Source: Nanobdellota archaeon
Lineage (GTDB): Archaea; Nanobdellota; Nanobdellia; Woesearchaeales; GW2011-AR9
Length of the DNA stretch: 64,000 nucleotides
Assembly (NCBI GenBank): GCA_030697505.1
Contig: JAUYPX010000026.1
Location: 53,322 to 117,321 of the forward strand
Direction: 5' to 3'
Notes under the pieces: generated by a model
Told to the model about the DNA's origin: nothing
Database searches by the model: none
What the model saw: only the letters and a program-made list of their open reading frames with translations
In this document: positions 1 through 64,000 of the stretch, piece after piece
Layout: each line of letters opens with the position of its first letter
Numbering within the stretch: position 1 is the first letter of the stretch
Made by a program: the position numbers and the translations under genes

Positions 1-1762
1 CCCATTGCAGAGACCGGTCTGCCTCAATATCTCTGATTATTCTCTTCCCTAGCAAGCTCCAATAATATTTCGGCTTGATGCCAGTTTCTGGTTTTTTCAT
101 GCGCACCATTTCCGCAGTAAGTACTGTGCCCGCAGGAATATCGACATGCGCTACCACGCTCCGTCGAGCTGTTCTTGCAACTTCATCTTCACGCAGAGTT
201 CGCCGTTTCACTCCATCTCCTAAAGCCATCTCAATATTTCTAACTGCCCGTACTAAGGCTTCTAACTCTCCGAAAACTAACGACGCTTTATGATCAGGCC
301 CTGGCAAAGTTTTATCGAGAGTAAAATGCCGCTCCAATATTCTTGCTCCTAAGGCAACTGCAACCGTAGAAGCTTCAATACCCATGGTATGATCAGAATA
401 ACCAATATGTAATGTAGGATAGCGTTCACGCAAACGAGCAATAACATTCAGATTTGCATCTTGGAACTGAGTAGGGTAATCAGATACTGCATGGAGTAAA
501 ATTATTTGTTCATTTCCTACTTCTTGACAGACTTGAATAGCTTCATCAATTTCTTCATATGTTGCCATGCCTGTTGAAATGATCATCGGTTTTCCACATT
601 TGGCCGTATCTTTCAACAGAGGTAAATTAGTAATATGCGGAGATCCTATTTTGTAGGCAGGCGGATCAACCTTCTTTAAAACTTCCAGGCTTTCCGCATC
701 CGACGCAGTAGATAGAAAAATAGTCCCTTTCTTTGCCGCATATTCCGCCAGCATCTTGGTCTGATCTTCGGTGATTTTCAATCGTTCCAGCATGGTTTGA
801 TAATTCCCTTCTGGACCATCATTCTCTTTTTGATAGGTAACTTTCGGAGTAAACTTACTGGTGCCGGTCTGTGGATTAAAGTTTTGAAACTTCACTGCAT
901 CTGCGCCTGCTTCTACCGCTAAATCTATCAATTTGTGAGCCAGATCCATATCTCCATTATGATTAACCCCTATTTCAGCGATAATAAAGGTTGGATGCTC
1001 ATCACCGAGCTGCTTTCCGGCAATAGTTATTGGTTTCCGAGAGATATGGTTTTGTTTTCCTTGCTCTAACCTTTTTCTTTCCTCAAGTATTTTTTCCGCT
1101 ACCTGCCAATCAGCATACGTATCAATGTCTAAAGAATCATCTTGAGACATAATTACAGGGATATTCTTTTCTCCATACAAATTTCCGGTAGAGAGAAATA
1201 CTTCTTTGCGAACTACATAGGCTGCGCCATTAAGGATGTAATGAGTCCTTCGCAAAGATTTGTTAAAAAAAGCAGTCTTGTTTTGAAAAACTAATTTTTC
1301 GCCCTCTTCCACAAACATCAGTTCCGGTTTTTCCTTCACTAGTGCAACTGTTTGACTGGAATCAGCATCATTATCAACTAATTTCTTGATACATTTTTCA
1401 ATTTCAGCAGTTTTTCGAAAAGGACAGGTTGGCTGTAAAAGAACCACTAAATCATATTTTTCCTGTTGCTCTTTCTCAAATTCTGTCACCACATAGCGCA
1501 AGGAATCCTGTGAGGTGGTAGCGTCTTCCGCTAAATGCGCCGGCCTTTTTTGCACTACACAAGGAAACCTACTGCTTACTTTCAGAATTTCATCACTGTC
1601 GCTGGAAACGACGATCTTATCGATCAGCGCTGATCGTACTGCCGCCTGGATAGTATGTCCTATCAAAGGAACTCGACCTAAATTTTTTATATTTTTCCCC
1701 GGAAGTCTTTTTGAACCGCCCCGAGCTAAGATAACTGCAAGTATCTTTTTCCCTTTATACAT
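1..1762 (-). CDS. Bifunctional fusion. The N-terminal domain is an acylneuraminate/nonulosonate cytidylyltransferase (NeuA-like CMP-NulO synthetase). The C-terminal domain is a NeuB-type nonulosonic acid synthase with SAF domain. The 3' end runs a few codons past the window start.
   Basis: Absent from the ORF track because it is open at position 1. Manual minus-strand translation starts at the ATG at 1762..1760 and gives MYKGKKILAVILARGGSKRLPGKNIKNLGRVPLIGHTI (CMP-sugar synthetase motif). It continues without a stop through ...EERKRLEQGKQNHISRKPITIAGKQLGDEHPTFIIAEIGVNHNGD...KFQNFNPQ...PAYKIGSPHITNLPLL... (NeuB TIM-barrel). It reaches a SAF-like ...DIPAGTVLTAEMVRMKKPETGIKP... at the edge, about 587 codons in all. 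Confidence 0.8.
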   Translation of the reverse strand, partial: MYKGKKILAVILARGGSKRLPGKNIKNLGRVPLIGHTIQAAVRSALIDKIVVSSDSDEILKVSSRFPCVVQKRPAHLAEDATTSQDSLRYVVTEFEKEQQEKYDLVVLLQPTCPFRKTAEIEKCIKKLVDNDADSSQTVALVKEKPELMFVEEGEKLVFQNKTAFFNKSLRRTHYILNGAAYVVRKEVFLSTGNLYGEKNIPVIMSQDDSLDIDTYADWQVAEKILEERKRLEQGKQNHISRKPITIAGKQLGDEHPTFIIAEIGVNHNGDMDLAHKLIDLAVEAGADAVKFQNFNPQTGTSKFTPKVTYQKENDGPEGNYQTMLERLKITEDQTKMLAEYAAKKGTIFLSTASDAESLEVLKKVDPPAYKIGSPHITNLPLLKDTAKCGKPMIISTGMATYEEIDEAIQVCQEVGNEQIILLHAVSDYPTQFQDANLNVIARLRERYPTLHIGYSDHTMGIEASTVAVALGARILERHFTLDKTLPGPDHKASLVFGELEALVRAVRNIEMALGDGVKRRTLREDEVARTARRSVVAHVDIPAGTVLTAEMVRMKKPETGIKPKYYWSLLGKRIIRDIEADRSLQW

Positions 1763-1795
1763 ATATTCTCCTCCCAAAAAGACATTCTTAAATGT

Positions 1796-2734
1796 TTAGT
1801 ATCCTTGTTCTAAATCAACAACATTGGTGATCTTCCCGGTAGCGGCAAAAAGCCGTAAGTTCTTGATGACATCATCTAAATGCGGCGCTCCCTCTACCAC
1901 AGCAGCCCTATAAGGAGAAAGGATAATGTTATCTAATTTTTCAAAAGGAAATCTGGTTGAAAATTGTACTGAGTTAGCGCCTTTTAAAAAATCATCATAC
2001 CACACATCGATTGCTGCTGCCTGAATTTGTTTATTCTTTAATGCCGTATACAACGCTTCTTGGTCTATGACCGGCCCTCGTCCTACATTGATCAAGCCAG
2101 CTGACTTTTTCATAAACGCAAATTCTTTCTTTCCGATCAATCCCCTTGTCTCTGAAGTTAACGGCAAGGTCACCACGATGTAATCTGCCTGAGAAAGCAC
2201 TTCTTTCAAATTATTGGTAACATAAATCCCTGGATCTTTCTGCCCCATTTCCTGACGTCTGAAAACCATCAGCCTGCAGCCAAAAGGGCCAAGAAATTCC
2301 GACAATTTTTTTCCGATCTTCCCATACCCTAAAATGCCCACCACTTTTCCTTTCAGGGTTTCAGGTAATCGTTCCTGCCTCTGCACGACCATCTTCTTGG
2401 TTAAGGCCAGAAGCAGAGTGACGGCATATTCGGCGACATAGTGGCTGTTGGAATGCGAATTGCAGAGCAAAATATCTTTTCTTTTCAGCACAGAAAGAGG
2501 TAATTTTTCCACCCCTGCGCTGGGAGTTTGAATTAATTTCAAGTTAATGCAATTATCTAGCACTTTTTCAGTAACCTTCATCCCCAGCAAAACATCTGCT
2601 GAGCCAGCCAGGGAAGCTAGATGATCTTCCGTATACTCATCAGGAAAAATAATAGTGTAAAGATCTTGAAGGCCATTGACTAATTTCTCCTTATCCGTAT
2701 CGTTAAACTTATGCAATGAAAGAAGTGTTAGCAT
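1796..2734 (-). CDS. D-isomer-specific 2-hydroxyacid dehydrogenase family (NAD-binding), paralog 1
   Basis: ORF-track protein has the GxGxxG Rossmann signature VGILGYGKIGKKLSEF plus catalytic-domain similarity to glycerate/phosphoglycerate dehydrogenases. Confidence 0.75.
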   Translation of the reverse strand: MLTLLSLHKFNDTDKEKLVNGLQDLYTIIFPDEYTEDHLASLAGSADVLLGMKVTEKVLDNCINLKLIQTPSAGVEKLPLSVLKRKDILLCNSHSNSHYVAEYAVTLLLALTKKMVVQRQERLPETLKGKVVGILGYGKIGKKLSEFLGPFGCRLMVFRRQEMGQKDPGIYVTNNLKEVLSQADYIVVTLPLTSETRGLIGKKEFAFMKKSAGLINVGRGPVIDQEALYTALKNKQIQAAAIDVWYDDFLKGANSVQFSTRFPFEKLDNIILSPYRAAVVEGAPHLDDVIKNLRLFAATGKITNVVDLEQGY

Positions 2735-2757
2735 TTTTTTATTTCCCCATGCTAAAA

Positions 2758-3933
2758 TCAGAGCCGCAGCTCCTGCACAAATTCTTCAAGGTAGTGAACT
2801 CCTTTCGCAAATTCGGCTTCATCTACTCCTAAACTTATTCTGATATGATCATCCCAATGTTCGCCGAAGACCATTCCTGGGGTAGCCGCTACCCCTTTGC
2901 TCTCTACCAGCTTGGTACAAAATTCATCTGAGCCCAACCCTGATCCAGAGATGTTGATAAAACAGAACTGGCTGCCTTGAGGCTGGACTAATGATAATAG
3001 GCCATTTTGTGAAATCATCTTCTGAAGTTCCAGAGCATTCTTCTGTAACAAGGTACGGAAAGAAGACAAATAATCTGCAGGTAAAGAAAAAGCGGCGCAG
3101 GCTCCTTTTTGGATGAAAGTGCAGACATTGGTATTGACATGATGCTGCATTTCTGCGATATGCTGCGCGATTGGGAGCGGAGCTATCACATAGCCTAATC
3201 TCCATCCAGTCATGCTATACGCTTTGCTGAAGCCATTTACAGTTATCAGTTTTCCTGCCAATCCCTTGACTGAACCAAGACTAAAATGGGTTTCATCTGA
3301 ATAGGCTAACTTTTCATATACCTCGTCAGAAAGAAGATAAAAATCATGTTTTATCGCCAGCTCAGCCAGCTGCAGCAGCTGCTCTTTTGAAAACATTTTT
3401 CCGGTCGGATTATGCGGAGTGTTGACGATCAATAATTTCGTTTTGGGAGTGATATTTTTTTCAATCTCCTCAATATCTAAAGAAAAATCGTTCTTGTTCA
3501 AGTCAATGACATTTATTTTCACTGACGGTTCAGCCAATTTCAATTGAGGGATATAGCTGGGATAGCAAGGAGCGATGACTATGGCTTCATCTTCCGGTTC
3601 TAGTAATGCTAACAAACTTAGATAAATAGCCTGTTTCGCACCAGTAGTCATGACGATATTTTGGATGCCGCATTCAATGCCATTTTCTTCGGATAATTTT
3701 TTCTTGATCAATTCTCGTAATTCCACCAACCCATACTTATGGGAGTATTTGGTATATCCAGCATGTAGTGCGGCGACGGTGCTTTCTTTTACCGCTGCAG
3801 GAGTTGGATAGGGAGATTCGCCTAATCCCAAAGAAATAACTTCCTTTCCTTCCTGAATTCTTTTCCGGGTCGCTTCGCTCACCTTCAACTGTAGAGAACC
3901 GCTAAAATCCATTCGTTTACTTTTATTCATCAT
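2758..3933 (-). CDS. PLP-dependent aminotransferase, class I/II (aspartate/aromatic aminotransferase fold)
   Basis: Motifs NTPHNPTG and SKAYSMTGWRLGY (PLP-lysine region) are typical of fold-type I AAT-family enzymes. Confidence 0.8.
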   Translation of the reverse strand: MMNKSKRMDFSGSLQLKVSEATRKRIQEGKEVISLGLGESPYPTPAAVKESTVAALHAGYTKYSHKYGLVELRELIKKKLSEENGIECGIQNIVMTTGAKQAIYLSLLALLEPEDEAIVIAPCYPSYIPQLKLAEPSVKINVIDLNKNDFSLDIEEIEKNITPKTKLLIVNTPHNPTGKMFSKEQLLQLAELAIKHDFYLLSDEVYEKLAYSDETHFSLGSVKGLAGKLITVNGFSKAYSMTGWRLGYVIAPLPIAQHIAEMQHHVNTNVCTFIQKGACAAFSLPADYLSSFRTLLQKNALELQKMISQNGLLSLVQPQGSQFCFINISGSGLGSDEFCTKLVESKGVAATPGMVFGEHWDDHIRISLGVDEAEFAKGVHYLEEFVQELRL

Positions 3934-5194
3934 TCCGTTTCTCTACCCAAACCGGTTTCTTTAACTTCCAAGTTCCATCCGCAAATTCCCAGAGATTCTT
4001 ATTGCGAAACTTTTCAATACACTCCAAAAACCGTCCCTCGGTTATGCCCAGGTAGTCAAGGAAATCCTGGAAATACTTTTTAGGAAACTCCTGATCAAAC
4101 TTTTTAACTAAAGCGACTGCTTCTTCGCGGGTAATTTTATTGTTCCGGCATTCCTGTGCGGCATCATAAGTAGCCCGGCCGATCCCAAATTTGACTAATT
4201 GTGTATAATAATGGAAAGGATCGCTTTTATCATCGATGCTGCTATACTTGGAGTAAGACCCTTCCGTACGTTCGGTGTTTGCCTCAAATCCTATATGCTC
4301 CACCGCATAATAATACGCTTCCTGAGGATCCCATTTAACATACCATCCTAAATAATGGACTTGAATACCTTTTTGATCATACTCTTCTGGATCGATGGGA
4401 AGATATGCTTTTAGGTCAGTCATGCTAGCTCCGTGCTTTTCAATTAATTCCTTTATCGGAACTCCGCCTAAACACATCTTGTCATAATCGGCGCCAGTAT
4501 GATAATGTTTTTTGCGTTGCGCCCCATCATTTCCTGGGTCGCCATAATCAACTCCTGGTTCTCCATAAAAGACCAGAGGGATATCGAACTTAGCGGCAAT
4601 CTTAGGCGCCAGGTTCTTCTGCCCTAAAATAAACGGTTGGAACGGATGCAATAAATTTTCAAATGCCAGTTTAGTCAAGAGTTTATGCACTTTCCCATTT
4701 GGATGAAAAAGAATATTATCAAACCCTGCACCAATCCAATGCTGCATATTTCGCCAACCTACTTCAGTATACATGTGCGGAGCCCAGGTTACGGTGAGAG
4801 GATTCATTTTATATTTATATTTTAACAAGTGAGCTACCATCACGCTATCCTTGCCGCCGCTGCCGGAAACAATACAATCGTGCGACCCATCGCTCTTTCT
4901 ATATTTGTCGCATAAATCCCATAATAATTTCTCTCGTTCCTGCCAATCGATTTGATTAGTTTTTTTTTCATGATACCGACAGGCCGCGCATACTCCCGTC
5001 TCATCAAAATCAATGGTCTCTGTTGCCGAATTAGAATTATGTTTAAATTCGGATTTCTTGGCTAAAGGCCGCTGATTAGAGATGATGCATTTCGTGCAGT
5101 ATTTGACCTCCCGTGGTAATCCGTAAGGAACATCTACTACCTCAACTTGTTCTGTTTGTTGATGGTTTACATCTTCTAATCTATTTTCTGCCAT
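3923..5194 (-). CDS. N-acetyl sugar amidotransferase (WbuX/WbpG/PseA/AglX family; PP-loop ATP pyrophosphatase)
   Basis: N-terminal Cys pairs (CTKCIISNQRP...CAACRYHEKK, zinc-ribbon) precede the PP-loop IVSGSGGKDSVMVAHLL. It sits next to HisH/HisF paralogs, the canonical WbuXYZ/AglXYZ arrangement. Confidence 0.75.
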   Translation of the reverse strand: MAENRLEDVNHQQTEQVEVVDVPYGLPREVKYCTKCIISNQRPLAKKSEFKHNSNSATETIDFDETGVCAACRYHEKKTNQIDWQEREKLLWDLCDKYRKSDGSHDCIVSGSGGKDSVMVAHLLKYKYKMNPLTVTWAPHMYTEVGWRNMQHWIGAGFDNILFHPNGKVHKLLTKLAFENLLHPFQPFILGQKNLAPKIAAKFDIPLVFYGEPGVDYGDPGNDGAQRKKHYHTGADYDKMCLGGVPIKELIEKHGASMTDLKAYLPIDPEEYDQKGIQVHYLGWYVKWDPQEAYYYAVEHIGFEANTERTEGSYSKYSSIDDKSDPFHYYTQLVKFGIGRATYDAAQECRNNKITREEAVALVKKFDQEFPKKYFQDFLDYLGITEGRFLECIEKFRNKNLWEFADGTWKLKKPVWVEKRNDE

Positions 5195-5203
5195 TTTTCC
5201 ACC

Positions 5204-6703
5204 TCATGCATTAGCAAATAAATTGAGCATATCTAATCCAAATTCCCCGCTTTTTTCAGGATGAAACTGGCATCCATAGATGTTTCCTTTTTTAAAAACG
5301 GCGCAGAATTTTTGTCCACCATACTCAGTGGTAGCCAACACCGTGCCCTGATCATCCGGGACGAGGTAATAGGAATGGATAAAATAAACTTTGGTATTCA
5401 AAGGAGTGTCGCCTAAAATAGTATTGCTCCAAGCCAGGCTTGATGCCGGAGTAAGAGTATTCCACACCACATGCGGTACACGGTAACCTTTGACAGCAAC
5501 TTCTTGCGGTTTCTTGAATCCGACCACTTTTCCTTTGACGATATCTAAACCTTGATGCCTTCCAAATTCTTCACTTTCACTCAATAATAATTGCGCGCCT
5601 AAGCAGATCCCTAAGAGCGGCTTTCCTGAGGCGACATACTCTTTTATCGCTGACGCCAGTCCGCGTTTCTCGAGCTGGGCCATGCCTTCTCCATATGCGC
5701 CTACTCCTGGCAATACCAAATGTGTCGCCTCTTTAACTTCCCAGGAAGCACAGACTATTTTAACCTGAGCTCCAATCTTTTCAAAGGCGCTAATCACGCT
5801 CATGATATTTCCAACACCGTAATCGATGATCGAAATCACCTTTCCTTTTTTCTTCTCATGATTTTTAACTTCTCCTTTTACGGATTCATGATTTTTTCTA
5901 AAAGATAGGTTCGTTTTTTCCTTTTCCAATGCAGTTTTAATTTCAGGGAGGGTAGACTTTTTGTAATGCAATATCGAGCCCACGGCAACCGCATCACAGT
6001 TTGTTTCTATTGCACATTTTACCACGTGCTGCGGATTTCCTGCGCCGCCAGAAGCAATAATTGGAACAGACACTAATGTTGAAATTTTCTGCATCAATTC
6101 AAGGTCATAACCAGATTCGCAGCCATCTCTATCTACAGAAGTGATAAGCAGCTCGCCTGCTCCCAGTTCCACCAGTTTTACTGCCCACTCCACCGCATCC
6201 AAACCGGTCCTTTCCCGGCCATTGTCTACATACGCTTCCCATTTTTGAGGGCCTATTTTTTTAGCTTCGATGGAACCAACAATGCATTGTGAACCAAATC
6301 TCCTCGCCGCTTCCGTGATCAATTCAGGTCTCCGAGTAGCGGCAGTGTTTATAGCAACTTTATCTGCGCCCGCATGCAACAGCTCCTGAATATCTTCCAG
6401 TTTTCGTACCCCGCCGCCTACGGTCATGGGCACATACACGCCTAAGGAGATCGCTTCTTTTACCACATTCGATAAATTATTTCGCCCATATAAACTGGCC
6501 ACGATATCAATATATAAGATTTCATCGGCGCCTTGCTCATAATATTGTTTCGCTAATTCCGCCGGTTTTCCCACTACTCGCAGGCCTTCTAACCTGAGTC
6601 CCTTTACAACGTTAGAACCTTTAACATCCAACCTAGAAATAATCCGTACATTCCTCATGAAAATACCACTATAACGGGTGTTTTTAAAGATTATGATATC
6701 CAA
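5204..6703 (-). CDS. Fused imidazole-glycerol-phosphate-synthase paralog. HisF-like cyclase/ammonia-channel domain is N-terminal and HisH-like class-I glutamine amidotransferase is C-terminal (WbuZ-WbuY-like).
   Basis: N-terminal half has IISRLDVKGSNVVKG, DEILYIDIVAS, PMTVGGGVR, GAGELLITSVDRDGC and PIIASGGAG (HisF). C-terminal half has IIDYGVGNIMSV, LVLPGVGAYG, GICLGAQLL and QFHPEKS (HisH catalytic Cys/His). Confidence 0.85.
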   Translation of the reverse strand: MDIIIFKNTRYSGIFMRNVRIISRLDVKGSNVVKGLRLEGLRVVGKPAELAKQYYEQGADEILYIDIVASLYGRNNLSNVVKEAISLGVYVPMTVGGGVRKLEDIQELLHAGADKVAINTAATRRPELITEAARRFGSQCIVGSIEAKKIGPQKWEAYVDNGRERTGLDAVEWAVKLVELGAGELLITSVDRDGCESGYDLELMQKISTLVSVPIIASGGAGNPQHVVKCAIETNCDAVAVGSILHYKKSTLPEIKTALEKEKTNLSFRKNHESVKGEVKNHEKKKGKVISIIDYGVGNIMSVISAFEKIGAQVKIVCASWEVKEATHLVLPGVGAYGEGMAQLEKRGLASAIKEYVASGKPLLGICLGAQLLLSESEEFGRHQGLDIVKGKVVGFKKPQEVAVKGYRVPHVVWNTLTPASSLAWSNTILGDTPLNTKVYFIHSYYLVPDDQGTVLATTEYGGQKFCAVFKKGNIYGCQFHPEKSGEFGLDMLNLFANA

Positions 6704-6756
6704 GCTAACCTTCCGCTAAAGAAAATTTTATAAATAGCAAGACTGCTCACCGCATC

Positions 6757-7599
6757 ATGAACAGTTCTATATTAGTCATGGGCTATGATGTGGAAAGATA
6801 TATGTCTCCCGAAGATAGGATGTCTTCTCTGCAGGGAGTGAAAAAAATAATTGCCCTACATAGGGCTTACCACGCACCTTTCACCTTCTTCATGCTTGGC
6901 AAGCTTTTAGAATACGATGACTATGTCGCAGAATTGAAAAAAGAACTTGCCCTTGCTGGGGATTTAGCGGATATCCAACAACATACCTATTCTCATCCGC
7001 TCTTAAAAGTCAATGAGAGATACATGCGCGAGAAAAATAGGAAACCCCTTTCTGTCTCTGAAATAGACGCAGAAATTAAGAAAGCTAATCACATCATAGA
7101 AAGTAAATTAGGAGTAAAGGTATTTGGACTAAAAACTCCTATCGGTTTTCACAAAGGCCTTCAGGGAGAAAAAGCCATATTGGATGTCCTTAAAAAAAAT
7201 GGCATGCGCTTTGTTTCTTCAGACCTGGTTGGGAAAGGCGATCATCCGCCTGCGCTCTTGGAAGAAGACGGAAAGCTGAGGCAGCACTATGTATATGAAA
7301 ATGGCCTAACTGAAGTTCCCACTCACGGTTGGCACGACACCCATATACTGTTAAAGAACATGTCTCCCTATAAAGGCGTTAAGGAAGCCTGTGCATACTA
7401 CCAAAATGAATTAAGCAAGGCCCATAATAAAGGCATGATGTACGCTCCAAATTTACATCCTTTTATATATAGCGACCGTGATCACGACCCGCAGGCTTCC
7501 ATCGTGGAAACTTTCTTATCATTTGCAAAAGCAAATAAAATACCGGTGATGAGTTATGCGGGATATGTTGAGCATATTCAAAAAAAATCTAACCCTTAA
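6757..7599 (+). CDS. Polysaccharide deacetylase-like (NodB/CE4 homology domain), divergent
   Basis: HTYSHP-type His motif and overall NodB-like features. Weak, by-eye assignment. Confidence 0.45.
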   Translation: MNSSILVMGYDVERYMSPEDRMSSLQGVKKIIALHRAYHAPFTFFMLGKLLEYDDYVAELKKELALAGDLADIQQHTYSHPLLKVNERYMREKNRKPLSVSEIDAEIKKANHIIESKLGVKVFGLKTPIGFHKGLQGEKAILDVLKKNGMRFVSSDLVGKGDHPPALLEEDGKLRQHYVYENGLTEVPTHGWHDTHILLKNMSPYKGVKEACAYYQNELSKAHNKGMMYAPNLHPFIYSDRDHDPQASIVETFLSFAKANKIPVMSYAGYVEHIQKKSNP

Positions 7600-7610
7600 T
7601 AAGACTATCG

Positions 7611-8279
7611 CTAAGGCCATGACAGGAGGATCTTGCGAAGATCAGTGAAATTTTCGACTATGAAACTTATTTTTGATTTATCTGCCTTTTCCATCTCACC
7701 TAAACCCCAGCCAACCAGGATCATCTTGGTGCCCAGCTTATGGGAAGCCTCAATGTCCGTAGCAGTGTCGCCGACATAATAGTTTCCCTCAAAATCATGC
7801 GGCAAAAAATGTTCTACCAAACGCTGGTATTTTCTATCAGCATGACTCTGCCCAACGGGAACTGGACCGGTAAAGATCACTTTTGAAAAAAAATCTGAAA
7901 TTCCCAAATTTTTCAGCTGATTTACACTATTGTTGATATTATCTCTTAGAGATAGAAGCACTAATTCATATTTTTTTTCCTGCAGCTCAGCTAGGAGCGG
8001 CCGTACTGATTGATGCAGCCTATCCATATCTAGATATCTGCTTTCTTCAAGAATAGAATTTCTATACTGCTTAAAATTAATGATTCTATCTGAAGAGAGA
8101 TGATATTCTTGCACTAATATCTGAGCATCTTTTATCCCTTTCCTTTTAAGATGGAGATATTTTTCTTTGGAGAGGGGAGAAATATTGATCGCTGCACAGC
8201 ATTCACAAAAAACAGCATAATATCGTTCACTTATATCGATGAGCGTGCCATCAAAATCAAAAATTATTTTTTTTCCCAT
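7611..8279 (-). CDS. HAD-superfamily hydrolase/phosphatase
   Basis: N-terminal DxDGTL motif (IIFDFDGTLID). A C-terminal GD..D motif is likely (YVGDTATDIEAS). Confidence 0.7.
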   Translation of the reverse strand: MGKKIIFDFDGTLIDISERYYAVFCECCAAINISPLSKEKYLHLKRKGIKDAQILVQEYHLSSDRIINFKQYRNSILEESRYLDMDRLHQSVRPLLAELQEKKYELVLLSLRDNINNSVNQLKNLGISDFFSKVIFTGPVPVGQSHADRKYQRLVEHFLPHDFEGNYYVGDTATDIEASHKLGTKMILVGWGLGEMEKADKSKISFIVENFTDLRKILLSWP

Positions 8280-8287
8280 ACAACCAT

Positions 8288-9313
8288 CTAGTTCAACAAG
8301 GTATAATTTCGCGGCAATCGCTGCCCATTTTCTTCTACAAAAACTTCATCCCAGTGCCTATACATCCATAATTTATCCTTAAAGTTCCCCAACCGTGGCT
8401 CTACTTTTTCGCCATTGAACAACTTTAACATCAGATAAGGGGTGTTCAAACCGCTGGCGATAGTATGGGCATGAGTGGCGCCGATGCGGGGATTTATCTC
8501 AAAGAGCAATGCTTCTCCAGTCTGCAGGTTTTTGAATATCTGGACGTTTATAGGACCGATCAAACCTAAATGTTCCACAATCTCTTTGGCCATGGTAATC
8601 AAGAGTGGATCCTTGACTGTAACTCCTCTATACGCTGCTCCGTATCTAACTTCTTCTCGAGTTCTGGGTACCACTCCGAGTACTCTGCCATTAAAATCAG
8701 CAGCGACATCGACACTAAACTCTTTCCATGCGCCCAAGTATGGTTGAACAATAGGTATCGGCACTTGACTTGCCTTTTCCTGTAACTCTTCTAAACTATG
8801 GATTACATGAGTGTGTTTTGAGCCGGTTCCTATACGAGGCTTAATGAACAAAGGAAAAGATAATCCGCCAGCTTTCACTTTCTCAACTGCTTCTTCCAAT
8901 AGGAAGGTCGGTACCGTCTTAAAATGGTGTTTCGCAAAATACGTGTAAGCGAGATACTTATCATCACAGATCTTAACTCCCTCAAAATGAGAAACCGCCA
9001 CCATCGTTCCAGTTTCCTTCTCTATTAACTGTTTATGTTGAGAAAGGGCCATGACTTCGCCGTCTGCTCCAGGAAAAAGAATATCTATTTTTTCCTTCTT
9101 ACATACTTTGATGATCTCCGTGACATAAGTAGGATCATCCCCGCGAGGAACTTTGTAAAATGCGTCCGTGAAATATCTGCCTGCATTATCATCCCGCGCA
9201 TCGGTGCTTACCAGATAGACATCAAATTGGTCCTGCTGCCGCACTCCTTTTATGAAACCTTGTGCAGCTACCGTTCCGATTCCCGTTATTAAAACTCTTA
9301 TTTGTTTTTTCAT
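8288..9313 (-). CDS. ATP-grasp domain ligase (carboxylate-amine ligase-like)
   Basis: Domain layout and motifs resemble CPSase/PylC-like ATP-grasp enzymes (ALLFEINPRIG... region, central Gly-rich loop). About 340 aa. Confidence 0.65.
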   Translation of the reverse strand: MKKQIRVLITGIGTVAAQGFIKGVRQQDQFDVYLVSTDARDDNAGRYFTDAFYKVPRGDDPTYVTEIIKVCKKEKIDILFPGADGEVMALSQHKQLIEKETGTMVAVSHFEGVKICDDKYLAYTYFAKHHFKTVPTFLLEEAVEKVKAGGLSFPLFIKPRIGTGSKHTHVIHSLEELQEKASQVPIPIVQPYLGAWKEFSVDVAADFNGRVLGVVPRTREEVRYGAAYRGVTVKDPLLITMAKEIVEHLGLIGPINVQIFKNLQTGEALLFEINPRIGATHAHTIASGLNTPYLMLKLFNGEKVEPRLGNFKDKLWMYRHWDEVFVEENGQRLPRNYTLLN

Positions 9314-9382
9314 ACTTTATCAACAGAGTTGTCAGTTTAAAAGTTTTTTGAATACTAAATCTTTTTCTGATTAGGTTAAACC

Positions 9383-10345
9383 CTATCTGGATTTATCTTT
9401 CTGTTCCAGGTTATCAAAAAAATGAACTACCTTTTTACCGCTATCGCGAGCAATTGTTTGTTGGACTTCCATCACCTGCGCCCCAAGGTGAGGGGTTAGC
9501 AGAATATTATAACCCCGTTTTGCTAGTTTAATGAGTTCGTGCTCGGAATGAGGCGGTTCTTCTTCAAAAACATCGGTAGCATACCCTGCGACGTGGCCGC
9601 TTTCAATCGCCTCCGCCAAGGCCGTGAAATCGAAGAGCTGTTCTCGGGAAGAATTGATGATATAAACGCCTTTTTTTAGCAAAGATATCTTCTCCCTATT
9701 TAGCAATCGATGTGTTTCTTTATTCAAAGGAAGATGCAGAGTTAAAAAATCCGATTGCCGCAGTAATTCTGGTAATGATACTAAAGTAACCCCATGCTTC
9801 GTAGCATATTCTTCAGTTTTTTCCGTATCCTGGGCTATAACTTTCATGCCATGGGCTCTAGCTCTTATAGCTACTTCAGTTCCAATCCTTCCCAAACCTA
9901 AGATACCTAAGGTTTTATTTTTAAAACTGCACCCGGTTAGTAAATCTCTTTCCCATTTTCCATCCAGCATCGAAAGATGAGCTTTTATCAGATTCCTGGT
10001 TAGATTCACTAACATGGCTATGCTATAATCAGCTACATTTTCTTTGCTTAGTTCCGGGCAATTGAATATCTGTATGCCCTTCTTATTTGCCGTTTCCAGA
10101 TGAACATTGTCTAAGCCGTTACCGGCACGTACCGCGCACAGTAGATTGGAGTTGTTAAGCAGTTCTTGATCTAACTTTGTTCTACTTCGGAATATGATTC
10201 CATCATAACCTTTAATGATCGCCTTTAACTCCTCTGCCGAGATATCTGAGCGAACATCTACCTCTAGTTTGGAGTTCCCTTCTTCAACTCCTTCCATGAA
10301 TGCATTTATATCAATGTTATCGCTGATCAGAACTCTTCGGATCAT
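9383..10345 (-). CDS. D-isomer-specific 2-hydroxyacid dehydrogenase family, paralog 2
   Basis: LGILGLGRIGTEVA Rossmann motif. Paralogous to 1796..2734. Confidence 0.75.
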   Translation of the reverse strand: MIRRVLISDNIDINAFMEGVEEGNSKLEVDVRSDISAEELKAIIKGYDGIIFRSRTKLDQELLNNSNLLCAVRAGNGLDNVHLETANKKGIQIFNCPELSKENVADYSIAMLVNLTRNLIKAHLSMLDGKWERDLLTGCSFKNKTLGILGLGRIGTEVAIRARAHGMKVIAQDTEKTEEYATKHGVTLVSLPELLRQSDFLTLHLPLNKETHRLLNREKISLLKKGVYIINSSREQLFDFTALAEAIESGHVAGYATDVFEEEPPHSEHELIKLAKRGYNILLTPHLGAQVMEVQQTIARDSGKKVVHFFDNLEQKDKSR

Positions 10346-10429
10346 AGTAAATGACCCACATTGACCTTATTTTAAATAAGTTGTGAAAGTCCATAAAAAA
10401 TATAAACAAAGATTATGCTACTACGGAAG

Positions 10430-11206
10430 ATGACCCAACATTTCGCCCAAACTAATATTCAGCTCTACAACCAGATGATTAAGGCTGGTTACCCTGAGTC
10501 TGATCTCCACCGCATAACTGAAGCATATAAACTTGCGGCTAAGGTCTTCGCGGGCTGCTATCGTCGCTCCGGTAAAAACCAGCAAGCTCATCTTATCGGC
10601 ACCGCCAGCATCATGGCCTGGCTCAGAAGACCAAGCATTTCGATAGCTGCTGCATTGTTGCACGCTGTCTACGAAGAAGGTAACTTCGGAAGTCGGATCA
10701 ATTTCAAGGAACTGCAGAACGCAACTTGTCCAGAGGTACAGCAGCTGGTCGCTGCTTACTATAAACTAAAGTGGTCGCATGATCTTAAGGAAGTTGATAA
10801 TTTGATCGCGCGTGTCAGTAACATGAATGATTTCTATCGTGAAGTAGTATTACTTCGCGTCGTGAATGAACTTGAAGATTATATCGATCTCGCTCCCCAT
10901 TACCATCTTGGAAGAAAAGGAGATGGAAGTCCAACCTATCTGGATGATGTTTCGCTGCGCAAATTCGCCCTTGCCCTCGGACAACCAAGACTCGCGAAAG
11001 AGATAAGCGCCCAATCCGATGCAGTACGAACGGCACAGATCCCCGCTAGCTTACATTATACATACCCGCGATTCAATCCCTCAGATCCCTACTGCCTTAC
11101 TATACGTGGCCGCTGGCGGCAGCTGCTGCGTAACTATAGAAGAATACGCAAGCCAGGACTGATCAAAATTATTCAAGCGGTAAAGCGTCGGTTAAAAAAT
11201 GATTAA
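10430..11206 (+). CDS. Rel/SpoT-like HD-domain protein with degenerate active-site residues (HD changed to HA)
   Basis: By-eye alignment to the (p)ppGpp-hydrolase HD domain gives YRRSGKNQQAHLIGTASIMAWL ~ [21 protein letters not shown] and AAALLHAVYEEG ~ AALLHDTVEDT. The ADRLHN motif is replaced by NELEDY. Start is placed at the second in-frame ATG (MTQHF), 30-35 bp downstream of an AT-rich TATA-like box. The ORF track starts at 10415. Confidence 0.5.
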   Translation: MTQHFAQTNIQLYNQMIKAGYPESDLHRITEAYKLAAKVFAGCYRRSGKNQQAHLIGTASIMAWLRRPSISIAAALLHAVYEEGNFGSRINFKELQNATCPEVQQLVAAYYKLKWSHDLKEVDNLIARVSNMNDFYREVVLLRVVNELEDYIDLAPHYHLGRKGDGSPTYLDDVSLRKFALALGQPRLAKEISAQSDAVRTAQIPASLHYTYPRFNPSDPYCLTIRGRWRQLLRNYRRIRKPGLIKIIQAVKRRLKND

Positions 11207-11292
11207 CTCTTTAAAATTCTGTGAAACAATTGCAACTCTTCATATATCTATTTTTAACAAGACTTAAAAATAAACTTCTTCTAACTGTGTAG

Positions 11293-12300
11293 ATGAAGAT
11301 AGCCTTAATCACCAGAGAATCAAAAGTAACCAAAGAAGCGACCCACATCACTGCTGGCAATTTTACCAAAGAATTGTCGCGATACGGAGAGATCACGGTT
11401 ATTTCCGATAAGAAGGTATCAGCATTCCTCTCCAAAATAAAAGCCCAGCAACATACCTTTGACATCATCCATAACTTCAGCGCCTCTCCCTTATTCGCGC
11501 TTAAAACTATCCTTGCCAAGAGATATCAGAAAAACGCCAAGACCGTCCATACTCTAAAATCGTATTCCCGCTCCGCTGGGGGATCTTTATACTTTTCAAG
11601 AATTTTAAATCTTGTTGACGCAATAACGGTACCTACCCAGGTCATGGCCGAAAAGCTTCTAAAACAGGGAGTGAAAAAAGAGAAGATCCATATTATCCGT
11701 TCCCATATTGATACCACTAAATTTATACCCTTAGATAAACAAGAATTGAAAGAAAAGTACGGATATCCAAAACAAAAAGTAGTGCTATATTATGGCAGCA
11801 CCTATTTCAAAAAAGGATTACAAAGTTTAGTGCAAGGAAGCCGACTCATCGACACCCAGATTATCATCGCTCCTCGGGATTATCCTAATCAAGAATTTTT
11901 TAATTCAGTTAAAGATAAGCCCAACATCAAAGTGATTACCGATGATATCAATGTCGTTGAGTACGTTAATCTTGCAGATATTATTGTGCTTCCCTATCTT
12001 GATCTTACTGCCACAGAAGGAAATCCCTCCTGTTTATTGGAAGCGATGGCTTGCAAGACGCCGATAGTGACCAGCGATCTTCCTGAATTGCGCGAGATCG
12101 TCGAACCAGAAAAAGAGGTGCTTATGGCCAAGCCGGGAGATGTTGCTTCGTTAGCTTTCCAGATAAATAGATTATTAAAAAATCCCCAATTAGGAAAAAA
12201 ACTAGCAGAAAATGCCTATTCTAAATCAAAACAGTTTGATACTAAACCAATTACAAAACAGTTTTTAGGTTTATACAATAGATTATCAAATATCCTATGA
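11293..12300 (+). CDS. Glycosyltransferase family 1/GT4 (retaining GT-B)
   Basis: C-terminal EX7E-type motif TEGNPSCLLEAMACKTPIVTSD is typical of GT4 enzymes. Confidence 0.8.
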   Translation: MKIALITRESKVTKEATHITAGNFTKELSRYGEITVISDKKVSAFLSKIKAQQHTFDIIHNFSASPLFALKTILAKRYQKNAKTVHTLKSYSRSAGGSLYFSRILNLVDAITVPTQVMAEKLLKQGVKKEKIHIIRSHIDTTKFIPLDKQELKEKYGYPKQKVVLYYGSTYFKKGLQSLVQGSRLIDTQIIIAPRDYPNQEFFNSVKDKPNIKVITDDINVVEYVNLADIIVLPYLDLTATEGNPSCLLEAMACKTPIVTSDLPELREIVEPEKEVLMAKPGDVASLAFQINRLLKNPQLGKKLAENAYSKSKQFDTKPITKQFLGLYNRLSNIL

Positions 12301-12309
12301 TTTTTTCAG

Positions 12310-13662
12310 TCAATACCAATCAATGAGTAACTGAGTTATAACAAAATCAAGAACTTTCTGTTTATCTTCTTCAAAGCTTTTAGTTTCTACCCGCAGATCA
12401 TATCTTAGCTTGTTAAAGATCCCCATTTGCCTCTGCAGCTCTTGGATTGTTTCCGCTGGACGCCGTTGATGAAGAATCTCCGGTGTGTTGTATAATAAAA
12501 TAGAGATAGTCGGTTTAGGAAAAAAAGAATAAAGTTCTTTCTTCCACCATAAAGGAACATTTTTCATAAGTATTATATCGGTACAATAACGATCGGTGAC
12601 AACTATTCTATTGCGCATTCGTAAGGGAAAAACCACCAGCCAGTAACGCAGCAATAAATCTGAAACAAACAATAGCGAAGAGAAAGTATAGAAAAAAGAA
12701 CGTCTAGAAGAAAGATTGGCAGACCCACGCACATCTCGTTTCTTTTCCGCGCTTTTATATTTTCTGCCCAAGGTTGTAAAAGGTAAAATATGTCCCCTTC
12801 CTCTGCCCATGTAAACAACCGCCGGTTTTCTTTCGTTTTTCTCCAAATAAGCATGTAAGGAATGCACTAAAGTTGATTTTCCCGCCCCATCTGGACCAAC
12901 GATACTTATCAGGGGAGCTGGCATCAAAGGACGTTTCCATTGTATCCATCTCACCGTAAGCGCAGCAAAAGTAGTAATATTTTTAATTTTTTTAAATACA
13001 AAAATCAATAGCAGGGAAGGGATAGGAATTTTCTCGAATTGCTTCAATTTCATTAAACTTAGGATCTTCTTGGCCATGTTTTTTGTAAAAAGCATTGATA
13101 ATTTTTGAACAACTGCCTGCTCGTCTACTAATCCTTGCTCTAACAGTAACGACATCTGCTCTTGATATTTAGGCTTGAAATGACGTTTGCCAAGAATCGA
13201 ATGAACCAGCAGCATCAAGAAAAAATCATGGGCGCCGGGAACATAGAAAAATTCTTTTTTTGTCCGGTTGGCGATGATCGTTTCACCGATATACTTCATA
13301 TCATTCCAATATACTCCCCCTATCTGGATATCGAAACTCACTTTGAAACCTTCGACAATTTTAAAGTAAGCTCGATGTCTGAGGGAGAACTGTTGCTTTC
13401 GTTCCGTAAAGCCATGCAGGAGTAGAATTTGATTTACCCTCCCAAAATCTTCTTTACAAACCACCATATCTAAGCCTTCCCAAGGAAAATTAGGGTCAAA
13501 CAAAAATTCGAAATTGCGTAAGAGGCAGTATCCAACTCTACAATTATCAAGATCAAGAAATACTAATTTGAGATGCTCAAGAGGAACAGCATACTTGCTT
13601 TCCATTTGTTCCTGGTTTTTGTGTTGGTGAAAGGCCATATTCAAATTATCTTTTAGATTCAA
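12310..13662 (-). CDS. Two-domain protein. N-terminal uncharacterised nucleotidyltransferase-like domain (NTP_transf_5-like). C-terminal thymidylate-kinase-like P-loop kinase.
   Basis: N-terminal half has ...GYCLLRNFE...GLDMVVCKEDF (LKG...DiDlLV-like pattern). C-terminal half has Walker A IVGPDGAGKSTL followed by a DRY motif (VVTDRYCTD), characteristic of dTMP-kinase-fold NMP kinases. Confidence 0.45.
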   Translation of the reverse strand: MNLKDNLNMAFHQHKNQEQMESKYAVPLEHLKLVFLDLDNCRVGYCLLRNFEFLFDPNFPWEGLDMVVCKEDFGRVNQILLLHGFTERKQQFSLRHRAYFKIVEGFKVSFDIQIGGVYWNDMKYIGETIIANRTKKEFFYVPGAHDFFLMLLVHSILGKRHFKPKYQEQMSLLLEQGLVDEQAVVQKLSMLFTKNMAKKILSLMKLKQFEKIPIPSLLLIFVFKKIKNITTFAALTVRWIQWKRPLMPAPLISIVGPDGAGKSTLVHSLHAYLEKNERKPAVVYMGRGRGHILPFTTLGRKYKSAEKKRDVRGSANLSSRRSFFYTFSSLLFVSDLLLRYWLVVFPLRMRNRIVVTDRYCTDIILMKNVPLWWKKELYSFFPKPTISILLYNTPEILHQRRPAETIQELQRQMGIFNKLRYDLRVETKSFEEDKQKVLDFVITQLLIDWY

Positions 13663-13663
13663 A

Positions 13664-15151
13664 TTATTTTTTAAATACTTTTAAGAGGGTTGTTTTTAAT
13701 TCCAAAAAATCAATGATATTGAAAAGGTACAGCAATAAGGCATACATCATGGAAGCAAAAACAAACGCTAAAATGATCTCTGCATAAATATTGTATCGAA
13801 GGACCCTCGTAACATAAAAGATCATCATGACAAAAACTGCGGCGCTTAAGCATAGTTTGAACCAGTGCAGATAAGGCGAGGGAACGCCTACAGATTTCAT
13901 TAACGTATGTGTTGAAAGGATAAGAGTCAGTAGATAAGCCAAAGAGGTCGCTATCGCTGCCCCCGTAATGCCGTATAAAGGGATCAGAAAGAGGTTTAAA
14001 ACGACATTTAATAAAGCGGAAATTAATATGATTTTAGTGACCGTCTTCGGTTGGCCCATGCTGGAGATGATGATATTATTCACCGAAGCGATGATGAAAA
14101 ACATCGAGCCGACTAAAAGGATACGGAAAGCCAAGGTCCCCACCACGTATTCTTTCCCAAAGAAAACCAGCAGATAGTGGTCTGCAAACGCAAAAAGAAT
14201 AAAGATTAAAGGGATTATCAACGCCAGAGTATATTTATGCAGCAGTGAAATGCCTTTAGCTAGATTTTTAAAATCTTTTTTAAACGAAAGTTCGGTGGAG
14301 ATAGGAAAGACTATCGCTGAAATAGCCCTGCTGACGTGGATAAAGAAAAGAGAGGTGGGGAGGACAACATTGTAGATGCCCACTTCAGATAAAGAGCTGA
14401 AATGGGTCAGCATGATGGTATCAGTATAGGCAATGATCTTTCCACCGATATCCGCAGCCATCAATGGCAATCCGAATAGCAGAAGATCGCGGCTCATCTC
14501 TTTGAGATGTATCACCCGGTGCTTAAAAAAATAAAGTTTGCCTTGGATGAAAGGCTGAAATATGGCAAATAAGACTATGCAGACCAAAGCATACGGAATC
14601 GCTGCGGCCAGGATGCCAAGATTATAACGAAAAAGAATAAGAGTGAGCAGCAATATGAACAGATTTTTCACCGGTTCCATCAAGGAATAAGGGATGCTTT
14701 CTTGAAATCCATTAAAGAGCATCTTGGTGATGATGAACAAGAAACTGGTCATAGTGTATACGACGAGGATCAAAAGAATGATTTTAGATTCTGGAACTTT
14801 AAAATAATGTGTGGAAAGATACCCGGAGAAGATGATGATCAATATGCCGATGATTGAAGAGCTTGCCAGTTGCAGGCAGAAAACCGAAACGATCGCCGTC
14901 TTTATCTCGTTATACTTATTCTCAATCCTAAATTTAGCGATAAAGTTGACCAGCGCGCTGCCTAGGCCCAGATCACGGAAAAACAAGAAAAAAAGAATGA
15001 AGGTTAGCACGGCAGAGAATAGGCCATATTGTTCAGGCCCTAGTTTTCTGGCCACAATGACCCTGGTGGCATAACTGAACAACGCGGCGATAAAAGTCAT
15101 GCCGAATACTAAACCAATGCTTCTTAAGATCTTGCCCAGATGATTAGCCAT
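13664..15151 (-). CDS. Wzx-like oligosaccharide flippase (MOP/polysaccharide biosynthesis protein family)
   Basis: 495 aa with about 12-14 predicted TM helices. The N-terminus (KLGPEQYGLFSAVLTFILFF...) is typical of the PF01943-like family. Confidence 0.75.
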   Translation of the reverse strand: MANHLGKILRSIGLVFGMTFIAALFSYATRVIVARKLGPEQYGLFSAVLTFILFFLFFRDLGLGSALVNFIAKFRIENKYNEIKTAIVSVFCLQLASSSIIGILIIIFSGYLSTHYFKVPESKIILLILVVYTMTSFLFIITKMLFNGFQESIPYSLMEPVKNLFILLLTLILFRYNLGILAAAIPYALVCIVLFAIFQPFIQGKLYFFKHRVIHLKEMSRDLLLFGLPLMAADIGGKIIAYTDTIMLTHFSSLSEVGIYNVVLPTSLFFIHVSRAISAIVFPISTELSFKKDFKNLAKGISLLHKYTLALIIPLIFILFAFADHYLLVFFGKEYVVGTLAFRILLVGSMFFIIASVNNIIISSMGQPKTVTKIILISALLNVVLNLFLIPLYGITGAAIATSLAYLLTLILSTHTLMKSVGVPSPYLHWFKLCLSAAVFVMMIFYVTRVLRYNIYAEIILAFVFASMMYALLLYLFNIIDFLELKTTLLKVFKK

Positions 15152-15418
15152 ACTTTTCTGGGAGAATCTTCCTTTTTAAAATTAATGAATTAGAACCTTT
15201 TTTTCCAATGTAATCTTTAAACTCCTTAACAAGCCCCTTTAATGTCACGAAAGTGCGGAGCAAGAAAAGAAACACCTGAAAATCAACAACGATTGATTTT
15301 TAGCTCTGAAAACAAATAGTTTTTTGTTTTCATGAGTGGTTTCTTCATTTCTTGAGCTATCCATCCTTTTAATGTATTTGAGCTACGAAAAGCTTTTAAA
15401 AGATAGATTTTCACAAGA

Positions 15419-16690
15419 ATGAAGATGATCGTACGAGAGCGGTGCAGGGTAGACGATAGTGAACTCATTGAGTTATTTGATCTAGGAGAGTTATATCTCT
15501 CCCATTTTCAAGATCCCCGCCAGCCGCCGCAACAGCCGAAAGTTCCATTGGTTCTTTGTATGGGAAAAGACAGCAAGATGGTGCAGCTCAAACATAGCGC
15601 CCCTTCTTCTAATATGTACGAAGAATACTGGTACCGCTCCGGGATCAACCAGACTATGGCTGCTGAGTTGAAGTCTATCGCTGCCTCTGTATTGGAGACG
15701 ATGCCATTAAAAGAAAAGGATATCGTTGTCGATGTCGGCTGCAATGACGGGACTTTAGTCAAGAATTATCCGAAGCATCTTACTATTGTAGGTTTTGATC
15801 CTGCTAAAAATTTATATCAATATTCTTCTCAGCACACCACTAAAACTATAGTCAATTATTTTTCAGCAGAAGAATATTTCAAGCACTTTCAAGAGAAAGC
15901 AAAAGTCTTGACCAGTATCGCCATGTTTTATGATTTAGAAGATCCTAATAGATTTGTAAGCGACGTTTATAAAGTTCTAGATCAAGAAGGTTTGTGGATT
16001 ATCCAGATGAGTTATTTGCCCTTGATGCTGAAACAGATGGCTTTTGATAATATTTGTCACGAACATCTGGAATATTACTCGCTGCAAAGCCTAGCCTATC
16101 TCTTAGAACGGCATGATTTTAAGGTAGTAGATTGCCAGCTCAACGACATCAATGGGGGAAGTTATCGCATCTACATCCGCAAAAAAAATGCTAATCCTCT
16201 CTTATTCAGCACCGCGCAATACCGCGATGTCGCCGATTTCAGGGTGCAGAGCATTCTTGAATACGAAAAAAGCCTGAGATTGGACCGGCCGGAGACGTAT
16301 TTCAACTATTTTGAAAAAATGAAGGAAATCAAACAGGAAACTCTTGATTTTTTACAGCAAGAAAAAGCAAAAGGGAAAAAGATATTCGGCTATGGCGCTT
16401 CCACCAAAGGGAATACTTTACTGCAATGGTACGATATCAACCATCAGAATCAGCTTATTGAAAAGATAGCCGAACGCAATCCAGACAAATGGGGTAAAGT
16501 CACCATTGGGACAAACATACCGATCTGTTCAGAAGAAGAAGCAAGAACAGAAAAACCAGATTACTTGTTTGTCCTTCCTTGGCATTTCCGTTACGAGTTC
16601 TTGAAACGAGAGACTGATTTTCTACAGCGAGGAGGAAAATTCATCTTCCCACTTCCCAAGTTCGAAGTTGTTGGCATAGATGACATCTAA
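15419..16690 (+). CDS. TylCIII-like sugar C-methyltransferase family (SAM MTase with C-methyltransferase C-terminal domain), paralog 1
   Basis: VDVGCNDGTL SAM motif, IAMFYDLEDPNRF, GYGASTKGNT and KPDYLFVLPWHF. Paralogous to 20665..21915. The N-terminal zinc-ribbon is degenerate in this copy. Confidence 0.7.
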   Translation: MKMIVRERCRVDDSELIELFDLGELYLSHFQDPRQPPQQPKVPLVLCMGKDSKMVQLKHSAPSSNMYEEYWYRSGINQTMAAELKSIAASVLETMPLKEKDIVVDVGCNDGTLVKNYPKHLTIVGFDPAKNLYQYSSQHTTKTIVNYFSAEEYFKHFQEKAKVLTSIAMFYDLEDPNRFVSDVYKVLDQEGLWIIQMSYLPLMLKQMAFDNICHEHLEYYSLQSLAYLLERHDFKVVDCQLNDINGGSYRIYIRKKNANPLLFSTAQYRDVADFRVQSILEYEKSLRLDRPETYFNYFEKMKEIKQETLDFLQQEKAKGKKIFGYGASTKGNTLLQWYDINHQNQLIEKIAERNPDKWGKVTIGTNIPICSEEEARTEKPDYLFVLPWHFRYEFLKRETDFLQRGGKFIFPLPKFEVVGIDDI

Positions 16691-17435
16691 AATGTCAAAA
16701 CTCTTCATCTCCTATGTACTTCCTGCCTACAATGAGGAAGAAAACGTTCTTCTTCTGATGGACAAAATAACTTCTGCCATGAAAGATATCAAAGAGGAAT
16801 ATGAGATTATCTTTGTCATCGAAGGGACTGATCAGACCTATCCTCTTCTGCTAAAATATAAAGAAGAACATCCAGAAGTAAGCATGAGATTATTCTACCA
16901 GCCTGAACCTTTAGGGCTGACGTACGCCTTCAAGAAGGGATTTGAAAACATCGCAGAAGAAGCGACCCATGTCGTGACCATGGATGTGGATTTAAACCAT
17001 AAGCCTGAAGAATTGCCTTTGCTTATAAAAAAAGCAAAAGAAGGCTACAATGTAGTTATCGGTTCCCGAGCGTTGGATGGGGCGCAGGTCATGAACGTTC
17101 CTGCTTGGAAAATAATGATCAGCAAATTTGCTAATACAGTGTTTAATAAAGCTTTTAATATAGAGGTTAAAGATAAAACCAGCGGCTTTAGGATGATCGA
17201 TGCTGAAACCATCAAGGAAGTGGCGCCTTTAGTACAAGCTAAAAATTTTGAGGGATTGATGGAGTTTTTGTTGATCGCCAATTACCAGAACAAATCCATG
17301 GCCGAAGTGCCTATCACCTTAATCCATCGGCAGTTTGGGGAGACCAAATTCCATCTCTTTAAGACTGGAATAGATTATGCTAGATTGCTATTGAAGCAGA
17401 AATATAGGAAACGGAAGAAAAAAATAACAAAATAA
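16680..17435 (+). CDS. GT2 glycosyltransferase, DPM1/polyprenyl-phosphate sugar synthase-like
   Basis: N-terminal VLPAYNEEENV and D-rich DxD region (VTMDVDLNH). 251 aa, no obvious C-terminal TM. Confidence 0.8.
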   Translation: MTSKMSKLFISYVLPAYNEEENVLLLMDKITSAMKDIKEEYEIIFVIEGTDQTYPLLLKYKEEHPEVSMRLFYQPEPLGLTYAFKKGFENIAEEATHVVTMDVDLNHKPEELPLLIKKAKEGYNVVIGSRALDGAQVMNVPAWKIMISKFANTVFNKAFNIEVKDKTSGFRMIDAETIKEVAPLVQAKNFEGLMEFLLIANYQNKSMAEVPITLIHRQFGETKFHLFKTGIDYARLLLKQKYRKRKKKITK

Positions 17436-17454
17436 TGCTATTGATACGTAACTC

Positions 17455-18477
17455 ATGAAAAAAGCGCTCATTACCGGTATAACTGGACAAGATGGCTCCT
17501 ATCTGGCAGAATTTCTTCTCAAAAAAGGATATGAAGTGCATGGATTAGTGAGAAGGGTTTCAGTAGATACTTTAGGCAGGATAAATCATCTCAAAGATAA
17601 AATAATCCTACACCATGCCGATTTGATGGATCAATTCTCTATCACCAAGGTGATTAAGGAAGTACAGCCAGAGGAAGTGTATCATCTAGGGGCGATGAGT
17701 TTTGTCGGCACTAGCTGGCGTCAGCCCGTGCTTACTGGAGAAATCACCGGGATGGGGGTAGGAAGAATTTTAGAAGCGATCCGCTATGAAAATCCAAAAG
17801 TCAGATTTTACCAGGCCTCCAGCTCAGAAATGTTCGGCGCTGCTCCTGCGCCACAGCATGAAGAGACAAAATTTCATCCGCGCAGCCCATACGGAGTGGC
17901 TAAAGTATATGCTCATCATATGGTGGTCAATTATCGCGAGAGCTTTAACTTATTCGCTTGCAGCGGTATTTTATTCAACCACGAAAGTGAACGTAGAGGG
18001 TTGGAATTTGTCACCAGAAAAATAAGCCATGCTGTGGCGAGGATAAAACTTGGTGCGCAAGAAGTATTGGAATTAGGAAACTTATATGCGAAAAGAGATT
18101 GGGGACACGCCGAAGATTATGTCAAAGCGATGTGGCTGATGCTCCAGCAGGAAAAGCCGGATGATTTCGTCATAGCCACCGGGGAAACTCATAGTGTTAA
18201 GGAATTTGTAGATGAAGCTTTCAAAGTGGTAGGAATGCCCTTAACCTGGGAAGGAGAAGGCGTGCATGAAGTGGGCAAATTTCAAGGGAAGGTAGTTGTT
18301 CGGATCAATCCTAAATATATCCGTCCAGCTGAAGTGGATCACTTATGCGGCGATTACAGCAAAGCAAAAAAAATTCTTAAGTGGGAGCCTGCCATCAAGT
18401 TCTCGCAATTAGTTGAGAGAATGGTGTCAGCGGATTTGGAAAATGTCAGAAAAGAATTGGCTTATCACCGGCATTGA
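17455..18477 (+). CDS. gmd: GDP-mannose 4,6-dehydratase
   Basis: MKKALITGITGQDGSYLAEFLLKKGYEVHG is a near-canonical Gmd N-terminus. 340 aa, extended SDR. Confidence 0.9.
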   Translation: MKKALITGITGQDGSYLAEFLLKKGYEVHGLVRRVSVDTLGRINHLKDKIILHHADLMDQFSITKVIKEVQPEEVYHLGAMSFVGTSWRQPVLTGEITGMGVGRILEAIRYENPKVRFYQASSSEMFGAAPAPQHEETKFHPRSPYGVAKVYAHHMVVNYRESFNLFACSGILFNHESERRGLEFVTRKISHAVARIKLGAQEVLELGNLYAKRDWGHAEDYVKAMWLMLQQEKPDDFVIATGETHSVKEFVDEAFKVVGMPLTWEGEGVHEVGKFQGKVVVRINPKYIRPAEVDHLCGDYSKAKKILKWEPAIKFSQLVERMVSADLENVRKELAYHRH

Positions 18478-19381
18478 AGGTTTTGTAGGAAGTCATTTTT
18501 TCCCGGCGTTGCAGAAACGAGGATATTCAGTTTTTGGGACTACCTGGAAAAAGGAACTTGCAGACCATAAAACTATCTTTTACCTTGATCTTTCTGATCC
18601 TCAGCAGATCGAAGCGATGGTCCAAAAGATAAGACCGCGCTATCTGGCCTTAATCGCCGGGTTCAGTTCCATGCGAGATAGCTTCCAAAAACCAGAAGAA
18701 TGCCTGAAGATAAATTATGAAAGCACGCAGCATTTTTTAAAGGCAATCAGAAAGAACAAACTGAAAACAAAAGTGTTGATCATCTCTTCCGCCATGATGT
18801 ACTGTCCTTCAGATGAAATACTTACTGAAGCTTCAGCCATCTGCAATAGTTCTCCATATGCAGAATCAAAGATAAAACAAGAGGAGTTAATCAAAGAATT
18901 TCCCGAAATAGAAATAGTAGCAAGTAGAAGCTTCAACCACACTGGCCCAGGACAATTGGACAGCTTTATTGTGCCAAAATTAGCAAAAGGATTTGCTGAA
19001 ACAAAGGAGAATAATATTACATTTGAACTAGGAGATATAGACTCAGAACGTGATTTTCTAGACGTCAGAGATGTCTGTGACGCTTATAGGATATTATTAG
19101 AAGAACCCACTGACCATAACATTTATAACGTCTGCCGTTCGCAATGTTTTTCAGTGAGACAAATTATCAACATTTTAGAGAAAAAGACGGGAAAGAAAGC
19201 AAAAATAATCATTAATCCTGAGGTTGTAAATCGTAACGAACGAAAAATAATTCTGGGAGATAATCGCCGTATTTTAAATAATACCTCTTGGAGACCGGTT
19301 ATAAGTTTCGAACAGACCGTATATGACACGTATCTTTATTGGCAAGAGAGAAAAAATGAAGGAAAATGGAGCACTTACTGA
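18443..19381 (+). CDS. NAD(P)-dependent SDR acting on GDP-4-keto-6-deoxymannose (Rmd/Fcl-like reductase or epimerase)
   Basis: Rossmann WLITGIEGFVGSHF and YAESK (YxxxK). Directly follows and overlaps gmd. Start is chosen at the internal ATG (MSEKNW); the ORF track starts at 18413. Confidence 0.6.
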   Translation: MSEKNWLITGIEGFVGSHFFPALQKRGYSVFGTTWKKELADHKTIFYLDLSDPQQIEAMVQKIRPRYLALIAGFSSMRDSFQKPEECLKINYESTQHFLKAIRKNKLKTKVLIISSAMMYCPSDEILTEASAICNSSPYAESKIKQEELIKEFPEIEIVASRSFNHTGPGQLDSFIVPKLAKGFAETKENNITFELGDIDSERDFLDVRDVCDAYRILLEEPTDHNIYNVCRSQCFSVRQIINILEKKTGKKAKIIINPEVVNRNERKIILGDNRRILNNTSWRPVISFEQTVYDTYLYWQERKNEGKWSTY

Positions 19382-19453
19382 ATTTTAGAAATGTCAAAGA
19401 AATTCGACACCACTGGTGAACACCCCAGTAGCATGCCGGTCGAATTTCAGACC

Positions 19454-19479
19454 CTTCTTTTCAAGAAAAGAAGATTTTA
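19454..19479 (+). terminator. Hairpin plus T-run after the gmd-reductase pair
   Basis: CTTCTTTTC-aa-GAAAAGAAG inverted repeat followed by ATTTTA. Confidence 0.4.
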
Positions 19480-19550
19480 TAAAGGGAAGAATTTCTAAAA
19501 AAAAGATCATTCAAAATTCCACAGATCAAAATAAAAATGAGACCGCCGCT

Positions 19551-19949
19551 ATGAAATTCCAAGTGTTGAAACCGACCTGTAACCTTCAAACTATTTTTGA
19601 CGGTAGGGGCGGAATCTTTACCTGGGTTCCACAGGAAGCGATAATGGAGTTTAACCTGCTCTACTGCAATCCCGGAACGGTGAGAGGAAATCATTCCCAT
19701 CCTGAGTTTACGGAATACTTTCTGGTTGTTGAGGGTTCAGGAGTGATGGTATTCAAAGAAACTCCAGATTCAAAAGAAGAAGTGGTTCACATGTCCCGCG
19801 GAGTTTGCACTCGCGCCGAACCGGGGGTTGCTCATGCTTTTCATGCCATTACTCCCGTCGTTGTGGTGGCTATGCTTTCCAAACCCTGGGACACTTGTAA
19901 TCCGCCTATCGTCCATGAAGATGTTACTCTCAAAGGCATGAAAAAGTGA
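19551..19949 (+). CDS. Cupin-fold sugar ketoisomerase/epimerase-like protein (FdtA/WxcM-like)
   Basis: About 133 aa with RGNHSHPEF and a second His cluster (VAHAFHA). Start is at the internal ATG (MKFQV); the ORF track starts with GTG at 19416, spanning the upstream hairpin. Confidence 0.5.
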   Translation: MKFQVLKPTCNLQTIFDGRGGIFTWVPQEAIMEFNLLYCNPGTVRGNHSHPEFTEYFLVVEGSGVMVFKETPDSKEEVVHMSRGVCTRAEPGVAHAFHAITPVVVVAMLSKPWDTCNPPIVHEDVTLKGMKK

Positions 19950-20668
19950 AAACAGTTGCTTTGTTTGGGGCGAATGGATTTGTTGGCGGTGAAATTCTTA
20001 AAGCATTTCATCAAGCAAACCAATCAGCGGATCAATCATCAAACTATTCTGTATCTTCCATAACTCGGGAGAATTTTGAGAATTTTATGGGTAAAAGCTA
20101 CGACTATGTCATCAATGCGGCCATGCCTTCTGCTCGCTTCAAGGCAAAAAATGATCCTCTCTGGGATTTTCGCGAATCGGTGGAAAAAACGGCGAAAATG
20201 TATTATGGTTTTAAATGCAAGAAGTTCATCCAGATCAGTTCCATCTCTGCTCGCTGCCAGCCAGATACTATCTACGGCCGACATAAGCTTGCAGCAGAAT
20301 CGTTGGTGGATGACGGCAATAGTTTGATTGTGCGTCTCGGGCCGATGTATGCTTCTACTCTTTCCAAAGGAGTCTTGATAGACATGCTCAGAGGCGGCAA
20401 AGTCTTTGTCGGAGCTGATAGCAGATATGCTTTTGCTCCATTATCATTTATCGGCAAGTGGATTGTCAATAACTTGGATCGTAAAGGGATCGTTGAAGTG
20501 GGGGCAAAAAATTCGATTGCTTTAGGAGAATTGGCCAGGAAGTTGAACCTTGATGTGCATTTTGAAGGAAAAGATGACCATCAAGAAATACTGGGCCACG
20601 AGAATGATTTTCCAGACGTTGAGGTGGTTTTCGATTTTATGAGGGAACAGCAGAGGAAACTGAAATGA
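19946..20668 (+). CDS. Short-chain dehydrogenase/reductase-type NDP-sugar ketoreductase-like protein
   Basis: Rossmann ALFGANGFVGGE and YGRHK (YxxxK). 240 aa. 4-bp ATGA overlap with the upstream gene. Confidence 0.55.
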   Translation: MKTVALFGANGFVGGEILKAFHQANQSADQSSNYSVSSITRENFENFMGKSYDYVINAAMPSARFKAKNDPLWDFRESVEKTAKMYYGFKCKKFIQISSISARCQPDTIYGRHKLAAESLVDDGNSLIVRLGPMYASTLSKGVLIDMLRGGKVFVGADSRYAFAPLSFIGKWIVNNLDRKGIVEVGAKNSIALGELARKLNLDVHFEGKDDHQEILGHENDFPDVEVVFDFMREQQRKLK

Positions 20669-21915
20669 AAAGGCAAAAAATCAAGGCCTGCCGCATTTGT
20701 GGAAATGCAGATCTGATTCCCTGCATCGACATCGGCGCGCAGTATCTTTCCTCAATTTTTCCTGAAGATTTGAACTATAGGGACAGTTTACAAAAATATC
20801 CTCTGGAAATTGTCCAGTGTTTGAAGTCTAATGGGGACCGATGCGGGGTGCTGCAGTTGGCGTATGATTGTGACCTCTCTGAAATGTACAAATATTACCC
20901 TTATACGAGCAGTTCCAACACCTCCATGCGCAAGATTTTAGAAGAGGTAGCCAATAGCGCCAAGGCGCTCCAAAACTTAAAACCAGGAGATACGATTCTT
21001 GATATTGGTTGTAATGATGGCACCTTGCTTTCCTTTTTCGAATCAGAGGAATTCAATTTGATAGGGATCGATCCTGCTCAAAACATTGAGAGCAAAGTCA
21101 ATTCTTCGAAATTTAAAAGAGTCAAGGCTTTCTTTTCAGAACCATCTTTCAAAAGCGTGTCAAAGAAGAAAGCTAAAATAGTTTTTAGCGTCGCCATGTT
21201 CTATCACTTGAATGACCCGATCCAATTTTGCCGGGATATCAATTCCATTTTGGATGATCGAGGGGTAGTCATTATACAGATGGCTTATCTTCCTGCTATG
21301 ATCAAAACCAATATGTATGACAACATTGTCCATGAGCATATCGCTTATTATGGAACTCAACATCTTAAATGGATTCTCGACCGGGCCGGCCTGGAAATTT
21401 TTGACGTAGCGCTCAATGATGTTTATGGGGGAAGTTTTCGCGTCCTTGCCAAAAAGAAAGGAGACCCGACGTATAAAATCACTGACCGGCTTTTGAAAAA
21501 CTTGCAAGAGGAATTAGCAGGAGGGATTTTTGATAACCTTATCTATAAACGTTTCATGGAAAGAGTGGATTCCAGCAGACGTGAGTTGTGTGAAGTGATT
21601 GATAGATTAAAAAAAGAAGGAAAAAATATTTGGGTTTACGGCGCTTCCACCAAAGGGAATACTATAATGCAATATTGTGGGATCGGAGCTCGGGAGATAA
21701 CTGCAGCCGCTGACTCCAATCCTTTTAAATTTGGGAAATATCTGATCGGATCGGATATTCCGATACGGGATGAAAAGGCCATGAGATCTGAAAAGCCGGA
21801 TTATCTTTTAGTTTTGCCATACAGTTTTGTGCAGGCCTTTCAGGAGCGTGAATCAGATTTGATTCAGATGGGGACGCGTTTTATTGTTCCGCTTCCGGAA
21901 GTGAAAATTATCTAA
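20665..21915 (+). CDS. TylCIII-like sugar C-methyltransferase family, paralog 2 (intact N-terminal Cys4 zinc-ribbon)
   Basis: CRICGN...C...C N-terminal ribbon, LDIGCNDGTL, VAMFYHLNDPIQF, VYGASTKGNT and KPDYLLVLPYSF. Confidence 0.75.
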   Translation: MKRQKIKACRICGNADLIPCIDIGAQYLSSIFPEDLNYRDSLQKYPLEIVQCLKSNGDRCGVLQLAYDCDLSEMYKYYPYTSSSNTSMRKILEEVANSAKALQNLKPGDTILDIGCNDGTLLSFFESEEFNLIGIDPAQNIESKVNSSKFKRVKAFFSEPSFKSVSKKKAKIVFSVAMFYHLNDPIQFCRDINSILDDRGVVIIQMAYLPAMIKTNMYDNIVHEHIAYYGTQHLKWILDRAGLEIFDVALNDVYGGSFRVLAKKKGDPTYKITDRLLKNLQEELAGGIFDNLIYKRFMERVDSSRRELCEVIDRLKKEGKNIWVYGASTKGNTIMQYCGIGAREITAAADSNPFKFGKYLIGSDIPIRDEKAMRSEKPDYLLVLPYSFVQAFQERESDLIQMGTRFIVPLPEVKII

Positions 21916-22016
21916 TAAGAATTCGCAAGAGTTTTTCAAAGAATCTCTAACCAGTAGTGAAAACAAAGATTCTTAATCTTTAAATAGAAATCTGGCCCCA
22001 TCACCGGTTAAGAAAG

Positions 22017-23180
22017 TTGTGGTTACCTATGGATTGGAAAGTGCCGTTATTTAAAACCTATAATGACAATGATGACCTAGCGGCAGTCAGTTCTGTTATA
22101 CGTCGAGGGACCTATTGGGCTATAGGGCCGGAGATCCAAGAGTTTGAAAATAAGATTGCGCCATTCATTGGAAAAAAATATGCGCTTTCTTTTAACTCTG
22201 GAACTTCTGCCTTGCATGCTCTTCTAGAAGCATACAACATAAAAGGAAAAGAAGTGATCGTACCTTCATTTACCTTTATAGCTACTGCCAATGCAGTACT
22301 GCTTGCCGGCGGAATCCCCGTTTTCGCGGAATCAGAAGATACCACCTTTGGGTTGGATGCAGAAGATGTTGAGCGAAGGATTACGAAAAATACGGTTGCT
22401 GTGATGCCTATCCATTACGGTGGTTGTGTAGCTAGAGATATCGAAAAAATTCGGGATCTTTGTGTTCAGAAGGGGCTTCTCCTGATAGAAGATGCTGCCC
22501 AATCATTCGGAGCGGCCATGAACGGCACTAAAGCCGGCTGCTTTGGCGATGCTGCGATGTTCAGCTTTTGTCAGAATAAAGTTATTACCACTGGCGAAGG
22601 AGGAGTAATAGTTACTGACTCTCAAAAGCTCTATGAGAAGCTAAAATTACTAAGGTCTCATGGGCGGGTCGAGGCAACCCAGGATTACTTTTCTCATATC
22701 GGGGATAACGAATATGTAGAAGCAGGATATAATTTTAGAATGCCAAGCATTTCTGCGGCTTTAGGATTATCACAATTAAGAAAATTTGCAGTGCTACAGG
22801 AGAAGCGAAGGCATAATGCCTCAATTTTAGATTGTGAACTTGGTAAGATAGATCCGCGCCTTCTTCGCATACCTTTTAGATCAGGCCGCTTTGAACAGGT
22901 ATATCAGATGTATACGCTCTTACTGGAAAATAAAATAATCCGGGATGGATTGCAGAAATTCCTGGAGCAGAAAGGCATCATGTCTAAAATTTATTTTACG
23001 CCAGTGCATCTTAAAGAGTTATATATCAAGAGATCAGGATATCAGAAAGGCAATCTTCCGCGGACAGAATTATTGTCTGATAGAGTTCTTACCATTCCCC
23101 TCTATGCCGACCTAAGTCCAGATGATCTGCAGTACATCATCAATTCTATTGTTTCTTTCTGCGAAAAGGCGGCCCCATGA
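22017..23180 (+). CDS. DegT/DnrJ/EryC1-family PLP sugar aminotransferase
   Basis: NSGTSALHALL, and the catalytic Lys is retained in FSFCQNKVITTGEGGVIVTD (so not a ColD-type dehydratase). Confidence 0.85.
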   Translation: MWLPMDWKVPLFKTYNDNDDLAAVSSVIRRGTYWAIGPEIQEFENKIAPFIGKKYALSFNSGTSALHALLEAYNIKGKEVIVPSFTFIATANAVLLAGGIPVFAESEDTTFGLDAEDVERRITKNTVAVMPIHYGGCVARDIEKIRDLCVQKGLLLIEDAAQSFGAAMNGTKAGCFGDAAMFSFCQNKVITTGEGGVIVTDSQKLYEKLKLLRSHGRVEATQDYFSHIGDNEYVEAGYNFRMPSISAALGLSQLRKFAVLQEKRRHNASILDCELGKIDPRLLRIPFRSGRFEQVYQMYTLLLENKIIRDGLQKFLEQKGIMSKIYFTPVHLKELYIKRSGYQKGNLPRTELLSDRVLTIPLYADLSPDDLQYIINSIVSFCEKAAP

Positions 23181-24547
23181 CCTTGTCTGATGGTTATTTT
23201 GTGGAGGAAAAAGCAGGCATAAAGGAAGTTATGTCGGTGATAAATCATAACAGCATCAGGATGGTTATCGTGGCAGATCCTACGCGCAAATTGATAGGGG
23301 TCATTACCGATGGCGATATCCGCAGGGCTATCTTAAAGGGTTTTTCCATCAACGATCCTGTCGGCCTGATAGTGAATAGGGCCCCTTTTTTTGCTGCGGC
23401 AGATACTCCTCCGCAGGTACTTATTGAACAGTTTAGAAAAGAACGATACTTTGGAATTCCAATTGTTGATAAAGAAGGAAAGGTCATTGATATCGCCTTT
23501 CCTGATTCTGGCACCTTTTCTTTTTTGAGCGATAACCTACAAAAATCGCGCCGTCTTGAAAAGATACTGGTGATCGGCGGCGGAGGATACATCGGAAGTA
23601 ATCTCGTCCGGAGACTTCTTAAGCAGAGCTACACCGTAAGAGTTTTAGATAAGTTCATGTATGGTGAACAATCCTTAGCAGATATCCGAAATGATCCCAA
23701 ATTAGAAGTGGTCAATGGAGATACCCGGCATCTGGAAATACTAAGCCAAAGCATCCAAGATGTTGATGCGGTAGTTCATCTGGCAGAATTAGTTGGTGAC
23801 CACGCCTGTTCCATCAATACTAAAGTGACGCAGGATATCAATTACCTGGCCACTTCGTTGGTCGCATCTGTCTGTAAGCATTATCAGATCAATCGCTTGG
23901 TATATACTTCTTCTTGCAGTGTTTACGGTGGATCTGAAGGTAATGAATTACTCTCTGAGAATTCAATGTTAAATCCTATTTCTCTTTATGCTAAGATGAA
24001 AGTGAATTCAGAGCAAGCATTGATAGCTATGGCGGACAAAAATTTTGGCCCTACCATCCTTAGGCTTGCTACAGTATATGGATGGTCAGACCGCCCACGA
24101 TTTGATCTGGTAGTCAATACTCTAGCCGTCAAAGCATTGCAAGAAGGAAAAATCACCTTATTTGGCGGAGATCAATGGAGGCCAAATGTGCATGTGGCAG
24201 ACGTCGCCAAGGCCATCCAGCTGGTGCTGGAAGCCCCTTTTGATCTTGTCGCCAATCAAATATTTAATGTGGGATCTGAAGATCAAAATTATACCATCTC
24301 TCAGCTAGGGGACATCATTAAAGCGGAGATCCCTACTGCCTCGATCGAGGTACATTCAGAATTAACTGATAAAAGAAATTATAAAGTTGATTTTTCAAAG
24401 ATAAGAAACCAGCTTATTTTTAAGCCTGATTTTCAGATAGCCCATGCTGTCGCTGAAATCTCTAAGGCCTTTCAAGATAATAAAGTAGGAGACTATCTTA
24501 ACCCTATATACCATAATCATAAATTTCTTCAAGAAAAACTTTCCTAA
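23177..24547 (+). CDS. CBS-pair domain fused to an extended-SDR NAD-dependent epimerase/dehydratase
   Basis: N-terminal about 120 aa have two CBS-like repeats (VIVADPTRKLIGVITDGDIRRAIL...GIPIVDKEGKVIDI). They are followed by VIGGGGYIGSNLVRRLL and YAKMK. Confidence 0.7.
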   Translation: MTLSDGYFVEEKAGIKEVMSVINHNSIRMVIVADPTRKLIGVITDGDIRRAILKGFSINDPVGLIVNRAPFFAAADTPPQVLIEQFRKERYFGIPIVDKEGKVIDIAFPDSGTFSFLSDNLQKSRRLEKILVIGGGGYIGSNLVRRLLKQSYTVRVLDKFMYGEQSLADIRNDPKLEVVNGDTRHLEILSQSIQDVDAVVHLAELVGDHACSINTKVTQDINYLATSLVASVCKHYQINRLVYTSSCSVYGGSEGNELLSENSMLNPISLYAKMKVNSEQALIAMADKNFGPTILRLATVYGWSDRPRFDLVVNTLAVKALQEGKITLFGGDQWRPNVHVADVAKAIQLVLEAPFDLVANQIFNVGSEDQNYTISQLGDIIKAEIPTASIEVHSELTDKRNYKVDFSKIRNQLIFKPDFQIAHAVAEISKAFQDNKVGDYLNPIYHNHKFLQEKLS

Positions 24548-24548
24548 G

Positions 24549-24643
24549 TTTTAGTTGAGGACAATAGTTCTGCATATCTTTTCTTTTGAAAAGTCACGAA
24601 CGAAGTGACTTGAAATTTCTCCTCAACTAAAGTTTGGAAGACC
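24549..24643. terminator. Nested inverted repeats between convergent genes (bidirectional terminator candidate)
   Basis: Outer arms TAGTTGAGGA (24552-24561) and TCCTCAACTA (24620-24629). Inner perfect hairpin AAGTCAC-gaacga-AGTGACTT (24591-24611), with a T-run on the minus-strand side. Confidence 0.5.
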
Positions 24644-24650
24644 TGGATCA

Positions 24651-26513
24651 TTATGTATTAATTATGTCTTCCATTATTTTGCCAGTTTCTGTCGGATCCA
24701 ATACCTCATAAATAGTCACATCTTCATCTTGATACCTTACTACTGCAAATGTAGATATATCTCTTTGCATCAGCTGCTTTTCATAAGGGCCGATGATAAT
24801 GTAATCTAACTTAAAAATAGGAGTTAACTCTTCCCAATTTACCGGTAAGGCGTGATAAGAATCTTTAATCTTCTGTTTAAATTCTGGCGGCATATAACAT
24901 CCAGTATTTGAAAAGAAAGCCTCGAAGGTGATGAGAGAAGAAACTGTCTCTTCATAAGTTGAATAATTGAATTCTTTTTTTCCCCCTTCGAGATACTGTT
25001 TTAAACTATCTCGAGTAGAAGGACAGGGCTTATGTAAGAATACAAAGTTTTCTGTCGAAACATTAAGAAGCCGATATGCTACTAATCTTCGCATTATAAC
25101 TTCTGAAATTGAAACTGATTCTCCTCGAGCACTAGGCACGTAGTTCTGGTTATGTGTATATATGGGAACTAAAAGGATCACATCCGAACTTAAGGTTAAG
25201 ACCACCTCATCAGGATCAGTATTCTCTGTTAGCCACGTAAACGCGTTCCGCTGGTAATCAGGAAGAGAGTAAGAGGAGTACATAGTTGTAGCAAATGCCA
25301 CCTGCCAAATAAGCCCAAATAAAAGGAAGAAAATCATAATCATTATTGGAAACTTCTGTACCATCTTTATCTTGGTTTGGCTAGACCATAAACTCATAGC
25401 ATGAACTATAGTCAAGATCAGTACCGGCCAAACCGCAGCCGAGAGCCATTGCCGATGATCGAGCGAATAGCCGGTTAATACTTGTATATTCATAACTGCC
25501 AGGCTGGAAAATAACAAAGTGATTATAAAGAAAAAATTTTCCTTAGATTGTCCTAATTGTTCAACTCTTTTGTATGAGTAGTAACTATAACCTATGTAAA
25601 AGGCCGCCACGACTAATAAAAGCGCCGAATAAGGTAGGTCTGGAAAGTGGGTAAATTTTGCTCCACTTAATCTAAGAAGCAGAGCTGTTTTCTCGCCCAA
25701 ATTATGGCGTGTAAAAAGTAAAAAATTAGTTATTCCAAAGGAGAACACAATTAATAAATAAGTCCCTATTTTCAATAGGCTATTTTTTCTCAGAACCGTA
25801 AAAGTAAGTAATAAAATTATGATGGCCATGACGGCATAGACAGTCCAATAATAGAAATAAGTAAAAAACAATAAGCCGCCGCTTATACCGCTCAAGAATA
25901 CATATTTCCATTCTCTCTTCTGAAGTAAAAGTAATAAGAATAACAAAGCTAAAGCAAAGATAATAAAGTTAAAAAGAACCGGATAAAATCGAGAAAAATA
26001 TCCTATCGGCTGAGCAATTTTATGGGTTAGGAAATAAAACAGGTTGGTTGCGGGGAAATATAACAGCGGCGCAGCCATGCAAGAGATTTTTTTATTTGAA
26101 GTTAATCGAAAAGCAATTGCATACACTAATAATGAGCCTATGAAAGGGAATATGAAAAAAGAAAAAATGTATATTGGTGTAAGCCCGCCTAAAATTATAC
26201 CTAAGCCTCCTAAAACCATGGCTGGCAAAGGTCCTGCGTGAGAAGGAATTGTTTTGTCCTGCCATTCCCATATTGTAGACCTTGGAATCAAGTGCCCTTC
26301 TATAACATCATGCACATAACCAGCATAAAGCGCCTCATCAGTTAATCTACCGCCAACACCCTTCACGACAAGCGGTAAATATTCTACGCCTTCGTCTTGA
26401 AGTAGAGGTATCAGTATATGCGGTAAGAAAAAAATACTTCCAACTAGAAAAGCCACTAATATTCCATAACGATGTTCTAAAATTACTTTTAATATTTTAT
26501 TAACAGATTTCAT
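24651..26513 (-). CDS. Polytopic membrane protein, PMT_2/ArnT-like GT-C glycosyltransferase candidate, paralog A
   Basis: About 14 TM helices. First-loop acidic motif TDEALYAGYVHD plus SHAGPLPAMVLGG (hPPL-like), as in GT39/GT83. Paralog of 32685..34541. Confidence 0.45.
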   Translation of the reverse strand: MKSVNKILKVILEHRYGILVAFLVGSIFFLPHILIPLLQDEGVEYLPLVVKGVGGRLTDEALYAGYVHDVIEGHLIPRSTIWEWQDKTIPSHAGPLPAMVLGGLGIILGGLTPIYIFSFFIFPFIGSLLVYAIAFRLTSNKKISCMAAPLLYFPATNLFYFLTHKIAQPIGYFSRFYPVLFNFIIFALALLFLLLLLQKREWKYVFLSGISGGLLFFTYFYYWTVYAVMAIIILLLTFTVLRKNSLLKIGTYLLIVFSFGITNFLLFTRHNLGEKTALLLRLSGAKFTHFPDLPYSALLLVVAAFYIGYSYYSYKRVEQLGQSKENFFFIITLLFSSLAVMNIQVLTGYSLDHRQWLSAAVWPVLILTIVHAMSLWSSQTKIKMVQKFPIMIMIFFLLFGLIWQVAFATTMYSSYSLPDYQRNAFTWLTENTDPDEVVLTLSSDVILLVPIYTHNQNYVPSARGESVSISEVIMRRLVAYRLLNVSTENFVFLHKPCPSTRDSLKQYLEGGKKEFNYSTYEETVSSLITFEAFFSNTGCYMPPEFKQKIKDSYHALPVNWEELTPIFKLDYIIIGPYEKQLMQRDISTFAVVRYQDEDVTIYEVLDPTETGKIMEDIINT

Positions 26514-26609
26514 TTTCGAATAGGATTATATTGTTTTTCACCATATCATATAAAAACTTTTGCCCCTGAATTTCTTGCTTAAAAGTTATTTAAAATGTCT
26601 CTACAAAAA

Positions 26610-27812
26610 TCATCTATCTTGAGCTGTAAAAATAACCTTGGGATCCCATACTTTAGATTCCGGTTTAGATTCCGGCCTGATCAACCCTGACAACGCTTGG
26701 TGTTCAATTAATTTCTGATAAATCAGTTCAGCGCCTTTATTATTTCCTTTCTTATTCCAATGGGGATTTAGCGTCCAATATAAATCATCTTTTTCATCGT
26801 GCGCTAACAATCCGGGCAGGAGATCGATAACCACTATATTTTCTTCTTCAGCCCACTTTAAAAATATTTTATTTGGCTTAGCAAAATCATCATAGGCTTT
26901 ATTGGTAGCTGACCCTTCGTTAATTATATCTTTTTGCAGATCAGCATAAACCTGGAATTTTGCCGGGATAAAGACTATAGCAAAAGGAATATTGTTTTCC
27001 TCCGTGAATTGGTGCATTTCTTTGATTAAGGTAAAAGTCCTCTCCAACTTTAAATTGGTATCCTCGGTATAATTAACTTCATAAATATTAGAAATTCCGT
27101 CCCGATTATAAATTGTATCGCCTCCTACTAATTTCCCCAGCTTTGGGCCCATGATATTAACGGCGGTTCTTTCCGTCAGCCGGTAAGAATCTAAATTATT
27201 AAATAAAAAATTTCTAAACAGTTTCAATGGTTTTTGCTTGCTTTTTCTTTTAACGACTAACTGGCCTTCAGGATTAACTTCCCGTTCGCCTGAGACCATA
27301 TTATCGTCAAAGTCATTGGGGTAAAAATGCAGTAAAACCATATCTGGCTTCAATTTTATCCCTCTGCTTTTAAGGTACAACAATTCTTGATCCGTCCCGT
27401 ATCCAGGTACGCCTGCTTTCATAACTTGAAAATTTTTACCATTGCTATTCTCATTTAGCCTAACTTCCAATTGTTTAAGGAAGGTTTCATCTAATTCTGT
27501 GCCGTAAGCTCCCCAAACAAAAGAGTCGCCTAAGGCCAGTATCCTAAAGTCATCAATGTTTTTTTCAGAATATTCACGGTCATTCATCCCATCTGAATTG
27601 ATTTTAAATTTAGTTTTAAATTCTGGCTTGATAAGTTCCCCACTTATCCCTGGGACAATTTTATAGTCCAATAAATCATCATTTTCATATAAGCCATCTG
27701 GATAACCATACAGTGCGGACACCCCTGATATCCGCACCCCTATTTCCAAAAAGACTAAACACACCATAGTAGTGACCAAAAGTAAAAGAATATTAGACAG
27801 TAACTTGTTCAT
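26610..27812 (-). CDS. Membrane-anchored SGNH/GDSL-type hydrolase (esterase or O-acyl transferase-like)
   Basis: Single N-terminal TM, then the block-I motif ILALGDSFVWG. Confidence 0.6.
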   Translation of the reverse strand: MNKLLSNILLLLVTTMVCLVFLEIGVRISGVSALYGYPDGLYENDDLLDYKIVPGISGELIKPEFKTKFKINSDGMNDREYSEKNIDDFRILALGDSFVWGAYGTELDETFLKQLEVRLNENSNGKNFQVMKAGVPGYGTDQELLYLKSRGIKLKPDMVLLHFYPNDFDDNMVSGEREVNPEGQLVVKRKSKQKPLKLFRNFLFNNLDSYRLTERTAVNIMGPKLGKLVGGDTIYNRDGISNIYEVNYTEDTNLKLERTFTLIKEMHQFTEENNIPFAIVFIPAKFQVYADLQKDIINEGSATNKAYDDFAKPNKIFLKWAEEENIVVIDLLPGLLAHDEKDDLYWTLNPHWNKKGNNKGAELIYQKLIEHQALSGLIRPESKPESKVWDPKVIFTAQDR

Positions 27813-27888
27813 TTTCTCTCCTAAAAAATAACATTATTTAAATATTTCGCATCACCGGGCTCGTGAAAAATGAGAATACGTAACTTCC

Positions 27889-29649
27889 TCAATCCTTCGC
27901 AACCGTCTCACTATCCCACTTATCTTTAGGGTTTTCCTCTCGTTTAATAAGATACTTTCCCATCATTACGTAATCTATTCCCGTACCCATCATGCATTTA
28001 TACGCGTCATGCGGCGTACAGACAATCGGTTCTCCGCGGATATTAAATGAAGTGTTAATCAAAATAGGGACCCCGGAAAGTGTTCCAAATTCCTTAATAA
28101 GATCGTAGTAGGAAGGATTTTGTATTCTCCGAATAGTTTGCAGCCGTCCTGAACCGTCTACGTGAGTAACCGCAGGGATTTTCTTCCGCCATTCTTTCTT
28201 GACTGGATAGACCATCAGCATATAATCAGTTGGTTCAGGAATAGGCTGATCGCAGTCAAAATAGGTTAAGGCGTCGTCCTCGCAGACTACTGGAGCAAAA
28301 GGCCTGAATTTTTCCCGATGCTTAACTTTCTGATTTAAGATTTCCTGCATTTTTTTATTGCAAGGGTTGGAAAGGATACTCCTGGTTCCTAACGCTCTTG
28401 GTCCCCATTCCATTCTTCCTTGGAACCATCCTACCACGTTGTTTTCGTAAATTAGTTTAGCAGTAGTGGAGACCAGTTCTTTCTCATCGGCAAAGGCAGC
28501 GTAGGTAACTTTGTTGCTATCCAAAAAATTCTTAATTTCTGAGTTAGTAAAAGAAGGACCAAGATACGCAGTAGTTAAAGTGAAATTCCGCGGGTGATTG
28601 AGAATAGTATGATAAATATATGAAGCAACACCAATGCTATTTCCGCCATCAGTAGCATTAGGCTGGATCCATATTTTTTTAAAAGGAGTGTTACGAAGAA
28701 TCTTACCGTTAGCTACACTGTTAAGAGCGACTCCTCCACCAATAATGAGGTTATCGCATTTGGTAACCGCATGAAGATGCTTCAGCATTTTGAACAGCAC
28801 TTCTTCGGTTATCATTTGCAAGGCAGCAGCGATATCTTTATGGCGCTGAGTTACTTCAGATTCTGGTTTTCTGATTTTACCCTCTAGCAGCTTGCATAAT
28901 CTCCTGGAAGGCATCTTATCTCCATAATGATAGGTAAAATAACCCATATCCATGCGGTAGCTTCCATCATCTTTAATATCGATGATCTTCTTTAGCTGGT
29001 GATAGTATTTATTTTCAGTTTTATTCATATTGCCGTAAGGGCTTAAACCCATTACTTTATATTCGGAGTTGTTGACGCTGAATCCCAAATACCCAGTTAT
29101 GGTGGAATAAAGAAGTCCCAGAGAGTGCGGGAACTTAATTTCTTTCATCAAATGGATTTCGTTTCCTTCTGCCAATCCATAGGAAGTAGTGGTCCATTCC
29201 CCTACCCCATCTACAGTAAGCACCGCTGCTTTATCGAACGGGCTCACCAGAAATGAACTGGCAGCGTGGGCAAGATGGTGATGTATAAAAAAAACATTTC
29301 CTTGGTACTGTAATTTTTTTCGTATGGTTTTCATCACTCGCAGCTTTTGATTGATCCAAGAAGGAAGAGAACTGACAAAAGTTTTGAAACTAAAAGGAAA
29401 CATTTCTAAATGCTGGGAGAGGATACGCTCGAACTTGAGAAAGGGCTTTTCGTAAAATCCGACAAAAGCAACCTCGTTAATAGTAATATGCTGGCTTTCT
29501 AAGCAATACCTGATTGCATTAAGAGGGAAAGAGGCATCATGTTTCTTACGAGTGAATCGTTCTTCTTCTGCTGCCGCCACAATGACTCCATCTTTCAGCA
29601 ACGCCGCAGAGGAGTCATGATAATAACAGCTGATTCCTAGTACGTACAT
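27889..29649 (-). CDS. NodU/CmcH-family carbamoyltransferase
   Basis: Canonical N-terminus MYVLGISCYYHDSSAALLKDGVIVAAAEEERFTRKKHD. 586 aa. Confidence 0.85.
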   Translation of the reverse strand: MYVLGISCYYHDSSAALLKDGVIVAAAEEERFTRKKHDASFPLNAIRYCLESQHITINEVAFVGFYEKPFLKFERILSQHLEMFPFSFKTFVSSLPSWINQKLRVMKTIRKKLQYQGNVFFIHHHLAHAASSFLVSPFDKAAVLTVDGVGEWTTTSYGLAEGNEIHLMKEIKFPHSLGLLYSTITGYLGFSVNNSEYKVMGLSPYGNMNKTENKYYHQLKKIIDIKDDGSYRMDMGYFTYHYGDKMPSRRLCKLLEGKIRKPESEVTQRHKDIAAALQMITEEVLFKMLKHLHAVTKCDNLIIGGGVALNSVANGKILRNTPFKKIWIQPNATDGGNSIGVASYIYHTILNHPRNFTLTTAYLGPSFTNSEIKNFLDSNKVTYAAFADEKELVSTTAKLIYENNVVGWFQGRMEWGPRALGTRSILSNPCNKKMQEILNQKVKHREKFRPFAPVVCEDDALTYFDCDQPIPEPTDYMLMVYPVKKEWRKKIPAVTHVDGSGRLQTIRRIQNPSYYDLIKEFGTLSGVPILINTSFNIRGEPIVCTPHDAYKCMMGTGIDYVMMGKYLIKREENPKDKWDSETVAKD

Positions 29650-29658
29650 GGGATCCCC

Positions 29659-29910
29659 TCAAAATTGTTTATAATATTTCTCACGCTCTTGTTTTTTGAT
29701 ATTGAGATCGGACCAATAAGAATTTACTTTTTTAGAAGTTTTTCTTTCCAGGAAATGTTTTCCAAAAATACGTGCAACGAAAGAAGTAAGACCTACTCCC
29801 ACCAGGTATACCAGGAGCAAGAGCATGGTATTTACAAAGGCAGTGATTTTTTCTCCAAACCCTTTCATGCCCTTCCCTACCGATTTCAAGAATAGTTTTG
29901 CCGCAGTCAT
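29659..29910 (-). CDS. Small membrane protein (83 aa) in a conserved-looking trio next to the carbamoyltransferase
   Basis: One central TM (LLLLVYLVGVGLTSFVA). 4-bp overlap with the next small ORF. Confidence 0.35.
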   Translation of the reverse strand: MTAAKLFLKSVGKGMKGFGEKITAFVNTMLLLLVYLVGVGLTSFVARIFGKHFLERKTSKKVNSYWSDLNIKKQEREKYYKQF

Positions 29911-30110
29911 AATACAAACTTTTGAATAAGACCTCCCAGAGCGGCGACGATCAAGATCGCTGCGAATACTTTCAGAAGAGCGGAAGTGGAATACGAAATC
30001 TTCCCTAATGAAGTGAGAATGTAAAACACTATCAAGGAAGACAAAATATAGCTGATGAAAAATCCTACTTTTACTCCTACTTTTTCAAGAGAGGAAGTAT
30101 GCATGTTCAT
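29907..30110 (-). CDS. Small two-TM membrane protein (67 aa)
   Basis: Two hydrophobic helices. Translationally coupled to the neighbouring small ORFs. Confidence 0.35.
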   Translation of the reverse strand: MNMHTSSLEKVGVKVGFFISYILSSLIVFYILTSLGKISYSTSALLKVFAAILIVAALGGLIQKFVL

Positions 30111-30166
30111 AAACTCTCTTTAACTTGATTTCTTTATAAATTTTTAGAAACAAGGGCATAAATGAT

Positions 30167-30382
30167 CTAGAAAAGAGCATAAATGAATGGCGAGATAGCG
30201 CTGCTTTGTCCAAAGATTATCAAAACGCCCACAAAGACGAGCATGATTATAATGGGAGTAAGCCACCAGGCTTTCCGTTCCTTTAAAAAGTCCCAAATCT
30301 CAGCTAGAAATGATTTATTTCCTTCCATCTTACCGTAAAAAAGAGAGGTTATTTTTAAACGTTTCGACTCCGCGCAACTCAT
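30167..30382 (-). CDS. Small membrane protein (71 aa) with a KxWW..PII motif, DUF5989/SxtK-like by recollection
   Basis: LKERKAWWLTPIIIMLVFVGVLIIFGQSSAISPFIYALF is a pattern I recall from short proteins that co-occur with carbamoyltransferases. Confidence 0.4.
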   Translation of the reverse strand: MSCAESKRLKITSLFYGKMEGNKSFLAEIWDFLKERKAWWLTPIIIMLVFVGVLIIFGQSSAISPFIYALF

Positions 30383-31744
30383 CTACTTTTGCTGGAAAGG
30401 ATCAGGAGGATATGCTGCCGCTGCAGGAAGTTTGATCATTTCTTCTTCTACCAATGATGAAAATAAAACATCTGCGGCCAGCTTATGCCCTTCCCGATTG
30501 ATATGGCCATCGTAAGGGAAATACAGCGGAAAAACAGATGATTCCTGGAAAGGTTCCAGCATCTCAACATATATTATACCATTCTCTTCAGCATATTTCT
30601 TCACTTTTTGCTGTGGAGCATCACTCTGCACGGCGCCTGGACTAAATCCAAACAGATGTCTTCCCAAACTCCATTCGTCGGGAGAAACTTGCACTCCGTA
30701 AGGATAGAGAGTTAAAATAAAAGTGATGTCATTCTTTTTACACAATTCACTAATGAGAGTTATGTAATGAAACGTTCTATCCCAATGTTCCTCTTCATCC
30801 TGCACCGGCAGATCTCTGAGAATAGCATACCGGTCAGTTTTGGGATCTCCTTGCGGCATGGTATTCTGCTTTCCTTCCTTTTTAACAAATCTGGAATCGA
30901 TTAAATTCACCTTATCAAATATAAAACGATTTAGCTGCATCTTGTTTCTGATTTTATATAAGAGCGTGATTTGTTCTTTAATTCCGGAAACACGAATTAT
31001 ATTTCCTTCTTGGTCAAATTCTGCAGCTTGTTCTCGAAAGTAATCATCTTGGATGTCGCTCACATCCAAGTTTAGAATGACGATATCGGGCTGGTAAGAT
31101 AGCCCTTTATATTTGAGCAAGAGGTATTCTAAAGTGGGGGAGTATGAGGTTGCGCCAGCGTTGATGACATCAGCATTGACTCCTTTTGCGTTTAGTTTCT
31201 GTTGTAATACCTCGCTAAAAGTCTCTTCTTTTTCCACCCCATAACCCCAGGTCATGGAGTCGCCTAACATCAAAATCCTGAGATCAAATCGTTCTTTTGG
31301 TAAAATTTCATCGTCACGAAAACCTTCAGCATTAATCTTCACCTTAGTGTCCCATTCAAAGGTAGTAAAGCGCGAATGGCAGTTAGGCGTATATGAATGT
31401 TCGTAGACTGCATCATCCTGCTTGCAGCTTTCGGGAAAAGTAACTTGTAAAATTATCTCAAAAATAACTGCGCAGAGAAAAGTAGTAATTACTAAGATAG
31501 CGATATTCTGCAGATATTTTCGTATTTTGTGATGCTTGAATAATGATGCCGCAGAACCAATCGAAATGACCGCAAAGAGTAATACTAAGGTTCCCATCGT
31601 AATAGCGGTATATTTTATGATGGAAAAAAATATGACCATGCTTTGATTGTAGCTTTCTGGGATAGAGATAAATCGTAAACCTACTGCGATAATGAAAACA
31701 CCAAGAAGTACTGAGATCATTTCACTGATGGTAATTTTACGCAT
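30383..31744 (-). CDS. Polytopic N-terminus plus SGNH/GDSL-type hydrolase domain
   Basis: About 3 N-terminal TM helices, then LRILMLGDSMTWGYG. Confidence 0.6.
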   Translation of the reverse strand: MRKITISEMISVLLGVFIIAVGLRFISIPESYNQSMVIFFSIIKYTAITMGTLVLLFAVISIGSAASLFKHHKIRKYLQNIAILVITTFLCAVIFEIILQVTFPESCKQDDAVYEHSYTPNCHSRFTTFEWDTKVKINAEGFRDDEILPKERFDLRILMLGDSMTWGYGVEKEETFSEVLQQKLNAKGVNADVINAGATSYSPTLEYLLLKYKGLSYQPDIVILNLDVSDIQDDYFREQAAEFDQEGNIIRVSGIKEQITLLYKIRNKMQLNRFIFDKVNLIDSRFVKKEGKQNTMPQGDPKTDRYAILRDLPVQDEEEHWDRTFHYITLISELCKKNDITFILTLYPYGVQVSPDEWSLGRHLFGFSPGAVQSDAPQQKVKKYAEENGIIYVEMLEPFQESSVFPLYFPYDGHINREGHKLAADVLFSSLVEEEMIKLPAAAAYPPDPFQQK

Positions 31745-31747
31745 GCA

Positions 31748-32638
31748 TCACCGAGAAGCGGAACTATTTTCCGGCTTTCTTCCAAAAGTTATCCAATAGC
31801 CTCCTTCGCGATTAGTGCTCCAGATCCAGCCAAGCTGTTTGTATAATTGCACGGGGAAGGAGGGGGGATTTTCTACTTTACTCCAGACTCCGCCAATATC
31901 AATAGCAGATTCAGAGAATAGTGAAGTTGAAGGGACGGTATGATTAAATTGTATGCCATTTTTTGTAAACCAATCGATAACTTCTCCCACCGTGTGGGTA
32001 GTTTCATGAGGGTGTAAATATTGGTCATTCCACCAGCCGCGAGCTCGTTCTTTATCTTCTACCTCTCCTATCTGCATCCTAATATATTTGTCTTTAACCG
32101 CATTGTTATTTTTAAAAATAGTTTTGGCTAAAAAAATACGTTTTTTTAAGAGAAGCCTCCCATACGAATTGTACAACCCAATGGCAACATGACCACCAGG
32201 TTTGACTAGCTTCATAATATTTTTAAACGCTCGGTAAGCATCTCCAGTATGATGCAGTACGCCCAAGCAGAGCACATAATCAAATTGCTTTCCAATAGCA
32301 TCAATCTGCTCTGGATCAAGAATGTCTACTTTTTTAAGATTCCAAGAATCTAATCCTAGTTTTTCTTGTAAGGCTTTGGCCTTCTTTAAGGAACTATCAG
32401 AAAAATCAATACCCCAGACGCATTCTCGCCGCAAGGAGAGAAAAGCAGAAAGTTGGCCGGTACCAGTACCGACATCGATAACAGAAGCATTTTCCGGAAT
32501 ACTCCGGTCAAGTATTTTAGCAAATGAATAAGCAGCTAAAGAAAGATCTTCCTTACTGTTAAATCTGGCTAAGTCGTAGTCTGGAAAAGGCGTTTTATTG
32601 TAAAACCCTTGTACTAGGTTGCCTATCTTTGTGGTCAT
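31748..32638 (-). CDS. Class I SAM-dependent methyltransferase
   Basis: VIDVGTGTGQLSAF motif I and post-I acidic residue (WGIDFSD). Confidence 0.75.
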   Translation of the reverse strand: MTTKIGNLVQGFYNKTPFPDYDLARFNSKEDLSLAAYSFAKILDRSIPENASVIDVGTGTGQLSAFLSLRRECVWGIDFSDSSLKKAKALQEKLGLDSWNLKKVDILDPEQIDAIGKQFDYVLCLGVLHHTGDAYRAFKNIMKLVKPGGHVAIGLYNSYGRLLLKKRIFLAKTIFKNNNAVKDKYIRMQIGEVEDKERARGWWNDQYLHPHETTHTVGEVIDWFTKNGIQFNHTVPSTSLFSESAIDIGGVWSKVENPPSFPVQLYKQLGWIWSTNREGGYWITFGRKPENSSASR

Positions 32639-32684
32639 GTTAATAAGTCTTGAAGAATGTATTTATAACATTTATGCTACTGCA

Positions 32685-34541
32685 CTATTTATCTACCTTG
32701 TAAACGGTAAATTCGGCGTTGCTATACACTAGCTGAGCATAGTCTTCTATTTCACGATGAGAAATGTTTTTTTCATAAGGACCCAAAATAATGTAATTAA
32801 CAACGTATCTGTGGGTTAATTGCTCCCACTCTTCTGGAAGATTGGCATATGTTTTGAAAACTCCTTCTCTGAAATCCTTGGGAATGGTGCATCCTTTACT
32901 TCTGGGAAATGATGCCTCAAAAGTGAGAAGATGGGAAAATGCTTCTTCAAATAAAGAAGAATTATATTTCCCATCCTTAGTGCGTTCAAAACTCATCATT
33001 TCACTAAAAGCGCAAGGATTATTGAGAAATAGGATGTTTTCCTCGGAAACGCCCAACAGTTTATAAGCGATCAATCTTCGTGCGATTATTTCTGGAATGG
33101 GAATCGGTTCTACCACTGCATTGGGTATAAAATTATTGTTGTGAGTATAAACTGGAACAAGGAGGACCATTTCCGAGCTTAACGAGAGGATCACTTCATC
33201 TTTTGCAGTATGGTGGTTCAGCCATTCAAATAATTCTACTTGAGGACCAGAAAGTGTGTACACTGAGTAAGTATTATAAGAAAATGTTACCTGCCAAATA
33301 AGTCCAAATAAGAGCAGTAAGCCGATAAAGATAAAACTTGAGGATTTAATTATTTCTTTCAAAATCTCTCTTTTGAAAAATTTTTTTTCTGTAAAATTCA
33401 AAATATATATCCCTGCCAGAACCAGTGCCGGCCATATAGCTGTGGTCAACCAATGGCGAGGATTGATAGTGTACCCCATAATCACTTGCACATTCATGGC
33501 AACTATTCCTGCAAAAATTAGTATCAGCAGAAAATAAAAACTAGTTTCATTCTTTTCTTCTTTATTATTTCTGTCTTCAGACCTTTCAGATCTTTCACAA
33601 GCAGCGTATGTTAATACTATCACTATACTCAGAAGGAAAAGAGTTATGGGCCAATCTGGACTTCTAGTAAAGATAGGGTTAAGCCGGTGTAGTATTTCAG
33701 CCCGGTTAGCAATGGTGCTAATTGAGTTCAAGAAAAACGTTGTTCCTATTACTGCAGTTACTAGCCCAGATAAGGTTATTTTTTTGAACAGAGTAAAATC
33801 TTTTCTTAAAAGAGAGGTTATCCATATCAAACTTATAAAAATTATGTAAAAAGTCCAATAATAAAAATAGGTGTAAAACAATAATCCTCCTAAAATTCCG
33901 CTGATGAGAGCAGCTTTCCATTTCTGTTTCTTTAAAAGCCACCAAACCGCAAGCAAAGTTATAGCAAAAATAGGAAAATCTACTAAAACTGGATAAAAGC
34001 GGGAAAAGTAACTTATAGGTTGAACAATCTGATCGTTGAAGAATTTAAGCATATAAGTGGGAGAAAAGAACAGCAAAGGAGGAGCGATAAGAGAGAGCGT
34101 TTTGTTTTTAGTCAGCAGATATGAAAGGGCATATATCAATAATGAGCCTATGAAGGTAAAAAAGAAATAAGAAAAAATATAGGTGTTTACCACTCCACCC
34201 AATAACCAGGACATCACTCCTAAAATAAGGGAAGGAAAAGGAGAACCTGCATGCGATAAGATCGAAGTATCTTTCCATTCTAGGATATTAGAACGGGGGA
34301 TGAGATGCCCTTCTGCTGCTTCCTGCACATAGGCAGCGTAAAAAACTTCATCAACGCCTCGTGCATCCACACCTTTCACCACCAGAGGAGAATATATCCT
34401 AGAATCCTCCTGGAGCAAGGGAATGAGCAAGCTAGGCAAAAGAAAAATAAGCCCAATCAGCAATGATACTATTAATGCCGCTCGATGTTCCTTTATCTTT
34501 TTGTAATGATGGTGCAATCGTTCTTTCATTTTTATAAACAT
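32685..34541 (-). CDS. Polytopic membrane protein, PMT_2/ArnT-like GT-C glycosyltransferase candidate, paralog B
   Basis: N-terminus parallels 24651..26513 (LPSLLIPLLQEDSRIYSPLVVKGVDARGVDEVFYAAY...SHAGSPFPSLILGV). Confidence 0.45.
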   Translation of the reverse strand: MFIKMKERLHHHYKKIKEHRAALIVSLLIGLIFLLPSLLIPLLQEDSRIYSPLVVKGVDARGVDEVFYAAYVQEAAEGHLIPRSNILEWKDTSILSHAGSPFPSLILGVMSWLLGGVVNTYIFSYFFFTFIGSLLIYALSYLLTKNKTLSLIAPPLLFFSPTYMLKFFNDQIVQPISYFSRFYPVLVDFPIFAITLLAVWWLLKKQKWKAALISGILGGLLFYTYFYYWTFYIIFISLIWITSLLRKDFTLFKKITLSGLVTAVIGTTFFLNSISTIANRAEILHRLNPIFTRSPDWPITLFLLSIVIVLTYAACERSERSEDRNNKEEKNETSFYFLLILIFAGIVAMNVQVIMGYTINPRHWLTTAIWPALVLAGIYILNFTEKKFFKREILKEIIKSSSFIFIGLLLLFGLIWQVTFSYNTYSVYTLSGPQVELFEWLNHHTAKDEVILSLSSEMVLLVPVYTHNNNFIPNAVVEPIPIPEIIARRLIAYKLLGVSEENILFLNNPCAFSEMMSFERTKDGKYNSSLFEEAFSHLLTFEASFPRSKGCTIPKDFREGVFKTYANLPEEWEQLTHRYVVNYIILGPYEKNISHREIEDYAQLVYSNAEFTVYKVDK

Positions 34542-34602
34542 GTACCTTAAAGCTTAACTCTCATAAAGAACAAAACTTAACCTCAATTTTTAAAACCTAC
34601 CT

Positions 34603-35322
34603 TCAAGAATCACTTTTCTTTGCCACAATGACCACTTGGGTAAAAAAATCTTTAGCTCCAAAGTAATAGTCTACCACCGAAAAACCGGCTTTACTAAATA
34701 TCTCTGTTGCATGCTTCTTAGAATTGATCCTGGATACTTCTGGAGGATGTAGCTGTATATTTCTTCGTAAGATTTTATTGAGAATGAAGTGAAGCGCATC
34801 AAGAGTGTTGGTAGTAGACCCGAAGGTTGGCGGCCAGAATATTACCAACTTGCCGTCATCTCGCAAAATTCGCTTAAATTCAGAAAGGATAACCTTTATT
34901 TCATCTTCACTAAAATGTTCCATAACCCCTTGATTATAGATGCCATCAAAAGTTTTGTTTTCGAAAGGAAGATTCAAAATATCCCCTAAAATCACCTTAC
35001 ATTTATCTCCATGATTTTTCTTATAAATTTCTAATGCATTGGAAGAATTATCAAGAGCCGTTATGGTAGCATAATCCACTATGCATATATCTGCATACCC
35101 TCCTCCGCAACCGGCATGAAGAAGTGTTGAACCTGAAGAGAAGTTTTTTTTAATAAAATGGTCAAATATATTGGTCATAATATATTTTCGATAAAACTTT
35201 GCTATCCGGTCATAGATATTGTTACTTACCTTATTTTTTTCTGACCAGTACGAGTCCCACCCCTGGGCTGGTTTATCATCGCTGTTCTCTTTTTTTTGTT
35301 TTTCTTTTTTTGCTGAGACCAT
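34603..35322 (-). CDS. SAM-dependent methyltransferase
   Basis: LLHAGCGGGY motif I and Methyltransf_11-like layout. Confidence 0.7.
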   Translation of the reverse strand: MVSAKKEKQKKENSDDKPAQGWDSYWSEKNKVSNNIYDRIAKFYRKYIMTNIFDHFIKKNFSSGSTLLHAGCGGGYADICIVDYATITALDNSSNALEIYKKNHGDKCKVILGDILNLPFENKTFDGIYNQGVMEHFSEDEIKVILSEFKRILRDDGKLVIFWPPTFGSTTNTLDALHFILNKILRRNIQLHPPEVSRINSKKHATEIFSKAGFSVVDYYFGAKDFFTQVVIVAKKSDS

Positions 35323-35387
35323 GGCCTAATTTTTCATATAATTTTTTTGTAGGAAGTCTTTTTATGCTTTTTGGTATAAAATGCTCC

Positions 35388-37148
35388 CTACTTCTCGATC
35401 TTAAACAAAAGCACGAATACGAATGGTATTGTAAGTAAAGCTAACAACAAATCTAAATATAAAAATAAAAGCCCAATCATATGAAAAATCTTATTACTAC
35501 CCTGCTTGGGATATTCATCAATATTCAAATCCGAATACTTCCATCCTATCGAAGATCCCCAAAAGACATGGGTCAGATCTATGCTTTGAAATATCGCGGG
35601 AGGTACGGCTATAGTTCCTTGATGAACAAAAAAATGATGATTTGCATCTACCTCACCAACATATCTTAAATGTTGTTTCAAATAATCAGATAAACCTTCA
35701 GCAAATGAATTTACCCGATCATAATCTTCACGTTTCCATCCGCAGGTTGTGTCTCCGCTGCACTCAATGTAATACAATGGCACTTCTACTTTGGGAGAAG
35801 CAGAAGTTCCAATTTCGTTTAGTAATGCTTGGAAATGCATTCCGTTCAAATAATGTCGCTCGTGTAATATCCAAGAATAACTTCCATAGTAAATGCGTGG
35901 ATCCATAATGATAATAGCATTTTTAGGAATATTCTCGACAACATATTTCCTCAGTTCCATGCTGGCTGTTTTTTTAGATATAATTGATTGAAAGTAAATA
36001 GAGGATATAGCCATTATCATAAAGATAATAATAAAAATTACCAACGCCGAACGCAGATTAAACCTTGTAATAAAGATGCGGCCTTTTTCTATAGAATAAC
36101 CGGCAAACAAACTTAAAACTAAAGGAACCCAGAGATAATGTGTAGCACTGCCCGTAATTCCACCTACATAAAACAGTAAAAGCAACGCTGAAAGCAGTAA
36201 TAGGAACGGGCCAGATCTTCTCTGAGGAATCACCAAGAATACTCCAATTATCCCTAATGTTACTATGATCGGATCTGGTATAAAAAACTTAGCAAAAAAA
36301 CGTTTTAAAAAACCCAGCATGGTAGAAAAATTCCATGGATCTACTTGGGAAGTTTCCGGATGAAACTGTGCTCCGATACCCAGCAACGTAGAAACAGTAT
36401 TTTCTGTTTTTCCATTATTCTTAAATTCTAAATAATTGTACATGATAGTCGGCATGAGAAGCAAGAAGACTATAGCTAGACATCCTAATATCATCTTAAG
36501 CAGCTTTATATCGAATATATTTTTATCAAATAAACTTTTATCCTGTTCTTCTTTATAATCTTGACCACTTTTAAGATATCCTTTAGTGTGGAGAAAAAAA
36601 ACCAATGCATACACTGGCACAAATAGAAGTGGTAAAATTTTACAAAGAACAGCCAAAGTCAGGCAAGCGGTAGAAAGATAAAGATAATTCCTCTTTCCGT
36701 CAAGGAAAAATAAGAAAAAGTACATGCTTAGTAAAGCAAAAAAGAAAGCAACCATGTCTGATTCAGTATTATTTTCCAGCACATACCCGGAAAGAGCAAA
36801 TAAAAAGGAGCTGAATAAAGCTGCCTTTCTATTCTCAAATAGCTTTAAAGAGCATAGATAAATAAGGATAACCGTGAGAGAACCAAAAATAATAGAAGGA
36901 AATCTAGTAGAGATTGCATTTACCTCACCAAATAAGATATAGCCAAGATCAGTAAGGTAAGAAAAAAGTGGGCCACCTTCTACCGTACTTAAACGCTGCG
37001 CTGAGATTATCTTCCAGGGAAGAAGAGAATAAACAATCTCATCCGGGACAATTTCAACCGCCTGAGCAACAATTAAGCGTAAAATGAAGGCTAGAATAAC
37101 TACCACAAAAAGAATCAGAAGTGTTTTTTTTATTTTCATGATTATCAC
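35388..37148 (-). CDS. PMT_2/ArnT-like GT-C glycosyltransferase (GT39/GT83-like)
   Basis: First-loop VPDEIVYSLLPW and GGPLFSYL (hPPLyy-like). About 13 TM helices. Confidence 0.55.
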   Translation of the reverse strand: MIIMKIKKTLLILFVVVILAFILRLIVAQAVEIVPDEIVYSLLPWKIISAQRLSTVEGGPLFSYLTDLGYILFGEVNAISTRFPSIIFGSLTVILIYLCSLKLFENRKAALFSSFLFALSGYVLENNTESDMVAFFFALLSMYFFLFFLDGKRNYLYLSTACLTLAVLCKILPLLFVPVYALVFFLHTKGYLKSGQDYKEEQDKSLFDKNIFDIKLLKMILGCLAIVFLLLMPTIMYNYLEFKNNGKTENTVSTLLGIGAQFHPETSQVDPWNFSTMLGFLKRFFAKFFIPDPIIVTLGIIGVFLVIPQRRSGPFLLLLSALLLLFYVGGITGSATHYLWVPLVLSLFAGYSIEKGRIFITRFNLRSALVIFIIIFMIMAISSIYFQSIISKKTASMELRKYVVENIPKNAIIIMDPRIYYGSYSWILHERHYLNGMHFQALLNEIGTSASPKVEVPLYYIECSGDTTCGWKREDYDRVNSFAEGLSDYLKQHLRYVGEVDANHHFFVHQGTIAVPPAIFQSIDLTHVFWGSSIGWKYSDLNIDEYPKQGSNKIFHMIGLLFLYLDLLLALLTIPFVFVLLFKIEK

Positions 37149-37439
37149 TTAATCAAACAAACAAATATACGGGGACTCTCCCGGAGCAGGATTATTAGCC
37201 GCGGAAAGAGTTCCACCAGCACCTGAGCAGCAATTGGAGAGTTCTCTGATCTTTGAACAGAATTGCTCTCCTTTTTCATAGCATTTTTTTTCCACACATT
37301 TCGTATAACCTTTTTTCCCCACATTTTGTACCGCCATTAAGGAAAAGATTACCATCAAGATGATAAGAAAATATAAGCAGCCCAGTAATAATTTCTGAGC
37401 AAGTTTCAAATCATTAAATTTATTGCCTGGCTTATCCAT
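37149..37439 (-). CDS. Small membrane-anchored Cys-rich protein (96 aa)
   Basis: One TM, then CVEKKCYEKGEQFCSKIRELSNCCSGAGG. Confidence 0.3.
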   Translation of the reverse strand: MDKPGNKFNDLKLAQKLLLGCLYFLIILMVIFSLMAVQNVGKKGYTKCVEKKCYEKGEQFCSKIRELSNCCSGAGGTLSAANNPAPGESPYICLFD

Positions 37440-39437
37440 TTAATTCACCTTAAATAAAACTACATTTTCATTAGAGTAAATAGGCGTTAACTTAGTTGAA
37501 GTTAAAAATTCCTGGTAGCGTACCGGAAGCATAGCTTTTACCTCATCTTGGCCAAATTTATCGCTTAAATATTTATAATCCATATTTTTATTGATCATAA
37601 AATATTCATAATTATTGCTTAGTAGGAAAGAATATAACTCATCGTGATTTTTATAAATAATCTCCTTTCTGAAGTCCTTTACCTCCTGGCACCAAGAGCA
37701 GCTAAACCGGCCATACCCAAATACTAGCTTGTCGCGAGGCGCATATAGAAATACCTTGGAATTAAGAGGAATTTGCTTAAAAAGCTCAGCATACAGAAAT
37801 GGTTCCTGCGCGTTAGAGAACGATCCGGAAGTCGGCCAGATAGAAGTATTAGCTTCATATTTGTGCACCCCAGAAGTTAAGATCGCCCCTGCCACTATAA
37901 GCATAGTAAGAGCTACTTGCAACAACTTATTTTTCTTAAAGGTATTGATAAAAACGTAAGTTCCTTCTGCCGCTATAATAGAAACCGGAATCGCCAGCAA
38001 AAACCAGGCTCTAAACGCATCTCGAGCTATGGAAATCGGAAAAGTCATCCCGTTTACCACCCAGAAAGTATAGATCAGCCAAAACAGGACCACTATCCTC
38101 CAACAATTTTCTTGAGAGACTAAAGAAGAACGGTATTTGAAGACTAGATACGCTAATCCAAATAAAGCCAGGATACTAAGAACAACACCTATTCCTATCG
38201 GAGCATTTATCATATTATTTGATTTTGCCACAAAAAAATCTCCAAAGGTATATGCTCTTGATCCTGATCCTCCAGGATGAGTTATAGCTTTAATTACGGA
38301 GAAAAATTTTCCAAAGAAGCTAAACCCCGCAGTATTAGCCACAGCTTCCACACTTGAATTTGAAACCATGGTCTCTCGAAGTGCAACCGGCACCCTCACA
38401 TAGGCACCAATAAAAAATTGTAAAGAATATTTATGTATCATCGCCATCCACCAAAACAGAGAAAGAACCATCCCGCCAAAAATCCCTGCAACGTGATATT
38501 TCAAAAAACGATAGTGGACAACTGATGCTACCAATGCATAAATCAAGAGCATAGTGGTAAGTTTAATCGGTTGGGAGAGATTCTGGGTTACCCAGATGCC
38601 CGCGACCATCACTGCTAAGATTAAAGCCCATTTTTTATTTTCAAATGTCTTGTTAAAGGCATACAGGGCTGGAAAAAGAAGAGTAATGGTCATAGAGTGA
38701 GCCCAAATAAAATGGGAAAGATAGGAAGGAATAACTGCTAAGAAGAAAGTAGCGGCAAGAGCCTTGGTTTTATTCTGCATAAAACTATTCGCAAAAAAAT
38801 AAAAGAAAAAGAATCCTAAAGAAATAATCAAGGCATTAAAGAACTTTATAGTCCAATTAAGGTCTTGGGAAGTTTGGTGTAAAACACCCATCAGAACATC
38901 ATACGCAGGAGGATAGGGATCGATGTAGGAAAAAAATGACTCCGTTTCCTGAGCAGTAGTAGTAATTGGATTATATGCATCTTTGTGGAGAGCAACATAT
39001 TTAACTCCAACAGAATGTCCCCAGGGATCTTCATCTTCAAGATAAGGATAGGCAAAAGCTCCTGAAGCATAGACATAAAGAGAAACTGCAAAAATCAGTA
39101 AAACTGCAGCAACAAAAAGATTGCTTTTAGTTAAGGTTGGCTTAGGGATTTTGGTCGGAAATTTGAAACCATGCTTCTTACAGATTGTAAATCCTGCATA
39201 TAGTGGAACAATCAAGCTCAACAGGAGGAAAATTTTCCAATCTAAAGGAATGCGAAAAAAATTAATGATTATGGAAAGGATGGCAAATACGCCCAGGCCA
39301 ATTCCTATATTCATAATATGCCGCTCAAAAAGATCAGCTTTTGGATTTGCAGATTTAGAATATATAAAATAAGTAAGAGAAAAGCCAAAACCCCAAAGAT
39401 AAATGAAAAATAATAATATGGTTATAACGCTTATCAT
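37440..39437 (-). CDS. Large polytopic membrane protein, PMT_2/ArnT-like GT-C candidate
   Basis: YPYLEDEDPWGHS acidic loop motif and PYPPAYDVLMGVL (hPPLyy-like). 665 aa. Confidence 0.45.
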   Translation of the reverse strand: MISVITILLFFIYLWGFGFSLTYFIYSKSANPKADLFERHIMNIGIGLGVFAILSIIINFFRIPLDWKIFLLLSLIVPLYAGFTICKKHGFKFPTKIPKPTLTKSNLFVAAVLLIFAVSLYVYASGAFAYPYLEDEDPWGHSVGVKYVALHKDAYNPITTTAQETESFFSYIDPYPPAYDVLMGVLHQTSQDLNWTIKFFNALIISLGFFFFYFFANSFMQNKTKALAATFFLAVIPSYLSHFIWAHSMTITLLFPALYAFNKTFENKKWALILAVMVAGIWVTQNLSQPIKLTTMLLIYALVASVVHYRFLKYHVAGIFGGMVLSLFWWMAMIHKYSLQFFIGAYVRVPVALRETMVSNSSVEAVANTAGFSFFGKFFSVIKAITHPGGSGSRAYTFGDFFVAKSNNMINAPIGIGVVLSILALFGLAYLVFKYRSSLVSQENCWRIVVLFWLIYTFWVVNGMTFPISIARDAFRAWFLLAIPVSIIAAEGTYVFINTFKKNKLLQVALTMLIVAGAILTSGVHKYEANTSIWPTSGSFSNAQEPFLYAELFKQIPLNSKVFLYAPRDKLVFGYGRFSCSWCQEVKDFRKEIIYKNHDELYSFLLSNNYEYFMINKNMDYKYLSDKFGQDEVKAMLPVRYQEFLTSTKLTPIYSNENVVLFKVN

Positions 39438-39461
39438 TATTTTTAATCTCCCTGCTCGCGA

Positions 39462-41348
39462 CTATTTAAGTTTATCTGTGGCAAACTTTTCATATTCTCC
39501 ATCTATAAAAATCCTGCACCACAGCTCTATATTTAGAAGAGACCAGATCCGCGCCGCATTGACTAGATCTCTAAGGCCGTCGCTTTTACTATTACAATGA
39601 GTATCCAGCAATTTTCTGACATATTTTTGATTGAATATCCCTCTATTCCCAGTTCTCTCATCTAATAAAACTGAATAAACGTATCGTTTCAAATCCTTGC
39701 GGATCCATAAAGAGAACGGAGTAGGGTACCCTTTCTTAGGTTGGCGGTAATGTATAGAAGGCAGATCTTTTCTCATGCTCTGTTTTATTATGTGTTTAAG
39801 TTCATGATGGTGCAATTTAAATTTCAGAGGGACAGAATTGGCAAAATCCACCATCTCATTGTCGCAGAACGGGACTCTTGCTTCTATCGAATGGGCCATC
39901 CCCATCTTATCCTCACAGACCAGAAGCGAAGGAAGGTACGTTTTGAGATATAAGTATTGGGCCTTATCGGCAGAAGAAGTTATATCCTTGCGTTGAAACT
40001 TTTCAAGTACAACGGTGGTATTTTTATTTTGCAGAGCGCCATAAAAAGATTTAGACAATAATCGTTTACGATGCTTTTTGTTGAACATGATGAATAGGCC
40101 ATGCTTAACTTCTTCATCAAAAAGAGGGAAGAACATAAAATAAAGGCTGCGCGGCAGTTCGCTCCAGGTAAAAAAAGAAAAGAATTTCAGGGCCATAAAG
40201 GGATTTTTCCTGACCAGATCCTTAAAATAAGCGACCTTGTAAACTGGATACCCGGCGAATAGTTCGTCGCCGGCATGGCCGGTGAGCACAACTTTGACGT
40301 GTTGAGATACTAATTTCGAGACTACATCTTGAGAGATGACCGGTATTCCCGTCTTTGGCTCGTCAAGATGATAGAGTATTTTTTCGATGTTTGACAAAAA
40401 ATCTTGAGGGGAGATGGTTGCTTCGTGGACCACGGCGCCGATCTTTTTGGCCACTAACCTTGAACCTTTTGTTTCATCATAAATTCCACCTTCTTTAAAA
40501 GTGCCGGTAAATGTCTCTATTCTCTTCTTACTTTTTCCTGCGGCAAAAGTGGCTACTGAACTTGAATCAAATCCTCCGCTTAGATAACTGCCCAAAGGAA
40601 CATCGCTGACCATGTGCCGAGTTACTGACCTTGATAGTATTGACCTAAATTCGTCATAATAATCTTCCACTCTTTGTTTATCGCTCTTCTTATAAGAAGC
40701 ATCCCAATATTGAGTGATCGATACTGCCCCATTTTGCACCAGAAGATAATGCCCTGGAAGGAGCATCTTTACCCCTTCAAAAAAAGTTTTTTCATCCATG
40801 ATATTCTGAAAGGTGAGATATTCTGCCGCTGCTTGCATATTCAATTTGCGAGGGAACTGTTCATCAGCAAGAAACGCTTTGATCTCAGAAGCAAACATAA
40901 ACCGTTTTGCCTGGTCAAAATAATACAACGGTTTAACTCCTACCCTATCCCGGGCCAGAAAAAGAAGATCTTTTTTTGCATCCCAGATCGCAAAGGCGAA
41001 CATTCCATTGAACTTTTGCACACACTCCGGGCCATGCTCTTCATAAGCCCGTAAGATCACTTCCGTATCGCTTTTTGTTTTGAATCTATACTTATTCTCC
41101 AGTTCTTTTCTGATCTCTTTATAGTTATAGATTTCCCCGTTAAAGACGATAACTGCTGACCGGTCATCATTATAGATGGGTTGCTGCCCGGTTTTGAGGT
41201 CGATGATGCTCAGTCTTTTATGTCCCAAGGAAACATTCTTATCAGCAAAAAAACCTTCTCCATCCGGGCCTCGATGGTCCAAAAAAGAAGTCATCCTTCT
41301 CAAAAGCTTGATATCCTTTGGTCCATACCACCCGGAAATTCCACACAT
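39462..41348 (-). CDS. Asparagine synthase (glutamine-hydrolysing)-family amidotransferase (AsnB/WbpS-like)
   Basis: MCGISGWYG N-terminal Cys nucleophile and PP-loop SGGFDSS. Confidence 0.85.
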   Translation of the reverse strand: MCGISGWYGPKDIKLLRRMTSFLDHRGPDGEGFFADKNVSLGHKRLSIIDLKTGQQPIYNDDRSAVIVFNGEIYNYKEIRKELENKYRFKTKSDTEVILRAYEEHGPECVQKFNGMFAFAIWDAKKDLLFLARDRVGVKPLYYFDQAKRFMFASEIKAFLADEQFPRKLNMQAAAEYLTFQNIMDEKTFFEGVKMLLPGHYLLVQNGAVSITQYWDASYKKSDKQRVEDYYDEFRSILSRSVTRHMVSDVPLGSYLSGGFDSSSVATFAAGKSKKRIETFTGTFKEGGIYDETKGSRLVAKKIGAVVHEATISPQDFLSNIEKILYHLDEPKTGIPVISQDVVSKLVSQHVKVVLTGHAGDELFAGYPVYKVAYFKDLVRKNPFMALKFFSFFTWSELPRSLYFMFFPLFDEEVKHGLFIMFNKKHRKRLLSKSFYGALQNKNTTVVLEKFQRKDITSSADKAQYLYLKTYLPSLLVCEDKMGMAHSIEARVPFCDNEMVDFANSVPLKFKLHHHELKHIIKQSMRKDLPSIHYRQPKKGYPTPFSLWIRKDLKRYVYSVLLDERTGNRGIFNQKYVRKLLDTHCNSKSDGLRDLVNAARIWSLLNIELWCRIFIDGEYEKFATDKLK

Positions 41349-41406
41349 GATAGTCTTCTCTCCTTCTCTCCTTTACGGAGTTATCTTCTTGCTCCTAATG
41401 CCATCT

Positions 41407-42342
41407 CTAGCCCTGTTTTCGTTTCTGCTTCTCCGTATGAGAGACAATAAGTTCGCTGACAAATCCCAATCCAAATAACTGCAAGCCCGCCACCAATAGA
41501 AAAACCGTCAGTAAGACTAAAGGCACACGGGTGCCTACTGCCTCTAAAGCCACAAAATTGAGATACAAGACGTAAATTCCGCATAATAATCCAAAAGCTA
41601 TCAAGAAAGCGCCGAGAGAGCCAAACATGCGCATCGGCCTCTTGGAAAAAGAAGTGAGAAACTTAATCACCAGTAGATCTAAGAACCCGCCCGGTATTCT
41701 TTTTAATCCTATCCTTCCATATTTAGATTTTCCAGATTTTCGAGGATAGAACCTAAGCGGCACTTCTTTAATTTTATATTCCTGTTGTGCGGCTAAAATG
41801 ACAAAATATCGATGCCAATCTGAACGCATCGATTCAATATTATAATATACTTCCTTACGAAATGCCCGCACCCAGCCGACATCGCGGAAATGTACCTTAA
41901 ATAAATGACGCACCAAAGCGTTAAAACTTTTAGAGAGAATGGTTTTCAATAAACCCTGCCGTTTATTCACCCTCCAGCCTATCGCTACGTCATATCCTTG
42001 TTCTAAAGCATTGATCAGCTTAGGGAGATCTTCCCGAGGATGCGATTCCAGATCAGAAGAGGTAAAAAAAATGATATCGTAACGGGCATTTTCAATGCCG
42101 GTGATCATGGAAGAGGTAAGGCCGCGATTCTTGCGATGAGAAATGATCCGTAAACGTGGAAATCGTTTCTGTAGATCTTGCAGTATTGGCAGCGTTTTAT
42201 CTTTGCTAGCATCATTAACAATGATTATCTCTCCGGAATAACTATTTTCTTCAAATGCTAGGTTCATCTCGGTTACAAATTCCTCAATACACCCCTGTTC
42301 ATTATATGCAGGAGCTACTACGCTGATTTTAGATTTCATCAT
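41407..42342 (-). CDS. GT2 polyprenyl-phosphate sugar synthase (GtrB/ArnC/DPM1-like) with C-terminal TM pair
   Basis: ISVVAPAYNEQGCIEEF, DxD region and two C-terminal hydrophobic helices. Confidence 0.75.
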   Translation of the reverse strand: MMKSKISVVAPAYNEQGCIEEFVTEMNLAFEENSYSGEIIIVNDASKDKTLPILQDLQKRFPRLRIISHRKNRGLTSSMITGIENARYDIIFFTSSDLESHPREDLPKLINALEQGYDVAIGWRVNKRQGLLKTILSKSFNALVRHLFKVHFRDVGWVRAFRKEVYYNIESMRSDWHRYFVILAAQQEYKIKEVPLRFYPRKSGKSKYGRIGLKRIPGGFLDLLVIKFLTSFSKRPMRMFGSLGAFLIAFGLLCGIYVLYLNFVALEAVGTRVPLVLLTVFLLVAGLQLFGLGFVSELIVSHTEKQKRKQG

Positions 42343-42452
42343 TTGAAGGCCATTCTTACGATTTTACCTTAAACAACCACATATAAACTTTATGATTATG
42401 AGGCACATAGCCTTAGAATCAGCCTGAAGAAAAGAGTAGAATATTACAGAGA

Positions 42453-43433
42453 TCACCCGTTTTTATTTCGGAGCTGTCCGGCAATCCATTGCTTTGTTCT
42501 TTCCAACCCTTCATCAAAAGTTATTGATTCCTTGAATCCCACATTTTCTATTTTTTTAGTGCTGGGTATGGGCTTAAGATTTTCTCCCAACCGGGGAGCG
42601 ATAAATTCTGGCCTCATCCCGGGAGGACCGTACTTAGATATCACTTGATTGGCTAATTGCAGCACACTGATCCTATTTCTAGATGCCACATTGTAATCCT
42701 GGCCGATCGAGCGGTTATTTTTATATAAAATGAGGTTGGCATCAACTGCATCATCCACAAAAGTGAAACATCTGATCGCTTCACCGGTGCCGCATACTTG
42801 GGGAGGCAGCCCTTTAAGGACCCGCGATAAAAAGATACCGACTACCCCCGCTTCACCAGTATAATCCTGCCGTGGTCCAAAGACATGAAAATAACGCAAG
42901 ACGGTAGCTTTAATGCCGTAAAGCCGATGGTATAATAAGAAATATTTTTCTGCTGCCAATTTGCTTATACCGTACACAGTAGAAGGATTCATAGCGTCAA
43001 CTTCTTCAAAAGGCTTGTCGCTGCTGCCAAAAACTGAACCCGTGGAAGCATGTATTATTCTGGCATCGCTCTCGCTTTTTCTCATGATTTCCGCGATATT
43101 AAAATTTCCGACCACATTTGTTTGAACATCGATAGTCGGGTCTTTTAAACTGACCACCAGTTTGGAAGCGGCTTCATTAAAAATGATATCGCTTTCTTCG
43201 ACCCAGGGCTTTACCTCCTGATAATCCTTAATATCAGCTTTGACGAATGTAAATCGCGGATCGGTTTTCCAATGAGCTATATTATTAAGGCTGCCATTAG
43301 TGCCGGCGAGGTTATCATAACAAATCACTTTTTCAGCACCTAATTCTAACGCTTTATCAACTAAATGACTGCCTATAAATCCGGCTCCGCCGGTTACCAA
43401 GACTACTTTATTTTTAAATAGGTCCTTATTCAT
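42453..43433 (-). CDS. NAD-dependent nucleotide-sugar epimerase/dehydratase (extended SDR)
   Basis: VLVTGGAGFIGSHLVDKALELG and YGISK. Confidence 0.8.
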   Translation of the reverse strand: MNKDLFKNKVVLVTGGAGFIGSHLVDKALELGAEKVICYDNLAGTNGSLNNIAHWKTDPRFTFVKADIKDYQEVKPWVEESDIIFNEAASKLVVSLKDPTIDVQTNVVGNFNIAEIMRKSESDARIIHASTGSVFGSSDKPFEEVDAMNPSTVYGISKLAAEKYFLLYHRLYGIKATVLRYFHVFGPRQDYTGEAGVVGIFLSRVLKGLPPQVCGTGEAIRCFTFVDDAVDANLILYKNNRSIGQDYNVASRNRISVLQLANQVISKYGPPGMRPEFIAPRLGENLKPIPSTKKIENVGFKESITFDEGLERTKQWIAGQLRNKNG

Positions 43434-45058
43434 GGCATTTGCTCATTCTCTTTACTTAAACATTCATTAACCTTCTCCGCTACATACCTAATCTGTTCTT
43501 CAGTCATTTCAGGATACATGGGCAAGGAAACTATTTCCTTTGTAATCTTCTCGACCATGGGAAAATCTCCCTCTTTATATCCCAAAGAAGCATACGCCGG
43601 TTGCAGATGTAAAGGAGTGGGATAATTTATGCCGGAACTGATTCCATTTTCTTTTAAGAAATTAATTAATTTTTCCCTATTTTTAACCCTGATTACATAT
43701 TGGTGATAAACGTGTTTATGATTCTCAGGAACATGCGGTAGAATAATTCCTGAAGAGCTGAGATACCGATGGTATAATCGCGCATTTTCAATCCTTTGCT
43801 GATTCCATCCCTGAAGATGCTTTAATTTCACCGTAAGAACCGCTGCTTGAAGACTATCCAGCCTTTCGTTATATCCCTCCAGTTCATGGATATACTTTTC
43901 ACCCGGCTTTCTGCCATGGTTTCGTAACATCAATATTTTTTCTGCGATGGGATCATGGTTAGTGATGACTGCTCCGGCGTCTCCAAAAGCGCCGAGATTT
44001 TTTCCTGGAAAAAAACTAAAGGTTGCGGCATCGCTGTAAAATCCTGGAGGATTGTTGTTGTACAGGGCACCATGCGCTTGCGCAGCATCTTCTATGACCT
44101 TAAGATGGTGCTTATCGGCAATTTTTCGTATGCTTTCCATATCGCACATCAAACCATTCAAATGAACCGCGAGGATAGCTTTCGTATTTTCAGTGATTGC
44201 TGAGTCTATTTTTGTGACATCCAGCAGCTGGGTCTTTTCTTCGATATCGACAAATTTTATTTTCGCGCCAACTTTTGAGATCGCTTCTGTCGTCGCTATA
44301 AAGGTATGGGGGGCAGTTATTACCTCATCGCCGCCCTTGACTCCGCAAGCTTCCAGTGCCAATGAAATCGCGCTGGTGCCGTTGCTGACGCCAATGGCAT
44401 GTTTAACCTGGCAATAAGCCGCGAAATCTTTTTCAAAATGGCCGATCTGCTCCGACATGATGAAGGAACAATCATCTACTGTCTTTTTAATAGCTAGATC
44501 CAGTTCATCCCGTATTTTTGAATGCTGTAATCTTAAATCTGCTAAAGGAATTTTCATTGCACCAGCTTCTTTTTGAGCTTTAGGCAGATGCCGTATAATT
44601 TTTGCGGGATTTCCTGCAACCACACAATCATCTGGAACATCTTTAGTAACCACCGCTCCTGCACCGACTATTGAATTTTCCCCAATCGTTACCGGCATAA
44701 GGGTGGCATTGCTGCCTATTACTGCATTTCTTTTAATTACGGTAGATTTCCATTCTTTATCCGAACCGGTCCTTCTTTTAGAAGGAGGATGCAGATCATT
44801 TATAGTCATGACTCCATGACCGATAAAAACATTATCCTCAATGGTAACTAAGGAACAGATAAATGAATGAGAAGAGATAATGACATTATCTCCTATTTTA
44901 GTGTTGTTTTGCACTTCCACGTAAGAGCCTATTTTAGTATTTTTTCCGATCTTTGTCCCATATACATTTGCAAATTCCCACACCTGTGACCCTTCCCCGA
45001 TTACTGAATCTTTAACTATTGAGGTACCCGAAATTTTCACTCCGCTGGTCTTTTCCAT
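43430..45058 (-). CDS. Bifunctional fusion. N-terminal hexapeptide-repeat (LbH) N-acetyltransferase plus C-terminal DegT-family aminotransferase (WbpD-WbpE-like).
   Basis: Residues 1-170 carry repeated [LIV]G..x..[LIV] hexapeptides (VIGEGSQVWEFANVYGTKIGKNTKIGSYVEV...). Residues about 180-542 have GVSNGTSAISLALEA, FSFFPGKNLGAFGDAGAV and LRNHGRK. Confidence 0.8.
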   Translation of the reverse strand: MEKTSGVKISGTSIVKDSVIGEGSQVWEFANVYGTKIGKNTKIGSYVEVQNNTKIGDNVIISSHSFICSLVTIEDNVFIGHGVMTINDLHPPSKRRTGSDKEWKSTVIKRNAVIGSNATLMPVTIGENSIVGAGAVVTKDVPDDCVVAGNPAKIIRHLPKAQKEAGAMKIPLADLRLQHSKIRDELDLAIKKTVDDCSFIMSEQIGHFEKDFAAYCQVKHAIGVSNGTSAISLALEACGVKGGDEVITAPHTFIATTEAISKVGAKIKFVDIEEKTQLLDVTKIDSAITENTKAILAVHLNGLMCDMESIRKIADKHHLKVIEDAAQAHGALYNNNPPGFYSDAATFSFFPGKNLGAFGDAGAVITNHDPIAEKILMLRNHGRKPGEKYIHELEGYNERLDSLQAAVLTVKLKHLQGWNQQRIENARLYHRYLSSSGIILPHVPENHKHVYHQYVIRVKNREKLINFLKENGISSGINYPTPLHLQPAYASLGYKEGDFPMVEKITKEIVSLPMYPEMTEEQIRYVAEKVNECLSKENEQMP

Positions 45059-45098
45059 GTCTCTTTTTCTAACTGTTATCTATTTTTCTTATTCTATC

Positions 45099-46076
45099 TT
45101 ATTCTATTTTGCAGATCTCATGATTTTGCGCCGACTTTATGGCCAGCAAACACATCTTTGTGGTAAGGATATTCTCAGCAGAAAGATTGGAATGCACTTC
45201 TTCGCCCATATTTTTTTTATTGCAAAGATGGACAAAATATTTTAATTCTTCAAGCAAAGGCTGGTTTTTTCCGACCTGCGGATCACGAAAGGTTTCCTTC
45301 TTTTCTGTTTTATCTTCTTGGACCACCAGAGGGTGTCTTTCAATGACTTGATCTAAGAAATCAAGATAGAGTTTTTCTTTAGAGCCGATTATCCACATAT
45401 CTCTTTTCTTCAAGGGATGGCAGCAGCTAACCTCAAGATGGGCGCTAAATTTCCCATAGTCAATGGTTATGACGGAAGAATCTTCATTCTGTTTAGAGAT
45501 CAAATGCGAATTTCGAGCATAGATATTTTGCGGGCTAGGCTCTAGCAGGGTATTCAAAAAATCAATAAGATGCACGCCTAGATTAAAAATAACGCCTGAA
45601 TCCTTACGCGGCGGGACCGTAGAATGGATGTACCTGCCGGAGATGTAATGTATTTCACCGATCTCTGATAACAGCTCTTTCATCCTGTTGATGAGGGGAT
45701 TAAAGCGAAGAACGTACCCTACAGAAAGGATAGCTTTCTTTTCCTGGGCCAGCTCCATCAATTCCTGCACCTCCCGGTATTCAAAACAGAGCGGCTTTTC
45801 TACAAAAATATGTTTTCCCTGCAGAAGACATTCTTTAGCCACTTGGTGATGAAGGGTGGTGGGCACCACTATGGTTACTGCATCGACGAAAGGAAGCATC
45901 TCTTTATAATTTTGAAAAAATCGGATATTGTGCTTGGAGGCCAGCTCTCTCTTGCTTTCATCGATATCTGCAAGAGCGACCAGATGACAAGAGGAGATTT
46001 TAGATAAGTCTCGGAGATGGTTTTCGCCCCATTTTCCCGATCCTATTATTCCTATCTTAACCACTCTTAACCACAA
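45099..46076 (-). CDS. Gfo/Idh/MocA-family NAD-dependent oxidoreductase (WbpB-like nucleotide-sugar 3-dehydrogenase candidate)
   Basis: KIGIIGSGKWGENHLRD Rossmann N-terminus and EKPL motif (FVEKPLCF). Confidence 0.75.
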   Translation of the reverse strand: MWLRVVKIGIIGSGKWGENHLRDLSKISSCHLVALADIDESKRELASKHNIRFFQNYKEMLPFVDAVTIVVPTTLHHQVAKECLLQGKHIFVEKPLCFEYREVQELMELAQEKKAILSVGYVLRFNPLINRMKELLSEIGEIHYISGRYIHSTVPPRKDSGVIFNLGVHLIDFLNTLLEPSPQNIYARNSHLISKQNEDSSVITIDYGKFSAHLEVSCCHPLKKRDMWIIGSKEKLYLDFLDQVIERHPLVVQEDKTEKKETFRDPQVGKNQPLLEELKYFVHLCNKKNMGEEVHSNLSAENILTTKMCLLAIKSAQNHEICKIE

Positions 46077-46105
46077 CTAACCTCAAAACCCTTAATTTAA
46101 ATAGA

Positions 46106-47623
46106 TTATGATTCTAAGACCTCATATTTATAGATGGTCACACCTATGAATTTCCTTTCCTCTTTCAATTCGTATAACGAATCCAATCGCAGTTTAAAAT
46201 AATCTTTGGTGTGAAAATTATGGCTTAAAATTAAGTAAGCATCCCTTTTTTCTGAAGCTCTTTCTATCAGCAAGTAATCATCCTCACCTGGTGTTATCAA
46301 CCGCACTTCTTCAACATTGCCGGAATAGTAGTAATCAAAACATAACTTAGCTATAGTGGCGCGATGAAGAAAGAGCACGTCTGCCGAAGTAGCATGACTT
46401 TCTATGTACTCAGCAGCTTCATGAAATTGTTCCTTGGAATCGATATCATAATAAGTGTATAACTCCGCTGAGGCGCTTATCACTATAAGGATGAAAAACC
46501 CAGTTGCCAGGCTATTTTGTTTTATTCGCAATAAGATTCTAGAAAGTAGGATGTAACCTAAAGGAAGCAGAAAGAAGCCGAACCTGATGATATGGACAGA
46601 TGAAAAAAAATACCTGCTCCAGATAAGATCCATCATGATAAAAGAAAGCAGCAGCAAAGAGATTATTTTTTGGTTTGAAAAATAAGTGAAGATGCGTTTA
46701 AGATGGCCAATCAATATGTTCAAATTAATTTTATCGGCCATGACCAGATATAAAGTTATGAAATAGAATAAACCGAGAAAAGCTGCGACAACTACCGCCA
46801 GGGGAAGTAAATCAAAGCCTAATTTTTCAATCAATTTTCCCCCAAGGGATTTATACAGGAGAGGAAGCTGATAAAAGGCCAAGATGTTGAGCCAGGGTAA
46901 AAAGAGCAGAAAGACCATCAAAAGAGCTAAGAAGAACTTTGGAGAAAAAATCTGCCTCTGGAAGAAAGGAGAAACAGTATCTTTTTTCTTCTGCTTAAAA
47001 AAATAACCGGTAGAATAAAATACGATATAACCTGCCAGAATCGCCAGGCTTATAATGTGCGTATAGAGCAACAAAGCTACAGAAACCGAAAAGAACAAGG
47101 TGTTTAGAACAGACGGTTTTTTCATGAATGCAATAAAAGATAGGAGAGACAGCAGGAAAAATGCTGCGAACATACTGTACATCTTCGCTTCCTGAGAATA
47201 AAGTACAGAAGTATACGAAATACTGACCAAAAAGGCAGCCAACAACCCTTCCTTCCAGGAGAAGATTTTTCGTGCCAAAAGAAAGGTAAGAAAAACGGTA
47301 AGAACCCCAAAAAAAACAGAAAGGATACGTAAACTGATCTCTGAATATCCAAAATACTCCATCAACAGATGCTGAGGAAGGTAATACCCGATAGGATGGA
47401 CATCTTTCTTGAGAGTTTCAATTAGAAGATTAACAGGTTTTGAAGCATAATCAAGCGTAAAACATTCATCCAGCCATAAACTCTCTTCACCTAAATCGTA
47501 CAGCCTGAGGATGCCTGCTCCTAAAAGTATTATTGCTAATACCCAAGCTATAATGACTTTATCTCTCAAATCCTTCCTCATGACACCTTTTTTAGAAGAT
47601 GGTTTAAAAGATTTCTGAAGCAA
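46106..47623 (-). CDS. PMT_2/ArnT-like GT-C glycosyltransferase (GT39/GT83 family)
   Basis: LRLYDLGEESLWLDECFT first-loop DE motif and HPIGYYLPQHLL (hPPLyyWl-like). Confidence 0.6.
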   Translation of the reverse strand: MLQKSFKPSSKKGVMRKDLRDKVIIAWVLAIILLGAGILRLYDLGEESLWLDECFTLDYASKPVNLLIETLKKDVHPIGYYLPQHLLMEYFGYSEISLRILSVFFGVLTVFLTFLLARKIFSWKEGLLAAFLVSISYTSVLYSQEAKMYSMFAAFFLLSLLSFIAFMKKPSVLNTLFFSVSVALLLYTHIISLAILAGYIVFYSTGYFFKQKKKDTVSPFFQRQIFSPKFFLALLMVFLLFLPWLNILAFYQLPLLYKSLGGKLIEKLGFDLLPLAVVVAAFLGLFYFITLYLVMADKINLNILIGHLKRIFTYFSNQKIISLLLLSFIMMDLIWSRYFFSSVHIIRFGFFLLPLGYILLSRILLRIKQNSLATGFFILIVISASAELYTYYDIDSKEQFHEAAEYIESHATSADVLFLHRATIAKLCFDYYYSGNVEEVRLITPGEDDYLLIERASEKRDAYLILSHNFHTKDYFKLRLDSLYELKEERKFIGVTIYKYEVLES

Positions 47624-47681
47624 AGACCACTAAACCTACTGATTCACAAAATATTTAAGCTGAACTTCAGCCGATAAAGAG

Positions 47682-48614
47682 ATGGAATCTATCCCCGCAT
47701 CATCAAAAGTTAAACCTTCAAAAAAGCCGAAGGTCATCATTTCTATCCCGGCTTATAACGAAGAAAGAGACCTAGGAAGAACTATCGGCGAAATAAAAGA
47801 AACATTGAGAGAGACTTCTTACCATTATAAAATTTTAGTATTAAATGACGGAAGCAGGGATAACACCGCCAAGATCGCTGAAGAGCAAGGGGCGATGGTT
47901 GTCTCCCATCGGCGCAACAAGGGATTGGCAGAGACCTTCCGTACGGAGATGAAGGAATGTCTGGAACGCCAGGCAGATATCATCGTCCATACCGATGCCG
48001 ATGGCCAATATGATCCGCGGCATATTCCCCAGCTTATAGCGAAAGTGCAGCAAGGATATGATCTCGTCCTGGGCAGCCGCTTCCGTGGGAAGATCCAATA
48101 CATGCCTTTCACCAAACGCGTGGGAAACATTCTTTTTTCCAAAGTGTTAAGCTCTCTGGCCAAAGTGAGAATTACCGACTCGACCACGGGATTCCGGGCC
48201 TTCACTTCCGAGCTGGCCAGAGAGATAGATTTCATCAACACCTTTACCTACACTCAGGAACAGATCATCAAGGCAGCCAAGCAGGGCTTTAGGATCGCTG
48301 AGATTCCCATCGACTCAAGAAGAACCAGAAAAAGCAGGCTTTTCAAGAATCCGCTCCAGTATGCAGTCAAGGCTTGGATAAATATTTTTAGGATCTACCG
48401 AAACTACGAGCCGCTGCAATTCTTCGGAAAAATTGGATTGACTTTCTTCGGCATTGGCATCCTCTTGGGAGTTTGGCTCGTATACCGTTTTATCACTTTA
48501 GGTAATGTAGGAAGACTCCCTACGACCGTCTTAAGCGCTTTGTTTATGCTGGTGGGAATCCAGATTGTTCTGTTTGGTTTTTTAGCGGATATGATCAATA
48601 ATAGAAAGATCTAA
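47682..48614 (+). CDS. GT2 polyprenyl-phosphate sugar synthase (GtrB/ArnC-like) with C-terminal TM helices
   Basis: ISIPAYNEERDL, VLNDGSRDNT and C-terminal hydrophobic pair (GLTFFGIGILLGVWLVY...LFMLVGIQIVLFGFL). Confidence 0.8.
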   Translation: MESIPASSKVKPSKKPKVIISIPAYNEERDLGRTIGEIKETLRETSYHYKILVLNDGSRDNTAKIAEEQGAMVVSHRRNKGLAETFRTEMKECLERQADIIVHTDADGQYDPRHIPQLIAKVQQGYDLVLGSRFRGKIQYMPFTKRVGNILFSKVLSSLAKVRITDSTTGFRAFTSELAREIDFINTFTYTQEQIIKAAKQGFRIAEIPIDSRRTRKSRLFKNPLQYAVKAWINIFRIYRNYEPLQFFGKIGLTFFGIGILLGVWLVYRFITLGNVGRLPTTVLSALFMLVGIQIVLFGFLADMINNRKI

Positions 48615-48665
48615 AGAAAAAACATAGAGAAAAATCAGCCAGACAAAAAGAGATGCCAGTGGAGG

Positions 48666-49394
48666 TCATTTATTCTGTGCAGAAAAAAAATCATCATCAG
48701 CTTTCTGCAGTTTGATGAGCGTCGTAGCTAACTTCTTCACCATCTCTATCGTATGCATCGCCGCATAACATGCCAGACCAACAAATGGTTGATTAAGCAG
48801 AATGCAGAAAAACATGAGATTAAGAGGATGTTCTATGCGCACGAATCCAAATATGAAAACAGTTAATTTACTTCTTTTCCGGGGATTCAGCTGAGTCATG
48901 ATTTCTGCTACCCGTTCCCGCTGCTCTCCTTTGTAGGAGATCAAATTTAAGTTGAAAAGCTTGGCAAATACAAATGCGCCGACAGCTATTCCGCCTAAAT
49001 ACAATGAACGTAGGTCATTAGTCATCTTATATGTGCCAAGAGTCAAGCCGCATAGTACTGCGATTATAGTTATATGATGCGCGATCTGCTCAAGATACTG
49101 GCCTTTCAAGGTGGATTTATTGCGGTATCTAGCCAAATTGCCGTCGACACAATCAAAGAAATGTCCAAGATGGTAAATGACTATTCCTAAAAGCATCCAC
49201 TTATACAAACCGGTCGACAACAAAACTGCACCGGCCAAACCCAAAAATAACCAGAACAAGGTAACCTGATTGGAAGTGATGGGAGTATTGATGAACGGTT
49301 TGGTAAAATAAAATCCGATTTCATGAACTAATTTGTTTGAAAAACCCCAATATTCCTTTTTGCATTTTTCCCTGAGTTCGTTTATAGTGACCAT
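48666..49394 (-). CDS. CDP-alcohol phosphotransferase-superfamily membrane protein with a divergent signature
   Basis: DCVDGNLARYRNKSTLKGQYLEQIAH resembles D-G-x2-A-R-x8-G-x3-D-x3-D, but the last two Asp are E and H. It has multiple TM helices. Confidence 0.5.
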   Translation of the reverse strand: MVTINELREKCKKEYWGFSNKLVHEIGFYFTKPFINTPITSNQVTLFWLFLGLAGAVLLSTGLYKWMLLGIVIYHLGHFFDCVDGNLARYRNKSTLKGQYLEQIAHHITIIAVLCGLTLGTYKMTNDLRSLYLGGIAVGAFVFAKLFNLNLISYKGEQRERVAEIMTQLNPRKRSKLTVFIFGFVRIEHPLNLMFFCILLNQPFVGLACYAAMHTIEMVKKLATTLIKLQKADDDFFSAQNK

Positions 49395-49404
49395 GATTCT
49401 TTCT

Positions 49405-50142
49405 TTATTTTTTGTTTAAGTTATTAATATTACTAATGTTACTGATCATCTCGTGTTTTTTAGTAATATAATACCACATTACGATAGCATCCTGTTCTGC
49501 AGTTGGACTCTCAGAATTATCGTAGGGAATGGCATCCTTCGCTCTAGTCAAAGGGCTTATTATCCTGGTACGGTCACGTTCATCGATATCCTCGATTATC
49601 TTGCGAACCTCTTCCGGAGTATGTTTTGTTTTCTCCCCGGGAGGCAGCATTTTGAAGAACCTCTTTACTTTCACGTCCATGGAAGCATCCAAAAAGAATT
49701 TCCAATCGGCATTAGGAAATACCGTTGTTCCAGTATCACGCCCTTCGACAACAAAACCGCCTTGGCTGGCAATACTGCGTTGAAGCTCCAGAAGCTTTTC
49801 TCTGACCGCAGGAATGCTTGCGACTTTTGAAGCTAAAGAAACAACTTCATTTGAAGTTATGCTCGCAGCCACGTCCTCGCCGTTCAAAAATAAATGACTC
49901 TCGCCTTGGACTGATCTAAATTCCATAGTCACCGCTTTCATGGCCTTGATGATATCCTTCTCCTCTGCCAAACCTTTTTTTTTGACGAAGTATCCGATAG
50001 CGCGGAACATCGCTCCCGTATTCAGATACTGGTATCCCATCAGCTTAGCCAGCGCTTTTGCAGAAGTTGATTTTCCGGTCCATGAAGAGCCATCGATGGT
50101 AATGATCATCTTTTCTCTTTTCTTTCCGCCTTCCATGACCAA
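49405..50142 (-). CDS. cmk: Cytidylate kinase, bacterial type
   Basis: ITIDGSSWTGKSTSAKALAKLMGYQYLNTGAMFRAIGY aligns closely to E. coli Cmk (ITIDGPSGAGKGT...DSGAIYR). DERDRTRIISPL ~ ERDDRDRNRAVAPL. The ORF track uses a TTG start; the true start is probably an internal ATG near 50115. Confidence 0.8.
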   Translation of the reverse strand: MVMEGGKKREKMIITIDGSSWTGKSTSAKALAKLMGYQYLNTGAMFRAIGYFVKKKGLAEEKDIIKAMKAVTMEFRSVQGESHLFLNGEDVAASITSNEVVSLASKVASIPAVREKLLELQRSIASQGGFVVEGRDTGTTVFPNADWKFFLDASMDVKVKRFFKMLPPGEKTKHTPEEVRKIIEDIDERDRTRIISPLTRAKDAIPYDNSESPTAEQDAIVMWYYITKKHEMISNISNINNLNKK

Positions 50143-50199
50143 AACGAAGCAGAAAAGGTTTAAGAAGATTATGGAATAAGGTTTTATGTGAAAGGGTGA

Positions 50200-51351
50200 T
50201 CAACTGATTCTCTTTAATATATCTCGTAAAGCTCCTTCCGTAAGCTCCCGCGGATTGTTATTCACCCTCTCCGGATTAAATCCATGAGCAACAATGATAT
50301 CATGATGTTCTGGAGAGTTTATCTTGAGATCAACCAATCTTCTGGTAAGCCCGATCTGATCCATGAGATTATTTATCTTCTCTTGCAGCTGTTTAGAGGC
50401 CTGCACCTGAAAGAGCGAACATAATTCAGAAAGAGTTTTCTTGACAGATTCGGCGCCTCTTCCGTCAAGACAATCGTCATCGGTCACTGCACTATTGTAC
50501 AAACACATCTCTCCTAAAGTCAACGCGCAGGCATGGCCATGGGAAACTCCAAAATAAGAGGTCATCGGATATGAGACAGCATGGCAGGCAGTAGTCTTAG
50601 ACACATTTATCGCTTTTCCAGCCAGATTGGCTCCCAGCAGCATCGCTTCACGATTCGGTGCGGAAGGATTGTTCACCGCCGAGGCCAAATTATCCAGAAT
50701 TATCTTTATTGCTTTCCGGGCATATTCTTTAGATTCCTCTGTTGACTGGGTAGACCAATATGATTCCACGGCCTGGCATAATGCATCTATCCCTGTAGAA
50801 GCCGTGATATACTTGGGCAGATTGAAAGAAAGGTTTGGATCTAGAAAAACATATTTTGGCAGCATCCATCCCTGATGACCGAGAGAATATTTTGTTTTCC
50901 CGATGTATACGACGGCAAAATGTGTGGCTTCCGATCCCGTACCGGCGGTAGTGGGAATGGCCACAAAAGATTTCGGCTTATGAGCTGCAATCAATTTCTT
51001 AGTGATATAATCTTCCGGTACTTCATATTGAGCTGCAAGAAAATTAATCGATTTTGCTATATCAATGACGCTTCCTCCCCCGATAGCAATTACCAAGTCA
51101 CAGCCTGATCGTCTGAATAAAGCGATCCCTTTTTTAACATCTTCAAGCTGGGGATTGACTGAAAAATCAGAGAAAAAAATAACCTTGTAATCTGAAAGCA
51201 GGGATTCAAACATTTTTTGCGCTCCAGAACGTTGGTAAGAATTTTTCCCCGTCACTACAAAAACAGATGATGGTTTCTCCTTTTCTAAAACCTCACTGAG
51301 TCGAGCAAGACTTCCTGGACCGATATATTCATATTGCATCTTTATCTTCAA
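50200..51351 (-). CDS. Iron-containing alcohol dehydrogenase family (phosphonoacetaldehyde reductase candidate)
   Basis: GGGSVIDIAKSINFLAA Fe-ADH signature. 4-bp overlap with upstream ppd. Confidence 0.75.
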   Translation of the reverse strand: MKIKMQYEYIGPGSLARLSEVLEKEKPSSVFVVTGKNSYQRSGAQKMFESLLSDYKVIFFSDFSVNPQLEDVKKGIALFRRSGCDLVIAIGGGSVIDIAKSINFLAAQYEVPEDYITKKLIAAHKPKSFVAIPTTAGTGSEATHFAVVYIGKTKYSLGHQGWMLPKYVFLDPNLSFNLPKYITASTGIDALCQAVESYWSTQSTEESKEYARKAIKIILDNLASAVNNPSAPNREAMLLGANLAGKAINVSKTTACHAVSYPMTSYFGVSHGHACALTLGEMCLYNSAVTDDDCLDGRGAESVKKTLSELCSLFQVQASKQLQEKINNLMDQIGLTRRLVDLKINSPEHHDIIVAHGFNPERVNNNPRELTEGALRDILKRIS

Positions 51352-52484
51352 CTGCTTTCTTTTTGCAGAAATTCCATGAATTGTTTCTTATTTTCAAGAG
51401 GCGATTGAGTCGGCCTTCCAAGATTTTTACGCGCTCCTTTATTGCAGCGTATTTCCAATAACATAGGGCCGGTCTCCTGTTTCATTTTTAACAAGACTCC
51501 TTTGATCTCTTCAGCCGTTTCCGCTCTGAAAACAGCCTTATACCCATTTCCTTTTGCTATCTCTAAGATATCGATGGCATCAGCGGCAGTGGGTTGTCCG
51601 CCGACTGAATCGTGAGCAAAATTATTGAAGACGATATGATTAAAATTAACTGGCTGCAGTTTGCCGACCGTGGAAAGGATGCCCATGTGCATGATCAAGG
51701 CACCATCGCCATCAAAACAATACACCTTTCTATTCTGCTTCTGGAGAGCAATGCCTACCGCGATGGCAGAAGAATGTCCCATCGAGCCAACCGTCAAGAA
51801 ATCTTGGTGATGCCCTTTCCCGGTTGCTTTACGGAATTCAAACAACTCCCGCGAGGTTTTTCCTGTGGTAGAAACAATGATATCATCTTTATCAAGAAGT
51901 GATGCTACTAATTTAATCGCCTCTTCTCTAACCAACGGAAAATGAGTCTCTTGTTTAGTTTTTAAGGAGTAGGAATCAAAAGTCCCTTCCCTAACTACAA
52001 GAGCATAAGGTGTTTTGTGGTTATTCAGATGTTCTGCTGCTTTTTGCACCGCTGCCTTTGCTTCTTCTTCATTTTCAGGAAGAACAGCATAAGGAATCTC
52101 TAACACTTCCAGCAATGACAAAGTTATTCTTCCCATCTTGCGATGCTGAGGCTCATCTTTTCTGCCTGGTTCTGCTCTCCATCCGATCAGCAGCAGTAAC
52201 GGCAGAGAATAAATCTCTTTATCTGTAAGGGAAGTCAAAGGATTGACACAGTTGCCTAATCCTGAATTCTGCAGATAGACTACCCCTGCTTTTCCTGTCG
52301 CCAAATGATAGCCAGCAGCTAAGGCGATAGCATTTCCTTCATTTGCAGCAATAATGTGATCCTTAGCCGAAGTATTATCCGTGACATAGGCGCAGAAATC
52401 TTTTAGCAATGAATCTGGAACTCCGGCATAGAAAGTTAGGTCGTGTCCCTTCAACTGATCAAAAAAATATCGTGGTGAGATCAT
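51348..52484 (-). CDS. ppd: Phosphonopyruvate decarboxylase (ThDP-dependent)
   Basis: ThDP-binding GDG-X24-N motif (FDGDGALIMHMGIL...NNFAHDS) and N-terminal pyrimidine-binding domain. Operon context with PEP mutase. Confidence 0.75.
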   Translation of the reverse strand: MISPRYFFDQLKGHDLTFYAGVPDSLLKDFCAYVTDNTSAKDHIIAANEGNAIALAAGYHLATGKAGVVYLQNSGLGNCVNPLTSLTDKEIYSLPLLLLIGWRAEPGRKDEPQHRKMGRITLSLLEVLEIPYAVLPENEEEAKAAVQKAAEHLNNHKTPYALVVREGTFDSYSLKTKQETHFPLVREEAIKLVASLLDKDDIIVSTTGKTSRELFEFRKATGKGHHQDFLTVGSMGHSSAIAVGIALQKQNRKVYCFDGDGALIMHMGILSTVGKLQPVNFNHIVFNNFAHDSVGGQPTAADAIDILEIAKGNGYKAVFRAETAEEIKGVLLKMKQETGPMLLEIRCNKGARKNLGRPTQSPLENKKQFMEFLQKESS

Positions 52485-52507
52485 AAAAAAGAGAAATAAA
52501 TACGCTT

Positions 52508-53404
52508 TTATAAAGATGATGAAAGAAGGTTATTGACTATATTAAGATAAGATTCCATCCTCTGCAAGCCGCTCTTCTCAACTAAAGCTACTCCGAAAGC
52601 AGTAGGCGCTTTGCCGGCTTTAATTTTGTTGCCATAACTCCTGGCCACCACATCGGACATGCGCAGATCAAAATTTGCTTTAAGCTTCTCTCGGTCATCT
52701 AATTCAAGCAGATAAGACTTGCCATCATCAATACAATCGGCGACAGTTAATGCCATTAAAGCAAGCTTATCTTTTCCATGAGCAAAATCGTTTCCGCTCG
52801 CTGCACAAGGATTTCCATACTCTTCAAACATAGCTAAAATACTGTGAGGATTGTTCGGATAGTTATATGCTTCAGACCAGGCTGAATAATGTCCCACATT
52901 ATTGAAGCCAGTTCTTTTAGCGATCATGTTCGCAATTTCCAGATAGGCATTATGCTGAGCCGCATCGGCAAGAATTTGAGCATCTAATTCTATAGCCAAA
53001 TGATAAAATGACAATTCTTTTTCTTCTTGATCAAATTCAACACCATATTTCGCAAAAGCATTGGAAAGATCGTGAACTAATCCCATCGCGTACCCCACTT
53101 TAGGAGAAGGCAGTTCCAAATCAGGATTTCTTTCAGAGATGGCTGCGACCAATTGTGAAGTAAGATTGCCGACGCGTAGAAAATGGGCCATCCTTTCATC
53201 TTTTTTAGCAAGCTGTGAATTTGCATCATACACGACCGCGCTAACATCTCTTGCCCTTAACTGCGTAGGATCTTCACGCATGATCTCAAAAACATGGTGA
53301 ACTTTTCTGGTCAGATCAGAAACGCCACTGCCCGGAGAGCGCTGCACCATATTTTCTCCGTCGTAGAGAAAAGGCACTAGAAATTGGATATCTGTCGAAA
53401 CCAT
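52508..53404 (-). CDS. Hypothetical protein, possible HD-domain metal-dependent phosphohydrolase
   Basis: Spaced H...HD...H...D residues (MAHFL...GLVHDLSNAF...FYHLAIELD). Weak. Confidence 0.3.
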   Translation of the reverse strand: MVSTDIQFLVPFLYDGENMVQRSPGSGVSDLTRKVHHVFEIMREDPTQLRARDVSAVVYDANSQLAKKDERMAHFLRVGNLTSQLVAAISERNPDLELPSPKVGYAMGLVHDLSNAFAKYGVEFDQEEKELSFYHLAIELDAQILADAAQHNAYLEIANMIAKRTGFNNVGHYSAWSEAYNYPNNPHSILAMFEEYGNPCAASGNDFAHGKDKLALMALTVADCIDDGKSYLLELDDREKLKANFDLRMSDVVARSYGNKIKAGKAPTAFGVALVEKSGLQRMESYLNIVNNLLSSSL

Positions 53405-53463
53405 AAGATAAGAACCCTGATAGTTATTTTATAAAGGTTATGTAACCTAATGACCAAACTTTA

Positions 53464-54834
53464 CTAAATTTTATTTTTTCCTTCCTTGTTAAACCAAGGC
53501 ATTAGTTCGCTCACCGCGCGATCAGCATTTTCCTTTCCAATCAAAGAAAGCTCACGCTGCGGTTCGCCGGCAGCCCTTCCGCCTATCCTTAAGACTAGCA
53601 GCTTCCCATCTTTTCCACGGAAATTATGATGAACAAACGGTTTTAGGTACAGAGAATCGTCCGGATGAATAAAATCGTGATGCGTTTGTCCAGCAGAATA
53701 CCAATTGACATTTACTGGTGTTTTCCCAACATTATACACATATTGATGCAGGCCAACTTTTAGATCTAAACTGCCTACATCACTGCCTGCATCTTTCAGC
53801 ACCTCCATTTCCAAGGCTTTAGAATGAGGAAGATGACGTGTACCTGCTAATTCGACTAATTTGTATGCCGGATGAGTACTTGGACAATTCCATCTAAAAG
53901 TATCTTGATAATTCTTTACTATCACTTTTTCTCCTACCTTATTTGGCGGCAATAATTCCCTCGCATCAATATTCAAAGCTTCAGCTATAGATTCTAAGTC
54001 AACTCTATTTGGCAAAATATTTCCAGATTCATACCTTACTAAAAGAGCAACAGGAAGCGTAGTTCTCCATTCCAATTCCTCATAATCCATACTCGCTGCT
54101 TCCCTATGAAAGCGCAATAAAGAACCGAACGCTTTCATGGGAGTGGAAAAATCCATAGCATACTGCGAAGCTAACTCTGTTCCCAGCGCCGACAATTCTT
54201 GCTGAGTTTCCCCCGCTAATTTGTTGCCATAGGTCAAGGCGAGGATTAATCCGCTTTCTCCCGCATCGTTTTTGCGGGTAGCGAACGTGTGAGGCACAAA
54301 TGGAGTGATGTACATGGAATCACCGGTATTCATCACCGCTATTTTTTTCTTTCCATCTTCACCTTGGTAATAAAAATTAACAGGTCCCACGAAGTAGGTA
54401 AACTGATGCATGAAGTGGCCGTTGTTCCATTGCACTTCTGGATTGTCAGCCTCATCGTTATTGACAACACAAAGTTCTTTGATCCATTCCGGACGGAATT
54501 GGCTGACGCTGCTGGCGGCAGTATCGCGATATTCGTAATATGGTTTCCCGGCCCGTTCCATGACTCTGCTGCTCTGCGCTGATTCAGTTGCCCGCATGAT
54601 TTTAATGCCATTTGGAGCATCATCGCGCAGACAATAGAAATCACGTTCATTTACCGGCCAGATCTCTGTCGCGCGCTTGGCCACCTTCGCAGGAATTTCC
54701 CGTTCACCGCGCAAATAAGAATTAAATTTTTCGAGAGGAACATTAAGCTCGCGTGCCGCATCTTCTGGACGGCGTTTAAGATCGTTGATGATCCCTTGAA
54801 GATTCTGTCCGCTTCTTTTTTGATAATTGCCCAT
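53464..54834 (-). CDS. mpnS: Methylphosphonate synthase-like bicupin of the HEPD/MPnS family
   Basis: NNGHFMHQFTYF...TGDSMYITPFVPHTF parallels the HEPD NNGH...TGDSYVEPSYCPHTY block. Relative to the first His there is Gln at +4, Phe at +14, Ile at +36 and His at +42. No Glu ligand is present. Start is placed at the ATG preceded by a GGGAGG SD (Met7 of the ORF-track GTG-start ORF at 54852). Confidence 0.7.
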   Translation of the reverse strand: MGNYQKRSGQNLQGIINDLKRRPEDAARELNVPLEKFNSYLRGEREIPAKVAKRATEIWPVNERDFYCLRDDAPNGIKIMRATESAQSSRVMERAGKPYYEYRDTAASSVSQFRPEWIKELCVVNNDEADNPEVQWNNGHFMHQFTYFVGPVNFYYQGEDGKKKIAVMNTGDSMYITPFVPHTFATRKNDAGESGLILALTYGNKLAGETQQELSALGTELASQYAMDFSTPMKAFGSLLRFHREAASMDYEELEWRTTLPVALLVRYESGNILPNRVDLESIAEALNIDARELLPPNKVGEKVIVKNYQDTFRWNCPSTHPAYKLVELAGTRHLPHSKALEMEVLKDAGSDVGSLDLKVGLHQYVYNVGKTPVNVNWYSAGQTHHDFIHPDDSLYLKPFVHHNFRGKDGKLLVLRIGGRAAGEPQRELSLIGKENADRAVSELMPWFNKEGKNKI

Positions 54835-54848
54835 ATAGATTGCCTCCC

Positions 54849-56156
54849 TCACTCATCTCCATTAGGTATGAGCGTGATGATTTCCTTTATGGGCATGCAG
54901 AGTTCCTTGCTTGCCTCGTGACATCGCTTATGCTTTAAAATTGATTCTGCCGCCTTCACCATCGAAGGATAGGCGCTGCGCAATAGATGATTGGCATAAA
55001 TAACGATATTAACTCCGGCTTTCATGAGTTCCTCTTCAGTTACAGTAGCATAGGTGCTGGGTACAGCGATCAAAGGCACCCTATTTTCAAACTTCCGGTA
55101 TTCTTCGCAAAACTGCAGCACTTCATCAGGAGATTTCTCTTTGCTATGGATCATAATGCCGTCGGCTCCGGCTGCGATATACGCTTTCGCCCTAGCCAGA
55201 GCATCATCTATGCCTTTCTCCAAAATCAGACTTTCGATCCTAGCGATGATCATAAAGTCGTCAGACGCTTGAGCCTTCTTGCCTTCAGAGATTTTATGGC
55301 AGAAATTATCTATAGTGTCCTGGATTTGTTCTACTTCCGTCCCAAACAAGGAATTTCTTTTCGATCCGACCTTATCTTCGATTACTACCGCAGAAACGCC
55401 TAACCTTTCCAGCGTTTTCACCGTAAAACGGAAATGCTCGATCAGGCCTCCGCTGTCCGCATCTACGACCATGGGCTTGGAAGTCACTTCAAAAATTTCA
55501 CTGACCGTGTTGCTGATGGAAGTGATATCTACATATTCAATATCTGGCTTTCCTTTAGAGGTAGCATGGGTCAGACTGCTCAGCCAGGTCGCATCAAAAG
55601 TTTGCGGTACCTGGTTCTCATCTTTCACCATCGCTTTTTCGACAATAAGTCCGGTCAGGCCGTTATGAGCTTCCATCACCCGCACCATCGACTTGGCATT
55701 GAGCAGACGACGCAGCATATATCTGCGAACATCGGGAGTGACGCCTCGCTGCTTTACCTTAGTGATCATTTGAGTTGAAGAAATTCCCTGCGTATAAGCT
55801 GGTTCAATTACCTGGCCGCCCCATTCTTTCATCACCTCAATCACTCGTTCCCTTTTTTTGGCTTGTACGCCTGTTTTCCAGTCATCGCCATGGACAAAAT
55901 AATCTGGTTTCAATTCTTGCAGCGCCGGAATGTAATCATCATCTTCCTGCACGTAGACCCTGTTGACCATACGTATATTTTCAATAACTTTTTTACGCTG
56001 CTCAAAAGTCAATAATGGAAGCCGTTTGTAATTGGCGATAGCCCGATCAGTCAGAAGACCGACAATTACTTCGCCTAACTTACTCGCTTCATGAAGGATA
56101 TTCATATGGCCGTCATGCAATAAGTCAGCGGCCATGGGAACGTATACTGTTTTCAT
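54849..56156 (-). CDS. ppm: Fusion of an N-terminal cytidylyltransferase (HxGH nucleotidyltransferase, TagD/PntC-like) and a C-terminal phosphoenolpyruvate phosphomutase
   Basis: N-terminus AADLLHDGHMNIL (HxGH). C-terminal domain has IEDKVGSKRNSLFG (PEP mutase EDKxxxKxNSL) and IIARIES. A strong AGGAGG SD lies 7 nt upstream. Confidence 0.8.
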   Translation of the reverse strand: MKTVYVPMAADLLHDGHMNILHEASKLGEVIVGLLTDRAIANYKRLPLLTFEQRKKVIENIRMVNRVYVQEDDDYIPALQELKPDYFVHGDDWKTGVQAKKRERVIEVMKEWGGQVIEPAYTQGISSTQMITKVKQRGVTPDVRRYMLRRLLNAKSMVRVMEAHNGLTGLIVEKAMVKDENQVPQTFDATWLSSLTHATSKGKPDIEYVDITSISNTVSEIFEVTSKPMVVDADSGGLIEHFRFTVKTLERLGVSAVVIEDKVGSKRNSLFGTEVEQIQDTIDNFCHKISEGKKAQASDDFMIIARIESLILEKGIDDALARAKAYIAAGADGIMIHSKEKSPDEVLQFCEEYRKFENRVPLIAVPSTYATVTEEELMKAGVNIVIYANHLLRSAYPSMVKAAESILKHKRCHEASKELCMPIKEIITLIPNGDE

Positions 56157-56235
56157 CTCAAACTCCTCTTAACCATTTCCATACTGGCAAAAAATCAGTA
56201 TATAAACTTTTAGGAACAACAATACTTTTATGTAG

Positions 56236-56745
56236 TCACAAAGAGAAGTCTCTGTCTTTTATTTTTCGAGCTGGAACTCCGCAATAGACGCTGTTAGGGT
56301 CGACATCCTTAACTACCACGCTGCCCGCGCCGATGACAGAATTTGAACCTACCTTTATGTTTCCCAAAATACAAGAATTCGCACCGATATCAACTCCAGA
56401 ACCGATGATTGGAAATAGGGATCTTCTTTCTTCGATAGTCTTATTTTTACTTTTGTGCGCAGGTAAAAAGCGGTATTTGCTGCCGATGGTTACATTTTGG
56501 CTGATGATGCAATTTTCTCCCATGGTGCTGGCCCCAATGACTATTCCGATATAATGAGGGAACTTTGTTGACCAAGGTACCTGAGCATATGGAGAGATAT
56601 CGCATTTGAAAATGAATATCAATACTTTTCTGAATATTGTCCCAATACAGATTAAAAAAAATATGTTGGATATATAGAACGGCCTAACTAAATATCGTAT
56701 CAAAAATAGATGAATTTTGTCAAACATTTGCTTTAAAAGCGACAA
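56236..56745 (-). CDS. Hexapeptide-repeat acetyltransferase (serine/sugar O-acetyltransferase-like, CysE/WcaB family)
   Basis: IGASTMGENCIISQNVTIG...IGANSCILGNIKVGSNSVIGAGSVV hexapeptide repeats. Confidence 0.7.
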   Translation of the reverse strand: MSLLKQMFDKIHLFLIRYLVRPFYISNIFFLICIGTIFRKVLIFIFKCDISPYAQVPWSTKFPHYIGIVIGASTMGENCIISQNVTIGSKYRFLPAHKSKNKTIEERRSLFPIIGSGVDIGANSCILGNIKVGSNSVIGAGSVVVKDVDPNSVYCGVPARKIKDRDFSL

Positions 56746-56809
56746 AGTTAAAGATATATAAACCTAATTAAACTAGAATCAAAATTATTAAAAAGAGAGT
56801 TGTAATTTT

Positions 56810-57799
56810 GTGATTATGGACAAACCCCCCTTCATCTCCATCATCATTTCTGTTTATAATGAAGAGAAAACATTACGGCCATGTTTGGATTCCCTGCTGG
56901 CATCAGAATATCCAAACTACGAAGTGATCATGGTCAATGATGCTTCTAAAGACCATACTCTTGCCATATTGCGCGAATATCAAAAGAAAAGCAAGAAGAT
57001 ACGGGTTGTCACCTATGCTGTAAATAAAGGCGTCCCTGGAGCGCGGAATGAAGGCATGAAAGCGGCAAAAGGCGATATCTTTGTCTTTACTGATGCCGAT
57101 GCGACCTTTCCCAAAGAATGGCCCATAAAATTGATCGAACCCTTCACCGATCTAAAAGTCGGCGCCACCGGAGGAAGAGACCTAGCTCCGCCAAATCAGC
57201 CCTTGATCCAAAGATGCATAGATTACACTTTGACTTCTTTCATCGGCACTGCCGGATTACGTGGAGCGAAGGTGCGCCTGGCTAAATATGCGGTCACCGG
57301 ATGCAACTTCGCGGTGAAGCGCGAGGTAGTCGAAAAAGTAGGCATGCATGATGAAAAGATACGTTGGCGTGGAGAAGAAAAAGAATGGTGCCAGCGCATC
57401 AGGGAAGCAGGGTATGAGATTCTATTCATCCCTGAATCCTACATCCTCCATTACCGCCGGATCTCTTTGAGATCATTCTGGACCCAAACTTATAAATCGG
57501 GGAAAGCGCGCTTTGACATATTAAAGGCAGCTCCTGGCTCCTTCCAATTGATCCATGTTGTGCCATCATTGTTTGTACTCTATCTCATAATCATGGGTAT
57601 TTTTTCGTTTATTTCGGCAGATGCATTTTCCATGTTCGGCTTAGCCATGGGAATATACCTATCGGTCTTATTGGTCCAATCCGCGCTTGGAACCCTTAAG
57701 ACTAAAAATCCAGGTTCATTTTGTATAGTTCCAATAACCACCATCATCATGCACTTCGCCTACGGAATTGGATTTATCAGAAAATTTCTACATGATTAA
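56810..57799 (+). CDS. GT2 glycosyltransferase with C-terminal membrane segment
   Basis: ISIIISVYNEEKTL, VIMVNDASKDHT, DAD motif (FTDADATF) and C-terminal TM helices. Confidence 0.8.
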   Translation: MIMDKPPFISIIISVYNEEKTLRPCLDSLLASEYPNYEVIMVNDASKDHTLAILREYQKKSKKIRVVTYAVNKGVPGARNEGMKAAKGDIFVFTDADATFPKEWPIKLIEPFTDLKVGATGGRDLAPPNQPLIQRCIDYTLTSFIGTAGLRGAKVRLAKYAVTGCNFAVKREVVEKVGMHDEKIRWRGEEKEWCQRIREAGYEILFIPESYILHYRRISLRSFWTQTYKSGKARFDILKAAPGSFQLIHVVPSLFVLYLIIMGIFSFISADAFSMFGLAMGIYLSVLLVQSALGTLKTKNPGSFCIVPITTIIMHFAYGIGFIRKFLHD

Positions 57800-58619
57800 A
57801 AGTACTGGACTCATGAAAAAATATATCTATAAAGTGTGGGATAATCTTCCGGCGAGAGAAATAATACGCGATAGAATATTTTGGCCGCTAGGTGGAGCAT
57901 TGCAAGACCTTCCTAAAGGGAATATCCGCGATCCTCTTAGAACTACGCTAAAATTAATGTTTGGAAAGGAAAAAATACAGATACGGCTCAGAAAGATACG
58001 GCATCCGATCGCTCTCCGGCCAGGGACATCAGATGTGCCATTATTATACCATATCTTTGTAGAAAAGGAGTACAGCATCAAACCAAAAAAAGAACCTGCT
58101 TTTATCATCGATGCCGGCGCTAACATCGGTTTCACGGCGGTTTACTTCGCCAACAGATTCCCTAAAGCCAGAATAATCGCTATAGAACCAGAAGAATCTA
58201 ATTTTAGGCTTTTGCAAAAAAATACCAGATACTATCCCCACATCAGTTGCGTCAAAGCTGGACTGTGGAACAGCAAAACGCTGCTTCGCATAACCAATCT
58301 CGAAAAAGATAGTAAATGGGGATTTCAGGTTGAAGAGACTACTGGCCACGGACCAGGCACTTGTCAGGCGATTTCTATAAACAGTATTCTCTCGCAGGAA
58401 AAAATAAAAGAAATCGACATTGCCAAGATAGATATAGAAGGATCAGAAAAAGAACTATTTGAGAAAAACTGCCAATGGCTTCCCAAGACTAACCTGATTG
58501 TGATTGAGTTTCATGACCGCATCAGACCAGGCAGCAGCCAGCCGTTCTGGGATGCAGTTAAAGGAATGAAATTTAAGAGATACAAGAAACGTAAGAATAT
58601 TATATTGGTAAAAGAATGA
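57768..58619 (+). CDS. FkbM-family methyltransferase
   Basis: FIIDAGANIGFTAVYFA and VIEFH are typical of the FkbM domain. Confidence 0.7.
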   Translation: MDLSENFYMIKSTGLMKKYIYKVWDNLPAREIIRDRIFWPLGGALQDLPKGNIRDPLRTTLKLMFGKEKIQIRLRKIRHPIALRPGTSDVPLLYHIFVEKEYSIKPKKEPAFIIDAGANIGFTAVYFANRFPKARIIAIEPEESNFRLLQKNTRYYPHISCVKAGLWNSKTLLRITNLEKDSKWGFQVEETTGHGPGTCQAISINSILSQEKIKEIDIAKIDIEGSEKELFEKNCQWLPKTNLIVIEFHDRIRPGSSQPFWDAVKGMKFKRYKKRKNIILVKE

Positions 58620-58658
58620 ATGGGATGGATTATTAGAGATTGATTTAATGTTGATTTT

Positions 58659-59627
58659 CTATCCCTTGTCTTTATGAAATTCCCAGGCGCTCCTGATTAT
58701 ATCCTTGATGTCATACTCTGCTTTCCATCCCCAGTCCTGCTCTATTTTCTTCGGATCAGCGACTAAAAAAGCAGCATCACCACTTCTGGGCGGAGCATCA
58801 ACTAGAGGTATTTTTTTTCCGGTAATTTCTTCTGCAATTTTGATTATTTCACGAACTGAATGGCCTTTTCCTGTACCCACATTATAGATTTGAGGGACAT
58901 CGCTTATTTTTTCCAACGCCAGAAGATGAGCCCTAGCCAGATCCATAACATGAATGTAATCACGGACACAAGTTCCATCTGAAGTGGGATAATCACTGCC
59001 AAATACTTTGATGCAATCTCGTTGGCCAAGAGCTGCTTGCAAAATTAAAGGTATTAAATGAGTCTCTTGCTTATGACGTTCACCAAGGCCATAGGCTGCG
59101 CCGCTGGCATTAAAATAACGAAGAGAAACAAACTTGATCCCATAGATACGATTATACCAATGTAAAAGGCGTTCAAATTTTAATTTAGTCTCTCCATAAA
59201 AATTTTCTGGTGCGAGTATATCGTTTTCAGTTAAAACCCCATCCTTCGTCTTATATACGGCTGCAGAAGAAGAAAAGATGATCTTTGTAACATTATGTTT
59301 GACCATCATGTCCAGAATATTAATTCCATTCACCACATTATTCTGAAAGAAGATAGAGGGGTTCTTCATAGAGTCTCCTGCTTCGATTGAACCGGCAAAA
59401 TGCATAACTGCATCAAAAGAATATTTTTTGAATACGCTGTCTAAAAAATCCCGATCGCCTAGATCACCATTGATAACCTGCACTTTATCTTTAACCTCAG
59501 AAAAAATAGCCTGTGCACGGTCAAGATGAATTTTGTCGACTACTATCGGCTGATGCCCTTGCTCAATCAGGCGCATCACCACATGAGAACCGATGTACCC
59601 TGCCCCGCCAGTAACTAAGATTTTCAT
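58659..59627 (-). CDS. galE: UDP-glucose 4-epimerase-like extended SDR
   Basis: MKILVTGGAGYIGSHVV, YGETK and YNVGTGKGHSVREI. Confidence 0.8.
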   Translation of the reverse strand: MKILVTGGAGYIGSHVVMRLIEQGHQPIVVDKIHLDRAQAIFSEVKDKVQVINGDLGDRDFLDSVFKKYSFDAVMHFAGSIEAGDSMKNPSIFFQNNVVNGINILDMMVKHNVTKIIFSSSAAVYKTKDGVLTENDILAPENFYGETKLKFERLLHWYNRIYGIKFVSLRYFNASGAAYGLGERHKQETHLIPLILQAALGQRDCIKVFGSDYPTSDGTCVRDYIHVMDLARAHLLALEKISDVPQIYNVGTGKGHSVREIIKIAEEITGKKIPLVDAPPRSGDAAFLVADPKKIEQDWGWKAEYDIKDIIRSAWEFHKDKG

Positions 59628-59644
59628 GATATTGACACCTGTCT

Positions 59645-60952
59645 TTACTTGCGCCCCATCCCGATATATTCAAACCCTTCATCCTTCAACAATTCAGGCT
59701 CATAGATATTTCGCCCGTCAAAAATTATTTTCTCTTTCATCAACTTTCCCAGCTCGCTGAAATTGATGCCCCTAAACTCATCCCATTCAGTGACCAGAAT
59801 AACGGCGCTGCTTCCCAGCGCCGCTTCTTCAGCAGAAGAACAGTACGTTATTTTATCGTTAAATATTTTCCTTGCATCTTCCAATGCACAGGGATCATGC
59901 ACCCTAAGCTCCGCGCCATGTGCGAGCAATTCGCTGATGATACTAATTGAAGGCGCTTCCCTCATATCATTAGTCTTCGGTTTAAAAGAAAGCCCCAAGA
60001 CACCAAAAGTTTTTCCTTGGATATCATTATTAAACCGCTCTTTTATTTTGGTGACCATCAGTTTCTTCTGCCGTTCGTTCAAAGCATCCACTTCTTCCAG
60101 AAGTCTCGCTTGATATCCTTTTTCATGCGCAGTTTTTATCAGCGCTTTGACATCTTTCGGGAAACAGCTTCCCCCGTATCCTACGCCGGGGTTAAGAAAT
60201 CGCGGAGAGATGCGATAATCTAGGCCTAAAGCCATGGAAACGATCTTTACATCCGCACCGGTACGATCACAGATATTGGAAATCTCATTGATAAAAGAGA
60301 TCTTGGTGGCTAAGAAAGCATTATTCGCATATTTAATCAGTTCGGCTGTCTCCCAATCAGTTTCCACTATTGGTAAATAGGTCCTCATTCTTCCGGAATA
60401 TACCTTACGCATGATAGGAAGGGCCTTTTCCGAAGCTGTTCCCACCACAATCTTATCAGGATAATTGAAAGCCCTGATAGCATTGCCTTCCCGCAGAAAT
60501 TCAGGATTGGAGACTACATCAAAAGACACCCCGTTTTTATTGTGCTCTGAGATTATTTCTGCCGTTTTTCTGGCTGTTCCAGGAGGTACAGTGCTCTTAT
60601 TGACCACCACTTTGTAATCATTGAGGTGTTCCCCGACAATTTTGGCGACTGAAAACACATATTCTAGGTTAGCAGAGCCATCGCCGTTGCTGGGAGTGCC
60701 AACGCAGTTAAATATCACTTCTCCGAATTTTACCCCTTCCTCCGCCGAAGTGCTGAAACGCAATTTTCCTTTCCTGGCATTCTGAGTCACCAGTTCCTGC
60801 AGCCCTGGTTCAAAAAAAGGGACTTTTCCTGATTGCAGGATCTTAATTTTACTTTCATCGACGTCGACGCAAAGGATGGTATGTCCTAAATTTGCCAGAC
60901 ATGCTCCGGTGGTCAAACCGACATACCCTACACCAAATACGGTGATGTTCAT
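59645..60952 (-). CDS. Nucleotide-sugar 6-dehydrogenase (UDP-glucose/GDP-mannose/UDP-GlcNAc dehydrogenase family; WbpA/Ugd-like)
   Basis: MNITVFGVGYVGLTTGACLA Rossmann N-terminus and catalytic GGSCFPKDV. Confidence 0.85.
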   Translation of the reverse strand: MNITVFGVGYVGLTTGACLANLGHTILCVDVDESKIKILQSGKVPFFEPGLQELVTQNARKGKLRFSTSAEEGVKFGEVIFNCVGTPSNGDGSANLEYVFSVAKIVGEHLNDYKVVVNKSTVPPGTARKTAEIISEHNKNGVSFDVVSNPEFLREGNAIRAFNYPDKIVVGTASEKALPIMRKVYSGRMRTYLPIVETDWETAELIKYANNAFLATKISFINEISNICDRTGADVKIVSMALGLDYRISPRFLNPGVGYGGSCFPKDVKALIKTAHEKGYQARLLEEVDALNERQKKLMVTKIKERFNNDIQGKTFGVLGLSFKPKTNDMREAPSISIISELLAHGAELRVHDPCALEDARKIFNDKITYCSSAEEAALGSSAVILVTEWDEFRGINFSELGKLMKEKIIFDGRNIYEPELLKDEGFEYIGMGRK

Positions 60953-61692
60953 CTTTCATACACCTTTTTTGCTTCTTCTAACGATTCAAATGTTCCTACA
61001 TCAAACCAATGCTCGTCAAAAACAAACCCATGCACTTCTGATTGTTCTGCCAGATATCTGATCAAATTGCCTGGCGCGTCCACTTTTCTTGTTTTTACTA
61101 AATTTCTAATATGGCGTAAATCATCTCTTTTAAAAAAATAGCAAGCGGTGCTGGCCAGGCTGCTTTTCGGTTCTGCTGGTTTCTCTTCAAAATCGATCAC
61201 TTTACTTCCTTCCACTATACCTACTCCATATTTGCCTTTCACTTTATTCTTATCTTTCAGATCATGGAAAGCCACTACTGAAGAATTCTTGTTCTTGAAA
61301 AAATCAGTGAAAGCAAGCAACGAAAAACCAAACAGATTATCTCCAGCTATGACTAAGAGATCCTCGTTAATATTTTCCTGTTGAACTGCAAATTGAATGT
61401 CGCCGATCGCGCCCAAGCGATCCTCATTGCTTTTTGTGCCATCATTGAGTATTTTTAATTTAAATGGCGTTTTGATATTCTTAACCCAACTAGTAAAAGC
61501 AGGATAAAATTTATCATTGGTGACAACATACACTTCTTTGACATTCTCGACTTCTTCCAATTTATCTAGAATATGGTTGAGGATAGTTTTTTCACCTACT
61601 TTCAATAGAGGTTTTGGCGTGTTTTCTGTTAAAGGGTATAGACGTGTGGCATATCCCGCAGCAAGTAGTAAAACCCTAATTTTTACCACCAC
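60949..61692 (-). CDS. Sugar-1-phosphate nucleotidyltransferase (short NTP-transferase)
   Basis: LLAAGYATRLYPLTENTPKPLL signature. 247 aa. Confidence 0.8.
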   Translation of the reverse strand: MVVKIRVLLLAAGYATRLYPLTENTPKPLLKVGEKTILNHILDKLEEVENVKEVYVVTNDKFYPAFTSWVKNIKTPFKLKILNDGTKSNEDRLGAIGDIQFAVQQENINEDLLVIAGDNLFGFSLLAFTDFFKNKNSSVVAFHDLKDKNKVKGKYGVGIVEGSKVIDFEEKPAEPKSSLASTACYFFKRDDLRHIRNLVKTRKVDAPGNLIRYLAEQSEVHGFVFDEHWFDVGTFESLEEAKKVYER

Positions 61693-61793
61693 CTACTAAA
61701 ACCAATACTTCCATAGGATAAAACAAAAGAAAATGCTTTAAAAGTATTATGGAAGAGGAGTTTTACTGAGAATAAAGATAAAAGTCGTTGCTC

Positions 61794-61838
61794 GTGGAAC
61801 TGAACGTAGAGAAGTTCCACTTGACAGAATTTTGGTTC
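61794..61838. repeat. 45-bp direct repeat, copy 1, containing an internal palindrome TGGAAC...GTTCCA
   Basis: GTGGAACTGAACGTAGAGAAGTTCCACTTGACAGAATTTTGGTTC is identical to 61925..61969. Confidence 0.9.
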
Positions 61839-61924
61839 TGCAGCCAGTTACACTAGGCGAATCGTATTCAAGTAGGGTATTCGCGTGGCTCAACCCTACG
61901 ATATTTTAATGAATTACGTTGATT

Positions 61925-61969
61925 GTGGAACTGAACGTAGAGAAGTTCCACTTGACAGAATTTTGGTTC
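61925..61969. repeat. 45-bp direct repeat, copy 2
   Basis: Perfect copy of 61794..61838, 131 bp downstream. Confidence 0.9.
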
Positions 61970-61984
61970 AGCTTTTTTCGCTTA

Positions 61985-62145
61985 GGCGCAAAAAAGATGA
62001 GTGGACAGCTTACCGGGATTCCCGCACGCTAATGCAGTACTGCCCCAGTACGGAGACGCTCTTAACTTCCGAGATCGAAACGGGATCGGGTGAACCGCGC
62101 CCCTATGGCCGTCCGAGAGATTCAATTGGGGGCTTATTTATAAAG
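61985..62145 (+). ncRNA. Candidate structured noncoding RNA or regulatory leader of unknown class
   Basis: A local GC-rich (>55%) island in a roughly 40% GC locus. Several stems: perfect palindrome GCAGTACTGC, CGGGA/TCCCG, and GCCCC...GGGGGC followed by a TTATTTAT run. The only ORF (93 aa) has atypical CG-rich codons. Confidence 0.3.
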
Positions 62146-62198
62146 ATTACGATTACTTTTTCATAACGATTTAAAAATCAAAGATAAACTAGGCTAAT

Positions 62199-63983
62199 GT
62201 GATCGACACAGCAATTATCATCGCCGGGGGCTTAGGGACTAGACTTAGGCCTCTCACCGAATCTACCCCAAAACCATTACTGCCCATACGGGGAAAACCA
62301 ATAATAGAGCACGTCATCAGGAATCTTAGGAAGCATGGAATCACTAATATCATCATTTCTATTGGATATAAAGCTGACCAAGTACAGGAATATTTCAAAG
62401 ATGGCAGCTCTCTCGGGGTAAATATCTCCTATTCCCTGGAAACTCAACCTCTAGGCACAGGAGGGGCAGTAAAACAAGCCTCAAAATTCCTTTCCAAACC
62501 TTTCTTCTTGCTCTGGGGTGATAATCTCATGGATATCAATATCTCCAAAATGAAAGAAGATTACCTCAATTATAACGCCGCTATACTTATGGCTCTTACT
62601 CATCGTGAGGATGTGGAAAACTTTGGGGTAGCCAAATTAGAACAACATAAGATCATCACTTTTGTAGAAAAACCGAAACGGGAAGAAGCTCCTTCTACCT
62701 TGATAAATGCCGGCGCTTTTATTGTTGATCCCTCTTGTTTGCAGCTTCTTCCAGAAGGGATATCCTCATTAGAGAAAGATTGTTTTGAGAAGCTTGCTCC
62801 GCAGGGAAAAATCGCCGCGCACATCCATCAAGGGCAGTGGTTTCCTACCGACACTTTGGAGAAATATTATTGGGCTAATACTGCATTTCAGCCTGATATC
62901 TATCTGCAAGAAAAGAAAGTGATCATCGCCGATGTCGATGACACTATCTGCGAAACTTGCCAGCAGATCTCTTCGGAGATGGCGGAACAGATTTCTCGGA
63001 TGATCAGACAAGGATATGAATTTGCCTTCATCAGCGGCACCAAAAGTGAAGACCTTCAGAAGATGATTTCCTCCAGAGTGAAAGAAAAACATCATCTTCT
63101 CGCTACTACCGGAACAAATTATTCCATCATCGAAAAAGATACCGTAAATGTCATATACAATAATTCCTTTAGCCAGGAAGAAAAAGAAGAGATTATGGCT
63201 GCCTTACAAAAACTTATCTCCAACTACGGGATTATCTCTTTAACTACCCCGGAAGATCAGCTCCAAGACCGAGAATCTCAGATCACTTTATCAGCTATCG
63301 GTAGAAATGCGCCGATAGAGGTTAAAAAGAAGTACGACCCTTCTGGAGAAAAACGCAAGGTCTGGACAGAATTCCTTAAGAAACATCTCGATGAAAATAA
63401 ATATGATCTTAAAATTGGCGGAACTACTTCCATCGACATCACTCGGAAAGGCTTAGATAAGGAATGGGGAATTAAAACCTTCGCAGAGCATCATAAAATA
63501 CCTCTAAATTCTATTGTCTTTATAGGAGATAAGATTTTTCCCGGAGGAAATGACTTCCCGGCAACCAGGATTGTAGACTGCATCTCCGTAAAGTCGCCTC
63601 AAGAAACATTGCAACAGCTGCGAAAAATAGAAATCTTAAGCAGAATCATCATCTCAGAAAGACCTTGGGGAGCATTTGAACGATTTACCGCAAACCAGAT
63701 CAGCACGGTCAAAATACTGGAAGTAAACCCGCAGCAGCGCCTTTCCTTGCAGTCGCATCAGCATCGGGAAGAATTATGGATCGCTCTTGATGATGGAGTG
63801 ATAGCCGAGATAAATGGAGTAAAACTATATCTCAAAAAAGGGGATAAGATAGTGGTTCCAAAAGAAGCCAAACACCGGCTCTCTTCCGAGAGCGGAACTG
63901 TCCGGGTCTTAGAGATAGCCTTCGGGAACTTTGATGAGAATGACATTACTCGCTATGAAGATGATTTTGGCAGAATGAAATAA
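62199..63983 (+). CDS. Trifunctional fusion: sugar-1-P nucleotidyltransferase, HAD-type phosphatase (PMM-like) domain, and type-II phosphomannose isomerase cupin (ManC-like)
   Basis: N-terminus AIIIAGGLGTRLRPLTESTPKPLLPI. The middle has HAD motifs (IIADVDDTICE...FIGDKIFPGGND). The C-terminal cupin has WGAFERF...LSLQSHQHREELWI...GDKIVVPKEAKHRL. Confidence 0.75.
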   Translation: MIDTAIIIAGGLGTRLRPLTESTPKPLLPIRGKPIIEHVIRNLRKHGITNIIISIGYKADQVQEYFKDGSSLGVNISYSLETQPLGTGGAVKQASKFLSKPFFLLWGDNLMDINISKMKEDYLNYNAAILMALTHREDVENFGVAKLEQHKIITFVEKPKREEAPSTLINAGAFIVDPSCLQLLPEGISSLEKDCFEKLAPQGKIAAHIHQGQWFPTDTLEKYYWANTAFQPDIYLQEKKVIIADVDDTICETCQQISSEMAEQISRMIRQGYEFAFISGTKSEDLQKMISSRVKEKHHLLATTGTNYSIIEKDTVNVIYNNSFSQEEKEEIMAALQKLISNYGIISLTTPEDQLQDRESQITLSAIGRNAPIEVKKKYDPSGEKRKVWTEFLKKHLDENKYDLKIGGTTSIDITRKGLDKEWGIKTFAEHHKIPLNSIVFIGDKIFPGGNDFPATRIVDCISVKSPQETLQQLRKIEILSRIIISERPWGAFERFTANQISTVKILEVNPQQRLSLQSHQHREELWIALDDGVIAEINGVKLYLKKGDKIVVPKEAKHRLSSESGTVRVLEIAFGNFDENDITRYEDDFGRMK

Positions 63984-64000
63984 TTTTAGCTCTTAGCACG

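Follow-up and report, generated by a model that had tools for sequence, protein, structure and literature searches.

Introduction

LegG, LegI and LegF of Campylobacter jejuni, Acinetobacter baumannii and Halorubrum sp. PV6 (PDB 5zlr for LegG) represent the same three chemistries and the same folds as the archaeal protein described here, which would combine them on one polypeptide. Compared with the legionaminic acid pathway, however, LegB and LegC genes are not seen beside our gene, the cassette holds an ATP-grasp ligase without a LegH-type acetyltransferase, and the epimerase differs from LegG by an alanine and a valine in the 'HGGE' motif. SiaA, SiaC and CNS of Neisseria meningitidis (PDB 1xuz and 1eyr) belong to the same families and have the same NeuB and NeuA catalytic residues, but they are separate proteins, the identity to them is moderate (178 and 86 bits), and a lysine here replaces Arg314 of NmeNeuB. 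In comparison with bacterial NeuC, our epimerase lacks the glutamate that binds the 4-OH of ManNAc.

The only published fusions that we met in the literature are GNE and a Leptospira synthase. Like our protein, vertebrate GNE (PDB 4zht) joins a hydrolysing 2-epimerase to an enzyme of the same pathway, and the two epimerases have homologous folds (188 bits). However, the partners here are a synthase and a CMP-synthetase instead of a ROK-type ManNAc kinase, and the epimerase stands at the C-terminus rather than the N-terminus. We saw no sign of CMP-sugar feedback regulation in this protein. The NeuB of Leptospira interrogans carries a C-terminal phosphatase-like domain (PMC3438082) and is thus a published case of a synthase fused to a pathway-related domain, although with two domains instead of three, another partner and in another organism. 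A full-text literature search returned no description of a natural NeuA-NeuB or NeuA-NeuB-NeuC fusion, no enzymology of any such protein and no nonulosonate pathway in DPANN archaea; a paper on the large-scale phylogeny of nonulosonate synthases does not mention fusions. In public sequence data, two-domain NeuA-NeuB(-SAF) proteins of metagenomes and MAGs share the domain order and the short junction with our protein and are 34-88% identical to its residues 1-590, for example in Thermoplasmata (MCD6461872.1), Phycisphaerae (GJM24604.1), Pirellulales and Limnocylindrales. These proteins end after the SAF domain and are followed by a separate neuC, whereas the protein described here adds neuC in frame.

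Here we analyze a gene at the edge of a 64-kb stretch of archaeal DNA, referred to as the window. We consider it probable, at roughly 0.7, that this 982-codon gene of a DPANN archaeon ('Nanoarchaeota') encodes three enzymes in series for the last three steps towards a CMP-activated nonulosonate, that its NeuB-NeuC join is recent and that its substrate is of the legionaminic type.

Results

A frame that begins with an ATG at positions 1760-1762 on the minus strand has no stop in its 587 codons and extends to window position 1. This part of the gene (1-1762, minus strand) represents its 5' 60%, codons 1-587 of 982. A GGAGG motif resembling a Shine-Dalgarno sequence (1770-1774, minus strand) can be read 7 nt upstream of the ATG and 33 nt past the stop of the preceding gene, a spacing that suggests an operon with this gene. 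Since the gene is cut by the window edge, it is absent from the list of open reading frames, as an earlier note on this DNA had pointed out. That note described a fusion of two enzymes, NeuA and NeuB. The order of the two domains in a single frame, which lies on the minus strand, holds, with Pfam matches to CTP_transf_3, NeuB and SAF at scores far above chance in the HMM searches that it had proposed, but the extent does not: the gene encodes 982 residues and three enzymes, and what was presumed to be a NeuC-like gene close to the window edge forms the C-terminal domain of this very chain. The complete gene (2949 nt with a single, terminal stop) is found on a contig (L001) that is the reverse complement of window positions 1-11762 without a mismatch in 11762 bases. 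This extension of the contig supplies the last 395 codons (L001 positions 11763-12949, outside the window past position 1), which encode a NeuC/LegG-type epimerase. NCBI nr already lists the exact 982-aa protein, incompletely named, as MDP3698722.1 (P0001, from a Nanoarchaeota MAG), which is 100% identical across all 587 residues encoded in the window. As judged from these sequences, the gene product is predicted to comprise three complete enzymes, NeuA, NeuB and NeuC, on one chain.

The NeuA/LegF-like part covers residues ~1-238. Its CMP-nonulosonate synthetase domain (window 1055-1738, minus strand; residues 9-236) matches CTP_transf_3 with 87.6 bits (E 1.4e-24). All six equivalents of R12, K21, Q104, T106, D209 and D211 of the N. 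meningitidis CMP-NeuAc synthetase are kept in comparison with 1eyr, so that the R/K nucleotide-binding motif, the Q-x-T motif and the D-x-D metal site of the fold are present. Among the NCBIfam models, no CMP-nonulosonate synthetase equivalog was matched above its cut-off; PseF (TIGR03584) reached 131.8 bits, below its cut-off of 205.7. The linker to NeuB (window 1043-1072, minus strand; residues ~231-240) is gapped and variable in the alignment of 56 fused homologues, and the junction itself is short and conserved.

The NeuB/LegI-like part including SAF covers residues ~245-591, with a NeuB TIM barrel followed by a SAF domain (PF03102 and PF08666). The barrel (window 206-931, minus strand; residues 278-519) matches the Pfam model over its full length (positions 1-241 of 241, ~293 bits, E 1.6e-87). 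Its antifreeze-like SAF domain (window 1-166, minus strand; residues 533-587) is only four residues short at the window edge; the match amounts to 41 bits for the part in the window and, for the full protein, to 44.8 bits with model positions 1-63 of 63 covered. A pairwise HMMER alignment to 1xuu shows that all five equivalents of E25, H215, E234, H236 and D247 of NmeNeuB are retained, which we take to be the metal-binding histidine pair and the catalytic acidic residues. Lys557 occupies the position of Arg314, presumably the functionally important SAF-domain arginine that reaches into the active site of the neighbouring subunit. This is a conservative change: among the 56 fused homologues arginine is found 47 times and lysine nine times, the latter throughout the close clade. 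The NeuB domain scored 389.3 bits (~390 for the part in the window) with TIGR03569, narrowly under the equivalog cut-off of 399.65, and ~279-281 bits with the PseI model, which is below both the PseI cut-off of 340 and the TIGR03569 score.

The NeuC/LegG-like part, a hydrolysing NDP-2-acetamido-sugar 2-epimerase, covers residues ~600-982 and matches Pfam Epimerase_2 (PF02350) over residues 600-965 (266.8 bits). It scored 424.5 bits with TIGR03568 (cut-off 235.9) and 108 bits with the non-hydrolysing wecB model. TIGR03568 and TIGR03569, despite their names NeuC_NnaA and NeuB_NnaB, gave no separation here of NeuC and NeuB from LegG and LegI. The best solved homologue is A. baumannii LegG, a GDP/UDP-diNAc-bacillosamine 2-epimerase, with 255 bits, compared with 188 bits for human GNE. 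A ROK kinase domain was not detected in the Pfam scan of the full protein, where the epimerase is accompanied by NeuB/SAF and CTP_transf_3. The equivalents of GNE D112, R113, H132, D143 and R147 are invariant in the epimerase alignment, with D106, R107 and D138 (domain numbering; GNE D112, R113 and D143) conserved in all 55 sequences. In GNE, D112 and D143 form the catalytic Asp pair and R113 is specific to the hydrolysing enzymes (PMC4793188). Our epimerase reads 'HIAGGV' where characterized enzymes read 'HI[H/E]GGE', with alanine in place of GNE Glu134. That residue binds the sugar 4-OH, its E134A variant is inactive, and glutamine or histidine 'but not alanine' can stand in for it (PMC4793188); none of Glu, Gln or His is found at this position here. 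The alanine recurs in each of the ten closest standalone homologues (56-82% identity) and in 17 of the 55 aligned sequences.

An AF2 model of the whole protein shows three confidently folded domains (mean pLDDT 93.6). The pLDDT dips at only two places between domains, residues 231-240 (~60, with 90-98 on both flanks) and the SAF-NeuC junction at residues 591-600, which lies outside the window. With a pTM of 0.54, the model appears reliable for the domain folds but not for their mutual placement or a tunnel between active sites.

The upstream pathway genes had been expected outside the window. What lies outside is downstream of the gene, and neither a dehydratase nor a DegT aminotransferase nor an N-acetyltransferase is found there; the downstream genes encode an ATP-grasp ligase, Yip1, Bax1-I and Band_7 proteins and a putative nonulosonate transferase. 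The genes upstream are located inside the window on the same strand and belong to sugar modification (all minus strand). A D-isomer 2-hydroxyacid dehydrogenase (1796-2734) directly precedes the fusion gene and adjoins neuAB in all relatives examined. Further upstream lie a class I/II (aspartate-type) aminotransferase (2758-3933), a conserved member of the cassette, a WbuX/PseA-type N-acetyl sugar amidotransferase that would form an acetamidino group (3923-5194; TIGR03573 358 bits, cut-off 203), and, according to profile matches, its partner, a HisF/WbuZ-like cyclase fused to a HisH glutaminase (5204-6703). The window as a whole represents a surface-glycan island.

Neither in the 64-kb window nor in the 6 kb past it did we find a PseB/LegB-type dehydratase or a DegT gene beside the fusion gene. 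A tblastn search of the window and its extension with the DegT and the PseB-like dehydratase of a relative returned one DegT match of 47% and no close dehydratase. This match is located in a cluster for a GDP-mannose-derived sugar, and the DegT genes of the window belong to other sugar clusters. The cassette of the relatives comprises an aminotransferase I/II, the 2-hydroxyacid dehydrogenase, neuAB, neuC, the ATP-grasp ligase, DegT and a dehydratase; DegT and a PseB-like 4,6-dehydratase share the cassette in L002, L087 and L086. An acetyltransferase is absent from every cassette examined. None of the proteins scanned with NCBIfam scored above the cut-off for PseG, with a single hit of 19 bits in a 521-aa transferase-like protein.

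The NeuA-NeuB fusion is real and did not result from a frameshift artefact: the CTP_transf_3-NeuB(-SAF) architecture is present in ~73 of the best 120 clusters at 90% identity (34-88% identical to our protein). Among representatives at 50% identity, where the close triple fusions fall into the cluster of a two-domain protein (P0004) and are hence not counted, ~40 clusters hold NeuA-NeuB fusions, and NeuB-NeuC, NeuC-NeuB, NeuA-NeuC and NeuC-NeuA fusions likewise occur. The NeuA-NeuB join is old and widespread. The triple is rare, being found in the present clade and in an unrelated 1146-aa protein (P0267). A scan of GTDB genomes turned up unfused neuA, neuB and neuC next to one another and likewise ordered in many bacteria, among them Clostridium, Prosthecobacter, Anaerolineales and Yanofskybacteria; the best locus among the matches listed was 41% identical, without a close relative among them.

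Discussion

The three domains of the fusion protein would account for the final three reactions that lead to an activated acidic sugar with nine carbons. The C-terminal domain would remove the nucleotide from an NDP-2-acetamido-hexose and invert its C2, the middle domain would join the product to PEP, and the N-terminal domain would couple the resulting nonulosonate to CMP using CTP. The CMP-sugar could then be N-acyl-modified, with the neighbouring WbuX/HisFH amidotransferase and two ATP-grasp ligases as candidate modifiers, and be transferred to surface glycans, possibly by a nearby protein of ~520 aa related to the BFO_1060 family. A legionaminic-type 2,4-diamino-2,4,6-trideoxyhexose, possibly with a bulky 4-N-acyl group, is a more likely substrate than UDP-GlcNAc. 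Likewise, the gene context of the relatives and the alanine of the epimerase lead us to favour a legionaminic-type, N-acyl-modified product over Neu5Ac. Pseudaminic acid does not fit, given the low PseI score and the presence of a NeuC-type epimerase.

As neither a dehydratase nor DegT accompanies the gene in this genome, there is some room for a true Neu5Ac module that converts UDP-GlcNAc to ManNAc (NeuC), Neu5Ac (NeuB) and CMP-Neu5Ac (NeuA) without dehydratase and aminotransferase steps. The three fused enzymes alone would suffice for this route, NCBIfam names them accordingly (NeuC_NnaA with 424 bits, above its cut-off, and NeuB_NnaB with 389 bits), and the PseB/LegB-like dehydratase and a cassette DegT are missing both here and in the fused relative L003. 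We nevertheless regard this route as unlikely. The two NCBIfam models gave no discrimination between the pathways here, the epimerase resembles LegG more closely than GNE, and it carries alanine at the site that binds the 4-OH of GlcNAc and ManNAc, where the E134A exchange abolishes the activity of GNE (PMC4793188). In addition, it is 82% identical to the enzyme of L002, with which it shares the active-site signature and which is encoded beside DegT and a PseB-like dehydratase. Finally, the closest homologues are labelled diacetylbacillosamine 2-epimerase and diacetyllegionaminate synthase by JGI, an automatic annotation and hence a weak hint.

Within the legionaminic-type reading, the Ala/Val pocket of the epimerase and the cassette without acetyltransferase point tentatively to a nonulosonate whose 7-N carries a bulky acyl group. 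The product could then be a so far undescribed legionaminic-type nonulosonate of DPANN archaea, to which an ATP-grasp ligase adds a hydroxyacyl or aminoacyl group at 7-N before the 2-epimerase acts, and which is made by a trifunctional chain, possibly with channelling. We consider this speculative version improbable as it stands.

It is much less probable that one of the domains is a degenerate passenger, either because the epimerase fold merely binds a nucleotide sugar or regulates, or because NeuB is impaired by the Arg-to-Lys exchange in SAF. The epimerase fold of GNE does bind CMP-Neu5Ac allosterically, and alanine and valine replace E/H and E of the 'H-x-[E/H]-G-G-E' motif, in which the E134A variant of GNE is inactive (PMC4793188). 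However, the signatures of both the epimerase and SAF are kept in a clade of 49-88% identity, and the A128, V/Y131 signature of the epimerase also occurs in unfused neuC genes (P0121-P0130). This conservation speaks for a functional variant under selection. Moreover, the strictly conserved catalytic and UDP-binding positions (D, R, H, D and R-H) are all retained, and the epimerase exceeds the TIGR03568 cut-off almost twofold.

The domain order, which the earlier note had recognized as opposite to the order of the pathway, becomes its exact reverse once NeuC is included. It needs no functional explanation because it mirrors unfused operons, in which the gene order neuA-neuB-neuC is widespread. 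The NeuB-NeuC join is recent. In L002, which is 88% identical, neuAB (598 aa) and neuC (388 aa) overlap by 8 nt, and an A-run shorter by 1 nt erased the stop of the overlapping genes here. After this loss of the stop, neuC also lost its own ATG; the codon opposite the L002 start is AAG here and AAA in L003. The sister lineage L003/L004/L005 (P0003, 980 aa, 87% identical, found in three datasets) is fused at another in-frame junction (+6 nt), with an A-run of A6. The branching among P0001, P0002 and P0003 was not separated in a neighbour-joining tree. In both fused lineages the ATP-grasp gene is followed by Band_7 instead of DegT and the dehydratase, a shared synteny that favours a single origin of the join.

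In our gene the join rests on A7. With A8, a stop would close the frame after '...GGMEKKA', and neuC (VEWKKKPKRK...) would start in frame at a GTG 14 nt ahead of the run, resembling the overlapping genes of L002. That a homopolymer error, A7 for A8, merged a NeuA-NeuB gene with an overlapping neuC is nevertheless the least probable of these alternatives and hardly credible, since A7 occurs in both MDP3698722.1 and a Logan contig (although the reads behind these two assemblies, the NCBI MAG and Logan SRR13727529, may be identical), the fusion in the sister lineage has its own junction, the L002 start codon is gone, and P0267 is an independent A-B-C protein. Phase variation, in which the A-run toggles between fused and split forms, was rejected as the main reading, given the shortness of the run and the other junction at which the genes of the sister lineage are fused.

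Characterized homologues of the three enzymes form dimers or larger assemblies. The most likely benefit of the fusion is that the three enzymes are co-expressed and co-assembled at a fixed ratio of 1:1:1, and substrate channelling is possible.

Overall, fusions of NeuA and NeuB are widespread in public sequence data, and the extension to a third enzyme seen here is uncommon. Its novelty is modest: it is new at the level of annotation and architecture, not of mechanism, and the enzymes themselves are well known. If active, a single chain that leads from an NDP-sugar to a CMP-nonulosonate would be a compact catalyst for CMP-legionaminic-type donors, and it would provide a natural experiment to ask if the fusion of consecutive sugar-nucleotide enzymes results in channelling. 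The enzymes for the N-acyl diversification of nonulosonates are poorly known (PMC5378307), and the 7-N-acyl reading, if true, would identify such enzymes. In conclusion, the findings indicate that fusions among genes of nonulosonate pathways arise repeatedly, with almost all pairwise combinations represented, and they are further evidence of an investment in large surface-glycan islands by DPANN archaea with reduced genomes.

A single gene for three enzymes

The exact match to the window protein (P0001; NCBI MDP3698722.1, titled 'MAG: UDP-N-acetylglucosamine 2-epimerase [Nanoarchaeota archaeon]', on a 122,665-nt contig) has 982 residues. The gene is complete (2949 nt, with a single stop at its end) on the Logan contig L001, which matches window positions 1..11762 in reverse complement with 0 mismatches. 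The protein is NeuA-NeuB(SAF)-NeuC, three complete enzyme domains from one gene, because the 395 residues past the window edge form a NeuC/LegG-type hydrolysing 2-epimerase (TIGR03568 424.5 bits, cut-off 235.9; Pfam Epimerase_2 266.8 bits; non-hydrolysing wecB 108 bits). Within the window, the minus-strand frame as read from the sequence starts with an ATG at 1760-1762, 7 nt downstream of a GGAGG (1770-1774, minus strand), and 33 nt separate the preceding gene's stop from this start region. From the ATG to window position 1 there are 587 stop-free codons, which contain the Pfam domains CTP_transf_3 (residues 9-236, 87.6 bits), full-length NeuB (278-519, 293 bits, E 1.6e-87) and SAF (533-587). 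NCBIfam scores of this frame are 390 bits for NeuB_NnaB, 281 for PseI and 133 for PseF. An open frame with these domains is far beyond chance and bears out the NeuA-NeuB fusion proposed in an earlier note; the gene is indeed missing from the ORF list because it runs off the window edge. That note had also recognized that the domain order reverses the pathway, and this holds for the whole gene, whose order is exactly opposite to epimerase, synthase and CMP-activation. It had, however, expected a separate NeuC-like gene outside the window and missed the third domain, the epimerase being the C-terminal part of the same protein; its 'upstream' pathway genes were misplaced. An AlphaFold2 model of the full protein, made from an alignment of 112 sequences, gives confident folds for all three domains (mean pLDDT 93.6); confidence dips only at the two linkers, to about 60 at residues 231-240 and to about 75 at 591-600. 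Since the pTM is 0.54, the model leaves the mutual domain arrangement undefined.

Catalytic residues and the epimerase pocket

Alignment of the domains to solved structures indicates that the core catalytic residues of all three are conserved. The synthetase keeps the equivalents of N. meningitidis R12, K21, Q104, T106, D209 and D211, and the synthase those of E25, H215, E234, H236 and D247 of N. meningitidis NeuB (NmeNeuB). The SAF position of NmeNeuB Arg314 is Lys (codon 557, window 92-94, minus strand); 47/56 fused homologues have R and 9/56 have K, which is common to the close clade. In the epimerase domain, beyond the window edge at L001 11786-12946, the equivalents of D112, R113, H132, D143 and R147 of the vertebrate epimerase/kinase GNE are invariant. 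Its motif is H-I-A-G-G-V in place of the H-I-[H/E]-G-G-E of most homologues: the protein reads HIAGGVVTEGAIDD at P0001 residues ~721-733, where most homologues have 'HIHGGE'. All ten closest standalone epimerases (56-82% identity) have Ala at the GNE Glu134 position and Val or Tyr for the Glu of GGE. In GNE, Glu134 binds the 4-OH of ManNAc; E134A is inactive, and Gln or His 'but not alanine' can substitute (Chen et al., PMC4793188). We infer that the clade-wide Ala/Val reflects a pocket adapted to a sugar without a 4-OH, i.e. with a 4-acylamino group, rather than decay. The Ala plus Val/Tyr signature may serve as a specificity marker for 4-N-acyl substrates.

Origin of the two joins

The A-B join is old. 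NeuA-NeuB architecture occurs in ~73 of the 120 best 90% clusters (34-88% identity) and in ~40 representative clusters at 50% identity, with a short junction of typically 36-41 residues from the D-x-D motif to the first NeuB motif. To survey gene order, we scanned the GTDB species representatives and checked the reading frames from stop to stop. Among the matches listed, many bacteria have neuA (~240 aa), neuB (~350 aa) and neuC (~390 aa) as separate adjacent genes in A-B-C order, as seen in Clostridium brassicae, C. ganghwense, C. tepidiprofundi, Prosthecobacter, Anaerolineales, Yanofskybacteria and Polaromonas. Because separate genes already stand in this order, the 'reversed' domain order is nothing more than inherited gene order. 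NeuA-NeuB fusions were found in Thermoplasmata, Pirellulales, Phycisphaeraceae and Limnocylindrales, NeuB-NeuC in a Methanosarcinales MAG and about 10 representative clusters, NeuC-NeuB in 4 representative clusters and NeuC-NeuA in a Bacteroides MAG. Single proteins join NeuA-NeuC (P0273), NeuC-acetyltransferase (P0301), NeuC-DegT (P0349), NeuB-radical SAM (P0359), NeuB-NeuB-NeuA (P0276) and NeuA-NeuB-SAF-PIG-L deacetylase (P0022, Woesearchaeota, 899 aa). The best 120 epimerase homologues are all standalone (120/120), and the only A-B-C triple found outside the clade is the unrelated, independent P0267 (1146 aa, 31% identity, long inserts). Among these homologues, A-B architecture is widespread and A-B-C rare. 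We found no solved structure covering two of the NeuA, NeuB and NeuC domains, and our literature search found no published description of such natural fusions.

For the B-C join, comparison with close relatives traces the evolutionary route. The 88%-identical groundwater relative L002 encodes neuAB (598 aa) and neuC (388 aa) separately with an 8-nt overlap, ATGTCTAA. The A-run of the window lineage has one base fewer, GGAAAAAAAG, which brings neuC in frame, and the former neuC ATG is AAG. The SAF-to-NeuC junction (L001 11774-11800), 11 nt past the window edge, includes an A7 tract. One reservation concerns the length of this tract: with A8 in place of A7, a TAA stop would return and a separate neuC would have its own in-frame start, a GTG, so that a slip of one base turns the fused state into the split one or back. 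A second fused lineage, P0003 (87% identical, 980 aa), has a junction 6 nt longer and AAA at the old neuC start, and its gene shows no base difference between contigs of three datasets. A derived neighbourhood common to the two fused lineages suggests one fusion event: Band_7 comes after the ATP-grasp gene, in the place that DegT and a dehydratase occupy in relatives. A distance tree leaves the trio P0001, P0002 and P0003 without resolved branching.

Probable product and genomic setting

The protein would convert an NDP-2-acetamido-hexose to a CMP-nonulosonate for surface glycosylation, with a substrate probably of 4-acylamino legionaminic type. This type is favoured because A. baumannii LegG is the nearest solved structure to the epimerase (255 bits vs 188 for GNE), the synthase scores NeuB/LegI above PseI, and the cassettes of relatives and the Ala pocket agree; a NeuC-type epimerase is present rather than PseG. 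Against it, neither DegT nor a dehydratase was found beside the gene in this genome, and the window's DegT genes belong to a GDP-mannose-derived and a WbpB/E/D-like cluster. In relatives of 54-88% identity the cassette comprises HisF-HisH, WbuX, class I/II aminotransferase, 2-hydroxyacid dehydrogenase, neuAB, neuC and ATP-grasp ligase. DegT follows the ATP-grasp gene in L002, L087 and L086, and all three have a ~520-aa transferase-like gene. In L002 and L087 this gene is divergently oriented and accompanied by a PseB-like dehydratase; in L086 it lies elsewhere in the locus, as does a gene of the epimerase/dehydratase family. The L088 locus stops at the ATP-grasp gene.

Acetamidino and unusual N-acyl groups on the product are suggested by the neighbours, which encode one amidotransferase of WbuX/PseA type (358 bits), ATP-grasp ligases and 2-hydroxyacid dehydrogenases (two of each), one aminotransferase and one HAD phosphatase. 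The predicted decoration resembles that of Tannerella forsythia Pse5Am7Gra, whose modifying enzymes are unknown (PMC5378307). The amidotransferase (TIGR03573, 358 bits) adjoins a 499-aa HisF/WbuZ-like cyclase-HisH glutaminase fusion (window 3923-6703, minus strand) in the same operon; the pair is kept in L002, L086, L087 and L088 and absent from L003, a contig of the second fused lineage. The ~520-aa protein downstream (L001 16230-17795, minus strand; homologues in L002, L003, L086 and L087) is a candidate CMP-nonulosonate transferase. It weakly matches Epimerase_2, Glyphos_transf and the BFO_1060 family (63 bits), which includes genetically proven T. forsythia transferases of Pse/Leg derivatives (PMC5420450), and one relative's homologue weakly matches alpha-2,8-polysialyltransferase.

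The window holds further gene sets. At 15419-24547 (plus strand), GDP-mannose 4,6-dehydratase (TIGR01472, 462 bits), two C-methyltransferases, a cupin, DegT and a CBS-domain-plus-epimerase protein appear to serve the synthesis of an amino-deoxy sugar that is branched or methylated. At 43430-46076 (minus strand), a further fusion, a 542-aa hexapeptide N-acetyltransferase-DegT aminotransferase, adjoins a UDP-GlcNAc 3-dehydrogenase-like gene; together they form a WbpB/E/D-like pathway to a 2,3-diacetamido sugar. A phosphonate-type set at 48666-56156 (minus strand) combines a 435-aa protein, in which a cytidylyltransferase-like domain precedes PEP mutase in one fusion, with a TPP-dependent decarboxylase-like protein, Fe-alcohol dehydrogenase, cytidylate kinase and CDP-alcohol phosphatidyltransferase, and suggests that surface glycans or lipids carry phosphonates; L087 also has a PEP mutase fusion near its neuAB cassette. 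Three large minus-strand ORFs of the glycan island (24651-26513, 32685-34541 and 37440-39437; 620, 618 and 665 aa) have no Pfam match.

Characterised homologues of the NeuA, NeuB and NeuC enzymes are dimers or higher oligomers. The fusion would enforce stoichiometric co-expression and co-assembly of the three enzymes, and it arranges well-known enzymes in a new architectural variant.

Follow-up and report, generated by a model that had tools for sequence, protein, structure and literature searches.

A WbuX-linked HisF-HisH fusion protein and its probable role in acetamidino sugar synthesis in a DPANN archaeon

The window, as the whole 64-kb stretch of DNA under analysis is called here, is occupied throughout by glycan genes, and a scan of it for tRNA and tmRNA genes found none. 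The source MAG is labeled "Nanoarchaeota archaeon" (DPANN) in GenBank. On the minus strand, an uninterrupted open reading frame (5204..6703, stop codon 5204–5206) joins a HisF-like and a HisH-like domain. The encoded protein is 499 aa long if translated from TTG 6703 and 484 aa long from ATG 6658. The ATG is probably the true start since it was used by the gene caller on an independent Logan assembly, and homologues span 96–97% of the 499-aa reading frame. A preliminary description of this DNA had placed a 499-aa and a 423-aa reading frame at 5204..6703 and 3923..5194; both positions are exact, with the start of the former probably moving to ATG 6658.

In the numbering of the 484-aa form, the fusion protein consists of a HisF-like (βα)8 barrel of the WbuZ type (5909..6658, minus strand, aa. 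1–250), a Lys/Glu-rich linker (5843..5908, minus strand, aa. 251–272), and a HisH-like class I glutaminase domain (5207..5842, minus strand, aa. 273–484). Judging from its sequence, the barrel is a putative ammonia channel. A Pfam search of the 499-aa protein identified His_biosynth at aa. 20–249 (E = 7e-66) and GATase at aa. 292–494 (E = 1e-20), which bears out the earlier claim that HisF comes first and HisH second in one protein. The AlphaFold2 model (mean pLDDT = 94.3, pTM = 0.93) is confident for both domains and of low confidence for the linker, which varies from 18 to 84 residues in length across the family. When the fusion was searched against the PDB, only single-domain HisF chains were recovered, with a TM-score of approximately 0.9 to HisF structures. 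In an alignment with yeast His7, aa. 274–481 of the query correspond to residues 6–211 of PDB entry 1JVN. HisH is thus amino terminal in yeast, and the domain order is opposite to that of the window protein, as had been proposed.

The GenBank record annotates only the HisH part of this gene, as the 211-aa protein MDP3698726.1, a record that would suit a sequencing or assembly error having erased a stop codon or frameshift between two genes. There is scarcely any probability left for such an error. An independent Logan assembly of SRR13727529 is 100% identical to the window over 15,194 nt, a fusion with a similar linker recurs in at least 125 homologous clusters, and the high pTM of the model also speaks against it. 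The identical assembly, together with more than 120 homologues of the same architecture, ruled out an artefact.

The gene that follows begins 9 nt past the fusion stop, is preceded by a GGTGG ribosome-binding motif, and encodes a 423-aa WbuX/NASAT-type N-acetyl sugar amidotransferase (3923..5194, minus strand). Its score against the WbuX family TIGR03573 is 358 bits, well over the cutoff of 203.2. NASAT proteins are defined by a PP-loop SGGxDS and a tetracysteine CxxC...[GN]xCxxC, and in vitro reconstitution of amidotransfer has been reported for no member (PMC10607449). Both motifs are present in the window protein, where SGGKDS and the zinc tetracysteine C33TKC36...GVC69AAC72 align with the Legionella LpNASAT chain (PDB: 8WEX, 499 bits, approximately 60% identity). 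TIGR03573 and the domain profiles therefore support the preliminary assignment of a module in which HisF and HisH paralogues accompany a WbuX-type amidotransferase.

Tightly spaced on the same strand, a class I/II aminotransferase (2758–3933) and a D-2-hydroxyacid dehydrogenase (1796–2734) lie between WbuX and a NeuA-NeuB-NeuC fusion gene, which is located three genes downstream in the same gene string as the module. The first 587 aa of this fusion, comprising a NeuA-like cytidylyltransferase and a NeuB-like synthase, are encoded within the window (1..1762, minus strand); the full protein has 982 aa and its NeuC part extends beyond the left window edge. Approximately 38 kb from the module, an SDR 4,6-dehydratase-like gene (42453–43433, minus strand) and a hexapeptide acetyltransferase-DegT aminotransferase fusion (43430–45058, minus strand) are tentative candidates for LegB and LegH-LegC equivalents, respectively, that would perform the early legionaminic-type steps. 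Every score for these genes is below cutoff; genes of the same types also flank fused homologues in three other loci (L083, L084, and L086). Next to them is a Gfo/Idh/MocA oxidoreductase (45099–46076) whose best match is an archaeal UDP-GlcNAc 3-dehydrogenase (197 bits). The window also encodes an AsnB-type amidotransferase and an NDP-sugar 6-dehydrogenase.

The residues of the barrel distinguish it from the cyclase of imidazole glycerol phosphate (IGP) synthase. Of the two aspartates expected in HisF, D11 is present while the catalytic D130 (Thermotoga maritima numbering) is replaced by Glu131. This position is Glu or Gln in 143 of 148 fused proteins of the F-H order, Glu in 64 of 65 separate HisF2 proteins adjoining WbuX, and Asp in all 38 fusions of the H-F order. 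In addition to D11, the window barrel keeps the ammonia-gate residues R5, E46, K100, and E169. The gate residues are invariant or almost so in 120 fused homologues, across which the glutaminase triad (Cys352, His466, Glu468) is invariant. Equivalents of both HisF phosphate sites (G82, G83, N104, T105, D176, G179, G204, G205, S228) are conserved along with D11 in fused and separate members alike.

A housekeeping IGP synthase situated near glycan genes by chance would account for the 40–51% identity between the HisF half and true HisF proteins, for its 278.8 bits on the hisF model TIGR00735, and for the names HisF or HisH that relatives carry in GenBank. That score, however, is under the hisF cutoff of 294.55, and the Glu at the D130 position is the one seen in the WbuX-linked paralogues. 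Against a profile of WbuX-linked HisF2 proteins the window domain scored 386 bits, versus 305 bits against a profile of H-F fusions, a gap of 81 bits; the former profile was preferred by 156 of 158 fused domains. No his genes were found in the 64-kb window or a 6-kb flank, and adjacency to WbuX recurs in the related loci described below, including Legionella. A histidine enzyme is thus most improbable and was ruled out on residue, profile, and context evidence, in agreement with the preliminary description.

Assignment to the named families is less uniform. The HisH half scored 195.1 bits on TIGR01855 (cutoff 105.4) and has the Cys-His-Glu triad. The barrel scored 270.5 bits on the WbuZ model TIGR03572, short of its cutoff of 299.7, as did five other fused members (262–277 bits); the unfused genes of Legionella clear that cutoff with 307 bits. 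On the AglZ/HisF2 model NF038364 it reached 193.6 bits (cutoff 310), and with the cyclase-like domain first, the protein does not have the His7-type order of an amino terminal glutaminase and a carboxy terminal cyclase. The surroundings are those of WbuZ: a fused HisH, WbuX 9 nt downstream, and a saccharide locus. By the family description, WbuZ occurs in addition to a genuine HisF encoded in the his operon. Histidine genes are usually missing from DPANN archaea, in which case the fused barrel would be the only copy. As a point against the acetamidino module proposed below, the HisF half lies just under the WbuZ cutoff and slightly higher on the hisF model than on the WbuZ model.

Loci from related genomes place the fusion in its genetic setting. 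hisF2 precedes hisH2 in 74 of 74 loci, among them the unfused genes of Legionella. F-then-H is the native operon order of the clade, not an inversion. Of the 74 loci, 61 have hisF2 and hisH2 abutting or overlapping in different reading frames, 8 have a single in-frame stop codon between them, and 4 have them fused. This graded series suggests that adjoining hisF2 and hisH2 became fused when the intervening stop codon was lost, which would explain the reversed order. Such a fusion would fix a 1:1 ratio of the partners and keep the glutaminase and channel in lasting contact. A WbuX homologue is located within 400 bp in 59 of the 74 loci and elsewhere in the locus in 6 more. It neighbors all four of the further fused examples, being directly downstream in three and convergent in one. 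Of the 52 loci spanning 12 kb or more, 45 had NeuB within 8 kb, 43 had NeuC, and 49 had NeuA; a WbpB-like gene was found in none of them.

The F-H fusion is represented by at least 125 clusters at 90% identity (125 of 128 homologous proteins are fused) and at least 35 at 50% identity (35 of the best 150 representatives), with members in DPANN, Asgard, CPR, Omnitrophota, and Planctomycetota. Prokaryotic fusions of the His7 order account for 39 of the same best 150 representatives. None of the 278 proteins collected was a triple fusion that included WbuX; relatives of 700–930 aa proved to be HisH-X-HisF proteins. A neighbor-joining tree of HisF domains, calculated with fragments included and without support values, has one large fused clade and several small ones, and requires 16 parsimony changes. 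A literature search, conducted mostly outside subscription journals, found neither a described HisF-HisH fusion nor PseA biochemistry. With this breadth and the native F-then-H order, the rarity implied by the preliminary description did not hold up. The fused form is common in uncultured microbes and poorly annotated, and is a modest variant as opposed to a new system.

Taken with WbuX, the fusion is probably an acetamidino (acetimidoyl) module of the WbuX/WbuY/WbuZ type that arose by stop codon loss and acts on a nonulosonic acid as the likeliest target. The architecture, conserved residues, gene linkage, and family breadth are observed; from them, all of the catalytic steps and the identity of the substrate are inferred as follows. 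Glutamine would be hydrolyzed by the C-terminal HisH-like domain and the ammonia released would pass through the N-terminal HisF-like barrel, in which the gate is kept and the cyclase Asp is lost, to the adjoining PP-loop, zinc-containing amidotransferase. With ATP, this enzyme would activate the carbonyl of an N-acetyl group and replace its oxygen with NH. Several observations from other organisms are consistent with such a module. In Pseudomonas aeruginosa, HisF2 co-precipitates with WbpG, and in Methanococcus maripaludis, the acetamidino group is lost upon deletion of MMP1081. The O-antigen of Legionella serogroup 6 is a 5-acetamidino nonulosonic acid, and the nonulosonic-acid cluster of this serogroup contains HisF, HisH, and an "LPS biosynthesis protein".

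Since the clade is linked to NeuB, WbpB-like genes are absent from the same loci, and the NeuA-NeuB-NeuC fusion is nearby, a nonulosonic acid of the legionaminic type, either free or CMP-linked and produced by that fusion, is the likeliest substrate; it could alternatively be another N-acetyl sugar. The same enzymology might instead be directed at a 2,3-diacetamido-2,3-dideoxy-hexuronic acid, as for ManNAc3NAmA of P. aeruginosa O5 and ManNAc3NAmA6Thr of M. maripaludis, made by the Gfo/Idh/MocA, acetyltransferase-aminotransferase, and sugar dehydrogenase genes of the window. All of these genes are present, along with the AsnB-type gene, and the sole archaeal system with genetic evidence modifies a uronic acid of this kind. 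However, the genes are 35–55 kb away while the module is inside a nonulosonic-acid gene string, and 45 of the 52 related loci carry NeuB but none a WbpB-like gene. Furthermore, the dehydrogenase scores highest as a UDP-glucose 6-dehydrogenase, and the window WbuX is nearest to the Legionella enzyme. A hexuronic target is therefore considered improbable. The preliminary description had offered a nonulosonic acid or a diacetamido-uronic acid as bearer of the acetimidoyl group; an acetimidoyl sugar is still predicted with the nonulosonic acid as the better target, but the genes at 42453–46076 that had spoken for the uronic acid fit LegB and LegH-LegC about equally.

It is not obvious why a purely passive conduit would retain D11 and both phosphate sites, as this barrel does. 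The HisF-like half may be more than a channel: a phosphorylated ligand at the phosphate sites, for example an adenylated intermediate or the sugar nucleotide that serves as substrate, could trigger the glutaminase allosterically or join in catalysis. The F-H fusion would then form the core of a substrate-gated three-domain amidine synthase in which the glutaminase is switched on as PRFAR does in IGP synthase. Conservation of these residues in fused and separate members agrees with this proposal, as does the observation that M. maripaludis flagellins are smaller upon deletion of the HisF homologue MMP1083, but not of the HisH homologue MMP1082. Yet the catalytic D130 is replaced, there is no known ligand, fold stability or WbuX docking alone may account for the retained residues, and the MMP1083 phenotype fits a channel or scaffold role equally. 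Ligand sensing by the barrel is thus rather unlikely, and a substrate-gated core is similarly doubtful. If true, the allosteric machine of IGP synthase would have been naturally re-used for glycan chemistry, and in DPANN and CPR organisms without the histidine pathway, the fusion would be the sole remaining HisF/HisH homologue.

Under the preferred reading of an acetamidino module with a channel-like barrel, the surface of a DPANN archaeon is predicted to carry a charge-neutralized (acetamidino) legionaminic-type sugar, a chemistry that to our knowledge has so far been known mainly from Legionella and Campylobacter. With its F-H order and paralogous origin, the protein also represents a fifth kind of his-gene fusion, one absent from the accessible reviews of such fusions. 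It may serve as a handy single-chain reagent to reconstitute the predicted glutaminase-channel-NASAT reaction. For annotators, the Asp to Glu/Gln signature provides a simple criterion against misnaming such proteins "imidazole glycerol phosphate synthase", and would prevent shortened calls like the HisH of this record.

Among known systems, the LPS locus of Legionella pneumophila shares the most with the window: a WbuX homologue with the same PP-loop and zinc tetracysteine, and the F-then-H order among nonulosonic-acid genes with a HisF2 that is 56% identical to that of the window. It differs in that HisF and HisH are encoded separately, by genes overlapping at their ends in different frames, in that its HisF2 passes the WbuZ cutoff, and in that the host is bacterial and has a his operon as well. 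The same three families occur in Escherichia coli O145 (WbuX/WbuY/WbuZ), P. aeruginosa O5 (WbpG/HisH2/HisF2), and Campylobacter jejuni (PseA or PtmG with Cj1315c/Cj1314c), for which the same split into a glutaminase, barrel channel, and PP-loop amidotransferase has been proposed. In contrast to the window, these are three separate genes; their order is HisH then HisF. The substrates are FucNAc in E. coli, ManNAc3NAcA in P. aeruginosa, and Pse or Leg in C. jejuni. M. maripaludis AglX/AglY/AglZ (MMP1081–1083) is likewise an archaeal acetamidino system, there with genetic evidence, but its genes are separate and its target is the hexuronic acid of the archaellin N-glycan. The preliminary description had held that the wbu, wbp, and agl loci described so far encode the partners as separate genes, which agrees with the accessible literature. 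Eukaryotic His7 and the prokaryotic HisH-HisF fusions (1JVN) also unite a glutaminase and a (βα)8 barrel in one chain, with the same rationale of fixed stoichiometry and ammonia tunneling. In these, the two domains run in the opposite order, all 38 of the fusions compared keep the cyclase Asp, and the proteins serve histidine biosynthesis without a WbuX partner. The T. maritima HisF:HisH complex (1GPW) shares the fold (TM-score of approximately 0.9) and the conserved R5, E46, K99, E167, D11, and Cys-His-Glu triad, while differing from the window protein in retaining D130, in being a heterodimer instead of covalently linked, and in catalyzing the PRFAR cyclase reaction.

The open reading frame at 5204–6703 on the minus strand encodes 499 aa when counted from a TTG codon. 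A profile search placed the Pfam domain His_biosynth at aa 20–249 and GATase at aa 292–494, and inspection of the ORF identified neither a stop codon nor a frameshift between the HisF-like and HisH-like halves. The preliminary description of a single HisF-then-HisH protein, and the domain models it proposed as a check, both agree with this result. Among the NCBIfam models, hisH was matched well above its cutoff (195.1 bits versus 105.4), whereas hisF (278.8 versus 294.55), WbuZ (270.5 versus 299.7) and AglZ/HisF2 (193.6 versus 310) fell below theirs. Translation likely starts at ATG 6658, yielding the 484-aa form to which residue numbers such as Glu131 refer. This start was chosen by a gene caller on an independent assembly, and members of the fusion family begin with MKKxRIIPRLD without an extension. 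A TTTATAAA box is found approximately 70 nt before this ATG. Over 15,194 nt, the window sequence is matched without differences by a Logan assembly of run SRR13727529.

The sole GenBank product within 5204–6703 is MDP3698726.1 (5207–5842, minus strand, 211 aa), which is labeled HisH and starts at the internal Val274 of the fused ORF. GenBank proteins of the region are numbered MDP3698722–734. Since the neighbors of MDP3698726.1 by accession are WbuX (MDP3698725) and a deacetylase (MDP3698727), no protein record seems to exist for the HisF half. An AlphaFold2 model of the fusion was confident for both domains (mean pLDDT = 94.3, pTM = 0.93), with low confidence limited to a Lys/Glu-rich linker at aa 251–272.

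The gene that begins 9 nt after the fusion ORF (3923–5194, minus strand, 423 aa) scored 358 bits against the NCBIfam WbuX model TIGR03573 (cutoff 203.2). A scan of GTDB representative genomes produced 80 related loci, of which 74 contain both halves. A WbuX homolog is located within 400 bp of the HisF/HisH pair in 59 of the 74 and elsewhere in the locus in six more; five of the nine loci without one are at contig ends. In all four further fused examples, the neighboring gene is a WbuX homolog (46–63% identity), directly downstream on the same strand in three and convergent in L084. The amidotransferase module with HisF/HisH paralogs that was initially proposed is consistent with both the profile score and this adjacency.

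A housekeeping role in histidine biosynthesis was considered for the fusion and rejected. In alignments to HisF structures, the barrel does retain R5, D11, E46, K100 and E169; however, the position of T. maritima D130 is occupied by Glu131. In a survey of 340 HisF-type domains, this position was Asp in 38/38 HisH-HisF (H-F) fusions, Glu in 64/65 separate HisF genes adjoining WbuX, and Glu (111), Gln (32), Asp (3) or His (2) in HisF-HisH (F-H) fusions. The HisF domain of the window scored 386 bits on a profile of WbuX-adjacent HisF2 proteins versus 305 bits on an H-F fusion profile, and the WbuX-linked profile was preferred by 156 of 158 fused domains. No his genes were found in the 64-kb window or in the 6 kb past its left edge. 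Together with the sub-cutoff HisF-type scores, these observations uphold the non-housekeeping role that had been suggested.

From the invariant triad Cys352-His466-Glu468, the HisH-like domain is predicted to hydrolyze glutamine. The ammonia-gate residues of the barrel are conserved and, by comparison with T. maritima HisFH structures, ammonia would pass through this gate. The barrel may then hand ammonia over to WbuX, as supported by the co-immunoprecipitation of HisF2 with WbpG in P. aeruginosa and by the smaller flagellins observed in M. maripaludis upon loss of the HisF homolog MMP1083. In a putative last step, proposed from the structure of Legionella LpNASAT (PDB: 8WEX; PMC10607449), an acetamido carbonyl would be activated with ATP and then displaced by ammonia. 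The window WbuX is approximately 60% identical to LpNASAT, and the PP-loop and Zn tetracysteine motif are common to both. The retention of D11 and the residues of both phosphate sites leaves room for a ligand-sensing role of the barrel.

The fusion, WbuX, a class I/II aminotransferase, a 2-hydroxyacid dehydrogenase and a 982-aa protein form a same-strand string. By profile matches, the latter is a triple fusion of a NeuA-like cytidylyltransferase (aa 8–224), a NeuB-like nonulosonic acid synthase (aa 258–584; 389.3 bits, slightly under the cutoff of 399.65) and a NeuC-like hydrolyzing 2-epimerase (aa 600–965; 424.5 bits, cutoff 235.9). It is encoded on the minus strand (13433–16381 of the extended locus L002), with residues 1–587 in window 1–1762 and the remainder past the left edge; GenBank labels it only as a UDP-N-acetylglucosamine 2-epimerase (MDP3698722.1). 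A hydrolyzing NeuC-type epimerase suits neuraminic- or legionaminic-type pathways, not pseudaminic ones. In relatives, a Leg-like set is complete (SDR dehydratase, DegT aminotransferase, hexapeptide acetyltransferase, Epimerase_2, NeuB and cytidylyltransferase). In the window, an SDR (42453–43433, minus strand) and a hexapeptide acetyltransferase-DegT aminotransferase fusion (43430–45058, minus strand), both scoring below cutoff, could fill the early Leg-pathway roles. The preliminary description had named either a nonulosonic acid or a diacetamido-uronic acid as the acetimidoyl acceptor. While the window has a Gfo/WbpB-like gene, its homolog was found in none of the 52 loci that span 12 kb or more, where NeuB, NeuC and NeuA homologs occur in 45, 43 and 49, respectively; a diacetamido-uronic target is improbable. 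The O-antigen of non-serogroup-1 Legionella is reported to be a 5-acetamidino-7-acetamido nonulosonic acid. From the Neu gene linkage, the epimerase type, the Leg-like relatives, the likeness to LpNASAT and this O-antigen, a legionaminic-type nonulosonic acid is therefore favored as the probable target over the uronic acid. The first functional reading was largely right, and its substrate can be narrowed to the nonulosonic acid.

The module is surrounded by lineage-specific genes (1796–3933, minus strand; 6757–10345; L002 16383–17363) that are nearly absent from the 80 related loci. Their products are a phosphoglycerate-dehydrogenase-like enzyme, a HAD phosphatase, the class I/II aminotransferase, a second 2-hydroxyacid dehydrogenase, two ATP-grasp ligases and, from a divergently oriented gene, a polysaccharide deacetylase. 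These enzymes might modify the nonulosonic acid with an N-acyl group from an amino acid or hydroxy acid. Two C-methyltransferase genes bracketing a GDP-mannose 4,6-dehydratase, an SDR and a cupin (15419–21915, plus strand) suggest a branched or C-methylated deoxyhexose. A PEP mutase, TPP-dependent decarboxylase-like, iron alcohol dehydrogenase, cytidylate-kinase-like and CDP-alcohol phosphatidyltransferase set (48666–56156, minus strand) suggests a phosphonate-decorated glycan or lipid. Fusions of pathway partners recur in the window. Besides the acetyltransferase-aminotransferase protein (43430–45058, minus strand), examples include an NDP-sugar pyrophosphorylase joined to a PMM/HAD domain and a mannose-6-P isomerase cupin (62199–63983, plus strand), a cytidylyltransferase joined to PEP mutase (54849–56156, minus strand) and a CBS domain joined to an SDR (23177–24547, plus strand). 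The entire window (1–64000) consists of glycan-related genes, and no tRNA or tmRNA genes were found in it. For a DPANN-sized genome, 64 kb would be a very large share; the fused gene of one relative is on a contig of approximately 1 Mb.

HisF precedes HisH in 74/74 loci. The two genes are in different frames, mostly abutting or overlapping, in 61, in the same frame split by one stop codon in eight, in the same frame with a longer gap in one, and fused in four (from Woesearchaeota, Micrarchaeota, Saccharibacteria and Sedimentisphaerales). Since all loci, separate or fused, share this order, the order of the fusion was inherited from the operon. Loss of one stop codon is sufficient to create the fusion, a trivial genetic event. 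The eight single-stop loci (L007–L011, L013–L015), with a lone TAA or TGA, look like fusion or fission intermediates. From the (βα)8 fold, both barrel termini would be on the HisH-docking face, so that either fusion order should be sterically possible.

The reversed order is real but not scarce. A search of 5.8 billion proteins listed 120 matches, all of 432–545 aa with both domains and 50–84% identity, with named sources in Woesearchaeota, Nanoarchaeota, Promethearchaeota and Omnitrophota. The F-H order was present in 125 of 128 collected proteins. With clustering at 50% identity, the best 150 representatives included 35 F-H fusions, 39 H-F fusions and 73 lone HisF proteins. Thus, the F-H architecture is widespread, chiefly among uncultured lineages. 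Five proteins of 700–930 aa (P0138, P0146, P0149, P0195, P0196) have an N-terminal HisH that is separated from HisF by an insert of approximately 260 aa, or are extended at the C-terminus, and are probably HisH-HisA-HisF-type histidine-pathway fusions.

The reviews of his-gene fusions that were consulted record hisHF (HIS7); the F-H fusion was found neither in these nor in searches of mainly open-access literature. In Legionella pneumophila subsp. fraseri and L. worsleiensis, the order is HisF-then-HisH as in the fusion, but the genes are separate, and HisF2 of both is above the WbuZ cutoff at 307 bits, unlike the window domain. The system itself is known; the reversed-order fusion is a variant of its architecture that appears to be undescribed.

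Follow-up and report, generated by a model that had tools for sequence, protein, structure and literature searches.

An HD-fold protein family without the HD aspartate, linked to glycosyltransferases and represented in a sugar-tailoring locus of a DPANN archaeon

A stand-alone protein that resembles the (p)ppGpp hydrolase domain of Rel and SpoT, but carries alanine at the aspartate of the HD dyad, is encoded beside a glycosyltransferase gene in a Nanobdellota archaeon. Has this domain lost its function, or has its fold been put to another use? We addressed this question for the gene in a 64,000-nucleotide stretch of contig JAUYPX010000026.1 (the window).

The open reading frame spans 10415-11206 on the forward strand, and the coding sequence was set at its second methionine (MTQHFAQTN...; 10430-11206, 258 aa) because homologues start there. 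M(T/D)QxFAQTN is the N-terminus of all close homologues, an identical 258-aa protein from a Nanoarchaeota MAG (P0001, NCBI, 'HD domain-containing protein') also starts at the 10430 methionine, and a shorter gene call in one related contig gives the same N-terminus after its upstream frame is read. Residues are numbered from this methionine. The gene and its parts are as follows:

10346..10429, no strand: divergent intergenic region with the A/T-rich TATA-like AATATAAA (read from the sequence)
10430..11206, +: coding sequence of the Asp-less HD-fold protein, type A ('HA...N'), 258 aa
10445..10474, +: N-terminal motif AQTNIQLYNQ, residues 6-15 (from the translation and from conservation in 102 sequences)
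10589..10591, +: His54, at the position of the first metal-binding histidine in the Rel hydrolase (by alignment; invariant in 102 + 88 sequences)
10661..10666, +: His78-Ala79, which replaces the HD dyad (aligned to LLHD of Rel; Ala79 codon 10664-10666)
10865..10879, +: Asn146-Glu-Leu-Glu149-Asp150 (NELED), which replaces D-R-L-H-N of Rel (by profile alignment; Asn146 codon 10865-10867)
11099..11206, +: basic C-terminal tail of 36 aa with 13 K/R and 1 D/E, predicted to form two helices

The TATA-like AATATAAA lies ~26 nt upstream of the ATG at 10430, a spacing compatible with a leaderless archaeal transcript. A scan for sigma-70 promoters and terminators, which is not applicable to an archaeon, gave counts equal to the shuffled expectation. 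AQTNIQLYNQ lies N-terminal to the region that can be aligned with Rel and is the hallmark of the glycan-linked branch described below. The basic tail is common only to DPANN and Sumerlaeota relatives, being absent from most bacterial members, and may serve for contact with the membrane surface or for binding a partner.

Homology to the Rel/SpoT hydrolase domain, proposed in an earlier note from an alignment by eye, was recovered in three ways. First, the Pfam HD_4 profile (PF13328) matches the protein above its cut-off (E 1.1e-7; 32.2 bits versus 27.2; profile positions 1-83) and keeps the HA pair in place. Second, phmmer against the PDB finds the N-terminal domain of Thermus thermophilus Rel (E 2e-5), with 'aallHAvyEE' aligned to 'agllHDtlED'. 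Third, a profile of the 102-sequence family alignment matches the hydrolase domains of Rel, SpoT and RelA at up to E 7e-17, and its match to Rel covers profile positions 20-232, that is, the whole domain; here LLHAaY stands against LLHDtl and irLANeLEdh against vkLADrLHNl. The SpoT/RelA models of NCBIfam match weakly and partially. Because the three comparisons agree on one register, a shift that restores canonical HD and D residues is rejected. Ala79 in the HD dyad and Asn146 in LADRLHN stand where Rel has its two Asp metal ligands, and the changes from HD to HA and from ADRLHN to NELEDY that the earlier note had read are real. These two positions correspond to Asp78 and Asp144 of Streptococcus equisimilis Rel, which bind Mn together with His53 and His77. 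Alanine at the HD aspartate is the textbook hydrolase-dead substitution of Rel enzymes.

Far from being a one-off oddity, the gene belongs as an ordinary member to a large family that is conserved and uncharacterised. A single-sequence search returned 108 homologues, mostly bacterial proteins of ~250 aa with PF13328 and PF20680 (DUF6817), a profile search returned 1140 clusters at 90% identity, and an exhaustive HMMER scan of 1.84 billion representatives identified 869 clusters (50% identity) at E<=1e-30 and 1627 at E<=1e-10. PF20680 is carried by most homologues at 30-45% identity, and fused relatives score 32-52 bits with it. The window protein scores 14.5 bits (cut-off 25.2), belongs to a divergent DPANN/Sumerlaeota sub-branch and deviates at three near-invariant positions of the family (F51Q, D85N and E104Q). 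Viewed against Rel alone, it resembles an HD domain without catalytic residues, as would be expected of a lineage-specific decayed small alarmone hydrolase that persists as a functionless relic or pseudogene. However, the reading frame is intact, orthologues at 58-70% identity retain every family motif, and a family of this size is united by conserved motifs that are absent from Rel. A relic is thus very improbable and is effectively refuted by the conservation data.

The putative metal site is strongly conserved. In the 102-sequence alignment His54, Gly57 and His78 are invariant, the two histidines are 24 residues apart in 102/102, and Asn146, Glu149 and Asp150 are found in 94, 99 and 90 sequences, respectively; within AQTNxQLYxQ, residues A6, Q7, T8, N9, L12 and Q15 are conserved at 96-100%. 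Position 79 is Ala in 80 of these sequences, Ser in 21 and Gly in 1. Both histidines are also invariant in 88 further members from reference genomes, where position 79 is A/N/S/G/T and never Asp, so that across all 190 sequences this position is A/S/G/N/T, with Asp in 0/190. The earlier description of the dyad as 'degenerated' therefore captures a real change but misleads in implying decay, as HA, HS and HN are fixed states of the family. The same note had left a choice between a pseudo-enzyme or regulator and a repurposed fold. The two metal-binding histidines are the most conserved residues, which argues against a pseudo-enzyme produced by decay and favours repurposing.

Positions 79 and 146 also co-vary, dividing the family into type A, with His-Ala/Ser and LANELED, and type B, with His-Asn and LAD(H/Q)LE(H/K). 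Asn79 is paired with Asp or Glu146 in 15/16 cases and with Asn146 never. The two types occur as tandem genes in at least seven genomes (loci L024, L058, L060, L063, L065, L067 and L069) and as single-chain fusions in both orders (P0109-P0111 and other two-domain representatives), which suggests that they form heterodimers in some organisms. The protein of the window belongs to type A, and no type B partner or second family member was found within the 64-kb window. Alignment and covariation together predict a three-ligand metal site formed by His54, His78 and Asn146, and we consider it very probable that this site has been re-tooled and is still functional.

How far does the resemblance to alarmone hydrolases then extend? 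The HD_4 fold and the hydrolase-domain homology of RelA/SpoT-type enzymes are present. Their His...His-Asp...Asp Mn site is absent, and the catalytic Glu-Asp pair found 4-5 residues past the HD dyad in Rel is not conserved in the family; the window protein has Glu82-Glu83, and relatives vary at positions 82 (S/A/E/T and others) and 83 (H/Q/F/N and others). Since the HD...D site and the ED pair both fail, the protein should not be called a (p)ppGpp hydrolase. Judged by its residues, it appears to be an RSH hydrolase scaffold that lacks two defining features of RSH enzymes.

The surroundings of the gene point to sugars. The window, which comes from a DPANN archaeon, is a sugar-tailoring region of very large size, with genes for two D-2-hydroxyacid dehydrogenases, aminotransferases, a deacetylase, C-methyltransferases, NDP-sugar dehydratases and epimerases, a carbamoyltransferase and a Wzx flippase. 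The nearest neighbours of the HD-like gene are:

9383..10345, -: D-2-hydroxyacid dehydrogenase, divergent; next come genes for an ATP-grasp ligase (8288-9313) and for a HAD phosphatase (7611-8279)
11293..12300, +: GT4 glycosyltransferase (Pfam Glycos_transf_1 / Glyco_transf_4), the conserved downstream partner
12310..13662, -: protein of 450 aa that combines an NTP_transf_5-like region with a P-loop (thymidylate-kinase-like) one; its gene is convergent with the pair and adjoins it in DPANN loci
13664..15151, -: Wzx-type polysaccharide flippase (Pfam Polysacc_synt), kept in related loci

The earlier note had described the HD-like gene as an operon start next to a GT4 gene. The GT4 gene is indeed there, and its best relatives in the PDB are BshA, PglA and MshA; a single operon is not shown in the window, because the 86-bp gap between the two genes contains an A/T-rich TATA-like stretch.

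Several other genes of the window are worth recording. A partial reading frame at its start (2-1795, -) encodes a CMP-nonulosonate synthetase fused to a NeuB-type synthase, indicating that the locus also makes a sialic-acid-like sugar; the related contig L001 has a 980-aa fusion of CTP_transf_3, NeuB, SAF and Epimerase_2. A HisF-like (HisF/HisH-like) and glutamine-amidotransferase fusion lies inside the glycan locus (5204-6703, -) and presumably resembles the WbuY/WbuZ-type amidotransferases for acetamidino sugars rather than enzymes of histidine biosynthesis. Proteins of 423, 620 and 618 aa (3923-5194, 24651-26513 and 32685-34541, all -) had no Pfam match at E<=1e-3. Two sugar C-methyltransferase-type genes, the carbamoyltransferase gene and genes for GDSL/AlgX-like acyl-hydrolases (15419-16690, +, and 20665-21915, +; 27889-29649, -) suggest that the glycan is unusually rich in decorations for a DPANN archaeon with a small genome.

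Orthologues were found in similar neighbourhoods. In DPANN relatives at 58-59% identity (P0005 and P0004), the HD-like and GT4 genes overlap by 4 bp, and the convergent 450-aa gene and the flippase accompany the pair even in loci that do not share the window's upstream block. That block, comprising the dehydrogenase, ATP-grasp and HAD genes, is present in P0005 loci and was rejected as a fixed partner because P0004 loci lack it yet have the GT4 pair. In a Sumerlaeota relative (42% identity) the gene lies between a glycerophosphotransferase gene and an overlapping GT4 gene; another relative adjoins NTP-transferase, Glyphos_transf and UDP-GlcNAc 2-epimerase genes, and a 2.3-Mb bacterial genome has two copies in one polysaccharide locus, each after a GT2 gene. 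Two side observations concern archaeal contigs. In L001:10066-16686 (also L002 and L003), an AAA_14/DUF4143 ATPase and two TEN/YD-shell proteins are encoded between the GT4 gene and a 446-aa convergent gene, a block absent from the window. A MAG labelled Methanosarcinales (L014; CAYIEF010000002.1) encodes a 62%-identical orthologue with a 78%-identical GT4 neighbour; either this is DPANN sequence that was binned wrongly, or the gene pair has passed from one archaeal lineage to another.

The association extends across phyla. Using the AQTN motif as a search pattern in one genome per species, we found 111 relatives and kept 80 loci, from cyanobacteria, Acidobacteriota, Methylomirabilota, Proteobacteria, Actinomycetes, Planctomycetota, Nitrospirota, Gemmatimonadota, Chloroflexota, Sumerlaeota, a CPR bacterium and DPANN archaea. 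Neighbours were counted with our own ORF calls and iterated GT2 and GT4 HMMs; calling is crude in GC-rich loci and the counts are approximate. A glycosyltransferase gene was present within 6 kb in 60/78 loci and within 300 bp in 40, with 33 of these on the same strand. GT2 and GT4 genes account for only a few percent of a typical genome, and compared with this baseline the neighbourhood appears strongly enriched. Among downstream co-directional neighbours (Pfam, n = 50) were GT2 (13), GT4 (3), SDR (5) and PP-binding (5) proteins, and among upstream ones (n = 49) GT2 (15), Wzt-type ABC ATPases (5) and Wzx (3). When all genes within 4 kb were clustered, the families recovered, counted in loci, were GT2 (47), GT4 (27), Wzt (11), FAD oxidase-like and SDR proteins (6 each), NDP-sugar epimerase, Wzx, AsnB, sulfotransferase and a 733-aa carrier-domain protein (5 each) and SGL lactonase (4).

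Gene fusions provide the strongest evidence for a functional link to glycosyltransferases, although partners of other kinds also occur:

HD-like + GT2: L029:3645-5456
GT2 + HD-like: L076:4957-6738, L092:4816-6732, P0268, P0283 and P0315
HD-like + SGL lactonase (SMP-30/gluconolactonase-like): L060:6875-8167 and L067:5992-7707
HD-like + NDP-sugar epimerase/dehydratase: P0258
HD-like + Mur-ligase middle domain: P0255
HD-like + adenylation-carrier didomain: P0299 and P0312

Four further long 'fusions' (L011, L053, L071 and L072) were dismissed as spurious upstream extensions of the reading frame. With adjacency across phyla and fusion, the link to glycosyltransferases is stronger than the single GT4 neighbour of the earlier note had indicated, and the HD-like protein can with good confidence be regarded as their functional partner.

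Partnership of this kind could be catalytic or structural. A non-catalytic pseudo-enzyme whose pocket binds a nucleotide or nucleotide-sugar could serve as an accessory or regulatory glycosyltransferase subunit, much like the dead RelA domain. Loss of both Asp ligands would fit, as would the tight adjacency, overlap or fusion with GT2 and GT4 in both orders; tandem and fused A and B pairs suggest obligate hetero-oligomers in which one half is possibly regulatory, and the basic C-terminal tail would suit docking. We nonetheless consider such a role improbable. The metal-binding histidines are the two most conserved residues (102/102 and 88/88), whereas pseudo-enzymes usually lose such residues, as they would the near-invariant Asn146 and Glu149 and the co-varying pair 79/146; the fusions to epimerase, lactonase, adenylation-carrier and Mur-ligase domains also fit a pathway enzyme better than a subunit dedicated to a glycosyltransferase.

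If the protein is catalytic, its closest structures could point to phosphate chemistry. Structure comparison gave 18.2 for full-length SpoT (7QPR), 16.0-16.4 for Bacillus subtilis Rel, 14-15 for small alarmone hydrolases and Mesh1, 11 for a (p)ppApp hydrolase, below 10 for generic HD phosphohydrolases and cyclic-nucleotide phosphodiesterases and 6.6 for the HD oxygenase PhnZ; no solved structure from within the Asp-less family was among the PDB matches. The closest structures are thus all phosphohydrolases of (p)ppGpp, ppApp or NADPH, and a Rel/Mesh1-type phosphohydrolase could be rebuilt if Glu149 or Asp150 supplied the missing carboxylate ligand, this acidic pair (99/102 and 90/102) being one helical turn past Asn146. 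R45-x-S-G and, in most members, an aromatic residue at position 51 match nucleotide-binding positions of Rel. Such an enzyme would dephosphorylate a glycan-pathway intermediate or a nucleotide by-product, candidates being a phosphorylated GT4 acceptor, PAP from sulfotransferases or a 2'/3'-phosphorylated nucleotide. The GT4 relatives BshA and MshA glycosylate small acceptors, and the product of MshA needs a phosphatase; sulfotransferase or carrier-protein genes are near some loci. We regard this reading, too, as unlikely: position 79 is never Asp, mutation of which is the standard way to kill the Rel hydrolase, the family does not keep the ED pair of Rel, as the variation at positions 82 and 83 shows, and GT2 enzymes of polymer-building loci, rather than enzymes of small-molecule glycoside pathways, dominate among the partners. 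Moreover, according to the authors of the study of SmaX, no HD-domain protein without the HD Asp was known before that enzyme (PMC12186529).

SmaX is the only characterised protein with this ligand set, and it is an Fe(II)/O2 oxygenase (PMC12186529). A mono-Fe(II) HD-domain enzyme, it produces aminomalonate from beta-hydroxy-Asp in RiPPs (Kim et al., J Am Chem Soc 2025, PMC12186529). DUF6817 and HD_4 are its only HHpred matches; the HD Asp is missing, its predicted ligands for one Fe are His39, His63 and Asn143, and it contains 0.8 Fe and is active only with Fe(II) (PMC12186529). For SmaX, biochemical data support the proposal of a three-ligand site that leaves positions free to take up O2 and a chelating substrate (PMC12186529). 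A nucleotide-sugar 3'-phosphate, which the earlier note had offered as an example of a substrate, finds no support, given the hydrolase-dead state at Ala79 and the oxygenase activity of SmaX.

Beyond the observed fold, homology, family-wide ligand pattern and linkage and fusion to glycosyltransferases, the protein probably performs a chemistry different from ppGpp hydrolysis, on cell-surface sugars. The explanation that we prefer, while holding it at slightly less than even confidence, is a Rel/SpoT-fold metalloenzyme with a rebuilt site that tailors a surface polysaccharide or glycoconjugate together with the adjacent glycosyltransferase. It would be a soluble, all-alpha HD_4-fold protein of the glycan-linked branch of a DUF6817-like family to which SmaX would also belong. 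The four-ligand Mn site (His, His-Asp, Asp) would have become a three-ligand site with His54, His78 and Asn146 as ligands, an open coordination position at Ala79, Glu149 and Asp150 nearby, and a single Fe(II) or Mn(II) ion bound. The open positions could take a chelating substrate and O2, as proposed for SmaX, and the substrate would be a donor, acceptor or product of the neighbouring glycosyltransferase; the reaction might, for instance, be an O2-dependent cleavage or oxidation at a site adjacent to a hydroxyl or carboxylate group of a sugar or sugar-borne acid.

As to the chemistry, the loss of the Asp ligand and the precedent of SmaX favour a mono-metal tailoring enzyme with oxidative chemistry, and the fusions to lactonase, epimerase and acid-activating modules hint that the substrates carry hydroxyl or carboxylate groups. 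Oxygenase-type, SmaX-like rather than phosphohydrolytic chemistry is a tentative suggestion by analogy, weakened by the lack of an Fe/2OG partner, a pocket unlike that of SmaX, the presence of the family in presumed anaerobes, retention of the Rel 'RRSG' phosphate-binding segment and the window protein's own F51Q, D85N and E104Q. Still more doubtful is the broadest form of the idea, in which the glycan-linked DUF6817 branch would be a class of mononuclear non-haem iron enzymes for oxidative tailoring of sugars or sugar acids (perhaps by C-C cleavage or by decarboxylation at a site adjacent to a hydroxyl or carboxylate) in polysaccharide assembly, complexed with GT2 or GT4, sometimes as A/B heterodimers, from DPANN archaea to cyanobacteria.

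These results bear on annotation. JGI names P0012, P0017 and many other members '(p)ppGpp synthase/HD superfamily hydrolase', while other database labels are 'HD domain-containing protein' and 'DUF6817'. Considering the missing Asp ligands and the glycan context, the first label is probably wrong and may propagate, and readers who trusted it would mistakenly attribute alarmone metabolism to DPANN archaea and to many bacteria. What the data delineate is a large family, comprising at least 869 clusters at 50% identity, in which the non-canonical metal site is fixed and the partnership with glycosyltransferases is highly consistent. That the gene is an ordinary member makes the locus less surprising and the family more valuable as a target, and natural GT2 fusions and culturable cyanobacterial hosts make the family directly testable. 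If catalytic, its members would add a step to the biosynthesis of O-antigen, exopolysaccharide and archaeal surface glycans, and would extend Asp-less HD-fold chemistry (SmaX, 2025) from peptides to carbohydrates. No published study of any glycan-branch member was found in the literature searched; for DUF6817, PF20680 or PF13328 with glycosyltransferases, the SmaX paper (PMC12186529) was the sole relevant one in the searchable library.

Among known systems, Rel (6S2T), SpoT (7QPR) and Mesh1 (5VXA) differ from the window protein in having both Asp metal ligands where it has Ala79 and Asn146. Compared with long RSH proteins and small alarmone hydrolases, LADRLHN has become LANELED, an extra N-terminal motif is conserved, no synthetase domain is present, and the genes lie in glycan loci, including those of DPANN archaea. 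The pseudo-hydrolase domain of E. coli-type RelA, chains of which are among the PDB matches, is likewise an HD_4 fold without canonical hydrolase residues, but it is part of a multidomain ribosome-bound synthetase, whereas the window protein stands alone and its family strictly conserves two His and Asn/Glu. PhnZ, TmpB and MIOX are HD-superfamily enzymes that oxidatively cleave bonds beside a hydroxyl, with a sugar-like polyol as the substrate of MIOX (PMC12186529). Their four His and two Asp for two Fe are not found in the window protein, which, by its residues, is evidently not a di-iron HD oxygenase.

The closest parallel is with SmaX, likewise a stand-alone protein of similar size without the HD Asp. 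His39 and His63 of SmaX are separated by 24 residues, as are His54 and His78 here, and both sets are completed by an Asn in a later helix, an equivalence based on motif position rather than direct alignment. The His-to-Asn distance is 80 in SmaX and 68-73 in the glycan-linked family, and the first His comes 15 residues earlier in SmaX (residue 39 versus 54), which therefore probably lacks the AQTNxQLYNQ segment. None of the SmaX substrate residues His31, Thr68 and Gln147 occurs in any of the 190 sequences when positions are assigned by their offset from the ligands; the offset-equivalent positions 46, 83 and 150 are P/A/G/R, H/Q/N/F and D/E/K, and Arg104 could not be placed. SmaX acts on peptides and is always paired or fused with an Fe/2OG hydroxylase, in RiPP or NRPS clusters (PMC12186529), whereas the partners here are glycosyltransferases and polysaccharide exporters. 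A scan of window ORFs (roughly 1.8-34.5 kb) and of the 25 most frequent Pfam families of the 99 co-directional neighbours revealed no Fe(II)/2OG hydroxylase. With the ligand pattern of SmaX, but without its partner, cluster type or substrate residues, the glycan-linked proteins appear to form a different branch of the same atypical kind.

Follow-up and report, generated by a model that had tools for sequence, protein, structure and literature searches.

The window analysed here is a stretch of 64,000 nt on contig JAUYPX010000026.1 (GCA_030697505.1) of a Nanoarchaeota (DPANN) archaeon, and our study concerns the interval 24651-34541 within it. This interval contains nine ORFs, all on the minus strand, which lie where the original prediction had placed them (Table 1). 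A carbamoyltransferase and three tiny membrane ORFs are situated between two pairs of genes, each comprising a large polytopic protein and an SGNH protein, as had been described. Because all genes are located on one strand, the near-symmetry ascribed to this module holds for the gene order only, and there is no segmental repeat, whether tandem or inverted. Of the methyltransferases reported as interleaved, one lies within the interval and the second just outside. The surrounding genes form a glycan island, in agreement with the glycan setting that had been suggested.

Table 1 Features of the studied interval and its surroundings (positions within the 64,000-nt window).
Feature	Position	Strand	Description
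Wzx/MATE-like Polysacc_synt protein	13664-15151		~10 kb from the GT-C region
DegT aminotransferase	22017-23180	+	Pfam assignment; convergent with B620
CBS-epimerase/dehydratase	23177-24547	+	Pfam assignment; convergent with B620
B620	24651-26513	-	620 aa, polytopic; B-clade paralog in the same GT-C-fold family as A618
SGNH400	26610-27812	-	400 aa, SGNH/GDSL, 1 N-terminal TM; SGNH453 paralog
CT586	27889-29649	-	586 aa, soluble NodU/CmcH/TobZ-type carbamoyltransferase; Carbam_trans_N + Carbam_trans_C
s83	29659-29910	-	83 aa, small membrane protein; proposed as C-terminal half of an SxtJ encoded in two parts
s67	29907-30110	-	67 aa, 2 TM; proposed as N-terminal half of an SxtJ encoded in two parts
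DUF5989 small membrane protein	30167-30328 (probable gene; ORF 30167-30382, 71 aa)	-	53 aa, PF19451
SGNH453	30383-31744	-	453 aa, SGNH/GDSL, 3 N-terminal TMs; catalytic domain predicted outside
MT296	31748-32638	-	296 aa, soluble class I SAM methyltransferase
A618	32685-34541	-	618 aa, polytopic; A clade of a GT-C-fold family without annotation
MT239	34603-35322	-	Second soluble SAM methyltransferase, just beyond the interval; Methyltransf_11 E 4e-16
Conserved core upstream of A618	35388-42342	-	Pfam and NCBIfam results, TM layout
PMT_2 GT-C	35388-37148	-	Part of the core
96-aa protein	37149-37439	-	Part of the core
665-aa membrane protein	37440-39437	-	Part of the core
AsnB-type amidotransferase	39462-41348	-	Part of the core
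GT2, 2 C-terminal TMs	41407-42342	-	Part of the core

In pairwise alignment, A618 and B620 proved to be paralogous along their full length (608 aa aligned at 42% identity, E 2e-147), and the N-terminal motif quoted for them (KGV..DE.YA.Y...SHAG.P.P..LG) is present in both. The AF2 model and hydropathy indicate approximately 11 TM helices, a positively charged N-terminus predicted inside and a 55-residue loop after TM1, which corresponds to the 8-13 helices, inside N-terminus and long first outer loop of GT-C proteins. Foldseek matched the model, which is of moderate confidence (pTM 0.77, pLDDT 74), to solved GT-C enzymes with TM-scores of ~0.45-0.49 over 320-430 aligned residues. The proposed GT-C-like loop motif was found to be conserved family-wide: residue 59, in the first outer loop, is D/E in 138 and residue 60 E/D in 115 of 144 members, with D59 and E60 present in both A618 and B620, and Y63 is conserved in 118. 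Furthermore, about a dozen polar residues at predicted outer-leaflet helix ends are conserved in this diverse set of 144 members, A618 and B620 among them. A family-wide near-invariant histidine (alignment position 355) is kept in A618 and replaced by Q in the B clade. Orthologs of A618 in other genomes are 63-79% identical to it.

The family comprises ~2,300 cluster representatives at 50% identity (571 with E <= 1e-30), some of which are fused to GT2, GT4, SAM-methyltransferase or, in one member, GtrA domains. A618 and B620 themselves showed no Pfam or NCBIfam match and no PDB sequence match, and they stay below the threshold of every existing GT-C sequence family. Neither matched PMT_2/ArnT-like PF13231 at the Pfam gathering threshold; only 5 of 73 diverse family members matched this model weakly, and an hhalign comparison with the PMT_2 protein of the window itself gave a probability of 17%. 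A weak profile match to DPY19 covers the last TM helix and an 'FxWLxxNT' stretch. STT3/AglB/PglB and DPY19 are GT-C enzymes that carry an outer domain at the C-terminus; the two proteins belong to neither Pfam STT3 nor Dpy19, and a WWDYG motif (W[WYF]D[YWFN]G) was absent from all window proteins and all 144 family members. A role as sequon-reading N-oligosaccharyltransferase is therefore unlikely, and we rejected STT3/AglB/PglB identity based on the motif. Predicted structure, the conserved D-E motif and the gene fusions together support an assignment of A618 and B620 as GT-C-fold glycosyltransferases. Their family is sizeable and without annotation, yet of a known enzyme kind.

The core upstream of A618 shows an identical gene order in five other loci (L005, L010, L011, L012 and L013), and all B-type orthologs examined (L001-L004, L008, L009) are followed by the same convergent DegT/CBS-epimerase pair. 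The A-type gene is followed by MT296 in three loci (L005, L011 and L012), while MT239 is variable upstream of it (present in L011 and L012; absent from L005, L010 and L013). GT2-like and AsnB-like genes also lie beside distant family members, from DPANN archaea to Saccharibacteria and other bacteria. The arrangement resembles the three-component GtrA/GtrB/GtrC-type systems for extracytoplasmic glycosylation with a GT-C transferase, for example of family GT136 (PMC11127046, PMC8035078), in that a GT2 with two C-terminal TMs, similar to polyprenyl-phosphate-sugar synthases, accompanies polytopic GT-C-fold proteins in a surface-glycan locus, and in the fusion of A618/B620 family members to GT2 or GtrA. 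Two such proteins of the window, GT2_311 and GT2_310, have PgfS, ArnC, AglJ and Dol-P-hexose transferase as best NCBIfam matches. In contrast to Gtr-type systems, the GT-C proteins of the window are in no annotated family, and at least four further genes (AsnB-like amidotransferase, 665-aa membrane protein, 96-aa protein, PMT_2 GT-C) are conserved with A618. Moreover, the system is archaeal, and the carrier is therefore presumably dolichol. No GtrA match was detected among the scanned window proteins, which include one Wzx/MATE-like flippase. Based on the fusions and the adjacent two-TM GT2s, we infer a lipid-phosphate-linked donor and transfer at the outer face.

The six genes SGNH453-DUF5989-s67-s83-carbamoyltransferase-SGNH400 form a cassette. 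CT586 matched Carbam_trans_N with 260.9 bits (E 3e-77, cut-off 24) and Carbam_trans_C with 244.7 bits (E 5e-73, cut-off 27); identity with the NodU equivalog itself was rejected (169 bits, cut-off 1000). Its orthologs in DPANN cassettes are 73-89% identical, and the Ensifer protein 47%. Carbamoyltransferases of such families use ATP and carbamoyl phosphate, methyltransferases use SAM. Given these cofactors and since no TM segments were predicted in CT586, MT239 or MT296 (Methyltransf_31/12/11/25, E down to 1e-18), carbamoylation and methylation are expected on the cytoplasmic side. The extracytoplasmic O-carbamoyl and O-methyl steps that had been suggested are hence not supported; only the GT-C and SGNH domains are predicted to face outward.

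The small protein of the DUF5989 family scored 80.8 bits against its model (cut-off 27, E 7.6e-23). Its 480 homologs are mostly 53 aa long, for which reason the shorter gene in Table 1 is the probable one. Proteins of this family adjoin carbamoyltransferases in DPANN archaea and bacteria. We propose that s67 and s83, which overlap by 4 nt, represent an SxtJ split into two genes. The C-terminus of s83 (...SYW...YYKQF) resembles that of bacterial SxtJ (...SYW...YFKQF), and an HMM built from s83 homologs could be aligned with residues 82-138 of RefSeq-named SxtJ; the gathering threshold of PF19588 was not reached, with one of six s83 homologs matching weakly (17.3 bits, cut-off 24.4, E 0.008). 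For s67, no similarity to the SxtJ sequence was detected, and its assignment is based on position and topology; its location upstream of s83 and of the carbamoyltransferase is conserved in five loci (L005, L011, L026, L028 and L030). The DPANN locus L026 reads CarA-CarB-s67-s82-CT-SGNH-DUF5989 and thus lies beside carbamoyl-phosphate synthetase, L028 reads s67-s84-CT-DUF5989, planctomycete plasmids carry carbamoyltransferase-SxtJ-DUF5989 within exopolysaccharide (EPS) loci, and in Ensifer two ORFs resembling SGNH453 lie near SxtJ-DUF5989-CT. The cassette behaves as an independent unit, found in further DPANN archaea and in bacteria without any accompanying gene of this GT-C family (for Ensifer, absence according to a BLAST screen only). 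It is widespread and its function putative.

The closest known counterpart is sxtI-sxtJ-sxtK-sxtL of the saxitoxin cluster, encoding a carbamoyltransferase, two small proteins and a GDSL lipase (PMC2679770). Protein sizes in this set and in the bacterial carbamoyltransferase-SxtJ-DUF5989 trio are similar to those in the window (carbamoyltransferase ~590-610 aa, SxtJ ~135 aa, third protein 53-54 aa, GDSL/SGNH 380-450 aa), SxtK being likened to the DUF5989 protein by size and gene position only. The archaeal cassette differs in the apparent split of SxtJ into genes of 67 and 83 aa, a rotated gene order, the presence of two membrane-anchored SGNH paralogs, and a context of glycan synthesis rather than toxin production.

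SGNH453 and SGNH400 share 27% identity (E 3e-38) and exceed the Lipase_GDSL_2 cut-off of 32.9 with 48.8 and 34.8 bits, respectively. The fold was predicted at a pLDDT of 90. G161-D162-S163 and H414 are invariant in 32 sequences, while SGNH400 carries N in place of the near-invariant triad residue D412. SGNH453 resembles the O-acetyltransferases AlgJ, AlgX and PatB in its membrane-anchored domain, predicted to face outward, and in the best PDB sequence-profile matches of its family, namely AlgJ (E 5e-12), AlgX and PatB1, which cover the C-terminal half with its D-x-H motif. Nevertheless, we rejected membership in such a system. SGNH453 stays below the cut-off of the ALGX model (18.1 bits, cut-off 26.5; SGNH400 27.1 bits), Ser precedes D-x-H whereas the permuted D-H...S order is a feature of AlgX/AlgJ/PatB, and, as to the MBOAT/AT3 partner of such systems, the MBOAT genes of the relatives L003 and L011 have no homolog among the window proteins.

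The two flanking pairs could be taken as two-gene extracytoplasmic modules, in which each GT-C has its own SGNH, for instance to acylate or deacylate the sugar just added, with the carbamoyltransferase in between by chance. This pairing, which the original prediction had assumed, finds some support in the relatives: an A-type gene followed by an SGNH453-type gene recurs in L005, L011, L012 and L030, with an overlap of 4 nt in L030 and with MT296-SGNH453 after the A-type gene and no carbamoyltransferase nearby in L012, and SGNH400-type genes stand immediately upstream of the B-type gene in the window, L004 and L008. In these same three loci, however, the SGNH400-type gene directly follows the carbamoyltransferase; it was never seen otherwise, and B-type genes that occur without carbamoyltransferase lack an SGNH (L001/L009). 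A-type genes lack any SGNH in L010 and L013, no SGNH gene adjoins the distant family members L014-L024, and SGNH453-type genes accompany the cassette without this GT-C family in L026 and probably in Ensifer (L034), where the other ORFs were only compared with window proteins by BLAST. The SGNH genes thus track the carbamoyltransferase more consistently than the GT-C genes, and we regard strict pairing as unlikely, though by no means negligible; due to the direct linkage in L030 and L012, the SGNH may also, or instead, serve the GT-C product. A recent local duplication of a GT-C-SGNH unit followed by rapid divergence, likewise part of the earlier interpretation, has next to no chance of being correct, despite the proximity of the two paralog pairs on one strand. 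The A and B copies form separate clades with 100/100 bootstrap support each, and both clades hold orthologs from the same three genomes; the copies can be ~40 kb apart or on different contigs. The paralogs share 42% and 27% protein identity, and at the DNA level the two halves have in common only patches of 67-76 nt with 73-74% identity. With all genes on one strand, neither a tandem nor an inverted duplication would produce the order GT-C-SGNH ... SGNH-GT-C. The A/B duplication is therefore old, and the layout of two GT-C genes around the cassette, while real, looks like a chance juxtaposition. The observations behind the original prediction were confirmed and their interpretation only in part.

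It is also conceivable that A618 and B620 are GT-C-like in fold without being glycosyltransferases, acting in association with a flippase, as scaffolds or as polymerase/ligase-type proteins, with B620 possibly degenerate in catalysis. Their place outside any sequence family, the weak resemblance of neighbouring PMT_2 proteins to 'flippase activity-associated protein Agl23' and the loss of H355 in the B clade point in this direction. We consider this improbable in view of the acidic loop motif and polar residues conserved in both paralogs, the fusions to GT2, GtrA and GT4 as known for catalytic GT-Cs, and the fact that the structural matches are enzymes. Even less probable, to the point of being remote, is a role of the cassette in making or modifying a small secreted metabolite of the saxitoxin or RiPP type, with no relation to the surrounding glycan genes. 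The saxitoxin cluster does have the identical gene set, and CgnD, the nearest solved structure to SGNH453, comes from the crocagin RiPP pathway, where a carbamoyltransferase is likewise present. Yet CgnD and SGNH453 have only the fold in common (16% identity, no sequence-profile match), no PKS, NRPS, RiPP-precursor or amidinotransferase genes were detected among the scanned window proteins, and archaeal as well as bacterial cassettes are embedded in polysaccharide or glycosylation loci.

We therefore favour the reading that the interval consists of two separately inherited units, GT-C paralogs and a carbamoylation cassette, within a long co-directional surface-glycan gene array, and assign it, jointly with the roles proposed in the following, a probability of roughly 0.6. 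Gene content, paralogy, fold class, motif conservation, age of the duplication and the cassette's independent distribution follow from the data, whereas for these roles we infer donor type, acceptor, membrane side and every catalytic activity. A618 and B620 would reside in the membrane with the N-terminus inside and use the conserved D-E of the first outer loop to transfer a sugar from dolichyl-phosphate-sugar, made by one of the neighbouring GT2s with two C-terminal TM helices, onto a glycan or glycoprotein acceptor at the outer face; the two paralogs are likely to have different donors or acceptors. The DUF5989 protein and the split SxtJ may hold the soluble carbamoyltransferase at the membrane, where it would O-carbamoylate a sugar cytoplasmically from carbamoyl phosphate and ATP, the most plausible substrate being the lipid-linked form. 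After export, the trimming or transfer of ester-type substituents would fall to the outward-facing SGNH proteins. It may further be speculated that the cassette is a hitherto overlooked machine that O-carbamoylates surface glycans across the membrane, analogous to O-acetylation by MBOAT/AT3 and SGNH proteins: carbamoyl groups would be loaded on the cytoplasmic side, cross via the small proteins or the lipid-linked sugar and be placed or edited outside by SGNH proteins, with the A and B GT-Cs installing carbamoylated versus non-carbamoylated sugars. We regard this extension as rather doubtful.

If the favoured reading holds, it is of interest that a sizeable GT-C-fold family recurs in genome-reduced DPANN archaea and CPR bacteria beside GT2 and AsnB-type amidotransferase genes. 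As far as we know, the carbamoyltransferase-SxtJ-DUF5989-SGNH set is familiar only from toxin research, as sxtI-L, where three members are unexplained; on the same reading it would be a widespread unit linked to polysaccharide loci, which suggests that the saxitoxin pathway borrowed this gene set from envelope glycan modification. Ensifer and planctomycetes offer tractable bacterial systems for the roles of the small proteins, and if trans-membrane O-carbamoylation were true, it would provide the first function for SxtJ-, SxtK- and SxtL-type proteins.

The interval under study, 24651-34541, holds nine ORFs, all co-directional on the minus strand, exactly as the original prediction had described. 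Its two large polytopic proteins, A618 (618 aa) and B620 (620 aa), align over their whole length with 42% identity (E 2e-147), which bears out their proposed paralogy. Neither has a match in Pfam or NCBIfam, and a search of PDB sequences with a 12-sequence family profile returned nothing at E <= 10. An exhaustive profile search yielded 2,321 cluster representatives of this family at E <= 1e-3 and 571 at E <= 1e-30. The AF2 model of B620 (pLDDT 74, pTM 0.77) contains about 11 transmembrane (TM) helices, with an alpha/beta domain at the C-terminus, and its top 22 Foldseek matches are all GT-C proteins (E down to 2e-8). In a set of 144 diverse members, an acidic pair (D59 is D or E in 138, E60 is E or D in 115) and a tyrosine, Y63, kept in 118, mark the outer loop that comes first. 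Further conserved residues are E83, R175, Y219, N342, Q344, H355, W427 and E471, while R475 is invariant. The suggested GT-C-like nature of the large proteins is supported by topology, fold matches and the acidic loop pair.

An enlarged family profile matched DPY19 weakly over the last TM helix and a 'FxWLxxNTxxDxV' stretch, and hhalign with the family profile was uninformative, giving a probability of 17% against a PMT_2 protein of the window and 2% against its 665-aa membrane protein. Fold and C-terminal domain matches suggested a divergent AglB; this candidate was dropped, and the family was not filed as an oligosaccharyltransferase, because a WWDYG-like motif is absent from every member checked (144). 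A literature search combining GT-C and DPANN returned nothing relevant. The database protein identical to B620 is a hypothetical protein from a Nanoarchaeota (DPANN) MAG.

Coordinates of features in the window and in loci of other genomes
Feature	Location	Position	Description
A618	window	32685-34541 (-)	GT-C-fold paralog
MT296	window	31748-32638 (-)	SAM methyltransferase
SGNH453	window	30383-31744 (-)	membrane-anchored SGNH/GDSL protein
DUF5989	window	30167-30328 (-) (probable extent; ORF to 30382)	small membrane ORF
s67	window	29907-30110 (-)	small membrane ORF
s83	window	29659-29910 (-)	small membrane ORF
CT	window	27889-29649 (-)	carbamoyltransferase
SGNH400	window	26610-27812 (-)	membrane-anchored SGNH/GDSL protein
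B620	window	24651-26513 (-)	GT-C-fold paralog
HisF fusion	window	5204-6703		HisF-like (His_biosynth) fused to class-I glutamine amidotransferase
GT4 pair	window	11293-13662		GT4 and thymidylate-kinase-like protein
665-aa/96-aa pair	window	37149-39437		polytopic and single-TM proteins
GC dips	window	24001-28000, 32001-38000		GC 0.36-0.37
Cassette in L026	L026	1-7162		CarA - CarB - s67 - s82 - CT - SGNH381 - DUF5989
MBOAT pair	L003	4743-7191		MBOAT and DltD/AlgJ-like partner
MBOAT pair	L011	16709-19151		MBOAT and DltD/AlgJ-like partner

Three small membrane ORFs, including DUF5989 (Pfam, E 7.6e-23), and a soluble carbamoyltransferase (Carbam_trans_N E 3e-77, Carbam_trans_C E 5e-73) lie between the two SGNH genes. 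The near-symmetry noted for this region is one of gene order only, since all genes share one strand and DNA likeness between the halves is confined to patches of 67-76 nt with 73-74% identity. What looks like a mirror layout results from two old paralogs enclosing a cassette that starts and finishes with an SGNH gene (SGNH453 - DUF5989 - s67 - s83 - CT - SGNH400). As to the methyltransferases described as interleaved, one SAM methyltransferase lies within the interval and another just upstream of it.

A recent duplication had been proposed, and the phylogenetic data argue against it. Close homologs fall into two BLAST-identity groups, A (63-79% to A618) and B (61-80% to B620), with 37-44% between them, and both groups form clades with 100/100 bootstrap support in an NJ tree. 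Each clade holds copies from the window and from the MAGs H51-bin025_1 and CAYIEF01; both copies share a contig in CAYIEF01, with some 40 kb between them, and occupy separate contigs in H51-bin025_1. Given fully supported clades and both copies in the same genomes, often far apart, the duplication is old. Position 355 is Q in the B clade (B620, P0002-P0005) versus H in 133 of the 144 members, including A618. It lies in a 'TGY...RHW' stretch, located in the model where two TM helices reach the outer side. Q355 is a candidate specificity or activity change; it may reflect a switch to another donor or acceptor, or else inactivation.

Gene neighbourhoods also loosen the strict pairing of GT-C and SGNH genes that had been envisaged. 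Both do occur together in the window, but SGNH400-type genes are found only where a carbamoyltransferase lies immediately upstream (window, L008 and L004, where the partial upstream ORF is a carbamoyltransferase C-terminus), B-type loci without a carbamoyltransferase (L001/L009) have no such gene, and locus L026 carries an SGNH-type gene without the GT-C family. Every B-type gene faces a convergent CBS-epimerase and DegT pair. Upstream of A-type genes the order is always GT2 - AsnB - 665-aa membrane protein - 96-aa protein - PMT_2 (L005, L010-L013). The segment from MT296 to the carbamoyltransferase (MT296 - SGNH453 - DUF5989 - s67 - s83 - CT) is optional in A-type loci: it is complete in L005/L006 and L011, truncated in L012 and absent from L010 and L013, and in L030 only MT296 is missing, while two unrelated genes interrupt the segment behind the SGNH gene. 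In Saccharibacteria and other bacteria, remote members of the family likewise adjoin GT2-like and AsnB-like genes, with no SGNH or carbamoyltransferase gene nearby.

The 665-aa polytopic protein ('EDEDPWGH' loop motif) and the adjoining Cys-rich 96-aa protein have no Pfam or NCBIfam match, and in all A-type loci their genes are strictly kept between the AsnB-like and PMT_2 genes. The larger of the two proteins could represent a further unannotated GT-C. L003 and L011 encode an MBOAT protein and a 332-346-aa partner with 'FFGSSH' and 'DxxHLN..G' motifs, just past carbamoyltransferase or DegT genes. Homologs of both are absent from the window, so O-acylation capacity differs among closely related genomes. 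Proteins from L009-L011 and L013 (CAYIEF01, CAYRMP01, CAYHVV01), labelled 'uncultured Methanosarcinales archaeon', are 61-93% identical to those of the window, and their genes are arranged identically; the taxonomy assigned to these MAGs looks doubtful.

The cassette also occurs in other DPANN archaea without this GT-C family, namely in L026 and L028 (s67 - s84 - CT - DUF5989). In L026, genes for the small and large subunits of carbamoyl-phosphate synthetase lie directly upstream, which ties carbamoyl donor supply to the cassette, and SGNH381 and SGNH453 share 36% identity (E 8e-69). Among bacteria, exopolysaccharide (EPS) loci of planctomycetes contain a trio that RefSeq names 'carbamoyltransferase - SxtJ family membrane protein - DUF5989 family protein'. 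On an Ensifer megaplasmid, a pair of SGNH453-like ORFs lies some 4 kb from SxtJ - DUF5989 - CT, and the carbamoyltransferase there is 47% identical to that of the window. The C-terminus of s83 ('...SYWSDLNIKKQEREKYYKQF') resembles that of bacterial SxtJ ('...SYWVPKPTPTDPRRYFKQF'), an HMM from s83 homologs aligns with SxtJ residues 82-138, and one s83 homolog has a weak Pfam SxtJ match; s67 (2 TM) and s83 are therefore read as a split SxtJ. For s67 this role is proposed from gene position and topology only: an HMM of s67 homologs found nothing in bacterial SxtJ, and just one of six artificial s67+s83 concatenations gave a weak SxtJ match in a Pfam scan. The gene set of the cassette equals sxtI-J-K-L of the saxitoxin cluster, where sxtI encodes a carbamoyltransferase, sxtJ and sxtK are of unknown function and sxtL encodes a GDSL protein (PMC2679770). 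A literature search for DUF5989 retrieved no papers.

SGNH400 and SGNH453, both membrane-anchored, share 27% identity (E 3e-38). In the SGNH453 family G-D-S163, D230 and H414 are invariant and D412 nearly so; SGNH400 has N at the latter position. In the AF2 model of SGNH453 (pLDDT 90), three TM helices at the N-terminus precede an SGNH domain, which is predicted from charge distribution to lie outside. Over the C-terminal half, the PDB sequence profile of the family matches AlgJ (E 5e-12), AlgX and PatB1. A likeness to CgnD, considered as proof of a functional link between SGNH proteins and carbamoylation, is at fold level only and was kept as a lead.

The proposed setting of glycan decoration agrees with the gene content, as the entire 64-kb window is a surface-glycan island. 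It encodes three GT2 enzymes. Two of these carry a pair of C-terminal TM helices and score best in NCBIfam, always under the family cut-offs, against PgfS, ArnC, AglJ and Dol-P-hexose transferase. Also encoded are a Wzx-like flippase, an AsnB-type amidotransferase and two PMT_2 GT-C proteins, together with DegT aminotransferases, epimerases/dehydratases, C-methyltransferases, UDP-glucose dehydrogenase and a mannose-1-P guanylyltransferase. No tRNA genes, possible markers of integration sites, occur in the window. The GC dips, against about 0.41 in the flanks, coincide with membrane-protein genes and may stem from amino-acid composition or from foreign origin. The HisF fusion lies beside an aminotransferase within the island; HisF-like/glutamine amidotransferase pairs produce acetamidino sugars in other systems. 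A GT4 glycosyltransferase recurs (window, L009, L012, L030) beside a protein of 430-450 aa whose C-terminal domain is thymidylate-kinase-like, the L030 copy of the latter having an additional weak NTP_transf_5 match.

Extracytoplasmic carbamoylation and methylation, as first suggested, are unlikely, the carbamoyltransferase and the methyltransferases being predicted to be soluble. We infer instead that GT2 enzymes would load dolichyl phosphate with sugars and that precursors would be modified on the cytoplasmic side by the soluble AsnB-type amidotransferase, methyltransferases and the carbamoyltransferase, the last of which DUF5989 and the split SxtJ would anchor to the membrane. Once flipped, the sugars would be added to a surface glycan or glycoprotein by both GT-C paralogs, A and B, along with the PMT_2 proteins, and the outward-facing SGNH proteins may edit ester-type substituents. 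The carbamoylation cassette beside the paralogs is widespread, and its role in carbamoylation is putative. The A618/B620 family is new at family level, its enzyme kind (GT-C) being already known. Some members are natural fusions with N-terminal GT4, GT2, GtrA or SAM-methyltransferase domains (P0022, P0084, P0101, P0113, P0158, P0133, P0111), a pattern to be expected of a transferase acting at the outer face in a lipid-linked-sugar pathway (PMC11127046). These fusions are useful Rosetta-stone links for assigning the donor pathway.
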